Positions 1 through 64,000 of a stretch of 64,000 nucleotides of DNA are shown in pieces. The position numbers and the translations under genes were made by a program. The stretch lies in the NCBI GenBank assembly GCA_032718475.1, contig JAUCBJ010007287.1, forward strand, positions 1 to 64,000. The letters run 5' to 3'. Source of the stretch: Nemertoderma westbladi. Lineage: Eukaryota; Animalia; Xenacoelomorpha. Numbering within the stretch: position 1 is the first letter of the stretch; every line of letters begins with the position of its first letter. A model generated the notes under the pieces. It saw only the letters and a list, made by a program, of their open reading frames with translations, made no database searches and was not told the origin of the DNA.

Positions 1-1540
1 TACTAGTCTTCCCAAGAAATTAGACAGCCAACTAACCCACCCACACACAGGAGGCCGCCAACCAAAGAGATTGGCCTCCTGGCACTGAGCTGGCCTAGTC
101 GTAATGGAACTATGCAGGTAGTAATGTGTACTAAACAACTACAATACATTATAATGGGGGGGGGGGGGGGGGGGGGGGGGTGCAGGTCCGCAGCTTGTAC
201 AATGATATAGTCATAGTTCACAACAAGAGAGGGGATGGGATCACTGGGGTTATATTGATGCCTTGTCATACAACGACCTGTGAGCAAAATTGTGGTTTGT
301 CGGCCGGATGGTTAAAACCCTCCATTAGCATAATTTAATAAGTACTACTAACCCAATTTGATTTTTAATATTTAAAAAATTATAATTACAATACGTTAAT
401 CTGAATTAAAAAATACGTAAATAATGATGTACACCATAGTTTACTTTAAAACAAATTCGATTTTCAATAAAATTACCTTATCAGAGTATTAAAATTAAAT
501 TACCTACATTTTTAAAGGGTATTTTAGGGGGTGCGCTGGCGCAGGGGCGCCATGCTAATCTTAGCCAAGAGGCCCTACGAGAGGAAGGCGGAACCCCCCT
601 CAAACCCTAGACCAATCGCGTGAGGGGTTTTGTGTCGCCGAGCAACGACTGTTAATACGTATGAAACGATACAATTCTGATGTATTTCCAACCTTAATAT
701 ACTTTTCCGACATTTCCAACCCGTAGCAGTGTTCTTTCGTGATCTTTTTGGTCCCAGCTGGCCATTTTCGACGACTGGTTACTCATGCGTTTTGGGTCGC
801 TGAGCAATGACTGTAAATACATAAGAAACGGTACAACTCTTATGTATTCCCAACTATAATATGCTTTTCCATCATTTTTAAACCGTTTCTGTGTTTTTTC
901 CTGATGATTTTGGCCCCATATAGTTATTTTTGACGAACATTACTCATTTCGCAGCCTTATTATAGGTATGGAATAAAATTAATAATAAAAATAGCGAGTA
1001 GATATCCATGCTGTTGTTTCGAGTTTTATTAGGTTGCAGTTTTCTTTATTATTTCAAATAAAAAATAAAACAACAACGTATTTATACTCCTCGATTATGA
1101 GGGAAAATGAAAATAAATAAACGTAATAATTATAATATTCACATTTATTGTTCGCGCTTTTAGACTTTTAGCAGTTTAACCCGCCAATTTTAGGTGTCTT
1201 CTAATTTATAAATCGACTTTAGCCTACGACAATTTATTATTACTGAAATAACATTAGCCGAAGCCAGTCTATGCGCGACCATTCACCCACTGTTAAGGGA
1301 GACTGGATTCGGATGCTTTGACTTATTATTGCGTTGTAGACCTGTATTATTCGATTGATCGTTACTATATAATCTCTGACAATATATTCACTTTCGGGGA
1401 AATATTAACAGTTCCTTTAGGACGTGGCGCTTTAAGTATAAAACAGAGTTATGACTTATACTAATCACAACTAGATGTCTATTGATTTACATAAAAGGCG
1501 CATTCTTTAGGAGATGCTTTATTACCAGTCACATCACCGC
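1..1540 (+). repeat. Near-identical direct duplication of 10125-11660
   Basis: Line-by-line identity with 10125-11660 except for poly-G length; identity stops abruptly after ACATCACCGC (1540/11660). Confidence 0.95.
1149..1540 (-). mobile_element. Truncated LTR fragment related to the giant BEL/Pao LTRs
   Basis: Begins TGTTCGCGCTTTTAGAC like 33122 and 49477 and aligns with them; cut at 1540. Confidence 0.85.
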
Positions 1541-2972
1541 CAAAAACCACCAAAAAAAAATTTTCGAAAAAATGTACTGGGGTGGTTATATTGCAGCACC
1601 AAAATTACAAGTAGTGCACAATTTTCACAAAATTTGAAAGTTACATTTTCGGCTAATTATTTTTCAATACAGGTTTTCTGGGGTGCAAAATACATTAAAA
1701 AATATTTAAAAATGATATGATTACTATAAATGGCTGTTTAGTCCTCTCTGCGTAGGAAAAAAATGAAAAAAACAAGTAACCAGCACTTTTCAGTTAGAAC
1801 ACAAAATTTTTAATTCACTTATACGATGCTATAAATTCACATTTTCAGGTTTTCCAGGGCGCTGATTCTAATGGAATACATTTCTAATATGCCAGATCAT
1901 TGCTACTTCTATTTTTCGGCGTAATTTGACAAATTTTGGTGCTAGCACCAAATTTCGTACCCATCACCAAAAAGTACAAGTTTGCGATGTCCAGTGCTGT
2001 TTTTATTGATTCCATCGGATTCAGGACCCTCATAAACCCGTATAACGCAAGAAACAAGGCGATACTATCTACTTATCAATTTGAATTTTTTCCAAAATTT
2101 GGTGCTGGCACAACAATTTTCACCCACCGGCGAAAAATACAAGTTTGAGAACTCTTATGAAATTTTTACTGATTCCATTGAATTCAGAACCATCACAAAC
2201 CCGTATAACGCAAGAAACAAGGTGACACAATCAATTGATATATTTGATGGTTTTCAAAATTTGGTGCTAGCACCACATTTTGCACCGACATCCGAAAAAT
2301 ACAAGTTTGAGATGTCTAGTTCGATAATTATATTTTCCATTGAATTCAGAACAGCCATAAACCTCTAAAACGCAAGAAATAAATTGTCACAAGCAATTTT
2401 ATCTATTTAATGGATTTTAAAAATTTCGTGCTAGCACCAAAATTTGCACACAGCACCGAAAAATACAAGTTTGATACGCTTGGTGCAACTCGTATATATT
2501 TCATCGAATCCAGAACCCCAAAAAACCCCAATTGCGTAAAAAACAAGTTTCAAACAATCAATTTACAAAATTGACTTATTTCAAAATTTGGTGCTGGCAC
2601 CAAAATTTGGCACCCACCGAAAAAAACAAGTTTGAAATTTCTAAATCAATTTATATGAATTCCATCCAATTTCTAACACGAAAAAACCGGTGTAAATCAA
2701 AAATAGAGATGTTACAATTCATATTTAATGAAATGTAATTTTCAAAAAACGTCTCAAAAAAAGTGCCAAAAGTAGGGTTAAAAAATGGTGCTATAACTCG
2801 AAAAGTACCCAATATTTTTGAAAACGGTTTTCACTACTAGGAAGACAATAGATTTTTAGGAAAAGTCATAAAATTTCAGATTCCCAACTGCGTTTGTTTC
2901 AGAATTATAATAAAAAAACCACGGAAGGGGTCATATTGACCCCCCCCCCCCCCCCGGGTTTAATAGGGTTAA
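1541..2972. mobile_element. Non-autonomous piggyBac-like element (one end) with five ~163-bp internal repeats
   Basis: Ends ...AATAGGG-TTAA (2965-2972); GTGCT(A/G)GCAC units recur near 1938, 2101, 2263, 2427 and 2589. The other end is not seen. Confidence 0.6.
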
Positions 2973-3068
2973 GGATTGAAAACATCAAGTCCAAAGGTAT
3001 TGATCACCGCCTCGTTGAGAACATTCAAACCCATTGGTTGTAAAGTTTCCAACCGGCGGCACTGCCAT

Positions 3069-3668
3069 TCACCCTCTTTGTCGGTTCAGTTTTTTGTTTG
3101 CTGAGATCATCGGTAGACAATCAAATGGTGTAATTCTGAAGTGTACATTGTAAGAATGACCCGAGGTAATAAAATGTCTGTCGCTGGCAGTCGATGGTTT
3201 GTCATTAATTATCTTTGTCTTGTAGTTGGCTATCCTAGGCTTTAAGTCCTCTGTTGAACCGATACCAAATAAGTTACATTTAAGGCAAGTCACCACATAA
3301 ATAACATTTTTAGCATTGCAAGATAAATCATTCTTTATATAAACCCTGTGGCTTTTGTTAGTTGTTGAGCTGACATAATTTAAAGGTAATAATACTTTAC
3401 AGGGGACACATGCCGCTCTGTCACATTTATGAACTCCTAGAAAATCACAAGGTGAAAGTTCCCTTGTACACCTCAGTCTGGATGGCGCAAGGATATTCTT
3501 TAAGGTTGGTGCCCGGCGAGTTACAACTTCCAATTTATGACTATTCCAAAAAGATTTTGTCATTGAATGTTTATCTAGAATTGTGGAATGTTTTGAAATA
3601 ATCACCTTGGGGTTAGGTAATAGAGGGTCATTATTGTGTACATAGAAAAGTTGTTTCTTTTTATTCAT
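3069..3668 (-). pseudogene. Penelope GIY-YIG endonuclease domain
   Basis: C..C..C linker, then NVIYVVTCLKCNLFGIGSTEDLKPRIANYK...HF; frameshifted at the C-terminus. Confidence 0.85.
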
Positions 3669-5290
3669 TCTAGGCTTGTCTTTTTTTACTTTTTTTCTTT
3701 TTTCTACTGCGTACTGACTGCTGCAGAAGCAAATTGTTGAGCAACAATTTTCTCATCCCAGCCTCTTGCGACAAATGCAGAACCGTACTCAATGAGACTA
3801 GAAAAAAGATCTGAATCTAAACTACAATTCCTGCGCAAGCGTAAAGCTACAGCATAAGGGATGTTTCGAATCTGTGAACGAGGATGTGCTCTTGAAGGAC
3901 ACAAATACTGATGTACGTCCATGTGATAATTTTTAGTTTGGTTGTATCCACTGTCATCAATAAAAATAGTTAAATCCAGAAAATTTACTTCTTTACCAAA
4001 TTGTTCTAACTCAAAGAATATCTTTCCGTGAAGTACTGTCTCATTTAAATGTGTGACTAAATTTGAAACAACTTCTTCCGAAAAATTAATTCCAAAGGAA
4101 ATAATGTCGTCTGGGTATCTTTAGTATTCTTGTGGACTGTTATTAATTAAATTATCTTCTTGTTTTAATTCGTTTAGTTACATCAAATAAATCAGTTCTA
4201 ACCTCATTCAAAAATTGTTCTAGAATCGGATTGTTAGAGTTTATTGAAAAACGAGATTTACCGGGCCACGGTTTTTTTTGTGGATGAAAATCAGGTGCGT
4301 TTCACTTTCAACGGCCTGATCGTCTTCTCTGTGAACTACTGTAACCCCTAAATTTGCCTTCTTATCTTGCATGTAATTATCAAATTTAATTCTTATAGAT
4401 GAAACAAATTTTATAAAGTCTATGTTCTCCTGATACAAATCAGCATGTGGAGGAATTGGGCAAAACGAAGGTCCTTTCTTGAGCAATAAAATTGCTGGGT
4501 CATCGATTTCTATTTCTTCATAGACAACAGGATCAAATACAGTAGGGTCGCATTTGTTCATTGACATTGAATCAAGTAATCTATTTTCGATTTTTTTTGC
4601 GTCTGTTTAAGTAATTAAGTCTACGTTGTGCGGATCTCCGATGTCCAGGTTTATGTCTTTTATGAGACAACAAATTATCGTATAAAACATTGTTAGGGCT
4701 TGAAGCAGAGCGGGTTTCATTCATTAAAATGTTCCACTTTTTTATCAGACGCTGTCTCACTGTACGAGAAGTGTTTTTCATGTGATCAAAAACGCGTGAC
4801 AAGATTGAATTCGAATTATCATAGGTGATAGCAGATGATTTAGCTCTCATAAAAAGTCTAAGAAAATGTCTTCGCCTCGTCTCGGCATGAAGAGAAACAA
4901 CTTCCAAAATATTTAATTCGGCTTTAAAAATATTATTTTTAGCTTTAATGCGAACCTGTTCAAAATGAATAGAATTACCAGGTAAATTAAGGTTTAAGCA
5001 AATCCTCAAACCCTTCGGTATTACGTTGTGCTTCATGCAATTTTCAAGAAATTATCTTTGTAGTTGGCCCAAATTAGTTGCGAGCCTAAATTTATTAATT
5101 GTAGGAACAAAATTCTTGGTACAATCGCCATTTATCCACAGTCAAAAATTAATATAAGTTTAAATTAAGTAAATAAAGTTAGGGAATATGACTGTAGGGT
5201 GTGAGATCAAGTTGTTTTAGTATAATAATATTTTAAGAATTCAAAAGGTGACAACTTATATGATCAATCACTAAAAATTTAATTTTTTAT

Positions 5291-5329
5291 TATTAGCTTT
5301 CGATAGCTCTCTCTATCTTTTTCAAATAA
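5291..5329 (-). ncRNA. Putative minimal, non-canonical hammerhead ribozyme in the Penelope pLTR
   Basis: Minus strand TTAT-TTGAAAAA-GATAG-agagag-CTATC-GAAA-GCT-A-ATAA: stem I TTAT/ATAA, stem II GATAG/CTATC, GAAA, palindromic AGCT. The core deviates from CUGANGA. Confidence 0.45.
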
Positions 5330-5693
5330 ACGATATTCTAGGATAATTGCTCTACAAATAATAATGAGTTTGTTAAATCTGTGAATCTTTAATCTTTATA
5401 ATTCTTAAGGATTGAAAACATCAAGTCCAAAGTTATTGATCACGGCCACGGCCTCGTTGAGAACATTCAAACCCATTGGTTGTAAAGTTTCCAACCGGCA
5501 CTGCCATTCACCCTCTTTAATTCTGAATTTTTGTCGGTTCAGTTTTTTGTTTGCTGAGATCGGTAGACACTCAAATTGTGTAATTCTGAAGTGTACATTG
5601 TAAGAATGACCCAAGCTACCTTCTATTACTATAACTATTCTGAAACAACTATTCCACTATAGGTATAGTACTAATAATATACCTGTTGTAGGC

Positions 5694-6164
5694 TTGTCAC
5701 CCACAGAAGTTGATAAATCGAATTTACAACTGTTACGACTTTCACAGAAACTTGAGAGACCCGAGGAATATAATCAACTCAGCGTCGATCCTTTGACTCC
5801 ATTGTCGGATAAATTCTCAAGTAATATGATTAATGGATTAATTCGTGTTGGAGGTCATATTACTAACGCTCCTATTTCTAGAGACACTATATTCCCAATA
5901 TTCGATCCCGAGATTCAAACTAAGTTGATACAGGACGTCCACTACAGACTATATCACGCCGGGAAAGAACATATATTGACTGAGATAAGGACGCGCTACT
6001 ATTTAGTCAACCCTCGTGCGGCTCTGGACCAAACATTGTGGAATTGTATACCGTGCAAGAGGATTTATAACAAACCAACGACGCAGTCAGAAGCTGCACC
6101 CCCAAAGAAAAGAGTTGACTACTATCACCCACCATTTAAACCAAAGATACACTATTTCAATTGA
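5694..6164 (+). pseudogene. BEL/Pao pol fragment (integrase zinc-binding region)
   Basis: GLIRVGG..NAP...HYRLYHAGKEHILTEIRTRYY...CIPCKR, closely similar to the same region at ~41360-41620. Confidence 0.85.
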
Positions 6165-7689
6165 CCAACCGGCCGCCTTTGTTTATTAGAACTGGCAAGG
6201 GAGCGTTCTGGTAACTAACTACGGGCAACAACGAGTTAGGCCAAAGTAGTCTAACCTACAAACTAGAGTAACGTCTTGTAGAAGGTTACGATTGAGTGGG
6301 AATTATTTATTAGACATTTAATATAGCATAAGTATTAGTATTACACTACAGTGCACGGTAGCAACAAAACCTACTTATGTTAATTGTAGGGTGAGTGAGG
6401 GAGACTTGAACCCCAGAAGTTATAATTGCTCTAAAGAACAGATAAATTAATTTTTCAGTGCCGTTTTAACTTTATCACATTACATTTATGATTGCTATCA
6501 TTATGTTAGAGTTTGAGAATTTCGGCTCTTAATTAATCTTTTTTAATGAAACCAATTATTCGTATTTTCGAAAAAGCGTCAAGTCTCCCTCAATGGGGGG
6601 AGACTTGACACCTTAGGGTGGGAGACTTGAACCCCACCTCGCATACTTGTAAAAATGCAGAAAATGCAGAAGATGTGTAATAATTACATGTTCAACATGT
6701 CTATTTTCTAGTAGAGCAAAAAATTTCAAAAAATGCGATTGTTAAATTGTTAAATTATTATCCAAAATTTTATACAAATTTAGGTGGTCGTTCACATGGT
6801 TCTCCCAACAAGAACTGAATAAATAATAGTTCATTAAATCGCATTAAAATTTAACGCGGGAAGGTAATTTTTATTAATGAATATCTTGTATAATTTATAA
6901 TCCAGGCCTATATTAATTGTTTTCCTGTAATTCTATTGATTGTGCCGCTTTCTGACGAAGTGGCATCTTGTTTAAGCTGTCAATCACACAGTTGGCGGGC
7001 TACTAACTGCATTGCAAAGAGGGAAGGAAGAGTTGGTTGGCTTGGCTTGGCTTGGCTGGGTTTATCAAGACCTCTCTCTCTCTCCCTGGCCACTCCATTG
7101 TATTCATATTCCATTGATAGCTTGGTCTGTGTAAGTGCCAATCAACTAGTTGGAGTGCTCTGGTGTAATGGTTCTCTACATGGGGGGTGTATCTTTAGGT
7201 AGACGTCAGCATTGAAGGCTTCAAGTCTCCCTCACACTTGTAGCCAAAATTAAAACAACCAAATTAAATATCGCTATAAATGATCAAATAACTATTAAGT
7301 AGTTACTAGTGTGAAATAAGTGTGAGAGTTGAGCGTTCTAATTTCTACAATTACCAACATGGCAACATGTCATCGAACAATTTGGATTATTAAAAAACCG
7401 AAACAACGTGTTTCTCTGAAAACACAAATGGTGTCTGCACAACTGTGAATGCAACCTTTTAGTACAGTTTGCATTACAGAAACACAACCTGTTATCATGG
7501 ATACACAAAATAGTGACATTCTGGTAAATATTAAATATGTATTTTGAACCGTATTTTGACTTTAAATTAATTTAAAATACGCGAATTACCTTTAAATTAA
7601 GCTAAATCGTGTGAATAATAAATATATCGTGTGAGTTTGTGTGAAGCGTATACAATTATCCAACCTTTCTTTGATGCGAGGATTATAGC

Positions 7690-8580
7690 AGACATATTTG
7701 GCTCCGGACCAGTCCCCCGTCTCCCTGGCTCGATGAGAGTTTAGCATATGGCCACGATACTTCGGTACCGCTGGTATTTGCGAACTCGCGTCTCGCCACT
7801 AAGGGATCGATCAGGGACTGCGTTGCGGTGTGTGGCTGTCTGATTGGGGAGGTGATGTCCGCCTACCCTTGTTGCAGTTATATGTTCAAACTCGCACTTC
7901 GATATGTTGAAATACCCTCTTCCGATAAACGAGGTTTTCGGGACATGCAGATGATGGATACGATGACGGCTGATCTCACTGGTGAATCTACCGAACTCAC
8001 TCAGAGTATGTCGCCCCGTATGGACGTGAGGAGGAAGAGCGGACATAGCGTGAACGATTGAACGACGAACGCGAATTAGCTTCTTTGGTCCAACCCGCGG
8101 TCCAGACTTTAATGGAAGGGTTCCAAAGTAAAGCACGTATTCACACGTCTGGGTCTGTAAAGCGTTTTCGGTGTCGCTTACAGTCATACCCAACCGATAC
8201 CTCTCGACACCGACATCTCCAACCCCAATTTAGTTGTGGATGTTGTAAACTCACCTCATAGAGCCCATATGCGACGATACTGATGAATGGATTATCACTC
8301 CTCCTGGTCGAGCTGATCAAATAAAGACTTTAATTCGGGATAATTACCTCGAAAGACGTCCTCTCCATTCCCCGTGCTATGGGACTCAGGACCACCCGGA
8401 TTTTGTCTTGCTCGGTCAACATTATGTAATGGAACTCGAGCATCCCGCCTGCAGCGTGGATTTTCTATCTCTGGTTAATCCCCTCGACGATACCGAAATC
8501 GAGCCCCTGCAGAAGCATTTCGACGATATAATAAAGTCAAATACCTTTCGACTCGACCCAAAGGGACGACAAAACATCAA
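7690..8580 (+). pseudogene. Decayed homologue of the giant element's accessory ORF2
   Basis: DERELASLVQPAVQTLMEGFQSKARIH vs DEREEAALAQPEAQILMTDLYSKTIIH; FLSLVNPLDDTEIEPLQKHFDDIIKSNTFR vs FLPLINPLDLVELEQLQKHLDQLVKANSFR (ORF 36616-37281). The left boundary is approximate. Confidence 0.85.
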
Positions 8581-8619
8581 TTCTGAAATATATCAGATTG
8601 TGGGATCATATTATAATAT

Positions 8620-9040
8620 AATATACACACTCGCCAATATTGATTACACCTTGTCCTATAATTTAGTGCGCTGTAGTTCAGTTGTTAGCACAATATTAGT
8701 TAGCCAGATAATATACAGACTCGCCAATATTTATTACACCTTGTCATATAATTGATTACACTGTACATAGATCAGTTGTTTAGCACAATATTAGTTAGCC
8801 AGATACTGTAATATACACACTCGCTAATATTGGTTACTGTACAGTACACCTTGTCATATAATTTATTACACCGTACATAGGTCAGTTGTTAGCACAATAT
8901 TAGTTAGCCAGATAATATAAACACACACTCGCTATTATTGGTTACTGTACACCTTATCATATAATTGATTACACTGTAGTTCAGTTGTTAGCACAATATT
9001 AGTTAGCCAGATTATATAGGTACACACTCGTCAATATTTG
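8620..9040. repeat. Tandem repeat, ~90-105-bp unit, about 5 copies
   Basis: Recurring ACACTCGC..ATATT...TCAGTTGTTAGCACAATATTAGTTAGCCAGAT. Confidence 0.85.
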
Positions 9041-10124
9041 TTTTGTTATAGATACAATAAATTTTAAAGTGTTTGATGAAAAATAGTTTGCCACCCATTT
9101 GATACGACTACAGCTTTATTAACTTTATGAAATGTATCTAACATTAGAAATGTTACACACATCTGTGACCTAATAGACCTAACATCCAATACATGGAAGT
9201 GATATGAAACACCTAACAGTAATCTGATGGAAACAATATACCTAACAGTAATCGGGTGGAAGCGATACACCTAACAGTAAACGGGTGGAAGTCATACACC
9301 TAACATGTATATTTACTCTATATTCCCATTGCAGCTGCATGGGGGCGCAAGGTAAAAAAACACACTGAAAATTTATCTGGCAAATTAAATTCACCTAACA
9401 TAGCTTGAAACTTCGCGAGATGATTTTTTTCGTGATTTGAGACAACTGTTAGCGGAAAGTGTTAGCATAATTGTGTAGTTAGCACAATGATTGTGGGAAT
9501 CTGGCGAAATGTTAGGTGTATTACGCTTTAGCACGCGCAATGTGTTGGGTGGATGGCTACAATACATTATAATGGGGGGGGGGGGGGGGGGGGCACTAGC
9601 GTACCGAGGGGGAGGCCATGTGAAAGCATACTGAAAAACCCTTTCCAGTTGAAATGAGAAAAAAAGTAATATATATATTATATATATTAAAGATCAACAT
9701 TCCAAATTTTCTGAAACAAAAGCATTTTTCTAGACAGAAAGCTTCGCATTGAAACCTGGCTGGCCAAGGGCTAGATCCTTGGGGAGAGGGGGGGGGGGGG
9801 GGGGGGGGGGGTAATATGATAATATCCCTTGGTATTATTATATCAGTTGACATTGTGGCCTTCTGGCTGGCCACAAGTGGGAAATACGTTGCTTTCTTGT
9901 AAGGAGAAATAATTGATTCGAGTCACAACAAATTATGTCATAGGGAGTAAAGTAGTCGGTGGTCTCAGTGCTATTTGCTGTATATTATTAGCTTGGGGTG
10001 CCGACAGCGACAGAACACTAACAAAGTAAAGGCATAGCATGTGTAATGGCTCTTAGCTTATGCCGCCCCAGTATGTAAAACCAATTATCTGCTGTGGAAT
10101 GGAATTCCCCGAAATTTCGAAATA

Positions 10125-11660
10125 TACTAGTCTTCCCAAGAAATTAGACAGCCAACTAACCCACCCACACACAGGAGGCCGCCAACCAAAGAGATTGGCC
10201 TCCTGGCACTGAGCTGGCCTAGTCGTAATGGAACTATGCAGGTAGTAATGTGTACTAAACAACTACAATACATTATAATGGGGGGGGGGGGGGGGGGGGG
10301 TGCAGGTCCGCAGCTTGTACAATGATATAGTCATAGTTCACAACAAGAGAGGGGATGGGATCACTGGGGTTATATTGATGCCTTGTCATACAACGACCTG
10401 TGAGCAAAATTGTGGTTTGTCGGCCGGATGGTTAAAACCCTCCATTAGCATAATTTAATAAGTACTACTAACCCAATTTGATTTTTAATATTTAAAAAAT
10501 TATAATTACAATACGTTAATCTGAATTAAAAAATACGTAAATAATGATGTACACCATAGTTTACTTTAAAACAAATTCGATTTTCAATAAAATTACCTTA
10601 TCAGAGTATTAAAATTAAATTACCTACATTTTTAAAGGGTATTTTAGGGGGTGCGCTGGCGCAGGGGCGCCATGCTAATCTTAGCCAAGAGGCCCTACGA
10701 GAGGAAGGCGGAACCCCCCTCAAACCCTAGACCAATCGCGTGAGGGGTTTTGTGTCGCCGAGCAACGACTGTTAATACGTATGAAACGATACAATTCTGA
10801 TGTATTTCCAACCTTAATATACTTTTCCGACATTTCCAACCCGTAGCAGTGTTCTTTCGTGATCTTTTTGGTCCCAGCTGGCCATTTTCGACGACTGGTT
10901 ACTCATGCGTTTTGGGTCGCTGAGCAATGACTGTAAATACATAAGAAACGGTACAACTCTTATGTATTCCCAACTATAATATGCTTTTCCATCATTTTTA
11001 AACCGTTTCTGTGTTTTTTCCTGATGATTTTGGCCCCATATAGTTATTTTTGACGAACATTACTCATTTCGCAGCCTTATTATAGGTATGGAATAAAATT
11101 AATAATAAAAATAGCGAGTAGATATCCATGCTGTTGTTTCGAGTTTTATTAGGTTGCAGTTTTCTTTATTATTTCAAATAAAAAATAAAACAACAACGTA
11201 TTTATACTCCTCGATTATGAGGGAAAATGAAAATAAATAAACGTAATAATTATAATATTCACATTTATTGTTCGCGCTTTTAGACTTTTAGCAGTTTAAC
11301 CCGCCAATTTTAGGTGTCTTCTAATTTATAAATCGACTTTAGCCTACGACAATTTATTATTACTGAAATAACATTAGCCGAAGCCAGTCTATGCGCGACC
11401 ATTCACCCACTGTTAAGGGAGACTGGATTCGGATGCTTTGACTTATTATTGCGTTGTAGACCTGTATTATTCGATTGATCGTTACTATATAATCTCTGAC
11501 AATATATTCACTTTCGGGGAAATATTAACAGTTCCTTTAGGACGTGGCGCTTTAAGTATAAAACAGAGTTATGACTTATACTAATCACAACTAGATGTCT
11601 ATTGATTTACATAAAAGGCGCATTCTTTAGGAGATGCTTTATTACCAGTCACATCACCGC
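10125..11660 (+). repeat. Second copy of the 1-1540 duplication
   Basis: Direct identity with 1-1540. Confidence 0.95.
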
Positions 11661-12465
11661 ACACAACATCACACTGCTTCACACTGATCTGCCGACAGTC
11701 ACTGAATTTGATCATATATAAGGAAGATAGCAACATGACACATGTGGGGATTATGAAATAGCATTTGATTCACTCCAAAACCACTATAATGTAAGTCGCA
11801 ATTGCTACCGGTAACCTGTCCTCTAACCTTCAGTAATCAAGAAGATTGGGGTTTTTATGATTCTTTATCGGTGTTCTCCAAATATAACAATATATCTATC
11901 AACATATATCACCATTAATAACAGACAGTAAAATAATGCAGTATGTAGTAAGATGATAAGTAAGTGAGCATTGTGAGCATTGATATGTTGGTTTGGTTTG
12001 TTGGTAATAGTTTATGTTTCGATAATCAAAGGCATCTAATGTTCTGGCCAACGTCTGAAACTTCCACAGAAGTACAGAAGAATCCTAAGCCGGTGTTCTG
12101 GCTTAGAAAAGAGGATGACTGCTAACATACACAGACTTGCTCGGTTTACATAGCTCTTTTCCAAGAAAAATGAAAATTGCTCTGATTGGCTGAGCCGAGC
12201 CGAACAAAGAACACAGAGGCCAAGGGAAAATTCCACGTCAGCAAATCAGCTGATAGATGTCGTCATCTGAGCTCCTCCAGCCTTTAGAGTATTTAAGCGC
12301 ATTGCGGCATAAAATTGCTTGTTATGTCCGCTAAAGCGACCGTAGACCCACGCCACTAGTTTACCAGGTTCCATATTGTTACGTAGACCCACGCCACTAG
12401 TTTACCAGGTTCCAAATTGTTACGTAGACCCACGCCACTAGTTTACCAGGTTCCATATTGTTACA
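11269..12465 (-). mobile_element. LTR of a sister subfamily of the giant BEL/Pao element (probably a 3' LTR)
   Basis: TGTT...TACA termini, ~1.2 kb, aligns with 33122-34215; its U3 end carries three 41-bp repeats (12341-12463); preceded on the minus strand by AGGGCG (PPT-like). Confidence 0.75.
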
Positions 12466-13684
12466 CGCCCTGTAAGTGTCGTCCTTCCATCGTAGCTGCA
12501 ATGAACCTGTAAGATAATATTATATGAAATTATAATTGATAGATAGATGTGTCGATAGAGTGTCGATAGAACGCGAGCTGTACAGAGTAGATCTACAGCA
12601 AATAAACCAATAATAATAACAGAAAATAATATCATTAGTATTATGTTAAGTAGGGATGTCCCGAAATCGATATTTTGATTCCGGCCGGAACCGGAATTCA
12701 ACATGCCGGAATATTCCGGCCGGAATTCCGGCCGGAACCGGAATCTTCTATAATTAGTGAAATACACTAAATGTCCCATGAAACTGTATAATTTTTGTGA
12801 AACAGATGAATTTTTTTAATTTCTACAGCTAAGTTTGATAATGAGATGAATCAGAACCTTGGGGGGAATTAAGGTGGGTGGAGTGGAGAATGGCCTGGCC
12901 CGTTATGGGGACGGGATGGTACTTCGGCATTATTTAACATCATTTTTTTTCTAAAATCGATAACCTTGGCCAAAATTTTGGTGTTTAGCATTTAGACTCA
13001 CACCTAAAAACCTACGTTAACCAAAAACCTTTGGTTTCGCGTCACTGGGTCCATTGGTGCAATATCCTGGTGTCTTTAAGGGAAATGAGCATGTTACAGA
13101 GACATGTTATTCGAACCAAAACAATAAACGAGGCCACTAGTACATCACATGTTACAGTTTAATTGTTGCTGGGAATAAATAGATTTATGGTAAGAAATGG
13201 ATTTGCTGTAAATAGAAACAAAACTACTATATTATGCAGCACCTACGACGCAGGACTGAACTAACGACCACTCGCACGACCTGTACGTATTGTAATAATG
13301 TTTTATATTTTTGTAATTGTGTTAATCGAGTTTCATTGCTAACTTTACAAGGTTAGCAATTTATTTAACCTCCTGTAATTATCATATTATTTAATACTTA
13401 ATGCAAAGTAAAATAATATAATATAAAATCAATGTAAAATAATGTAATGATGTTAAAATAATGTTAAATAATAATGATAATAATGTTTAATTAGTTAATG
13501 TAAATTAAAAGGATTATTGTGAATTGTATATGAATACTACTTAAGTGGTGTAACAGATGGTGGGACCATTTAGTTTGATTACCAGGTAAAAATTTTTTGG
13601 AAATGTGTTACATACCCATCAAGACTGAATTCACTTTAATAAACAGGGTGGCTGTGAATCTTCCTTCGTTAGATAGGTTAATTA

Positions 13685-13860
13685 GTTTCCACCTTGGTGT
13701 AGTGGTTGCATTGATTTCCAGTCTATCTGGAGGTCGTAGGTTCGATCCCTGTATGTGGGCCAAGACAGTCTTCGATTCGACACGAATGGTTTGAAGGGGC
13801 TAACCAGGGGGCATCTATGGCTTTCATCCTTAAATGTTAGCTCTAACGGTCGAAGAAAAC
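13685..13860 (+). mobile_element. tRNA-derived SINE
   Basis: Pol III A box TGGTGTAGTGG and B box GGTTCGATCCC, followed by GCTTTCATCCTT...GGTCGA; related copies at ~14988 and ~54036. Confidence 0.7.
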
Positions 13861-14987
13861 TTTATTTCTATACTTGTTTACAAGTGTTGAAAAGTATCTT
13901 AAATAGGGATGTCCCGGAATCGATATTTTGATTCCGGCCGGAACCGGAACCGGAATTCAACATGCCGGAATATTCCGGCCGGAATTCCGGCCGGAACCGG
14001 AATTTTCTATAATTAATGAAATACACTAAATGACCAATGAAACTTTATAATTTTTTGTGAACCAAACGGATTTTTTTAATTTCTACAGCTAAGTTTGCTA
14101 ATGAGATGAATCAGAACCTTGGGGGGAATTAAAGTTGGTGGAGTGGAGAATGGCCTGGCCCGTTATGGCCTATTATGGGGACGGGATGGTACTTTGGCAT
14201 TGAGCGACAGGGAATTCAATATAATTTTTTTCTAAAATCTATAACTTTGGCCAAAAGTTAGGTATTTAGCCTTTAGACTCATACCTAAAAACCTACGTTA
14301 ACCAAAAACCTATGGTTTCGCGTCATTAGGTCCTTTGGTGCAATATCCCGGTGTCTTTAAGGGAAAGGAACATGTTACAGTGACATGCATGTATGTATTG
14401 TAATAACGTTTATATTAGATTTAGGTTAGAGTAATAATTGTAATTGTGTAATACTGTTTGTAACCAAGTAACATAAACCCCCATGGAAATAAGCTGCAAA
14501 TCTTTAGGGGTAATCGTCTATGCTACGTAGGACTATACCAATCATAATATTATCATAATTAATAATTCAAAGTAAAATAATATAAAATCAATGTAAATAT
14601 TATAGGCCTAAATTCGATGTAAAATAATGTAAAAAAAATCAATGTAAAATATTGTAAGATCAATGTAAAATATTGTAAAATCATTCTAAAAAACGTCATT
14701 TTATAAGCAAATTGAGAAAAACCACTCGTGACGGCCCGTGCTCCACTGTTAAGACTTATGTAGTCTTAGTCAGACATGTTCCATCTTTTGACAATGAATC
14801 ATGTGTTATATCCGCCAAGAGGCCTGTAATTGGTTACTTTGGGTATAAATATGCAGTAAATGTGAGACACGCATCTTATTTGATATTTTTTGGAAATGTG
14901 TTCCATATGTCATATACCCATCAAGACTGCATTTAATGTAAAAAACGGGGTGGCTGTGAATTTTCCCTCGTTACATAGGTTAGTTAG

Positions 14988-15368
14988 GTTCCACCTTGGT
15001 GGAGTGGTTGCATTGAATTTCCATCTCTCTGGAGGTCGAGGGTTCGATCCCCGCATGTGGTCCAAAGCAATTTTCAATTCGGCACGAATTGTTCGAAGGG
15101 GCTAATGTGATTGTATTATGGGATGGTGTATTATTGGACTGATTAGTATGTATTGTATAGGTTAGGTAGGTATGATATAGTAGTATCTTGTTAACACCGT
15201 AGGTGCTAACAAGATACTACTATATCATACCTACCTAACCTATACAATACATACTAATCAGTCCAATAATACACCATCCCATAATACAATTAATACAATA
15301 TCACACTAAGTAGGGAGCATCTATGCCTTTCATCCTTAAATGTTAGAGCTCTAACGGTCGAAGAAAAC
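14988..15368 (+). mobile_element. tRNA-derived SINE interrupted by a palindromic MITE
   Basis: A box TGGTGGAGTGG and B box GGTTCGATCCC; aligns to 13685-13860 on both sides of 15106-15305. Confidence 0.7.
15106..15305. mobile_element. 200-bp fold-back MITE, Ginger-like
   Basis: TGTGA...TCACA termini, near-perfect ~90-bp inverted arms, 4-bp TSD CTAA; absent from the sister copy near 13800. Confidence 0.7.
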
Positions 15369-18300
15369 TATACTTTTTGTACTATACTTTTACAAGTGTT
15401 GAAAAGTATCTTACTAATTGGTAATAATGTTTAAAATAAATATAAATGTTGATAATAATTTAACAAACTAATTGCAACTATCAAACTAGTTAGGAACCTG
15501 GTAATTCCGGTAAAATTCCGGCCGGAATTGACCCGATTCCGGCCGGAACCGGAATCGGCAAAAACAGCCGAAATTCCGGCCGGAACGGAATTCCGGGACA
15601 TCCCTAATCTTAAACTAATTGGTAATGATGTATAAAAAATATACAAATGTTAATAATTTAACAAACTAATTGCAACTATCAAACTAAATATGAACCTTGC
15701 AATTCCGGTAAAATTCCGGCCGGAATTGACCCCATTCCGGCAATTCCGGCCGGAACCGGAATCGGGCAAAATTGTATATTGCCCCTTGCATATTGCAAGG
15801 GGCCGGTTCTTAAAATACTAAAGTACTCACGGCAGTACCGATGCCGTAATCGAATGACCGTCGGGTTCACTTCGTTGGATCCGCCGAATATCACATCGCA
15901 TGTGCCCACTTTTTATGCCCACAGCCCACTCTTTAACATCTCACCCGTTGGTAGGCCGGCGAACTGGTTCACTCGTGTAGGTGCGGATCCCGACTTATCT
16001 AACAAAGAAAACCAACAGTTTAATACGAAGTTCCTCGAATAAACTTCCTACCGGTAACGCAGTAACAGTAGCTGACAACCATACAAACAACCAGCTAATA
16101 ACTACCGTACTCGGCGTAGGCCTACTGCCGTATTCGGGAAATTAAACTCACTTTATCAATCGATTATACTTAGTAGAGGCATCCAATATGACCAACAACC
16201 ATCCAAAAACTACAGAAAGTGCGTAGTCTGTAAAAGCCATTGGTTTCATAACTTTAAAGTCGAAGAATTCTACGCGAAGTCGTTTCGAGTTTAATTCCTT
16301 CGATGATTCTACGTCGTCTCATCGTCTGATACTCCACAGATTATGCATACTGCGTCGAGATAGAACGGGGAAGACATTTAGATAACATTTAAGGAGTTCC
16401 AGACCGACAAAGTCCGCGAAAAGCGACCGTAATCGCATATAACCGTCGGAACGGAGCTGTCATCCGCTGCCGAATGCGGTACTAAATCGTCGCCAGCGGC
16501 CGTTCGACGGATTCAAACACCGCGATTCTTTTAGATTTTGTAGACAGTGCCAAGGGCTTCAAATTGACAGAAGCAGAATTTCGAAAAAAGCAAAAAAAAT
16601 GATTGGTCAGTGGTTCAGATTGGTCATTGGTCAGTTGAATTTTCTATCGTTAATTCAGGGCTTGTCATTGGCTTAAGCATTTCTGTATCATTAGGAATCC
16701 TGGCCACTGATTCGCTGAGAAGGCCTAACGATAGAGAAATGTTTAGCAGGGGGTGCGCGCGACTGGCGCTTGGATTTATTTATTTCTTTATTTACATTTA
16801 TTAGTATAATTAGAGACTGGGGCAGGAAGGAAGCTTGTCGAATTTACACAATTACTGTGTAAGCAAATGCAATGCAACGGCAGCCATCGCGCTGCTACGT
16901 CAATGGAGGTCTTTGGCCTTGATTCTAATTTAAGGAACATTGAAACTAATTTCTAATATAACAACAATTTAAAAATATTCCAAATGATGTTTTTTTGAAC
17001 TAGTTGTTAGTGTAATAATAGGCCCTGCCCTACAAGAACAAGACTCAGTCTGGGACACTACCACAACACTGCCATGTAAATCCAATCGCTGTCCATCCAC
17101 AAAGTCAAGCAAGCTCCATCCACTGCTCTGTCAATCACATAGCGACTTGGCCATTAACAAAAGCAAGTTCTCGGCACGAATCTGAGTTCAAAGGCTTGCC
17201 GCAGTTATGAGAGATGTAAACTGTTACCTTGAAATCATTTCAATGTCATTTCAATATGAGGCAGAAAGTCTGGAATTTAGGTGCGTCGATTTCAAAGTCA
17301 TTCATTTCAATACGCCATCAAAGTCATTTCAATGTCAATGCTACTTTCAATGATATTCTATGGACACATTTTGATCAAACTTTGATCAATGTTTGATCAA
17401 AGTTTGATCAATGTTTGATCAAAGGAATGCTTTTTGAGAGCGGGACTGACTGTACTATTGTATACTTGTGAGTGTGAAGTGGGATGGATGGGCGGGTTTT
17501 CTGTTCATCTCCTATTTGTTTTCGCACCCCCCCCCCCCCCCCCCCCCATCAGTCGCTATCATGCCTGAGGTTTCTTTACCAAAATTCCCCTCCTCCTACT
17601 ATCTCACTTACACCCACCTCCTAACACACGCACCTATTGTTCGTTCGTTCATGAAACAAACTGCAGTACGATAGCCTATATTAGAAAGTACATTATATTA
17701 TTCTCTAATTATACGAAAACCGTCTGGCCCAAAATACATATGAGTGAAGGCGATGATATCAGTTTGTGATAAACTAGTTTTAAAAATATAATAGAGATTC
17801 ATTTCAGTTTGCCCTTACACAATTTAACTGTCATTTATAAACCTTCTAACTAGGGCTATTTCAGTTAAGCATGACATTTTTAGTTTTACAATACTCTTCA
17901 CCTTTATTATCCTCGTTGCGCTCGTCATGTTTTTTCTTAAAATGATTTTCCTTTCAATTTTCCTTAATGACTATTCGAAGTCTCGAAACTGAGAGTAACT
18001 GCTGATTTATGACAGATGAATACCCGTATCCACTGTAAAATCGTTGCGTTCGTTCGTTTTTTTTAACCAAACTGCCGATTCTTTCTAAACTTTTGCCGGA
18101 CTACATACATACCAAGTTTCGTTTAATTTCATCAAGGAATAACTCAGTTATTAGCGATCAAATATTTATGAAGACGACGACAGACAACTCGTTAATGGTC
18201 CCCATATGCTAAGGCTTCGCTCACTTCGTGGCTCGCCCCACTATACAGTATCATAACAATAAGGGTAATTCGTATATCGCCTAATGTATTGCACCACACA

Positions 18301-18688
18301 GTTACGCTAGAGAGCATATTCCAGGAAATATAATCAATACTAACATTAATTTTTATGTATATATTTAACAGCAGGATACCTTATTCTATCTACAAAATTA
18401 TGTGAAGTAATTCTTTGTGTTAACCATTGTAATAATCCACTCACCACCATACGTATCATACAGTACTTACTACATGGGATAAATTCTTGCGGGGAAAAAT
18501 CAATGTTACAAACACCAGTATGACATTGAGACACATTGCAAAAGCAATATAATATAGGCATACTGTAGTGGATAATCATCTCATATAATGTAATATATTA
18601 TCATAGCTGGTGAATAATTTTATAATACAGTAGTGAATAACTCTACAATACCTACTGTATAATATTGTTAGGGCCTGAGCTGTCTACA

Positions 18689-18918
18689 ATGCATTTAATC
18701 ACCTTTCTTCTGGGAGTGGTCTGGGGGACCCCTCTAGTGATGGTTTGGACGAGCACTCCAGTATATTGTATCTCTGGGTGCACACCGGAGATTTGGTTGT
18801 ACCAGGACGATGACCAGTCAGGCTTATCCAAAGTGTACTCGACGACAACCGACACCTCGCAGTTGACATCTGAGGACATGAATGACATTGTCTCTTCCGT
18901 AAGAGTCCTCTGTGGAAT
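18689..18918 (+). CDS. Host gene coding exon: secreted beta/gamma-crystallin-domain protein, N-terminus
   Basis: Hydrophobic MHLITFLLGVVWG start, then Greek-key-like IWLYQDDDQSG...MNDIVSSVRVLCG; ends at AT|GTGAGT donor (phase 2). Confidence 0.7.
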
Positions 18919-19110
18919 GTGAGTGTAAATGTGGACCATTTGGACATTATTTTATGTTAGAACTTTTTACCTCACGAATTGTAAATCTTTTGAAACTAAT
19001 GCTTTGTTTTTTAACGATATTAAATTTGGAAGGCTCTGCCTAATGAAATAAAACACCTAGATAATCAACATTCTTTTAAATCGACAGTTAAATCTCCCCT
19101 CGGTGGAGAG

Positions 19111-21743
19111 AGGGCTGTTGCGCTGTCAGTCAGAGAGGTAACAGCCCATGGGGTAAGGATTTACCTCTGGGACCTGTATTAGGCAAAATAGCAGTAGCTG
19201 TGTAGGCCCACCAGTACTGTGCACGGTACAAGACCCGAAATTTAGCCTACATCTGTAAATAATACACGGTTTCGCGGTACAAGACCATATAAATTAGACC
19301 ACCATCTGTAAAATGCTCGCGTGAGTTCAGGTGTTGCACAGATGTCAGGATGTGCTGATTCTATATCATGCACTAGGCCTAACGGATTCTGGTAGCCTGG
19401 AACTACAGTAGACCACTACAAAAACTGATGCGACAGAGCAAGGTACAGTTAGCCTAATATTTCTCGGAGGCTGGTCCGATAACACTCAACGCATTGTTTG
19501 GTTGGACATTGACATTGCATTACAGTGTACATTATTACATACGGATTAGTATGGATTGAGAAATTGGATATATTTGGACGTCAATGGATGGATAGGTTTG
19601 GTTTGAGAAACTAATATCACGTAGGCCTACCTAATCATATCTTTGCGTTAATTATTACTAGATCCACTGGCCCCCAGCCACATTCAACAAACCATCATTG
19701 CCGGGGGGCACTCAGCTGAGGGGGCGGAGCGCATTAAAAACTCTAAGTATCACGACCTAATGGACCGGGGCCATTTCTTTCACCCCGTGGCCTTTGAGAC
19801 CTTTGGCCGCCCTGGTCCAGAGACATCCACCTTCCTCCGGGAGATCGGGGCTCGTTTCCACAGTGCCACCCACGAACCGCGGTCACACCAGTTTCTGCTC
19901 CAGCGCCAGGAGATGGCAATTTTGGTTGGTAATGCAGCCTCAGTCATGGGGACAGCAACCACGCCGACCATCGGTCTAGTCGGGGACTGAAGAGCCGAAA
20001 CCAATCGAAATGGTTGCCAATGGAGTCACCAACGGCATGACGGCCGAAGATATTCAATACTCTATCTTATGCAATCTTAAATATCCAATGTTCGATCCCT
20101 AGATGGGGCAGTACTGTTTGGGCACAGTACTGCAGCCTAGCCCAACCCCGGCTTTCATCCTTCAGTGGTCGATTGGGAACCAAGGCAACTTGGGAAACAG
20201 AGTGGAAGGGTTTACTGTGGAAGATCACCCATGGTGGTGAACATTCCTTGGCTTAACGAGCCTAAAAGATTCTCCCATTCAAATATTCAATTCGGTACTG
20301 TACCTTCAATTCAATATTCAATCTTAGTATTATTTCTGTGCTTCGTTATTTAATAATGTGATTAGATAAAAAAATAAATTAATGAAATAAAATTCATCTG
20401 TTAATTATTACAAAAAAAAAATCCAACATTATATTAACATTTATATGGTTATATAGTTTTGAATTAAATGTTTCGAAATCAACAGTCATTCAATAAACTT
20501 ATACAGCAGTGTCATATCGCGTATCCCTTGGTTTAATCACTATTCTTTATTCAGTATAACTGAATCCTGGCCCGCCGCCTTCACCCTCCACTGATAATTT
20601 AAAATCGTAACTCATTCAATCTTTGACTAAATTATACCAAACTTGGTAAACATGTAATCTTGTCTATCGGTTAAAATAAACACAACTTGCTAAAGTTTCC
20701 CCTATAATGTTTAATCCTATAGAACAGGATGCAGTTTTATTTCAGTAGTAAACAAGCTGTTATTTGCGTCGATTTTTACCTGGAGAGGGAAGAATATTGA
20801 TTGCCCCCTCCCTCCCCTACTTGCAGTTAAGTGAAAATATTTCGGCACCATTTAATTTTATTATCACGGTCGCACATCAAGTAGTCTGTCAAAAGATACA
20901 ATTCATTATAAACATAACAAAATTAATTATAATAATTCTAAAAATATAAGGCAGATTATCCTAAAGTTAGCTCTTTAGTCTTTAGAAATCTTATACATTG
21001 ACAAGACTTATAAAATAATTGATGTTGAATAATTATTATTAAGATTAAAATATATTATTAGGAATTCGAAGAAAGCAAATTGTATTGAGTTAGTCTAACT
21101 TTAGAGTAGCCTTGTTCGCATTGTTCCAGGTTTAGGCCTATAGATTCCACCGTCTTCGTTCCAGGTTTAATACTGTAATAGACTCCGTTATCCGTCTCGA
21201 TCGCTTCGCTATGCATCATCTTAGGGCTGTACTGGGTTTAATAAACTCCATCGCCTTCCTGTCGTTCTTTGTTTTGTAGATTACTTCGCCATCGTCTGAT
21301 CGTTTTGGTTGTGTGTTTAATACTGTAATAGTCTCCGTCGCCATCGTATCGTTCTGGATACATTGAATAGACTGCATTGTCCATCGCGATCGTTTCATTG
21401 TTTACGTTTAATTGACTCCGTCGCCTCCTCGGATTATGGATTAGGAATCCGGCCGGGTTTCGTAGATTCCGCCATCGTTCAGCAGATCAGTGCTTTTAAT
21501 CAAAGCCAGAATTCCGGCACCGGCACCACGACCAACGATTTCGGAAGTAACAGACTCCGTCAACAACACTCGGGGTTTAAAAAATACAACTATTATCGGC
21601 AACTTGTAACTGGGCGATCATCTATCTGATAGTTGAAAAAGACTGTCTGACAGTTGGTATCAGACTATCTGATAGTTAGCGCCCCATGGGTAAATCCTTA
21701 CCCCATGGGCCGTTACCTCTCTGACTGACAGCGCAACAGCCCC
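19111..21743. mobile_element. Putative DNA element bounded by 55-bp inverted repeats
   Basis: 19111-19165 is the inverse of 21689-21743 (AGGGCTGTTGCGCTGTCAG...); no clean TSD. Confidence 0.5.
19660..19990 (+). pseudogene. CRE-clade non-LTR retrotransposon fragment (restriction-like endonuclease C-terminus)
   Basis: AERIKNSKY...FHPVAFETFG..G...LLQR...AILVGNAASVMGT. Confidence 0.7.
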
Positions 21744-21982
21744 TATAACAGTATAGCCTCGGTGTGCAGTGTGAAAGTAGTAATTACAGTAAGTACAGTC
21801 ATATAGTACAGTAGTAAGTTATTATTAGATTAATGGTAATCTACTATCTGACTATACAGTACTGCAGTACAGTAAGCCGTATGCTGTTTTAAGTTTTATA
21901 AATTACTGTACATATGTAGGCCTACTGTACGGGGTACAGTACAGTTCAGTAGGGCCTACTGTATATGCTTTGTGGGGCGAGC

Positions 21983-22447
21983 CACGAAGTTGGCGGAGCC
22001 TTAGCGAATTGACACTGTTAGGGGGTGGGTCAATTTATGCAAATAGTTGTCGTCGTCGTTGTCGTCGTCGTTGTCGTCGTCGTCGTCGTCGTTACGATTT
22101 TGACATGCTAATAACTTTGTCGGATTTAAAGCTGCCAAGTTGAAAATTTGTAGGTATCAATATGAGCAAAAGTTGAGATTTTTGAGAGACTTTCAGACAC
22201 CATCAGTGCAATGGTCTCCCGCTAGAGGGCCACATGTCTAAACATTAAATGCCCTCCCATTTCTTTGCTTTTAATCCGTTTAAGCTGAAACTTGGCAGAT
22301 ATGTATTAGACCATTAGCTGTGACTTTCAAAGGAGGCGAATCCATCTGCAGTTCTCCAGTCTGCCGCTAGAGGGCCAACGTGACTATTTGCATAAATTGA
22401 CCTACCCCCTAACAGTGTCAATTCGCTAAGGCTCTGCCAACTTCGTG
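21983..22447. mobile_element. Non-autonomous element with 65-bp inverted repeats and a (GTC)n tract
   Basis: 21983-22047 is inverted at 22383-22447; a related end lies at ~18208-18240. Confidence 0.55.
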
Positions 22448-24206
22448 CTGCGCGAAGTCCCCACTTCGTGTTGGACAATACCTACAGTATAATGATATCC
22501 AACTTTCGACTGATAATCAAAATAAAATGGTCCCACGAGCGGTTACGTCTCACCTAAAGAAATATTCAACATTCACAACAGTCTTAATTTATCATTAAAC
22601 CATTTCTCGTTCTGAAGATTTTTATGAAATGCATCAACGACTGGTTTTTACGTTGATGTTGTTTAGATTGATTTTACAATATTGTACATTTTTTTAACAT
22701 TATCGAAAACTCCCCCCAAGGTGATGATTGATCTCATTAGTAAATTTGGCTTTACAAATTTAAGAAATTCATTTATTTTTCACACAAAATTATAAATTTT
22801 CATGGGTCATTTAGTGTTTTTCACTAAATTAATAGAAATTTATGATACCTGCAGGAATTCCAGTTAGGAAGTTTCGTCGATGATGAGAATATCGAAAGCC
22901 CTAATCTGATTCCTGAGTGTTCTTCTACTGTAATTGAATATCTGACTCCCTTCTCACTACACCTCTGGATTCGGACAGGGAACCTGCTGCTGGATATACC
23001 GGTCGTGCCAATGTATAATGTTCTGATATCAACTACTGTAGTCCTACTGTGCATCTTACCAATACACCAATAATGTCTTGCAACTAGGATTTACACGTTC
23101 GTTTGGACTTCACGCAGCACAAGGCTCAGTTTTGAGACTCAAATTAAAATTTAGAATATAATAAACGCAGTACTCGTCTTGATTATAAGCATCGTTGCGC
23201 TCGTCCTGTCTTGAATTTAAATATATTTCCTAAACGCAAAATGGCGATCTTTATAACTATCAATACGTTCAATATTTTATAGGAGTATAGTCAACGCAGT
23301 ACTCGTCTTCATTATAAGGCTCGTTCAGCACGTCCTGATTTGCGCCAATATGAAGAAAATCAGGATTTCACTTTTCGGTAGACTTTTTATTGTAATTTTA
23401 TATATGAAGATTTTATATTTTTTTTAATTTATCTTTATTAAGTGTTTTATAGCGCTTATTTCTGTCTTATAACCTGTACATATACTAATTTGTTTATTGT
23501 TTTGGTTACATACAGGCCTTCTGTTCTGTAACCTGTGTTTTTGGTGAAAACCAAAAGCCCTCCACCCTCCACCCCCCCCCACCCCCCCCTAACTAATGTT
23601 AGGCCCTTACGGTCAGTTCTATACCCTGTCGGAATATGTGAAAGTTTTATTGAACTAAATGGTAACTAAAAACTTAACTTTTTGTTTTCGAGTTATTCAC
23701 ATATTGTATCATTCATTTTATTCAGTCACATTTTAACAACATGCCATTACTACATGTAGAACTCACAAACCCACCAACAATCTTTCCAAAGTACATAATT
23801 TTTCACTTCATACTGTATATTAATCTTATCTTAATATTAGTCTTATATCTATCACAGCATTCTATCTGTATTCTTTATTGACAGCTATTTATCCTACCCA
23901 TAAGCGATTTTTTGTGTTTTATCGCAAATATTTCGGATGCGACAGAGGGTGGGGTAAAACGCCTCACTATCTCTTGTGATTCGCATATGTTATAATCTAA
24001 TGCGATTTTTCACGGTGTCACTGTATAATACAATCTAGTGCGATTTTTACGCGATTTTTTCACTGGGCTGGTATTCTTCACAGGGGGATAACTGCAAAGT
24101 GAAATATAACGGCAGAGAGTCTGGTATTCTTCACATGGGCCCTGATTTGTATTTAAATATATTTCCTAAACGCAGACTGGCAATCTTTATAACTATCGAT
24201 GCAATC

Positions 24207-25403
24207 GGTGTTCGGACACTTCCCCCCCCCCGGACACTTCCCCCCCCGGACAGTTCCCCCCCGCTCAAGTAGGACACTTCCCCCCCGGACACTTCCCCCC
24301 AGACGCTTCCCCCCCGCGGACACTTCCCCCCCGACTGTTCTTAACTTCGCACATTCGTATTTTTCATTTTGTAAGGTAAACGGACCGCTTGTATCCAGAT
24401 AAGTTGTATCCAATTTTCCTTTCGTAGCTCAGAAAGTGATCTTTTGCATCCCGATTTTAAATTGTATATCCAAGTTTTTTTATAGGTTTTATCAATGCAA
24501 TTACATCGTATTGTTTGCTAATCTTTAAACAATTAATTATATTAGATGACCTATAAATTCCATCCCCGGAATGATATACTGTTTTTATTAACTATAGAAT
24601 TACAATAATTAATTGTTTTAATTATAGGTATTATTATGTAATAGTCTTCTTCAAATTGTAGCAGATGGGGATGAATATTATTATGGCAATCAAAATTATA
24701 CCTCTCCAGGGTAAAATCGACATGCGTCGACCTGTATTCTGTGTTCAGCATTACATATTGATATATATATTACTACTATAACCAATGGAAGGCAAGTAAC
24801 CAGGAAATTTAATATGTAGTGACTAATATGTAGTATTATTATACACACTACATATTAAATTTCCTGGTTACTTGCAATATTTTTAATAGGATTTTGTTGA
24901 ATTATGTAATATTGTAGTAATTTATATATTAAATTGGTTAACATTCAATACAGCTCCTACTTTAGGCTTAATCGATTTATTATCTGATGATACAAACATG
25001 AATTAAATATTTCAAAGTGGTCTTAAGTCTTTCACCACGGGCACTCAGGGAAATGCCGGGGTCTGGGGGGGATAACCCCCAAGAAAATAAGCGGGGGTTT
25101 GGGGGCGGTAGCCCCCAACAAAAGAAGCGGGGGTTTGGGGGCGGCAGCTCCCAATTAAAAGAAATTAAAAGAATTAAAGGAATTAAAAGAAAAACAAACA
25201 AAACGTTTCTTTTATAATTTTGAAAAAACTTGTCTAGATACAACTTGTCCTGTAACCATCTTTAACTTTTGTTTATTGCTTTGATGCACCCAGATTCCTG
25301 GGGGGGAAGTGTCCGGGGGGCAAGTGTCCGGGGGGGAAGTGTCCGGGGGAAGTGTCCTACTTGGGCGGGGGGTAAGTGTCCGGGGGGGAAGTGTCCTAGA
25401 TCC
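24207..25403. mobile_element. MITE with GG...CC ends and an 8-bp TSD (MULE- or Merlin-like)
   Basis: TSD ATGCAATC (24199-24206 and 25404-25411); subterminal GGACACTTCCCCCC repeats inverted at the two ends. Confidence 0.8.
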
Positions 25404-26689
25404 ATGCAATCAATATGCGAAACCAGGAATGGTTTATAGGAATATAATCAACGCCGTACTCGTCTTAATTATTATAAGCGTCGTTGCGCTATTCCTAATA
25501 TATTTCCTAAACGCAGACTGACAATCTTTATAACTATCGTATATTTAATTTAATATACCGGTACTGTTAATGCCTCAGTGTAAAAACTTACACAATTCAA
25601 ATAGGCCTACACAGAAATCCTATCAAAAAATAATAAGACTAATATTTTGAGAAATAAACAATTTTGGATATAAGACATTCATTATTGACAATCATTATTA
25701 AATCTGTCGTTTAGTTATTAACTAAATCAATAAATATACTAACAGACTCTGTATGAATATCAGTTAATATCAGTTTGAGTAAAAATGATAGCTCAGTTTA
25801 GGTAGTAATAGGAATTGTCTGAGGAAGGCAGGCAGAGAGCGATGCCACTGGCTAGCTAGGAATATAATTACCTGCTGATACGGCAATAGCCCACACATAG
25901 CACATAGCTACACACCCCATCGTAGAAGTATTCTATCAGCATACTCTAATCTGTTGGCCCATAACTAAGCAGTTTTTATGTCGTTTTAATTAATTTAGAT
26001 TAATCAAAAACACATTTAATAGATCAAATCACTTGAACTAATTAAAAACTATAATGGAATGGGGTATGGGGCTTACATTTGTATAAATTTGAAGTATAAT
26101 TATTGAAATCTTATACGATAAAATAATAAATTTCCTCTAAAAGATATGCGGCCAGTATTGATTGACAGAAGGAGATACGCAAAGCGTATCCCATTGCGCC
26201 ACATAATAGCCTCTCGTCAACAAGTAAACCCAACCGACTAGCGGCACTGGCTGTTTCAGCTGACGGGGCTCTGTCGAAAAACGCGTCCCTGATGCAGTAA
26301 GGGCCCTCTTTTGAGGAGCAATATTATTATTGCCGCGGAACTGCTTCTACACCCCCCCCCCCCCCCCCCCCTGCCCCAATGACGCAGAGGCATACCAACA
26401 ACAAACCTCTTCACCTCTACCGATGTTGGAGAGTATAAAATACCACGCATTATAGAATTCAGGATATGTTTGATCAAGCAATGCAACGAAACCTGTAAGT
26501 TAGAAAATGCATGGTCCCAATATGAGATACTAACAACCCGTCACTAACCACAACAAACGTACTGTATATAATACAGTAGCCTGTCGTATTCGCCCAAATA
26601 CGGCAGTATAACTCTGGGTTCAGAGAACGTGTACATATTGACAGGCGGCAATCCCCTGATACAGTACCAAGCATGTGTATCACTCAACT

Positions 26690-26855
26690 TGTACCTTGGG
26701 GTCTTAATTTTGTACCTGGGGGGGGGGGGGGGGGGGGGGTGGTCTTACATTTTTACCTGGGGGGGGTCTTACTTTTGTACCAAGGGGATCTTACTTTTGT
26801 ACCTGGGGGTCTTACTTTTGCACCAGGGGAGTCTTACTTTTGTACCAGAGGGGGA
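26690..26855. repeat. ~21-bp minisatellite
   Basis: Repeated GGGGTCTTACTTTTGTACC. Confidence 0.75.
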
Positions 26856-27157
26856 ATCTGAGCACTCGCACTCGAGAGCAGGAATTAAACAACGCGGCTC
26901 CTTTCCATCAATCAGTATTGTGAAGTATCACCATAAGCCCTACGCCTATGGCCCGCTAGATGGTGTAGCTATCTTGGTATTATTATGTTATGTTTTATGA
27001 TATCGGTACATCCATCCTGATTATACAGCAGTACATACATACTACGGCTTTCTGCATTGCTGCACCCTTCCCCCCTGATTAGTCATGGCACAGCTTTAGG
27101 TTTGACCTACCAACACCACCCAACTCACTCAACGCCAATCTGCCAACACTATTGAAG

Positions 27158-28249
27158 ATGTCGGACCACCGCGATCCGAGAAGCTTCATTCTTCGAGGTA
27201 ATCCGCCCCCGTTTGACATCGAAACCGAGCGCCTCACCTGGGCGTTATGGCGCGACAAATGGGAGGCCTTCCTCGTCACCTCCGGCCTGGAGAACCTCCA
27301 CGAAGCCGACCCCGCCGCCCAACCCGACCCAGCTCTATCGGCAGTCCTCCTTCGCGCTACCCAGCGACAACGATGAGCCGCCCTCATGACCGCCTTTACG
27401 AGCGCCACCAATGCCGTGGTCAAGGGACTCGCCCTCACACCGGAGGAGATCTGTAATGCCACCACCGTCATTGATAGACTGGAAGTCCACATCAACGGCG
27501 GGACGAACGTCTGTGTCCACTGCCAGGAACTCTCCCGTCGCCAAAGACTCCCCAAGGAAACCCTGGAGACGCTCCTCGTCCACCTTCGCGACCTCGCCAC
27601 CAAGTGCCGGTTTGTCGCCCTCCCCACCGCGGAGGCGCACCTCAACGACCGGTTGCTCGACCAGTTCGTGGTGGGGTTCAACGACCACGAGGTGACGGAG
27701 CAACTCCTCCGCCTCGAGAATGGAGCGACCCTCTCTGACGCTCTCAGGCGGGCCCAATCCTTTTGGACGGCGTGGAAGGACGCCGCCTCCTTCAACACCA
27801 CCACCCCCGAGGCCACCGCATCCCGCAGCGTGGTGACCCACCCTGCTCCGACGCCGGGAGGCCGGCGCACCCACAACCGCCGCAACCAACTTCAACCGCC
27901 CACCCTCTGCCACCAGTGCGGATACACGCCGCACCCGGCTGGAAAGACATGCCCGGGAATAAAGGCAACATGCCACCACTGCGGCACGACTGGGCACTAC
28001 GACCGGATGTGCCCGACCAACTCCGGCGAACCACGCGCCCACGCTGCCACCGGTCCCGCCGACAACTTATGCACCACGGCGAACCGCGCTGAGGTGTGGT
28101 CCATCCTGGAGAACCTCCGGACCACCCAACCGCCCCCCAAAGCGCCGCGACTGGCCAACGGGTGCCACTCCGGGTGGACAGTGATTGGGATCTTCACTGC
28201 AACCCTCCAGTGCCCCGCCCTCCACACCGCCTGCACCACGGATGTGTGA
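27158..28249 (+). pseudogene. gag: Gypsy gag with two CCHC knuckles
   Basis: W..W...WEAF; CHQCG..H...CP...CHHCGTTGHYDRMC; in-frame TGA at 27374-27376. Confidence 0.85.
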
Positions 28250-28390
28250 GTCATCGACGGGCTGCAGCAGCCGCTACTGTCGAGGAAGGCCTGTTTCCTG
28301 CTGGCCATCCTCCAGAGCCCAATCCTCCATGGCGGCCGCTACTCCGATGGCCCAACTCCGCCCCCCGGCCGCACCCCACGGTCCTACCAG

Positions 28391-29900
28391 ATGATCGCGC
28401 CCCCGCTATCATCGCCCAGGGAGGAGGCAACCCCGCCGCCCCCGGAACCACCCACGCCGCCATCCATGGTGCCAACCAACACCAACACCGCGGCTTGGGC
28501 GGCCCTACAACAGCGTTTCCCCCACCCCCTATCGGGGAAATGCCGCGTAATGTCCGGGTGGGATATTACAATCAAACTCCACCCGGGCGCCTGGCCCACC
28601 AACTCCTACACGAACCGCGCCATCCCCATCAACCTCGAGGCCGCCTTCAACCGCGAGCTAGACGAGCAGGTCGCCATGGGAATCCTCGAGCCCGCCATGG
28701 ACGAGCGGAACCCCGGCGAGTGGCTCAGCCCCATGGTGGTCACCAAAAAGAAGGACGCCACCAAGGTGCGGATCACGGTAGACCTCCGGGAACTCAATAA
28801 GGCCACTGTACGTCCCACCTACTACTCCGCCGCTCCCTTCCAGGTCGTCTCTCGGCTCCCAACGTCTGCCCGCGTCTTCTCGGTGCTCGACGGCCTCAAG
28901 GGCTTCCACCAGGTCGGGTTGGACTCCTCCAGTCGCCGACTGACCACCTTTGTGACGCCACGAGGCCGGTTCCGCTACCGCCGGATGCCGATGGGTTGGC
29001 ATGGTAGCTCTGATGTCTTCAATGCCCGGATGGATAAAGCCCTCCGAGGAATCCCAAACATCGGAAGGATTGTTGAAGACATCATTATCTACACCGACAC
29101 GGCGGAGGAGCACTCCGAGGCGGTGGCCTGCGTCCTGGCCACCTGCGACGCCTCGTCGATCCCCATAAACACGGCGAAGGTCCAGTTCAAACAGGCCGAG
29201 GTCCGGTTCGGTGGCTACCTGGTCTCCCACAGCCGCTACCGGATCGACCCGACCCTCTCCGACGACCTCCGCTACTTCCCGGTCCCGACGAACCGCCGTC
29301 AGCTCCGCTCGTTCCTCGGACTCACCCAGCAGCTCGGGAACTTGACGGCAGAGATAACCCAACTCGTCGACCCGCTACGTTCGCTAAACTCAAACCTCAA
29401 CTCCTGGGTCTGGCTCCCCCAACACCAGGCTGCGTTCGAGGCGACCCGGTCAACCCTGTTGAGTCCGCACTACCTGTCGGGGTTTTACCCGGACACCTCC
29501 TGACTGAACGGCCTCGGGTTTCTCCTCCGCAAGTGGGACTCCGACGCCAACCGTTGGCGCACCGTCCAGTGCGGCTCGCGCACCCTGGCCACACACAAGG
29601 CCAACTGGTCGGGGATGGCGGAACTGGAGGCACTCGGCGCTGCGTGGGCGGCCCACAAGTGCCGCTACTTCTTCGACGGGCTCTGCCACTTCGAGCGGGT
29701 CACCGATAGCAGCCCCCTGATCCCCATCCTGAATGACCGCCAGTTGGACCAGGTCAGCAACGATCGGCTGCTGAAGTTAAAGACATTGATGTCGCGCTTT
29801 AACTTCACCGCCCGCCACCAACGCGGCAGTAAACACGTAATCGCCGATGCCTTCTCCCGCGCTCCCAGGAACTCCCCAACCTCCAACGACATCCTCCTCA
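28391..29900 (+). pseudogene. pol: Gypsy reverse transcriptase and RNase H (disrupted)
   Basis: WLSPMVV..K, RITVDLRELNK, LDGLKGFHQV, RMPMG, IVEDII (catalytic DD altered to ED), ELEALG..WA, ADAFSR. Confidence 0.9.
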
Positions 29901-29967
29901 CCCGGAAGACCATGCCGACCGGGAGTTTATCGTCTCCGCGGCCGTTGCCGCGTCCGCCGCCACCCCG

Positions 29968-31353
29968 TTGGTCGAATCTCGGGACGCGCGGCTCGACCAG
30001 ATCCGGGAGGCCGGGCAGCGCGACCCCGTGTACCGTGCGCTCCTCACCACCATCTGGGACGGCTGGCTGACGTCCAAACACAACGTCACCAACGACCAGC
30101 TGCAGCCCTACTTCCAGTTCCGCTCGGAGCTGATGGTGCACGATGGCATCATTCTCCTTGGGTCCCAGCTCTATATCCCCGTCGAACTCCATCCCGAGAC
30201 GCTCCGGCTACTCCATGCCGCCCACCAGGGACTCACTAAAACTCGGGAGAGGGCGTGTTGCTCCGTCTGGTGGCCCTCCATACCCAACGACATCAAACAG
30301 ACGGTCAAGCGCTGCCAACCCTGTCAGGCAGCCCTCCCATCGCACCCACCCAAGCCACTCCAACGGAACCGGGAAGCCACCCGCCCGTTCCAAAGAGTAC
30401 ACACCGACATATTTGTCCTAGACGGCACCAACTACCTCGTTGTGACCAACGAATTCACCGGCTGGCCCACCCTTTATAAACTCGGCCAGAACTCAACCTC
30501 CCCAGTAATAATCGACTGCCTCTGCCGCCTCTTCCTGGCCACTGCGGTACCGACCGTTATCCGTCCAGACAACGGGCCCCAGCTGGTGTCCGACGCCGTC
30601 CGGTCATTCCTGTCCGTCTGGGGTGTCCGACTTGAGCCCTCTACGCCCTATCTACCGCGCACCAACGGCCGCACCAAAGCGGCCGTCAAAGCACTAAAGA
30701 AGTTGGTCCGCGGGGCGCGCCACAACTCCGACGAGATCGCGAAGGGCATCCTCGCCTTCCGCAATACCTCGCGTTACGGCGGCCGCTCCCCGGCGGAACT
30801 TTTATACGGCCGCAACGTCAGGGAGGCCCTACCCGTCCACTTCACCGCGTTTGATCCCAAGTGGCAAAAGACCTTCACAGAGCTCGACGCCACATCCGCG
30901 ACCAATCAAAACCAGCTTGCGGCAAATTACGACCGCCACGCCCACAGCCTTAAGGCTATTCCGGTTGGGACACCAGTCCTCATCCAGGACCCGACAACCA
31001 AACGCTGGACTGGCCAGGGAACCATTGCTGAGGGCCTCGCCAACCACGACTACCTGGTCCGACAGACCAGTGGCCACGTACTCCGCCGGAACCGCGTTCT
31101 ACTCCGGCAGCGCCACTTCACTACGGGGTGCGCCACCCCGACCCCACCACAGGGCGACCCCCCTCAACCAGAGACACCGAGGCAGCCAGTGGCACCTCCG
31201 ACACCGGCTCTACCACAGCCAATGTGGGCTGAAATGGCCGCCAGGCCACAGCCAGCCCCACAACCGGTTATCCCTCCGATCCAGACTAGGTCGGGGAGAA
31301 TAATAAAACCGCCCTTACATTACTCGAACAGCGAGTATAACAAAGTAGAGTAA
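29968..31353 (+). CDS. Gypsy integrase
   Basis: H..HQG...VWWP...C..C; PDNGPQ; NGRTKAAV (catalytic E apparently changed to K). Confidence 0.85.
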   Translation: MVESRDARLDQIREAGQRDPVYRALLTTIWDGWLTSKHNVTNDQLQPYFQFRSELMVHDGIILLGSQLYIPVELHPETLRLLHAAHQGLTKTRERACCSVWWPSIPNDIKQTVKRCQPCQAALPSHPPKPLQRNREATRPFQRVHTDIFVLDGTNYLVVTNEFTGWPTLYKLGQNSTSPVIIDCLCRLFLATAVPTVIRPDNGPQLVSDAVRSFLSVWGVRLEPSTPYLPRTNGRTKAAVKALKKLVRGARHNSDEIAKGILAFRNTSRYGGRSPAELLYGRNVREALPVHFTAFDPKWQKTFTELDATSATNQNQLAANYDRHAHSLKAIPVGTPVLIQDPTTKRWTGQGTIAEGLANHDYLVRQTSGHVLRRNRVLLRQRHFTTGCATPTPPQGDPPQPETPRQPVAPPTPALPQPMWAEMAARPQPAPQPVIPPIQTRSGRIIKPPLHYSNSEYNKVE

Positions 31354-33121
31354 CCCGTAACTCCGCAATAAATTGTTTATAAACTATTTGTTTTGAGGCG
31401 CTACGCCAACCCCACTGCACCTAAAGAGGGGTATGTGTAGTATCACCATAAGCCCTACGCCTATGGCCAGCTAGATGGCGTAGCTATCTTGGTATTATTA
31501 TGTTATGTTTTATGATTTCGGTACATCCATCCTGATTATACAGCAGTACATACGTACTACGGCTTTCTGCATTGCTGTACCCTGCCCCCCTGATTAGTCA
31601 AGTATCAAATTTAAACATTCACGATTTTTTGCTTCAATTGAAATTCTACATACAGGCGTGCGACATGATGGTAGGCCAGTAGCGGCGGGTGTGTACTTTA
31701 ACGACCCCCCAACAACAGCCAGAAAAGTTATTCAAGAAAGATCGATCGTTGGGGAGACAGAGGGTGGGGGGGGGGGGGGTGTAATTTGACCCATCTCGGC
31801 GAATTCATATTTCGTCTCAATGTTAAATTAAAATTTAAGGGAAATGAGCGGGTTGCAATTGCACATTATTTTAACCAAAACAATAAATTAAACACAATAA
31901 ACAGGTTACAGTTGTATTTTTAGAAGTAATCAGCTGTTATTTGCGTAGACTTTACCCTGGAGGGGTATAAAAAGTAAAACTTTTATTCGGCCGTTAGGCA
32001 AAGGATTACGTGAAAACTGCAAAGTCAGGCGACTTACTTCCAGTGCGGTCTCCCCAGAACTATACTCCCCAGAGGAAAAGCCAGTACTCATTTAGCTACC
32101 ATTTAAGGATGCAGGCAAAAATGCGCCCTTGTTATACCCGCTTTTTATTCCGGTGAAAGTCCCCTTATCTGTAGTTGGGAAATAAATCTGAGAAAGAGCT
32201 ATAAAATTTACGATGTTACACCCTACAGTATATAATTACAAAATTATGAATAAATGTATTGCTCTACTGCAGAAAGGCCACATATGATATGGCACCATTA
32301 AAATTGAATGACTGAAATAATAGTCATAAAATAAGATTACTGAAATAATGTCTACAATAAGTCATATTCGTTGAATTAAACAGTATCAATACAGTATAGG
32401 AATCAAATAGTGATTAGAATACACCATAACCCTTAATACAACATCCATTTTTAGGGGGTCGGAGGCCCCCCCCCCCAAATTTTTTTCAAATTTCAATAAA
32501 ATGCTACGATATTTGGTATGATAATAGATCGACACCTTTTCTTAATGGTGGCCTGGCCGGAATTTTTAATTTATGAGCAATTTCGATACAACAAGCCGTT
32601 AAAAATCGTCTATTTCGCAATATTTTGCCACCTCTATTGGCTTTATTTTTCGTCTTTGGAGTGAAATCTAGATATCATTACATCCGCCTTCATCTGCAGA
32701 TTCTGAATCTGAAACCCGTTCAAAATTTCACCAAGAACTTCCGGAGATATTATTAAAATACTAAGGTGTAAATTTTTGAGACGTAAATCGCTATAATTCT
32801 AATGTTTTTTTTACTAAATTCTAGAATATTAATTATGGGTAATGAAAAAACAAGATGGAGAGTTTTAAGCGCGCACCTAAATAATAATTGATATTCTAGA
32901 ATAAAGACAACAAAACATCAGAAATATTGCAATTTACTTCTCTGAATTTACACATTAGTATTTTGATAATATCTTTACCAATTGTTTGTTAAATTTAAAA
33001 CGGTTTACAGATTCGGAATCTACAGACAAAGGCGCTTCGAATGATATCTAGATTACATTTCAAAGACGTAAAATAAAGTCTACGGAGGTGGTTAAACATT
33101 GCTAAATACTACTACTACTAG

Positions 33122-34312
33122 TGTTCGCGCTTTTAGACCTTTAGCAGTTTAACCCGCTAATTTTAGGTGTCTTCTAGTTTTAGTTTATAAATCGACTTTA
33201 GCTTATAACAAGTATTTGTTACATATACGATATAAAGTTACACTAGCCGAAACCAGCCTATGCGCGACCATTCACCCACGGTTAAGGGAGACTGGATTCG
33301 GAGGCTCTGACCTTATTGCGGTGTACGCTTACTGTACTATTCGATTGATCGTTAAGATATAATCTCTGACAAATATTATTTACTTTTGGGAAATATTAAC
33401 AGTTCCTTTTGGACGTGGCGCTCTAAGTATATAAACAGAGTTATGGCTTACACTAAACACAACGGGATGGCTAATGATTTTTGTATAAAGCGCATTCTTT
33501 AGGAAATGCTTTGTTATCAGTCATACTCATGCACACTACCGCACATTGCTGCACACTGATCTGCCGACCTTCACTAAATTTGATCATATATAAGGATAAT
33601 GGCAACCGACACATGTAGGTATTATGAAATAGCATTCAATTCACTTCAAAACCACTATAATGTAAGTCGCAGTTGCTACAGGTAACTGGTCCCTCTTACC
33701 TTCAGTATATCAAGAAGATTGGGGTGTTATGATTATTTATCAATATTCTCCAAATATAACAACATATTCATCAACTTCTATCAATTAATAACCAACAGTA
33801 AATAGCAGTAAAATAATGCGGTGAGTCTGTTGCTCGGTTTGATATGTAAACAACTACTGCTATGAGTTGGCTAGTAAGTAAGATAACAGTTATACGCTTC
33901 TATAATCAAAGCCGTCGAATGTTTGGTTAAAGTCTGAAACTAAGAATAATTCCAAAGCCGATGTTCTGGGCTCAGGAAAAAGGTAAACACAACTACTGCT
34001 GACATACACAGACTTGCTCGGTTTACATAGCTCTTTTCCAAAAAAAATGAAAATCGCTCTGATTGGCTGAGCCTAGCTGAGCCGAACAAAGAACACAGAG
34101 CACAAGGGAAAGTTCCACGTCAGCAAATCAGCTGACAGATTTCGTCATCTGAACTACACTGTATTAAGAGTATTTTGACGCATTGCGGCATAAAATGGCT
34201 TGTTATGTCCGCTAAGTACACATACAGAAAAATGGCTTTTTATGTCCACTAAAAACAACTACAGAGTACTTTGCGGGAAAAATGATTAGTGATAGCCGCA
34301 AAAGCTTTTACA
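33122..34312 (-). repeat. 3' LTR of the giant BEL/Pao element
   Basis: TGTAAAAG...GCGAACA on the minus strand, preceded by PPT-like GGGAGCGG (34313-34320); about two dozen substitutions versus the 5' LTR, counted by eye. Confidence 0.95.
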
Positions 34313-34390
34313 CCGCTCCCAGAAAATGGGATTGAATTCTATAAAATATAAAAAATCACAGTTTCTAAAATATAAAAATACTCTAAACAG

Positions 34391-37300
34391 TTAGTCTTTC
34401 TTGCGCGGACGGCGTTTACGCAGTTTTTTGAGGCTAGCAAGAGTCCTTTTCTCTTTGGGCGAGCCACTTTACTAGGAGGGCTATAACTCCTGGGTGAAGG
34501 GTGCAATACAATTGCATCAGAAGGTTTAGGATTATGGTCGGTGTATCCGCCGGTCGAGGTACCTGGTTGATCGATTTCAACCTCAGTGGAGCGAGGTCAA
34601 ACGGCCTTTAGAGCGCGTTTCAGGACAGCAGCTCTTACTGGTCCCTGGCGAGTCGTCTGAACGAGAGCAGTGGGTGGACCATGGGTAGTGAGAAACTTCC
34701 TCGGTTTAATGGTTCTCTCCAACTCTCGTTCTCGGGCACGATATTCGTAGGGCTGTCGATGCACTTCCTGTAACTCTGGATGCGAGTTGATAAACAAATC
34801 GCCATATTCCGGATCTTGACGGATGAAGTTGATCAAATTATATGAATTAATATCATTAGGATTAATGTTCCTGAGATATTTACGAACAAATTTGGTTGAA
34901 ATACACTCACCAACACGCTTCATTAGTTCGTAACTCGGTGTGCGTGATTTTTGTTCAACAGACGCGAATAGATACGGGTGGAACGCATAAACTCCTTCGT
35001 AGGCGCGTCCAGGGTAATAGCGATGGCGTGACTCACAATGTAAATCCGCATTCGCTTCCCAAGCGCGGATGTAGCGTAGGGTAATCATCTCATCTACGCT
35101 TTCCAGATCGCGGCTAAAAGGGCAATCAAAACTGGCATGTCCTATAAGTTGACAATGATGGCATTGAGTCATAAATTTGGGGCAGACTGCGAAAATGTGC
35201 AAGTTATTGAGTCTGCAATACACACAATAGATCTCCATCGCCGGTTGTTCATGGAAATAAGAGCAAAGTATGTCGGAGTCCATAGGGGTGAAATGATCTC
35301 TCGATGCGCATAATCGGCAACGTTTTCGAGAGATATAGTTGGCATGCCAATAGTCGTATGCGGTGAGACACTGTGGACCTTGATACCATTCCAAGACATA
35401 GTCGTTGTTGCTGCTCCGGGGCTCTGTAGGCTGAATCTCCTCTGATTCTAAGCATATTGGTTCGTCTTCCAGTTGCATAGCTGAGGTAGGTGTGGCTGTC
35501 TCTTCAAGCAAACCTGCTGTCTGAACTTCCACGATAGAATAACCCGTGGGGATTTGAGGTCTTTGTATAATAGAGGAATGTAAGTTCTGTATACAAACAT
35601 CCTGGAAAATGGCAAATCCAGCGCTGTTTAACTTCTCAGCAGCTGAGTCTCTTAGGCTGAGCTTAGTCAGAGCGCGGTCCTTGAACTGACTATCAACGTT
35701 ACGGAACGGAGTCAGAAAGCGCCTGAAACATTCGAAGCGGATGAATTTATTGTGTTCATCTAGCTTGGCGAGTTTGGTTCCAAGTATTAAGGGATGGGCG
35801 CGTATAGTACGACTGCACACATCGGCTAGCCAACCGGCAAGTGCGGCGTTTTCAAAGATCGTGTATATAGCTAAGGAGGGACGAAGTGGAACACTCATGA
35901 AGCTATACACGACACCAGGTGTGGTCAATGGTCCGTCAAAGTATAATCGAGAATAATGGTCTCCATATACTTGTTGATAGTTGATAGGATTTCCGACCTT
36001 GAAATTCCATCCGTATTCTTGAAAGGCAAGATGTCCGATGGAGGTTCGTTGTACTTTAGTAATGCCGCTGGGTGTATTGGCATACATAGTGCGGAAGAAA
36101 CCTCGGCCTTCTGCCCAGGGAGCAATCAGCTGAGTATCTACAAAAGGATATGGGATATTCTCCATGTTCCTAAAGTCGTTTTGGAGATCTCCATAAACAG
36201 CTGAGCCGATTTTAAGGATTCTTTCGTTAAACAACATCTCGAGAACGGGCTGGGGTAGCATAGATCCATCTATACCCATGGCCTGTTTGCGCTCGGTATC
36301 GGTAACATAACGCTGCGCGAGTTCGAATTGTCCATGTCGGAGTTTCTTTTGTATCTCGTGAGGGTCTCAAAAGAATAATCAATCACGTCGGAACACGCTC
36401 GAGTAAATACGTGGGTAGAACCAGCTAGTCCTCGTATATGTATCATGCGCGTAGTTCCAAGTTCTCCAACTGGAACGCTACCTTCGTTATCGTAAGTGAC
36501 AACTCCATACATCTCTATAACGTTAAGAGTTTCGTTCCACTCTTTAGTGGCGTTTTCTAGGGTCATTCCCACTGGATGCCACAAGGTAGCGCATTCGCTA
36601 GCGTTAGGTAGATCTCTATACTTCAAATACTGTATATGGAGATGTTTCTACATCTCCATATCGTTGTATTCTTTCCTCCTCGAATAACACGTCGAGATTC
36701 CAGTGGACTAATCGAGTTTTGATAAATTCATCAAGATTATATGGAGGTGTTACATCCTTCTCTATTCTGGAAACATTATAGGGTTTTCGGAATGAGTTTG
36801 CTTTCACTAACTGATCTAGATGTTTCTGCAGTTGTTCGAGCTCGACGAGATCGAGAGGATTTATTAGTGGGAGGAACCTTAGACTATGTGTAGGATCTTC
36901 CGGTTTTACCATATAATATTGAGTGAGATTGACATAATAAGGGTGGTCTTTGATCCCATAAAACGAGTTCGGTAAAGGTCTAGCGCGTATGTTGACCTCG
37001 TGTACCATACGACGGACAAGATCCGCTCTATTGTCCGGAGGTTCAACGATTATACCGTCGACACGAGCGGCTTTGATTGGCGGACGTTGCAACATAGGAG
37101 CGTCAGCGATAAGATCTCGAGATCTTAGGTTGATATCAACCGGTTGAGGTTGTGCCGTGGCGAAGAGTTTGTCTCCGAAATGGGGAACCATCAAAGGATG
37201 AATGATGGTTTTGGAATAGAGATCAGTCATAAGAATTTGAGCTTCTGGTTGGGCTAAAGCTGCTTCTTCTCTCTCATCCATTTCTATGTGTTTCTCTTCG

Positions 37301-38643
37301 ATCTGACTTTCCTCCGCTTGTCGTTGTAAATGCTCGTCTAGGAACTCTTGTAGAGAATAGGTTCGTCAAAGTTCGATGTCTTCCTCGAGATTCTGGATTT
37401 CTCGATTGAACTGGGGTAAAGCTAGTTCCTTCACCGCTTGGACTTGCTGCTGCAATTTGCGTTTTTCTAAACAATCGTAAGTTCCTTTTCCGATCTTTTG
37501 CCGAATAGCATCTAACGCGTTTCGTACAACGCTCTCCTCAACTTCGGTGACAGGTTGTATCGGGGTTAAACCGGGACGATTGTAAGGGTTGAACGGTGAT
37601 CTTATATGCCCGCATCCCAATCCGGTTAGGTAAGAAGGGCGAATACCTAGCGAGCCCACTACCGGAGTGCCACCGATTAATTGTTCGGGTAACACAAGAT
37701 CTTTAAATAGTGAGTACAGTTCAGGGGGATCCGTTATACTATTAGGATCAAGCGTTTGAGGTCTCACTAAGGAATGAGGAGGTCTGACCGAGTATTCCGG
37801 AACTCTGATCATGGGTTTATTTAAGGATCGTTTGAGTCGAGCGAGTGTAGGTGATACGTCGAACAAGTTTCGCTCGAAACTCCCATAGGTATAATGAGTA
37901 AAACTGTGTTTAGCGCAACGTCTCCGCGGATGTTTATGTCTTTCCGTTTGCTGGTTGGGTCTAGGGCATTCATCACAATAATACCAAAGACGCACGTCCT
38001 GCAGGGGAAACGCGGGTGATTTTTCTCCAGTTTTACAATATTCTTCCATCTGTTCGAAGCTATCTGGGACGACAGGTAGCGGTCGATCGGCGGTAAGATA
38101 CATCATTGTGAAATAGAGCCTTTTGAGTTCCATCGTAGGGTCATGATTTATACCTTGAGGATATCGAGTTTCTAGATTTTGTTGACTGGCTATATTGAGA
38201 TAGGTTTCTCTCAAGAATTCCAGATAATCGTTGAAGTCGTTGCGTTTATCCGGTTCTTCAACGTTTTCTCTTTCGAGTCGGTTTCGAATAGAGTTCTCGT
38301 GTTCTATTCTCGGTTTATCGTTCCGACTCCGCTGGGTATGATATTTAAATAAAACCATTTCCCTTTCGGTGTCTATATCGTCCGTATCGTGTAGGTCGAT
38401 AGGGTGGCCAGTAGTTAAAAAGTCCATATATGTACCATTACAATGCGTGTAGCGAGCGGTGAATTTTCTATAGTCCAATTCACGCGTGAGTTGCTCTTGG
38501 GACATTGGCGGTTCGATATAATGACCATCGTCCTCAGTAGTAGTTGGACTAGCGTCGCTGCGTATTAAGCTATCAACAAACGCTTGTAACGGTAGGGTAT
38601 ATCGTTACCTGATACCAAGATCATCTTCTATTAACTCAGTCAT
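34391..38643 (-). pseudogene. Accessory ORF2 (~1,400 aa reconstructed): unknown N-terminus, DEDDy 3'-5' exonuclease, CCHC zinc knuckles, basic tail
   Basis: Listed ORFs join through in-frame stops (38605, 37366, 34597) and frameshifts (~36630, ~36362). Motifs VVTYDNEG, LPQPVLEMLFNERILKIGSAVYGD, FVDTQLIA, SIGHLAFQEYG, PLRPSLAIYTIFE; knuckles CVYC.....H....C and CHHCQLIGHASFDC. Confidence 0.8.
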
Positions 38644-40279
38644 AGCTGCTATATGAGTTTATCAATATTATAATTAGTTATAATTAGGCTAGCGGGCGTC
38701 GCTGCCTACCACTCACGGCCCCCGGACAGCGCAAAATCCTCAGCGCCGGTGTACCGTCGTCGCTGTGTTTTTTGCCAACATAGTAGCTACACAACGACAA
38801 CGATAACCAGCGCGAGTCACTCCACTGTCCGTCCCAAGGGCTTGGATTTACTTCAGGTTCTTACTGCAGAGGTAGGGCTACTTTCACAACTGCGACTCAC
38901 TACTGTAAACACACTTTAGTAGTAACATTCACCTATAAACGCACAAATTCCACACAACTGTCACAAATTGTACACATTTGGGCCATTTGTCCGTTAGTCA
39001 AGTGCCTTCCAGAATGCCACGTTGTTATTATGTATCCTTGGATACTAGCAGTGTGCTATTTATTCCCCTATGCTATAAAATGGGGCAAGCTTTCTATTGT
39101 TCTTTTAACTCGCTTCTAATTCTAGCGTGGTTGTTGCTATGGTGACATTATGGAAAGCTAGCAGTAGAATTAGGGTAATTCTCATGCATACAGATCTGGG
39201 ATGCTATTTAATAGTAATTCTTTAATTGTCAATATCCCTCTTTATATATGATTTTATGAATTTTATCGGCTATTGACTATATATTGGAGATTCTCGCACA
39301 CTAATACACTTAATAGGGTGAATCTCCGCTCCCATGATCTATTAATTAATGGAATTTTGGGAATGTTATAAATTGTATAAAATAACAATTTATCAAATTT
39401 ATTAAATAGATGAATTTATATTTATTCCCGTAAATTTTATTATTTATCCTTAAAACAGACCTGATTTTATTCCAGAGCATATCTGGGGACTAGGATCCTT
39501 AATTCTAGGAAATTTGTCTTTTTAAGAGTATCGGTAAGTGCTACAATATCTTAATCGACTAGAATTTTAAAAGATCTGTTTTTGACAGATTTTTATAAAT
39601 ATTAAATAATTAATATTTAAGATGGGCACCGAATTATTCCAGAACTTGTCTGGGGACGTTAACCACTGATTCTAGAATTTTGTCTTTCAAGTATGTCGGT
39701 GGGTGCCGCGATATCTTAATCGACTAGAATTACAGATGGTCAAAGGGTTTAACAGATTTATTTTGCGTTTTACGCTACTGTTAAAGGGACATCAAGCTAC
39801 TATATTTATTATTTTAATATACGGTATGAGAGCAATATCGCACGAAGCAATGTCAGTGAGAAGAGGCAAGTCGTTTCCAAGGTCTACCCAGAGCTTGGTT
39901 TAGCCGAGACACGAGGATCTGAACTTTGCATTCCTAATACTCTGCTTACCAATAATACTTGATATAGTAGGAGCTTTATTGTACTTTAATAAGTACGGAT
40001 ATTTCATCTTACTGTAGTCACGTATTTATAATATGATACGGACAGTAAGGAAAGAGAAAAAAGAATAATTTCTTGCCGTCGCACTAAATATATAATATAC
40101 GTAATTAAGTAATAAGACTAATATATTGCACTAATCTACTAAATAATCGCTAAAATAACATTCTACTAAATAAAATTAAAGAAAAACGATTATAATAAAA
40201 TTACATAATAGTACATACAGAAATATAAAATAATAAAAATATATAAAATAATATAGTCGCACACCCACTCCAAACGCTG

Positions 40280-43200
40280 TCATGTTGGGGAGTCCCTAGA
40301 TGTTGGTTGGATTAGGGAGGTGGTCGTGGGAAGAGTATCTTGCCTTCCATAGTTTCCGGAGAGTTCTCTGTCTCTTTCCAGTAAACATAAACAACCAACT
40401 GGGCGGTTGAGTTGCTGTGTTTCGAATACAATTCCTGGTTTCTTAAAGTTACGTCGCATGACGACGAGTTCTACCAATCGCACTAAACCATCATCTGAAA
40501 TATGAGTCTCAATGATACGACCTGTCTGCCACCGCTTACGTGGAAGATCTGATTCCACAATAAGGACCATGTCTCCGGCGCTGACGTTTTCTTGCTGCGC
40601 AAACCACTTAGTTCGAAGTTGTAGCGTAGGCAGATAATGTTTTTCGAAATGGTCAGCGAAACGACGGGATAACAACTCCATAAGTTGCCAAGTATTCGTC
40701 TCCGTCCGTGATTTCCGATCGTGGGAGCATGGCTACAGGTTTCTTCAGTAGGAAGTGCGCCGGTGTTAGCGCTTCCAGGGAATCGGGACTTGATGAGACT
40801 GGCATAAGCGGTCTCTCGTTGAGATAGGCCGCGATTTCCTCCATTAACGTCTGCAAAAATTCGTCTGTGAGATACGCACGGCACGGCACTATAAAGTGAA
40901 ATGGGGTCTTCACGCTCCTGATTAATCTCTCCCAACTTCCTCCCCACCAAGGGGCGTCGGCGACGTTGAAAGTCCAGCTAGACGCTGTTACCCTTAGCTG
41001 ATCGTCCACCTGTCTTTGGTTCCAATCTTGGACGTAAGCCTTGATTTCATTGTTGGCACCAATGAAGTTTGTTCCCTTATCAGATCTCATCGTTTTGCTA
41101 GTTCCAAAGCGAGTGATCTGTCGGCGTAGACTCAGTATGAAACTGTTGGTAGATAGATCATTCACCATGTCTAGATGGATCGCTCTACAAGTCATACAGA
41201 CAAAGATGACACACCATTGCTTGACCATAGTCCTAGCACGATATACTTCAATAGGGCCAAATAAATCCACACCGGTATTAGTAAAGGGTGGTTCATAGAA
41301 GCTTACTCGTTCCCTAGGTAATTCTGCCTCTTGCTGTGTTAAAGCCCTACTGAATTCTTTCCTACAGGGTATACATACAGTTCCTAAGAACTTGGTTCAG
41401 AGCGCTACGGGGTTTATGAAAATAATAGCGAGTTCGAATTTCGCTAAGAACTCGTTCTCTACCAGCATGATAAAGCTTACTGTGAACATCTACAATCATC
41501 TTGATTTGTATTTCAAGATTTGTAATGAGTATGGGAAATTTAGTGTCAAAGGATAATGGAGCATTAATTAGTCTTCCTCCAACGTGTATTAACCCATCTA
41601 TCATTGTGCTAGAGAAACGATCCTTTAAGCGCATCTGTGGATTTCTCAACAACAGGAAATACTTATTGGAATCCTCGTAGCATTGCAGGAGTCTCAGTAT
41701 CTGCTTATTGGTTTCTTCATGCTCCTGGTAACTTATCTTCTCCTTCAGAAATCTGTCTGATATCTTGTATTTGGGAAGATCTTTAACAACATGGACCTGC
41801 GCAGATGTCAGTGGGGCGGTATCACTAGCGATCTTCGTCCTGGAGTAGTGATGATAAAAACATCGCTTTAAATAAGCAATGGCCTTACAAAGCCGATTCC
41901 AGGAGCTATAGTGATGTATCGCTCTCTGCAGGAGGGGTGATAGTCCTTGCGAGACGTCTGGTGTTCCAGATTTCCAATCTCTCTCTCTGATTTCTACAAC
42001 AGACTTGTTTGTGGCGGAGAATTTTGGATCCAAAGCGTCGTCTCCGGAAGTGTGTAGTACAGACAGATCTATCACGTGTTTAAATAACTTCGATTTACTC
42101 GCCCGGGTTTTAGGTTTGACTTTCTCCGCTCCCTTGGCTTGTCTAATCTCAGCCGTTGTAAGATGAGGAGGCCATTCGTCCTCTTCCTTGCTTAGGAAGT
42201 CGGGTCCACTTAACCAGTCTGGAGTATCTATCAATTCTTGTGGAGTTGCTCCTCGGGAGGCGATGTCAGCTGGATTAATCATCCCAGGGCAATGTTTCCA
42301 TTGATCTATCTTCGTGCGACTAAGTATAATGGCTACTCTGTTGGTCACGAAGACGCTGAACTGACAGACTTCATTGGTTATATACTCCAGCACGAGTAAA
42401 GCATCAGTCCAATAGACAGTTTTCTCCAGTGGATAGTCGATCTGTTCTGTTACTTTCCGGCCGATGGCTGTAGCGTATAGAGCCGCTTTTAACTCCGCTC
42501 GAGGAACTTTCAACTTGTTGTTTATCAAGGCCTTAGAGGTAACCAAGGCGACGTTAATTCCATCCAAAGTTGCAACTCTCAGGTAGGCTACTATACCTAT
42601 TCCCATATTGCTGGCATCTCCAAACACATGGAGTTGATAGGAATACGTGGGGAGAACATGACCAAAATAAGAACGGGAAATCGTAAAATTCTTGATGGAT
42701 GGTAGAGAATCTTCCCATTTCATCCACTTCTTTAGCAGTTCTCCCTTAAGTGGATCATCCCATGAGTGGTTTTCAAGCCACATTTGTTGTACTAAACTCC
42801 GAGCAATCAATATAACTGGGCTAATAAATCCCAATGGATCGAAGTAAGTGCTCAGGATACTTAAACAAATCCGTTTAGTCCGAACTGGATCATCTCACTG
42901 TTTTAGCTAGAAAAACAGGATATCTTTCTCTGTGTCCCATTTCAAACCAAGCGTCTTGGTTTCTGGAAGATCGTCCTTGATAAGGTCTAGCTAGATCTTT
43001 AACTCCTCGGTCTTCTACCGGGATCGATTCCAGAAATTCACGGGAGTTACTGGTGAATTTAGTTAATCGAAATCCACCTCTTTTCAAGCACTCTACCGTT
43101 CCTTTGGCGACATCAATGGCTTCTTCCACCGATGAGAGGGACTTTAAATTATCGTCCATGTATATATCCCGTTTGATGTTGTCGATAACTTCTTTGGAGA

Positions 43201-46200
43201 AGGGTCAGCAGTGGTGCGCACTACTGAGCAGGAGTTTGAAGGACTTGAGATGATCCCAAAAGCTTGGATGGTCATCCAGTACTCCACCGGTTTCTGGTTT
43301 AGGTCTCCTTCAGGCCACCACAGAAATCGTAGGCTGTCTCGATCCCTATCTAGCACCTTAACTTTTAAGAACATGCCTTCTATATCCGAAGCAAAAGCAA
43401 TCGAATATTGTCGTAATCTTAAGAGTATTCCCAATAAGGATTGGAGTAAGTTGGGTCCCGGCAATAACTTGGAGTTGGATTGGCCCATCTAGAGGGCGGA
43501 GCCGTCAAATACTACCCGGACTTCATTGGGTTTACCGGGTTTGGGAACGTAATGATGTGTTAAATAGTACGTTCTCTCAGTTATGGGTGTTTCTTTCGGT
43601 ACTCGCTCCGCATATCCCTTGTCAATGAATTTCTTCAACTGGGTCTTGTACATCTCCTTAGCTGAAGCATTTGCCATAAGGCGTCAATGTAGTTGAGCAA
43701 TTCTCTTCTCCGCCAAGGGTCGGTTGTTTATAAAATTTGGTTATCGCTTTCGAAATGGTAGACAAATTTCATACCTCCCTTGATCCCTAAGGAAACGTGT
43801 AGTCGTTGCCTGAATCTGCTTGGCTCTTTCTTCTTCTACCGACAAAGCCTTATCGTAGGAATTAGGCTCTACAGCCTCTTGAGTGAAAAATCGTACGGCG
43901 TGTTCGTCACAAACCTTTGCGTTGTAACGATCTATCACTTCATTCAGTTCGTCGTTGTAATCGACTTGTCCCACTGGATGGATGAGGTGACACAGGTTCA
44001 CTTGGTTTTGTCAAGTTTCGCTTTCCGTAAGGAGGTTGATGGTATTCTCCTCGTCGAATAGTTGGTGAATATCGTCATTATCTGAGGAGTATGGTGTTCC
44101 CTCGTGAGTGTCGTCTCCCTCACTGTTTTCCCCTTCCCATTCACTCACCTGGTAAACTTGCTCTTTAGGTAGCCTTTCCATGAGTGTCCTACTGGAAGGA
44201 CCAGTAAAGAACCAACCTACTCTAGTTCTTCCCGCATAAGTTTGCAATGGTTGCGGTTGAGCAGGCCATTTCTCCAATGTCTCAAGCGCCTCATGCGCAT
44301 TTTGGCCGATGAGTATTTGTACCCCTGGGTAGTCGGTGTTAAATCTAGGTATTTCATGCCGCTGGGTCAAATCATCCTCATCCCAGTTATAAGGTTTCAC
44401 TTGGCTGGTAGCAAAGTTCTTTATTGCCACAATTTTTACTGACCTTATACTATGTTTTCCTAGTTCATCCTGGGGTGTGGACAACGCGCCTACATAGTAT
44501 TCCGTAGCTACTGTAGATTTCCAAACCTGCATAATTCCTGAAAGGTTCAACTTAGTTCGGAACTTGGGTTGTCCAGCAAAGATATCTTTGGCTAGTTCTT
44601 TGTCGATGAATGTTCCTGTGCTGCCGGAGTCAAGAAGGGCGTTCACTATATAACTCCCTTTCAACCCGTGGACTCTCAACTGCACTACGGGAAATTCTCG
44701 GATTCCTACGTTGGAAGTTGGCGCTTTCCAAGATGGTTGTCGGTCAGGAATAGTTAGGGGGAGCTCACTATCGGTTTCAGTTTCATACGTAAGTGCTCGA
44801 TACACTGCGGTGTTTATTAGATAACAGGCTTTGTTTTCGTCGGAAAATTCATCCGTGTAGAATCCTTCCATCTCAGAAATTTGGTCAGTGTCGTTCACAT
44901 AACTGAATTGGACATGTAGTTCGGACTCACTTACCTGACTCGGGCTGTTTCTTTCGAATTCGGTGTGCAACAAGATATGATGTTTCGCGCCGCACTTCGC
45001 ACACCTTGCGTCGGAGTAACAGGTTCGCCGTTGGTGTCCTTGTCTGAGACAATTACAACACAACCACTTATCCCACATGACGTCACGTCTGTCCTTTAGT
45101 GACTTCTTCAAGAATTCATCACATCCACTCGAGCAATGGGGCCCATCGCACAACGCACATTTTGGTTTGATGTTACTTACTTTACCTTGGGTAGTGTTGT
45201 GCACACTCGTTCTTTCCTCGGGCTTTCTTCCATGAATTCTCTTAGGAGACGTGGGAGGAGTTTTTGTTGTATGTTCTCTCCTGTCACTGGTTCGAGACTT
45301 AAATTTACTTACATCCTCGGGCGCTTTGTTAACATAGTAAGATCTTTCGGTGTCTTTCCCGTTGCTCTCCTCTTGAGAGGTCTGGCTTTCGCCATCGTCT
45401 GTATAACACACTGGTGTCACTTTTCTCCTAGAAACGGGTTTTTCACTTACCTTATTTCAGGTGTCTTCTCTCTGGACTGCTTTAGGAGCTGTAATTTTAC
45501 CTTTCCATCTAAGAATGACATGAGATCAGCCATGGTAGGGTCTCTTCGTTGTTGTTCCATCAGATACAGAACTCTTTTGTCCCAATGAGTACCCACTCCA
45601 CCCTTTGGCAAGGTAGATGCTACAGCTCCAATAACCATAGAACTCTGATACTCATGAGACTTACCTATCCAATCTAATTGTCTACCAATCTCCTGGATCT
45701 CATCTGAAAATTCTATAATCCCGGTGCTAAGAACCTTTCGGGGCGCTACTAATTTTGCATACAAATATCTAGCTATGTTATTCCTATTACCATACCTGAT
45801 GTTTAGTGTATCCCAAACTTGTCTTAATCCATCTGGATGTCCAATAAATTTTAACGCCATTAACTTGGGAGATCCTTCCAAGCACTCGATGAGGAATCTA
45901 AGTTTCTCTCCGTTAGAGAGCACAGAGTTCTGTATGTTATCTTTATAATATTCATTAAAAGGTAACCATTTCATCTCATCTCCATTGAACTTGACAATTT
46001 CTCCCACCTTTACCGCTTGACGGGCTTCGGTTCTAGCCATTTGACGCGTAAAACTTTCTTGGGCCATCGTATTATTTAATATCGAGTTATCGGTATATAG
46101 ATTTCTCGGATTATGATCAGGTCTATATGGAATATCATTATCAACAGGTTTATCATTACCCTTAATAGGGTTTACTAAAGGAGTTTCTACTTTACTAGCA

Positions 46201-47828
46201 GTATAGATGCGTGTAGGCTCCACACCTTGCGCATGAAATACCTCAGACCTAACAGGTTGACACATTGTTACAGGGGGTGGTGTTATAACCCTTTGTATAT
46301 TTACTAATTTATCGCGTTCTAACGCGATACTCTGCTGCACTTCTTGCAGTTCTAACCTACCCTCTCTTACTTTAACTGCTGCGCAGTCTCTTCCATTTCT
46401 CGGACGTGCTGGGAGGAACGTAGGCGCTGTTCTTCCAATTGTCCGAGCAGGAGATCTATCCCCCGCCGTCCCCCATCCACCCACTCGACCGCCGAAGCGG
46501 GAGCCGCCAACATAGTAGCGGGTAGATGAGGGACAACGGGCGAGAAATCTTTGATGTCTCGCTCGGCGTCCAAGACTGGGACTGTTTCTGCAGCTATTCT
46601 ATTGGGCACAGATAATTTAGTACTGTGCAAAGGGAATTTAGAGTTAGGCTCTGGAAGTACAGGGGTCTCTATCACAGAAGGAGTGGCTTCGAGAACAACA
46701 GGATTAATTATTTCAGGCTCATCTACTATAGTAGGGAGTCTTTCTATTCTAATAATTTGGTCTGTGGGTTCTGGACTACATAAGTTTACACTAACTAGTT
46801 GCCTTCTCACAGCTGGGGGCAAATTAGGCAATTTCTGGTGGTGGGGCGTTCTTCTACGTCGGCTGGAACGAGATCTATTTCCTCTGCCTTCAGGATCTGT
46901 CGTATCGCCTTCATCAGATGAGGTAAACCCCTGCCGCTTAGGAGTTGATCGACTTAGCAGTTGCATATCACTAGCTGTTACCTGTTTATTTAAGTAGTCT
47001 TGCTTCTCTTGGAGATTTTCCAACTCTAGTTGGGTGGTCTCTTCAGATGCTCTCCGTTCTGCTTCTACCGCTGCCGCTTTTCTTTCTGCCTCTGCCTCTG
47101 CTTCTGCCACGGCCGTTTTTCTTTCTGCCTCTGCCATTGCAGCTTTTCTTTCTGCCTCTGCCGCTGCCGCTTTTCTTTCTGCCTCTGCCACTGCAGCTTT
47201 TCTTTCTGCCTCTGCCGCTGCCGCTGCCACTGCTGCTACCTTTCGGTCTTCTATACGTTTTTTCTTTAATTGTTCTTCTTGTTCCCTAGCGATGCGGATG
47301 CTTTCATCAAATTTAGTTCGATTTGCTGCTAGCCTTTCCGCATCTAACGAGTCTAGCACAAATTTGGCTCCCTCACTATTAGGGTGAAGTCCAGCTAACC
47401 GTCTCCTTAACTCTTTGTCACCTATAAATCGCTGATAGTTTGACAGATAGATGTCAATGGCGTCCTTCTTCAGAGGTTTCTCTGATGTCGCTTCGCTTTC
47501 CACCTGAGAAAAGGTAGCGTCTGTTGATTCTCCTTGGGTCGAGCGCTCAGCTAGCTGAATTTTCCACTGTGTCGTTCCTTGGACTTTAAGACTCACTCGT
47601 TGGAACCAAGTCTTTACGGCAACTTGCAATGACGTGTCTTGGCTTCTCTTCGAGGCTTCTTCAAAGGCAGATAGGATTAGTCTGATTCTTAAGATTCGTT
47701 CTCGAACTTGATAAAGCAGCGCTCCCTGCTATTGAGGTCCATGAGGTTGTTGAAACAGGTGTTCCTCTAATCGCTCCAAAGAGTTGAAGAATCCCTGTAC
47801 ATATCCTGCTGCCGACCTCTTCGGTATA
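40280..47828 (-). pseudogene. BEL/Pao gag-pol polyprotein (multiple stops and frameshifts)
   Basis: KFNGDEMKWLPF gag domain, three Cys/His knuckles, protease ALLDSGS, RT (DIEGMF, YMDD), RNase H FGDAS, integrase (GVDLFGP, SDKGTNF, PWWGGSWERL), C-terminal RTKW...GDMVL domain. Confidence 0.92.
47050..47235 (-). repeat. In-frame 27-bp repeat encoding (AEAERKAAx)n in gag
   Basis: Repeated TTTCTTTCTGCCTCTGC; helical, alanine-rich translation. Confidence 0.85.
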
Positions 47829-49464
47829 TAATTTCAGCTTAAATTTATAATAAATATAATAAGCCTATCGTAAATACCGGTATGTCAATTATTTTATAAT
47901 AACTGAATTTCTGAATTTTAGGGTTACTTTACGTTACTTTATTACCGTTATTTAAGCAGTGGTCTAACTGATATTAAGACCTAATTGATGCCTAACAGGT
48001 CTACTATTTTATAAATCTGTTGGAGTTGATTTATAATATTTGTACCCATTTAATGGGTGTTTTGTTACAATATTTGAAACAAATGTTATTCTTTCTGGTT
48101 AGGGGTCGCTACACAAAAGCTAAACGCTCTCAGTGGAGTGCTACCTGTTGGACACTAAAACATATAATTCTACTTGACTAAGTTACTTATTACTACAAAT
48201 TACTTACAATTACGGGTGGGATTACAATCTCTAAATAAACAACAACAAATTACACGTACAAATTTTAGGGTAATTTTACAGGGAATCTACAAACCAGTCT
48301 AACAGGGAGTGTGAATGTCTGGTTATTACTAACGGACAGGATACTACGGTATTTGAAAATAATTAAGCAGTAGTAAATACACCGTGTTGTCTAGATAGGA
48401 AAATACCACCGTCTGACGACTTATAGCCTTTTTGCTATACAGCACTATAAGTACTACGTTATGTACCCGGAGTGTCCTTACCTAGAAGTTAATTACCGCA
48501 GCCTACCAGAGCTAACATGCCTATTAATCACTTTACAACACAAATATACTGTCTACAAACTAAATTACTTTCGGAAAGCACTGTACACTAAACCCTAAAT
48601 TAGGCACAAGTACTTATATAACAAATAACCAGCTGTCTAAAAATACTTGTACAGCTAAAAGAACCACGGTATCTGCTGGAGTGACTAGCGCATAAAATCA
48701 CCAGTCTTTACCTACGCCAAGCATCCCTGACGTAGTACCGGGGTTAATTTAACTATAACGGTATGTATAACATACACAATTACTGTAGGAATTAACTTGG
48801 GGTATGTAGGTTGCGAATACTTGCATAAACTCTGAATAATAAATATTACGCTACCCTTACAGACTACACAAACAAAATACAGACCAAACGCTGGCAGACT
48901 ACTATCAAGCCTAAATAAACTACAGTATATGCAGACTCCGAAATGGTTAGTTAGTATGTGTTCTAACCGAGTAGTACGACTTATTCTTTCGGGGGGGATT
49001 TACCTTACAGCACTGGATGCCCCCACATTCCTAACTAGTACTTTATCGGACATACACTCTACACACACTGCAATCTCTTCAGACCTAACAACAGCCAGAC
49101 AACAATCCAGCCTACAAATTATCTGTACAATCTGAGCAGGCTTACACGTCTTCTGCTCAATATTAACTTACAGATAAATAAAACTGACAGAAATAAGTAA
49201 AATCCCAATAAAAAACCAGGGCTGCAGTCCCCAATTAAATATCAAGACCTCCCGGTATACAATTATCAAAATCAAATAATACTGATGTACCTGTACTGCT
49301 GTAAGTACCGGTTCGGGTGGTTATGTAGTTAGGCCTACAGGTTACCGCTCGACCGGTACTTTCGACTTTATTGCCTACGTTGCAATAAAGAAACAAGATA
49401 ACTGTTATTGTTCTTACCAGAACAATAGACAAATGTATTTATTGTCTACACTGCAAATAAAGAA

Positions 49465-49476
49465 TATAACTGTTAT
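49465..49476 (-). promoter_or_regulatory. Candidate self-priming primer-binding site
   Basis: Sense ATAACAGTTATA directly abuts the 5' LTR and is exactly complementary to LTR sequence at 50238-50249 (33883-33894 in the 3' LTR); no TGG tRNA PBS. Confidence 0.55.
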
Positions 49477-50667
49477 TGTTCGCGCTTTTAGACCTTTAGC
49501 AGTTTAACCCGCTAATTTTAGGTGTCTTCTAGTTTTAGTTTATAAATCGACTTTAGCTTATAACAAGTATTTGTTACATATACGATATAAAGTTACACTA
49601 GCCAAAACCAGCCTATGCGCGACCATTCACCCACGGTTAAGGGGGACTGGATTCGGAGGCTCTGACCTTATTGCGGTGTAGGCTTACTGTACTATTCGAT
49701 TGATCGTTAAGATATAATCTCTGACAAATATTATTTACTTTCGGGAAATATTAACAGTTCCTTTAGGACGTGGCGCTCTAAGTATATAAACAGAGTTATG
49801 GCTTACACTAAACACAACGGGATGGCTAATGATTTTCGTATAAAGCGCATTCTTTAGGAAATGCTTTGTTATCAGTCATACTCATGCACACTACCACACA
49901 CTGCTGCACACTGATCCGCCGACCTTCACTAAATTTGATCATATATAAGGAGAATGGCAACCGACACATGTAGGTATTATGAAATAGCATTCAATTCACT
50001 TCAAAACCACTATAATGTAAGTCGCAGTTGCTACAGGTAACTGGTCCCTCTTACCTTCAGTATATCAAGAAGATTGGGGTTTTATGATTATTTATCGATA
50101 TTCTCCAAATATAACAACATATTCATCAACTTCTAACAATTAATAACCGACAGTAAATAGCAGTAAAATAATGCGTTGAGTCTGTTGCTCGGTTTGATAT
50201 GTAAACAACTACTGCTATGAGTTGGCTAGTAAGTAAAATAACAGTTATACGCTTCTATAATCAAAGCCGTCGAATGTTTGGTTAAAGTCTTAAACTAAAA
50301 ATAATTTCAAAGCCGATGTTCTGGGCTCAGGAAAAAGGTAAACACAACTACTGCTGACATACACAGACTTGCTCAGTTTACATAGCTCTTTTCCAAGAAA
50401 AATGAAAATCGCTCTGATTGGCTGAGCCTAGCTGAGCCGAACAAAGAACACAGAGCACAAGGGAAAGTTCCACGTCAGCAAATCAGCTGACAGATTTCGT
50501 CATCTGAACTACACTGTATTAAGAGTATTTTGACGCATTGCGGCATAAAATGGATTGTTATGTCCGCTACGTACACATACAGAAAAATGGCTTTTTATGT
50601 CCACTAAAAACAACTACAGAGTACTTTGCGGGAAAAATGATTAGTTATAGCCGCAAAAGCTTTTACA
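49477..50667 (-). repeat. 5' LTR of the giant BEL/Pao element
   Basis: Direct repeat of 33122-34312; contains sense CAGCCAATCAG (~50414-50424) and TGACGTGG (50470-50477) promoter-type motifs. Confidence 0.95.
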
Positions 50668-50672
50668 ACTAG

Positions 50673-50706
50673 TATCGGCATGCTGCATTGCAGCTACATT
50701 TTTAAG
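50673..50706 (-). mobile_element. Tiny RTE 3'-end insertion whose (TAG)n tail continues at 33109-33121
   Basis: CTTAAAAATGTAGCTGCAATGCAGCATGCCGATA matches the RTE 3' end at ~59604-59641; 11-bp TSD ATTGCTAAATA (33098-33108 and 50707-50717). Confidence 0.8.
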
Positions 50707-51903
50707 ATTGCTAAATAGACATATTATAAGGGATTGTTGTATGGAAATAACTGAGAAATTGAAAAATCCGCCCGACCACCAGTAAGAATAGGTGTCGATC
50801 TATCATCATACCGAATTTCGTAGCATTTTATTGAAATTTGAAAAAAAAATTAGGGGGGGGGGGGGGGGGGGCTCCGACCCTCTAAAAATGGTTGTTGTAT
50901 TAAGGGTTATGGTGTATATATCTATACTTATTTCCCCCCAAAAATACCATGCCCCATTTCTAATCAACTCCCCCCAAACAAAACCCTTTTAGAAATGTTT
51001 GAAGCCTTAGCAATAAATTACTCGTAGGTGAGTGAAGGTACTGTAATGTTATGTTGTATGTTGTGTATGTAAAATGTATGTTGTAAATGTAAGTACTTTA
51101 ATAATAAGTACTTCGCAAAAATAGTACACTACTAAACGGTATATTATGCCTATAAAACCTTTGCTATAAAATGTGTAATGGTTTTGGTACAACTTCTCAA
51201 GCTTTAATTTTGAATATATTAATGGGACCATTATCCCAAATCTATTTGTTTTATTTATAAAGCTACTATTCTGAAACTTTAATACAATTATCTGTGATCT
51301 TATATATACTATTAAAACTGAGTATAGATAACTTCATAAACCGTTTGTTCGAAAAATATGGAAATTTTTGAGCAGGTCGGTTTATTCAAAAATTCTATAA
51401 ATTTGTGGCATTTCTATGTAAATTAGCTCATGTTTAAGGATCTGTAATACCCTGCATTGAAGTTCTTGGTCCAAGATTTTGGTAAAAGGGACCTAAAAAT
51501 GTAGGCTATTTTCTATGATAATTTTAGCACAAAATTACTGTTTTTGAAAAATTTAGGGGGGTTTTAGTATTTCCGGGCTATATTTTGAAAATAAATATTT
51601 TGTGATAGACAAAGTGTAGCAGTTACAAAATCGGTTCTAGAAGATCCAAATGGCCATGTTTTACAAAACCAACGATAGTAGTCCTAAAGCTGCTGAACAT
51701 TTTGTATGTTGTATGACAATTGAGTAAAAAATAAAATAGTATAGTAGTAAATATGTAGTAGGGAATTTAGTGATTAAAAAAAGTCAAAGTTACTGTATGT
51801 TGCTGCATTACAGTATGTAGGAGATATAATAATGAAGCATTCCTATAATTATTAATTATTTAATAATGTACTGGTCGGTAGATAATGTTTCTGTAATTTG
51901 CAG

Positions 51904-52061
51904 CTGGATTTTGTATACTGACGACTTCGATGGTGCAACCGACATTGCCAAGCCAGGGAACTACTCAACTAATCAACTATCTAATACGGCCAACTCACTC
52001 AGTTCCTTGAGACTCATTCTTGAGAATGGAATGACATTGTTTAGTGGAAAATACTATACAG
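51904..52061 (+). CDS. Next exon of the beta/gamma-crystallin-domain gene
   Basis: TTTGCAG acceptor; phase matches 18918 (AT+C = Ile); WILYTDDFDG....PGNY......NSLSSLR....TLFSGKYYTG; donor at 52062 or 52070. Confidence 0.7.
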
Positions 52062-52314
52062 GTAGACAGGTTCAGGATTATATTACATCTTAATTATTAT
52101 TTAAAATAATTTATAATTTAGAAATACACTTATACAGTAGCAAATCTATGTTTTCTAATTTTTTTTTGCATCCAATCCAGAAATTATTTTAATTTTCTCG
52201 GCACTTGCACACTGATAGTTTTTACCGGCTAACTTTGGGTGCGATATTAAAAAAAACATGGTGATACAACAATAGTAGTAGGGTCTTGGGCGGCTTTGTG
52301 ACAGTTCGACCCAA

Positions 52315-52485
52315 CTGACTGGCGCCAATCTGTCTGGGTGACACCCAATGACACCCTATGGGTGTCATTGGCGCCAGACTGTCTGGGTGACACCTATTAG
52401 GGTTTAATTGTACTAATTAATTGATGACATCTGTCAATTAGTACAATTAAACCCTAATAGGTGTCACCCAGACAGTTTGGTGTCA
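52315..52485. repeat. Inverted-repeat/hairpin cluster
   Basis: CTGTCTGGGTGACACCTATTAGGGTTTAATTGTACTAATT inverted across ~52379-52475. Confidence 0.7.
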
Positions 52486-52747
52486 GTGTTGTCTAACTGT
52501 ACACCTAGAGGCCCAAGAGGGTGTCATAAGTGACACCGTGGCTCTTTTATTTATTAATACCTATTTATTTATATTTAATTTTAATTAATTATTTGTATTT
52601 TATTTTTTAATAATATAACTTATTATTAATAATTTCAGTAAACTAATAAATGCACCATAGATTTATTACATACAATACCACACAGCAAAATGTTTTAGCA
52701 AAACGTTTGTTAATGAATTAGCAAAATACTAGCACCAACACCACCTG

Positions 52748-53045
52748 TCACACAAAGCCACCTGGTATCCCAGCGCCGTCGTCCAGCCTGAGCCCGCTAC
52801 GCCATTTCGTCCACGACCCTCTAAGGCAATGGGAAGCCCCGCGAACGATAGCCAGCTGGACCCGGGTACGGACCCACCCCATCACCATGCTGTAGGGTCT
52901 CCCCCACGTCCGGTGGAGCTTCTGGGCAATGGTCCTGAGGAGCTTGTCCGCTTGGGGGGCCAACACTCCGTCGCAGGAGGCGACGTATGGCGAGAAGTCG
53001 CCACGCCGCGCCCAGTCTGCGTCAGAGTAGAAGAGTTTGTATTTT
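52748..53045 (-). pseudogene. Second CRE-type non-LTR C-terminal fragment
   Basis: FSPYVASCDGVLAP.A..LLR..A..L...WGRPYS..MGWVRTR..LAIVRG...CLRGS. Confidence 0.7.
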
Positions 53046-54035
53046 ATTTTACTTTATTTATTCGTATTTAATTCTAAATTAATTATTCATTTGTACTTTA
53101 TTTTAAATTAATAAATTTTATTAACTTAACTTTATACATTGATTTCTATTTTTAGATTAATTAGTTTTTATATTACCAATGAGATCACTATGACATAATG
53201 TCTATATTTATCTTTATAATGGCTATGGTATACGGCTCCCTACTGGCAACTGCTGTCGTTATTCATTAAGTTGATACGACACGGTCTCTAATGCATTGAA
53301 TATACACGTATACCCCCAAGGCAAATATAAATAAGTGGTCCCGGCTGTTAGCAGCCCTTTGATGACTCACTAATAATCCCAACGCGGCCTTGAATACACC
53401 AAATCCGTATATCACCCAAGGCTAATGTTCCAGCGGCGGCCCTCCTTTGTTCTCACTACGGCATCACTTGGGTCCTTTCCTATATCCAGGCATCCCGTAT
53501 CATAACAATGAAGCGCCTCTAAACACGCATTCCTCTCTACTAATCCCATTCCTATGCAACAGACCTGCTTCTGTTATACACTCAACTCAACATAATTAGT
53601 CAAGATGCCTACAGGGGTTTTCTAATATAGAATCAACACCATGAGAAGTTGCCCTGGTAACCGCTTATGCATGAACACACAATTAGCGAGCCACCGATTG
53701 CTGCCGCTAGAGGGCGTATTATTTGAAAATTAACATCTTCTCTAGCTTTGTTATTTACAATCCGCAAAACTATGAAGTTATATTGCTTAAGAGTTCTAAG
53801 GGGCGAGCCATGAGGCAAGATGTTTGAGACTTATTTAGATATGTTATTACTTAATTTTGGCCCCCCAATCGGTATCTATTACAATATGGGCTATATTTTT
53901 TGCAGAGTCACAGAGTCGTCTGAAGTTCCCCAGTCTGCCGCTAGAGGGCGAAATGTCTCAAAGTGAATACCATATGGTAGCCATGAATTGGTTACTAGGC
54001 AATAATACTGCATTTTGCAACGTTAGGCCTATTGC

Positions 54036-54129
54036 TGACCGAACGAAAACTGCCCTGGTTCATACAGGGATCGAACCCATGACATACGGGAGATGTGAAT
54101 TCAATGCAACCACTACACCAAGGTGGAAC
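54036..54129 (-). mobile_element. tRNA-derived SINE head
   Basis: Reverse complement of the 13685 SINE, with A and B boxes. Confidence 0.65.
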
Positions 54130-54191
54130 AGTAACCGTCGAATTTGTTCGTTGACGTTCGAATTTGTAAGACTCTCATTTAAGACCTGAAA

Positions 54192-54969
54192 CAGACTATG
54201 CCTCACTGAGGCACTGAGGCATAGACTATTCCTCACTGAGGCATCTCCTATGACTCACTGAGGCATAGACTATGACTCACTGATGCATAGACTATGCCTC
54301 ACTGAGGCATAGACTATGACTCACTGAGGTATAGACTATGACTCACTGAGGCATAGACTATGCCTCACTGAGGCACTGAGGCATAGACTATGCCGAACTG
54401 AGGCATAGACTATGCCTCACTGAGACACTGAGGCATAGAATATGCCTCTCTGAGGCATAGACTATGACTCACTTAGGCATAGACTATGCCTCACTGAGGC
54501 ATAGACTATGACTCACTGATGCATAGACTATGCCTCACTGAGGCATAGACTATGCCTCACTGAGACATAGACTATGCCTCACTGAGGCATAGACTATGAC
54601 TCACTGAGGCATAGAGGAATGCCTCACTGAAGCACTGAGGCATAGACTATGCCTCACTGAGGCATAGACTATGACTCACTGAGTCATAGACTATGACTCA
54701 CTGAGGCATAGACTATGCCCTCACTGAAGCACTGAGGCATAGAATATGCCTCACTGAGGGACTGAGGCATAGAATATGCCTCACTGAGGCATAGACTATA
54801 CCTCACTGAGGCATAGACTATGCCTCACTGAGGCATAGACTATGCCTCACTGAGGCATAGACTATGACTCACTGAGGCACTGAGGCATAGACTATGACTC
54901 AGTGCCTCAGTGAGGCATAGACTATGACTCACTGAGGCATAGACTATGCCTCACTGAGACACTGAGGCA
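54192..54969. repeat. Tandem array of a 22-bp palindromic unit (~35 copies)
   Basis: Unit A-CTATGCCTCA-C-TGAGGCATAG; no unique spacers. Confidence 0.95.
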
Positions 54970-57900
54970 CGCTGATTTTCTTTTCCAAAAAAAATTTTAT
55001 TGGTAGGCTCGCAAGCCTTCCATCCGCTCTTGTCCTCCCTAATTTTAATTTTTTATCTAGCTGTATTCTAGAATTCGCATTCACTGGAGAATAATTTTTC
55101 TTAAATTTAAATCCAACTAAATGGATTTGTCTAATAATTTTTGAAAAATTGTCTCACTTGTGGTTTCCAAGTGGAATTCCATTCCTACTGTACACACAAT
55201 CCCGCTCCTATGTGATACATAAGGGTACTACCCTCCATGTTCACATATAAAGACAATTGAATTCCACCGCTGTCTCTATCTACAGTGTAGAGGAATACAA
55301 ATGCACATACAGTAATACAAAATACTAAATTACTAAAATACGGTAAGTCTATGTGGCGGCCATCAAGGGTCCTCCACATCTCTATTTACTAAGATTGGGT
55401 GGAGATTTGTAGTCTCCTGTCTCGTTTCTAGTCTCCTTAAGGAGCACGAGACGTTGTACAGGCCTATCTACAGTACGTCCGTCAATAGTCCATACAGTAA
55501 CTGTCCTTACTACACCATGTAGGGTGCGTGGTCAAAATGACTCCAGTCAGCCAAAACCGTCTCTTCAGATTAGTTTCAGCCAATAAAATATGGTCACCTC
55601 GTCTCAAACATTGGGTATTAAGATACCAAGAGGTTCTGGTCAAAATAGAGGGCAAATAATGCTTTTGCCATATTTCCCAGAATTTGTTGGCTATCAGCTG
55701 AGTGATTTTCCAAGCTTTGTTGCCATATCCGTCGCTATCGACAGGTACCGAAGTGGGCAACAATGTCGTCAGCGCCTGCATAAGCAGGTGCGCTGGTGTC
55801 AAGGCAAACTGTACGTCGTTATTGTCTAGGATCAAAGCGATTGGTCTAGTATTTAAAACCGCTTTGATTTCTATTAACACCATCGTATTACTTTTGCCCT
55901 ACCCGTCTTGATTGAGCCAATCAGCCTTTCCCAAACGCCGCGTCTCCATGGACTGTCAGGAGTATTAAAGTTCCAAACAATATGGTGAGAACGTAGTTCC
56001 TCGGAAATCTGGTTTTGGTCCAACTTCCTTAAAGCTCTGGTAATTTCATTCCGTGCACCCACAAAGTTAGTCCCTTGGTCGCAATAAATGGATTTGACCA
56101 ATCCACGTCTAGTGATAAATCGCCGTAAGGCTAGGATAAAGGCGTTGGTGGTCGTCAGGCGCTCAATATGGACATCTCTGCTGGCCATGCAAGCGAAGAT
56201 TAATCCCCAACGTTTTACCTGTATACCCTTCCACGTTTCGCGATTATGGGTCCAAAACAGTCTATCCCTGTCTCAGTGAAAGGGGGTCTAAAAGCCTGTA
56301 ATCTTGCTAGTGGTAGTTCACTCATTTCTTGGTGTCCTATCCTCGCGTGCACCTTCTTACAAATTATACAGTTCCGTGTTACCGAACTCAGTGCCTTGCT
56401 AGGCCTAATCAGTACAACAAACCTCGATTGTAAGTGTGATAGACAGTGATGCCTACCTACGTGTTTGAGTCGTACATGTGCGTCCAGTATCATAGCGCAC
56501 TTTAACTCATGGTGTTGCGGTATGATGATAGGATACCTAAAGTCAAGTGCAAAGTCAATGTTCTGGAGGCTAGACTTGTGACAAAGTAAGCCCCTATAAA
56601 TAATCGGACTTCAACTCAAAATCGGTGAAGACTTGATCTGTTTACCCTGATTGATCGCTGTGAACTCTCGTGCGAAATGTCGCAATTGATAATGTCTTAT
56701 AATATCAACTTCACAAAGAACAACTTCCTCTAAGGTAAGTCTTCTAGGAAAGTCGCGTTTTCCTCTGGCATATTGTCTCAAACGTTTGAGCCATGCTAAC
56801 TTGCGGCACGCGTCAGTCCATGATCTAGTTAGGTTTACTATCCTGTCAACGTAAGTGTTAGTGACATCATCAGGTGAGGTATAGTTGTAATGTGGATACT
56901 TGTTTGGACTTGGTAGGCCCGCGGGCCTTCCGGTAGGTGTCTCCCTTTGCACAATAGGTTTGTCAGAGTCCTCAAGTATGTCAATCTTTACGGTCTTACC
57001 TCTACCGTCCGCACCTAGTGAATTGACTGGCAGTAACGGTTTCAACTCTACAGTGTTGGTGTGTTCCTGTGAGCTTGTAAGCTTCCTAACCTTAGTCACA
57101 CGTTTACCTGTAGGTGGTAAGTCAAGTATTTTCTTTGCGCGGAGTGTGATTGCTGTGGCCACACCTTTGTCGTCCAAAGAAGTCAAATTCGGTAAGTTGT
57201 TAATACCTAATGGGTGTGTACTAGTCCGCTCCAATGAATTCATTGCGTCCTTACAGTACACGTCATTTCTTTCCAATGGAAAGTCTAGTAGACAGTCTGG
57301 TGAGGTGTCCGGTGAACAGTCTGGTGAGACGTCTGGTGAGACATAGCGCGGAACATCCGGCGAAATGTCCTGTCGTCGGTCCCAAAAAAAGTCTGGCGTA
57401 GCTTCTGTCAGAAAGTCTGGTCTAAAGTCTGGTGGACAGTCTGTCGAGATGTCTGGTGGAGAGTCTGGTGAAACGTCCGGTAAACAATCTGTCGAGAGTT
57501 CCATAAAACAATCTGGCGAACATTCTGGAAAACAATCTGGTATCGCTTCTGGTGAATAATCTGGCGAGTCATCTGGTGAACAATCCGGCGAAACGTCTGG
57601 TGAAATCTCCTGCGGAACATCCGGTGAAAGATTCATACAAGCGTCTGGTCGAGAGTCTGGTGAGACGTCTGGCATAATGTCAGGTCTAACGTCCAGGTCA
57701 TCAGATTTCGTCCGTCCTTGTGTCCTCTTAACCTTGGCATTGGCTTTCGCTTTAGATTTGACAACTGTGTCGATTTTTATCTCGGCACCCTCCGGTATGG
57801 TATTGGTTGTCGCGTCAAATAACAGTGGCCATTCGTCTGATGGTCGCTGTAGGAAATCGGGTCCTCTAAACCAAAAGGATTTATTGTCCGGTTTACAAAA

Positions 57901-59381
57901 GTCGATCGGTAGCATCCCCCATGACGCAATGTCAGCTGGGTTCAGCTTCCCTTGACAGTGACGCCAATCTTGTTTGAGCAACCGGTTCAATATTTCAGCC
58001 CGTCTGTTGGCTACAAAAGTCTTGAACTTGAATGTTTTGTTGTTTATGTACCAAAGTACCAACGTCGCATCCGTCCAATATTTGACCTTCAAGTTAGACA
58101 CCAGCTCGCGTTGAACTAAACTGACAATATTGGTGGATATCGTCCCGGCTTGCAGCTCTCCATGAGGTACAGTCATAGACTTCAACGGCATTGTTCTAGC
58201 CCTTGAAGTAACGAGAGACGCTTCGTAGCTGTCCGATGTCACTTGTCGTCTAAGATTTAAAGTAACCCTCAGTCCATCCTTACTAGCGTCACTGAAGCTG
58301 TGAAGCTCTAAATCGGCAGGAAAGGAAAGTATACCCTTGGTATGGTATAGTCTTGTAGGAACGTCAGTTGGGCTTCCCAGTCCCTCCATTGCTCAGCTAA
58401 CTTTTCTGGGATGGGATCGTCCCATTCCAGTCCGGCTTGCCAAATGCATGTAGGATCACTGGACTAATGAAACACAATGGGTCATACAATCGACTCATGG
58501 TTGATAAGCAAGTCCTCTTAGTGAGAGGTCTAGTCTGTCCGTTGGACCTTACACGTACCCTAAAATTGTTGGTGTTTGGGTCCCAACTAAGTCCTAATAC
58601 TTTGGTCGTAGGTAGACATTCTAGGTCTAAGTCCAAATCACCTCCACTGCGATCAGTCGGGTCAAATGAGTTCACTAGTTCGGGTTTGTTGGAAGCGAAC
58701 TTTGTAAGGCGGAATCCGCCCTCAGCGAGACAATCTTGGAGTTGGTGTGCCACGGTCGTAGCGCGCTCCAGAGTGTCACAACTCTTGAGGCCGTCATCCA
58801 CGTAGAAATCTCGTTCCACTGTCCGAACTACTTCTGGGTCAAATTGGTCTTGTCTGTCCAATGCAGTTTGCTTTAAGGCGTACATGGTGCAGTTGGGGCT
58901 GTCCCTGGCTCTGAAAACTCTTAGCTGCATTTGGTAAGTTTCTGGCGGAAGTTCTAAATTTCCGTCCGGATACCAAAGAAACTTCAAACTGTCCCTGTCC
59001 CGCTCCAAAGCCTTAACCTGGTGAAACATGGCACAGGTGAAAGCCACTTTGCATTGTCTAAAACGCATTAGGACTCCCATGAGGTAATTATTCATATTCG
59101 GCCCATCCAGCAGTTCGCTGTTGATAAAGCGCAGCGCAGTCGTTGACTACACGCACATTGCCAGGTTTGTCCGGGTGTCGAACAAAATGATGTGGCAGGT
59201 AATATGTCTGATCTGTGGTTACCTCGGGATTTAACATCCTAATGGCGTATCCCTTTTGGAGATACGTCTGAAGTTGCGCATTGTATTGCATATGGGCCGT
59301 CTCATCACGCAACAATCGCTGCCTTATTGATTTGAGTTGCCTCAAAGCAATCGGGTAGTTGTTAACGAGCTTAGGTTGTCC

Positions 59382-59641
59382 GCCTCCGCTTTGCAGGACA
59401 TTGCTTTCGCCGTGAGGACCAGCCAGTGCATAATCTTGTACTTTGGCAGCCTCATGGAGTGAATAAGCATGGTGGACAGCCCATGACTTTCTTGAGACGC
59501 ATCTTAAAGGACACTGGCCTTAAAGATGCGGATGATCTAGCAAATGTCATGGGTGATAGGGAGTTGTGGCGGTGCAATTTTGTTGACAAGCCGGCACAGC
59601 ATTCTTAAAAATGCAGCTGCAATGCAGCATGCCGATCCTAG
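59382..59641 (+). mobile_element. 5'-truncated RTE-clade LINE
   Basis: RLRFAGHCFR....LVLWQP...G.P.TFLRRILKDTG......MGDRELWR; 10-bp TSD TAGGTTGTCC (59372-59381 and 59642-59651). Confidence 0.85.
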
Positions 59642-60724
59642 TAGGTTGTCCATTGCGCCACAACATGCCTACTTTGTAATGGCCATTCGCGATCTTGCGA
59701 AAGGTATTCCTCATGATATTTAATGACCGTTTTTCATGTTCTGACATAGCGGTCTCGTAACTACCTGGTTCTGCTGAATCCTGTTCTAACCATTTAATGG
59801 TTGATTCAGTCAGCAGTCGGTCATGTGCTGCTTGCACTCCGCCATGGTCCTCGTCCACGTCTTTGTCCGCTGCGGTGGCTATTGTCAATATGTCTGGTAG
59901 GCTCGCAAGCCTTCCGGTGTCACTAGTCGGTGTCGAATCGTCGTGTGGCGGTTTGACTACCTTCTGATGTGACGGTAGGCTCGCAAGCCTTCCTAGATCA
60001 ACGACCGGTGTCGAAGCCTGGTGGGTGGGGTCAATGACCTTCGGATTTTTCGGTAGGCTCGCAAGCCTTCCAAAACCCTCGTTCATTGAGTCATCCACAG
60101 CAACAACCCTTTGGTCTTCAGTAGTCAATACAACCTGGTTTACTGCAAGTAGTTGTAAGTCAGAGGTCCGTGTGGTCGTGTCCAGTTCAGTTACGTCAGT
60201 ATTGGTTACGTCTGCGACGCAATTTTGTCGTAGTGCAGTCTGTACAATTGGACCACAGGAGTGTGAAGGAGAATTATCTATTGTAGTAGTCAATAAACTA
60301 CATGTACTCAAAACGTTGTCCTCCTGGTCACTTACCTCTAATGAACGCACTGGTGCTTGAGTATACCAACCTAAGGGAGTTCTACATGCGTAGGGGTTGC
60401 CCGCTGTTATAACAGATGGGCGTGTCTCCCATACCTGATGTAAGTTAAACTGGTCTGTCACAATCAACATCGCGATTGAGCGATAGTTGACAGGACAATC
60501 CGGTATTCCAAGGTGTTGGAAATACTTACGATCTTCCGGTGATTGCTCTGGCACAGGGCCGAGCAAGTTACTAAAGTCCTTCATAGCTGCAAAGGTCAAA
60601 TTTCTTACCGGAAGTAATGAGTGCTCCTCCTTGCTGTGTTCCGCTTTGGAAAGAAGAGTGTCTAAGGTTAATTTTACTCTCATCGCTCTCTTACCATGCA
60701 TGCTGCTTACAGTATACTGAGCAG

Positions 60725-62136
60725 TAGGGCGGTGCGTTTTTTACTTTTTTTCGATTTCATTGTTCTACCGGGGCACAAAAGTTGCCAAATGGTAAAAAAA
60801 TAAGGCAAAACAAATTTCTTTAAATTTCGTATATATCTTCACGGATCCCAAGAGGGTTGAAATTTTGTGCCATCGCGATGCACCATAATGAAATATATAA
60901 CAATATAACACATTGATGAAAGATCAATGACTCAAAAAAGAACTTCCTGCATGCATCAAATGTCATCAAATGGGTCCAAACTTAGTTAGATACCAAAATT
61001 TTAATTTTTGGATCAAGGGAACTAGTGCCACAGGCATGTGGCCAGAAACTACCATTTGGCGCAAGTGATGATTATTCTCAATTTTCGCGATGGCCAACTT
61101 TGAGTTCTCCTACTGCATTCATATTATGCTCATTAGAACCGCAATGACCGATTTAGTGGGGGTAGACTCCTTCAAAACAAACGTAGAGCGAATAGTTCTT
61201 GAGATATCGCAGAAAATGTGAAGTCTGGCACAAGTCTACATTACCGCCTTGATGTGATATGGACAAATACACTAAAAATGATATTTTGAATTATCTCAAG
61301 GAATCACGAATAGACACATCACAGAAATGATCGATATAGTGGGTGAAGACACCTTCAAAATAAGAATAGAGTCATTAGTTCTTGAGTTATTTTACAAAAT
61401 GTCAAGACTACTGTATGTCCACCAATTAATACTTAATATTGAGTTGACCCATTCCACACATTTTGTACAAAAACTATAGTGAATTAATCACTACTCTTTA
61501 ATTTTGAAGTTGTCTGTATACACTAAATCAATTTGTTGCAGTGATGTGTATATTTTTGATGCCTTAAGATAATTAGAAGTAACATTTTTGTGTATTTGTC
61601 TATAAATCATCAAGGCGGTAATGTTGACTTGTGCCGTACTTTACATTTTCTGCGATATCTCAAGATCTATTCGCTCTATGCTTGTTTTGATGGTGTCTAC
61701 CCCCACTAAGTCGGTCATTGCGGTTCTAATGAGCATAATATTAATGCCGTAGGAGAACTAAAAGTTGTCCATCACCAAAATTGAGAATAATCATCACTTG
61801 CGCCAAAGAGAAGGTTCTGGTCATTTGCCTTGGCACTACTTCCCTTAATTCAAAAATTAAAATTTTGGTATCTAACTTAGTTTGGACCCATTTGATGACA
61901 TTTGATGCATGCAGGAAGTTCTTTTTTGAGTCATTGATCTTTCATCAATGTGTTATATTGTTATAAATTTCATTATGGTGCATCGCGATGGCACAAAATT
62001 TCAACCCTCTTGGGATCCGTGAAGATATAAACGAAATTGAAAGAAATTTTTTTTGCCTTATTTTTTTACCATTTGGCAACTTTTGTGCACCGGTAGAACA
62101 ATAAAATCGAAAAAAAGTAAAAAACGCACCGCCCTA
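60725..62136. mobile_element. hAT-like MITE with ~530-bp TIRs inserted in BEL pol
   Basis: TAGGGCGGTGCG...CGCACCGCCCTA; 8-bp TSD CTGAGCAG; removing it restores the reading frame (KTAQ|YTVSSMHGK). Confidence 0.9.
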
Positions 62137-64000
62137 CTGAGCAGTCTTACCTTTACTAATGTCCATAACTACGTCGGCTACTTGTTCATCGACGTAACTA
62201 AGCGATGATGCAGAGTCTAGGATAGCGTATATACGCTTGCTCCCTCGGGTTCTGGTAATCTTTATAGGAATAACGCTAAAACCTTTCAATTGGTTCTGTG
62301 TGAGGAGTGTTATGGATGGTTGTTCCTCCCCCGCATGCACGTAAAAGGTGTCGTCTTCCTCCTCGTCCTCGTCCGATGATCCCGATTGATCCATACAATC
62401 CGTGTAGAAAGTACGAATCTTGCGTGGCGCACGCTCCTTGTAAAGTGCGTCGCATCTAGCCGCTTTATCTGGATGCTCTCGTCGAAAGCGTTTGGTTGGA
62501 GTATGACTGTTCGAGTGAAGTATCGCATCATGGTTACGTCCACATAGAGGACATGTATCGTTGCTCGGGCAATCCTTCCGGACGTGTCCAGGCTTAGTAC
62601 ATCTCCAACAAGAATCCAAAGATCGAATCTGAAGTCTCCTTTCTTTGACTCCTAACTCCTTAAAAGCGCGACATCCACGTAGTTTATGTCCGCTGTGGTT
62701 TCTGCCGTTCCGCTCGCAATATGAGCATCCCACAAAGTCCGCCGGCAACTGTTGTCGTGGCTGCTTGGTGCCGATAGGCATCAGAACTTTAGAAGTTTCG
62801 GTCGGGGTGGCATAGGTAACGGCTTTAGCGTTTGTTAAGTTAGCGTTTGGTCCGAGTCGGCGCAGCAATAGCTATTTCTTCTGCCGCTATATGGTGATCG
62901 GTATAGTTGGATCGAGTCTCCACTACGGCCTCCCGCGAAATCAGTTGGTAGACGTCGGTGAGTTTTAATAGCCCACCGGCCTCTTCACGCTGATACTCGA
63001 TGCGTCGCCATTCTCGTCGTAATTGATGATGAAGTCGACCGATTATTCTAATGAGAACTGTCGGTGCATTAGCGTATTCGAGTTGTCCAATGGACCGTAA
63101 AGACCCTATAGCGTTCTTAATTTTATCCGCGAGTCGTAAAAGATCGATCGGTTTTGAAATACTTCCTCCTCTACAGTCTTCGATAATGGATTTAGCCATG
63201 GCTACGTTACCACCGTAAATCGAGTATAGACGGTCGTACGCCAACTCAAAGGCATCTGGAACACCGATGAAGGTTTCTGCTAATCGTTTCGGATCACCAG
63301 ACAGAACCTGGAGCAAGTAATTAAACTTCTCTATCAAGGTGAAAGCACACTTAGCGATCTGGGACTCTATGTAGTCTACCAGCGTACGCCAGTGTTTTGC
63401 GTTGAAGGAGAACTTCGGCGGTTCTTGTGCCGGTAATCCGTGTCTAGCCGCAAACTTCGAAATCTCGCTAACCAAGTCCAACTGTCCGCGTCCCTGTTCG
63501 ATTGCGTTGTCCAGTCGTTCCCTTTGTTCGTCGGTAGGAAATATTAACGGGATGTTCTTCTCGATGGTTCGGAGTCTGTCTAGTCTCCTGTTCTCTCCTT
63601 AGTGGTTGATGTTGTCTAGGTTGTTCCAACTCTACGCTGGTTCATGATCGATCCGACGGTTGTGCTTTGAGTCGCTCTTCAATTTGAGCTAGTCGGTCTG
63701 TCACCTCAGTGAACTGTTTGGCGCTAATCGCTTACGCTGGTTGCAACGTGGGTTTCTGCAAGGGTGTTTCTCGTGGAGGATTGTTGATGTATGGGTTCGT
63801 CGCGCTCTCCTCCCGTTTGTAATCAGCCGCCAGTCCAATACAGAATATTTCCCGTTCTGTCGACTCCGTATCGCTACATGAATCGCTGTCGTCGGGATAC
63901 GGTGGTTGGCGGGTTCGTTGTGGTCTGGGATCTACGACTCTCCGTTGTTCAGCAGGCTTGCAAGCCTTCCATGAAGTCGTAGGTCTCGTTGAACTCGGTT

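Follow-up and report, generated by a model that had tools for sequence, protein, structure and literature searches.

A BEL/Pao-type retrotransposon of Nemertoderma westbladi with a third gene encoding a predicted RNase D/WRN-like exonuclease domain and zinc knuckles

A 17.5-kb LTR retrotransposon of the BEL/Pao type carries a third gene, ORF3, between pol and the 3' LTR. The gene is found across the family, is conserved at the protein level, and is broken in the present copy. ORF3 very probably includes an exonuclease-like domain, followed by three Cys/His zinc knuckles. The function favored here, put forward tentatively as a whole mechanism, is that of an accessory RNase that is maintained by selection and acts against host silencing RNA. 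The features described below lie in the window, the 64,000-nucleotide stretch of N. westbladi DNA that was analyzed (Table 1).

Table 1. Coordinates of the element, its ORF3 gene and related features in the window
Feature	Position	Strand	Remark
Whole BEL/Pao-type LTR element, 17,546 bp	33122..50667	-	in this copy gag, pol and ORF3 are all decayed
5' LTR, 1191 bp, TG...CA ends	49477..50667	-	
3' LTR	33122..34312	-	98.0% identity with 5' LTR, 1167/1191 bases
Target-site duplication ACTAG, 5 bp	33117..33121 and 50668..50672	.	
LTR segment complementary to primer-site position, candidate self-primer	50238..50249; 3' LTR copy 33883..33894	-	
Primer-site position, without tRNA-type start	49465..49476	-	12 bases, fully complementary to LTR positions 419-430
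gag (DUF1759, Cys/His knuckles) and aspartic protease	44011..47728	-	spread over three frames
pol: RT with YMDD, BEL/Pao RNase H, integrase zinc domain and core, DUF5641	40280..44010	-	
AT-rich non-coding spacer, ~1.64 kb, between pol and accessory gene	38644..40279	-	
Accessory gene (ORF3), ~1,412 codons	34391..38643	-	copy broken by three stops and three frameshifts
Unassigned domain directly before exonuclease	36787..37062	-	43% identity with second-family fragment
RNase D/WRN-like exonuclease core (predicted)	35851..36497	-	frameshift between ExoI and ExoII
Three Cys/His zinc knuckles	35122..35319	-	last alone canonical CX2CX4HX4C
Basic C-terminal tail KKLRKRRPRKKD	34391..34429	-	
Purine-rich tract adjoining 3' LTR	34313..34321	-	
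Integrase-region fragment of second family	5616..6233	+	48% amino-acid identity
Accessory-gene fragment of second family	8064..8551	+	~1.8 kb behind its integrase fragment, same strand

Judged by its signature domains, the element is of the BEL/Pao type, as the preliminary description had proposed. The paired LTRs enclose DUF1759, the YMDD motif, an H2C2 integrase zinc domain and DUF5641, and a domain search of pol matched PF05380 (E 1e-36), which is named as the Bel/Pao RNase H in the available text of PMC3985635. Gag is followed by PR-RT-RH-IN, and the LTRs have TG...CA ends and a short target duplication, as in other members of the group; the aspartic protease match is weak, and pol contains several stops and shifts. 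BEL/Pao elements typically measure 4.2-10 kb and have an 18-nt primer site for tRNA-Arg or tRNA-Gly (PMC8742986), whereas the present element is atypical in both respects, with its length of 17.5 kb and with no tRNA-type start 3' of the 5' LTR. The element has a non-coding leader of 1.7 kb, and the spacer behind pol shows many length differences among copies. The extra gene lies where it had been placed, in the env position, inside the LTRs and on the gag-pol strand.

The preliminary description had joined four listed frames into one of about 1,400 residues, starting at ATG 38643, and the gene was recovered in that form. The minus-strand frames (37366-38604, 36616-37365, 36270-36647 and 34597-36366) contribute to a joined frame of 668+92+631+21 codons. 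Over 34600-38640, 11 of the 1,347 codons of this frame are stops, compared with 65-90 in each of the five other frames. The sequence contains the ATG, the three in-frame stops (38605, 37366 and 34597) and the end of the tail at 34391.

Short contigs from four public runs were used to read other copies of the family. These contigs differ in length from the present copy at all three ORF3 frameshifts: at 36637 and 36356, no more than 10 bases from the shifts predicted near 36630 and 36362, and at 34456, in agreement with a last shift leading into the predicted tail. At 38605, the one of the three stops that is among the differences listed (40 of 446), about 99% of the other copies' contig depth differs, where depth is not taken as copy number. 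Since other copies differ at the breaks, ORF3 is cargo of the family, broken in the present copy. A variant that lacks 35470-38273, and with it the whole exonuclease, was found in contigs of X4 and X5, and weak coverage of the family was also found under a second organism label. No data set listed as containing the family is recorded as RNA, which counts neither for nor against expression.

Selection on the ORF3 protein across the family is supported by the pattern of substitution. Of the 17 listed sites at which copies vary, 13 fall at third codon positions (binomial p 0.0003); for sites private to the present copy the count is 5 of 21. A second, diverged family in the window has no detectable DNA similarity to the main element, yet it retains the domain directly upstream of the exonuclease. 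Identity between the two families by codon position is 0.52/0.73/0.37 in this domain and 0.57/0.67/0.34 in pol. An NG86 estimate on the two-family segment gives pN 0.37 and a saturated pS of 0.79, which yields no dN/dS value, for a segment whose choice by protein similarity biases the comparison. Elsewhere in the window, the repeats at 1-1540 and 10125-11660 were rejected as an LTR pair and are a near-identical duplication, and a related LTR at 11269-12334 has no internal part adjoining.

The reading of the domain as an RNase D/WRN-type DEDDy exonuclease is supported by an Atlas feature search, NCBIfam, a home-made profile and an intact relative, P0001. The motifs that had been named were located at TYDNE 36497-36483 (ExoI), FVDTQ 36144-36130 and YTIFE 35865-35851 (ExoIII, with E for D), and the ExoII Asp lies in GDLQND at 36192-36175. 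In the Atlas search, 28 of 30 matches were PF01612 clusters, with a top score of 0.91 and 148 features in common, against 170 typical of family members; a score of 0.9 was reached by 4-10 of 100 shuffles. The best NCBIfam match was RNase D (E 0.002), and a profile built from 30 bacterial PF01612 domains gave the ORF3 frame 13-14 bits, whereas none of 2,000 shuffles exceeded 6.8 bits and no other frame of the window exceeded 3.7; both matches come from the ExoII region only. TYDNE aligns in register with the profile, but the segment alone has P 0.19, and 270 of 1,000 shuffles score as well against P0001, so the assignment of ExoI rests on alignment register. The searches are several, independent and individually modest, and all point toward one fold.

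The ExoII Asp has the K...D and DTQ context of canonical DEDDy enzymes, whereas at ExoIII both the window and P0001 have Y-x3-E in place of the canonical Y-x3-D. By its motifs, then, the ORF3 exonuclease is a DEDDy-like variant and not a canonical member, and with Glu for Asp at ExoIII nuclease activity is not guaranteed. The apparent "invariant D42/E44" of the window row in alignment A1 is an artefact, given that this row lacks ExoI and YVTDTER is aligned in its place; YVTDTER was itself ruled out as ExoI, being too near ExoII.

Pfam gave no exonuclease match for fragments of the window, and PDB sequence searches gave none for the exonuclease fragment, the pol fragment or the N-terminal frames of ORF3. 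Protein searches by word index, with the 589-aa frame as query, gave no match among proteins of similar or greater length, and the viral and metagenome contigs scanned contained no relative of the ORF3 frame or of P0001. Searches by tblastn against phages and plasmids reached E 3-10 only, and the one RNase D among six plasmid matches was not counted as evidence. A PHROGs search returned nothing useful, and Rfam and ARAGORN gave no matches.

P0001, an unnamed 648-aa protein from ENA in a single-member cluster, was the sole match among 1.84 billion proteins (E 8e-6, 29% identity); a word-index search with its residues 30-270 returned only itself. It is intact, with D62, E64, D130, Y229 and E233, and shares with ORF3 the D, E, D, Y, E core, a low-complexity linker, three knuckles and a basic C-terminal end. 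Unlike ORF3, it has no long N-terminal part and is known here as a protein record, not as retroelement cargo. Because P0001 has the exonuclease-knuckle fusion too, that fusion is not unique, and the earlier impression of an unfamiliar multidomain protein now applies to the N-terminal part of about 700 residues, which matches nothing outside the window and may contain more new domains. P0001 provides an intact natural relative of the same layout that is usable for assay.

Unseeded AlphaFold modeling of the window's own fragment gave no fold (pLDDT 31.6). The model of P0001 21-280 has pLDDT 78.6, pTM 0.78 and Z up to 15, from an alignment seeded with 30 known exonucleases, and is thus partly circular. 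Its neighbors include WRN, Nibbler, RNase D, Exd1 and RRP6 (Z 13.7-14.8, rmsd 2.9-4.0 Å over 173-201 residues; Exd1 at 14.3), the top ones being tied, and Egalitarian at Z 13.0; EXD2 ranks first in Foldseek but has Z 9.7. On this model, no subfamily can be assigned to the exonuclease among WRN, Nibbler/MUT-7, RNase D and the like.

CCHC knuckles had been predicted to follow the exonuclease; three Cys/His knuckles do follow, but only the last has the canonical form. Against PDB sequences they match Air2 at E 0.12, which is a lead at most. The four main frames have no signal peptide or transmembrane anchor, and with no 19-residue segment above a hydropathy of 1.24, ORF3 is not an envelope gene. 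The basic tail resembles a nuclear localisation signal and may serve as one.

In the proposed mechanism, the message for ORF3 would be spliced or sub-genomic and would start near 38643, and the basic tail would send the protein to the nucleus. The knuckles would bind single-stranded RNA and keep the substrate in place, while the D-E-D-(Y)-E site would bind metal and trim 3' ends. The targets would be unprotected RNAs, for instance precursors of small RNAs, fragments left by slicers or antisense transcripts, so that silencing RNA directed by the host against the element would be removed or shortened. ORF3 is considered accessory rather than core since a 1.6-kb spacer sets it apart as a gene of its own and an exonuclease-free variant exists. 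Mature piRNAs resist such enzymes through their 3' 2'-O-methyl ends, and MUT-7 and Nibbler promote silencing, so the role could also be pro-silencing or neutral. Both of these relatives act on small RNAs, as described in the available text of PMC11347159. If the proposal is correct, an RNase encoded by the element and directed at silencing RNA would represent a new form of counter-defence for transposons.

The self-priming signature of the element offers a competing substrate for the predicted exonuclease. The primer-site position pairs perfectly with both LTRs over 12 bases, and the pairing stops exactly at the LTR border; the 12-mer was present in only 8 of 20,000 simulated LTRs. It is also nearly palindromic, so that complement and direct repeat differ by two bases only, and the related LTR at 11269-12334 has a different sequence at the self-pairing site. 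Such short exact pairing with the element's own LTR resembles Tf1-type self-priming, but Tf1 is a Ty3/gypsy element in which RNase H makes the primer end. It is conceivable, if doubtful, that the exonuclease instead trims the unpaired 3' overhang of a self-primer to the 12-bp duplex, from which reverse transcriptase then starts. The ORF3 knuckles resemble nucleocapsid fingers, and exonucleases of the same fold trim single-stranded 3' ends (available text of PMC5408684); the exonuclease-free variant argues against this role, although help in trans is possible. The fullest version, still more doubtful, is a giant self-primed BEL/Pao lineage with its own knuckle-guided D-E-D-E exoribonuclease in the env slot, which would trim the element's RNA into primer and need neither tRNA nor an RNase H cut. 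Primer trimming, if true, would be a new way of starting reverse transcription.

An unlikely role, though one to be weighed beside primer trimming, is that of a catalytically weak or dead adaptor in the manner of Exd1, Egalitarian or Maelstrom, which would bind the RNA of the element so that it is exported, localised or shielded. The Glu at ExoIII, the presence of Exd1 and Egalitarian among the fold neighbors, and the half of the ORF3 protein that has no assigned function are consistent with such a role. Dead exonuclease domains usually lose catalytic acidic residues, however, and here four acidic positions and the Tyr are all kept in two proteins of 29% identity. Inactive DEDD derivatives that retain RNA binding are noted in the available text of PMC5408684.

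A proofreading or end-processing partner of the reverse transcriptase, enabling an unusually long genome to be copied, is improbable. The length of the element and the tie of WRN and polymerase proofreading domains with RNases among the fold neighbors would fit, but the extra length is mostly the gene itself (4.3 kb) and the non-coding leader and spacer, the exonuclease is not fused to Pol, and the rotifer carriers are ordinary LTR elements. Least probable is that a host gene was captured passively or that there is no true homology to exonucleases; the missing close relatives, the failed unseeded fold and the modest scores might speak for this, but against it stand the many copies, two families and second organism label (at weak coverage), the third-position bias, and four independent searches toward one fold.

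The accessory RNase favored here has partial counterparts among known systems. Cellular WRN, Nibbler/MUT-7, EXD2, RNase D, Exd1 and RRP6, as fold neighbors of the P0001 model, show 11-19% identity and have the canonical ExoIII Asp. A nematode Cer element may carry an exonuclease domain, and this, if right, would lower the novelty of the present case. The papers listed in literature searches included none on a BEL/Pao exonuclease, and the supplement text of PMC5408684 gave no match. The env-bearing belpaoviruses Cer13, Atlas and Tas also have a third gene at the same position, but theirs is a membrane fusion glycoprotein in the available texts (PMC9094657, PMC535339, PMC554778), whereas ORF3 has no transmembrane segment. 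As the preliminary description had noted, DEDDy-like ORF3s are reported in bdelloid rotifers, in the Juno and Vesta LTR retrotransposons and in Athena/Terminon elements (available texts of PMC5408684 and PMC6431247), and the 2017 report left their role and activity open (PMC5408684). By their published description, as far as that text is available, these rotifer ORFs are likewise RNase D-like, separate and placed between pol and the 3' LTR, with an altered acidic motif and a putative function (PMC5408684). Given these published ORF3s, what is new here is the BEL/Pao host, the knuckle fusion and a different active-site variant, which extends the arrangement to a high-copy family with selection on the gene. 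On the same comparison, the rotifer motif is DEED, whereas the present ORF3, of about 1,410 residues, combines D-E-D-E, with Glu at ExoIII, with three knuckles, the long N-terminal part and BEL/Pao host domains.

Judged by its signature domains, the element that carries the extra gene is of BEL/Pao type, given that its minus strand holds matches to a gag (DUF1759), a reverse transcriptase with YMDD, the PF05380 domain (E 1e-36), DUF5641 and the zinc domain of an integrase, together with a weak match to an aspartic protease. ACTAG flanks the element at both sides. Contigs from three sequencing runs bridge the entire element (33097-50707); they represent either an allele without the insertion or further copies of the inverted-repeat element that served as its target. 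The third BEL/Pao element in the window has no extra ORF visible behind its integrase.

Behind pol and a spacer of 1.64 kb, the extra-gene frame extends for about 1,412 codons and is broken in the window copy by three stops and three frameshifts. The preliminary description had proposed a real gene in this position, and the proposal was borne out: when short contigs of four of the seven listed runs were aligned to the extra gene, 30 of 30 bins were covered in each, and the gene is family-wide. Run X1 yielded 22,144 short contigs on 4.4 kb, mostly 90-99% alike, and the family is therefore many-copy, although contig depth does not measure how many copies there are, and X1 is possibly the source sample itself. 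The breaks that could be compared, all three frameshifts and one of the three stops, differ in other copies. These differ in length at 34456, 36356 and 36637 (38-100%, 8-82% and 0-100% of depth by run, a wide spread that is expected because short contigs end near gaps), and about 99% of the X1 and X3 depth and all of the X4 and X5 depth differ at the stop at 38605. This stop is included in the 40 of 446 variable sites listed; the stops at 37366 and 34597 fall outside these 40. In an 18-kb view, the 12 best-supported of 361 length differences include seven within the spacer and a single one within the extra gene. Contigs of X4 (depth 2918) and X5 skip 35470-38273, a variant that has lost its exonuclease and the greater share of the N-terminal part but retains the start and the knuckles, with lengths compatible with a preserved frame.

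Coordinates of the element, its relatives and other features of the window
Feature	Position	Strand	Remarks
LTR pair	33122-34312 / 49477-50667	-	1191 bp each, 1167 bases identical in window self-comparison; ends TG...CA
Extra gene	38643 (ATG) to 34391	-	
Gag N-terminal frame	46367-47728	-	long; preceded by 1.75-kb leader
27-base repeat in gag frame	47049-47233	-	Ala/Glu/Arg/Lys
Leader part	49340-49476	-	hairpins in a pair of similar units; folding z-score -2.5
12-mer, first bases after 5' LTR	49465-49476	-	exact complement of LTR positions 419-430
Complementary LTR segment	50238-50249	-	second copy in other LTR, 33883-33894
Arms of inverted-repeat element hosting the insertion	32466-32557 and 50770-50861		
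Second family, integrase fragment	5616-6233	+	
Second family, accessory fragment	8064-8551	+	ends before exonuclease region
Related LTR	11269-12334		differs at exactly the 12-mer site
Third BEL/Pao element	55482-63598	-	
12-bp repeat expansion in its pol	57272-57629		
Inverted-repeat insertion in it	60716-62145		
GC-rich gypsy-type element	26919-31613	+	short LTR-like repeats, about 170-180 bp
Duplication	1-1540 and 10125-11660		99.7% identical; includes part of related LTR
Decayed frames	3069-5051	-	GIY-YIG similarity weak at E 0.035; may be Penelope-like
22-bp tandem array	54127-54970		orientation reverses near 54890

The domain between the N-terminal part and the knuckles is very probably exonuclease-like. 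A Pfam search of window fragments gave no exonuclease match and word-based protein searches gave no relative of the window frame. When 1.84 billion proteins were searched in full with HMMER, the sole match was the ENA protein P0001 (E 8e-6, 29% over residues 18-185). This protein of 648 residues is intact and contains SIDVE, the ExoII Asp, DTQ and Y-x3-E as well as three knuckles. The region of its knuckles also aligns with the counterpart in the window protein, at a score of 64, reached by none of 1,000 shuffles (best 63). In the protein-feature search Atlas, 28 of 30 matches to residues 1-210 of the window frame were PF01612 clusters (0.91, 148 shared features), as were 25 of 30 for P0001 25-275 (0.94). 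Among NCBIfam families, RNase D matches the window frame best, over residues 39-83 (E 0.002). With a profile built from 30 bacterial PF01612 domains, the window frame and P0001 scored 13-14 bits, versus at most 6.8 for 2,000 shuffles and 3.7 for any other window frame of at least 60 residues. That score derives from ExoII, and the ExoI segment scored alone was not significant. In a multiple alignment, TYDNE lines up with ExoI, GDL with ExoII and Y-x3-E with ExoIII. Unseeded structure prediction of the window fragment gave no fold. P0001 21-280, with an alignment including the 30 PF01612 domains and the window fragment, folded well (pLDDT 78.6, pTM 0.78), and its model neighbours are WRN, Nibbler, RNase D, Exd1 and RRP6 (Z 13.7-14.8); these matches show compatibility of the predicted model with an exonuclease fold rather than its discovery, at a level above any subfamily. 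The earlier reading as a WRN/RNase D-type exonuclease is supported, its fold indirectly through P0001. The N-terminal ~700 residues have no match in domain, NCBIfam and PDB sequence searches, and the protein has no transmembrane segment and is therefore not an envelope.

Evidence of selection on the extra gene comes from a third-position bias among copies. Of the 40 listed sites (446 in all), 38 were used, with two stop-codon sites excluded, and 18 of the 38 are third positions (p 0.05). With a cut-off chosen by the author at 98% of the depth in X1, sites at which the window copy alone differs fall 10/6/5 on codon positions 1/2/3 and those varying among copies 3/1/13 (p 0.0003), counts that describe a selected subset of sites and are not a dN/dS. 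The second family has no DNA similarity by blastn to the internal part of the element; behind its integrase fragment, in the same orientation, lies a homologue of the domain preceding the exonuclease (43% over 92 residues, E 2e-20). Identity between the families by codon position is 0.52/0.73/0.37 in this fragment, similar to the 0.57/0.67/0.34 of pol.

An accessory role is suggested by the separate gene position and the exonuclease-free variant in X4 and X5. The layout of nuclease, flexible linker, RNA-binding knuckles and basic tail points to a putative RNA-directed 3' trimming enzyme, and the reading favoured first, tentatively, is that this enzyme would act in counter-silencing. Trimming of a primer by the exonuclease comes next and is rather unlikely. 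No tRNA-type primer site follows the 5' LTR, and the 12-pair match found there arose in 0 of 100 shuffled LTRs; the 12-mer was present in 8 of 20,000 simulated LTRs. As this 12-mer comes close to being a palindrome, self-priming is only a candidate. A dead RNA-binding adaptor is doubtful to the same degree. Proofreading is improbable, and passive capture or false homology, set beside the third-position bias and the PF01612 matches, is the least probable reading.

An exonuclease domain is reportedly present in a nematode Cer element. No case in a BEL/Pao element appeared among the papers listed by the literature searches. BEL/Pao elements are described only from animals (PMC2774666), and a length of 17,546 bp places the element above both the ICTV range of 4.2-10 kb (PMC8742986) and the 15-kb upper bound of one survey (PMC3118150). 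The RNase D-like ORF3s described from Juno and Vesta of rotifers, and from Terminons, have a DEED motif and no demonstrated activity (PMC5408684; PMC6431247). Because these are published, an exonuclease ORF3 is itself already known and the present one is new only in form. In contrast to the rotifer DEED, its site is D-E-D-E, shared with the distant intact relative P0001, and new with it are the BEL/Pao-type host, the knuckle fusion, the very large size of the gene, the signs of selection and, possibly, a connection with self-priming.
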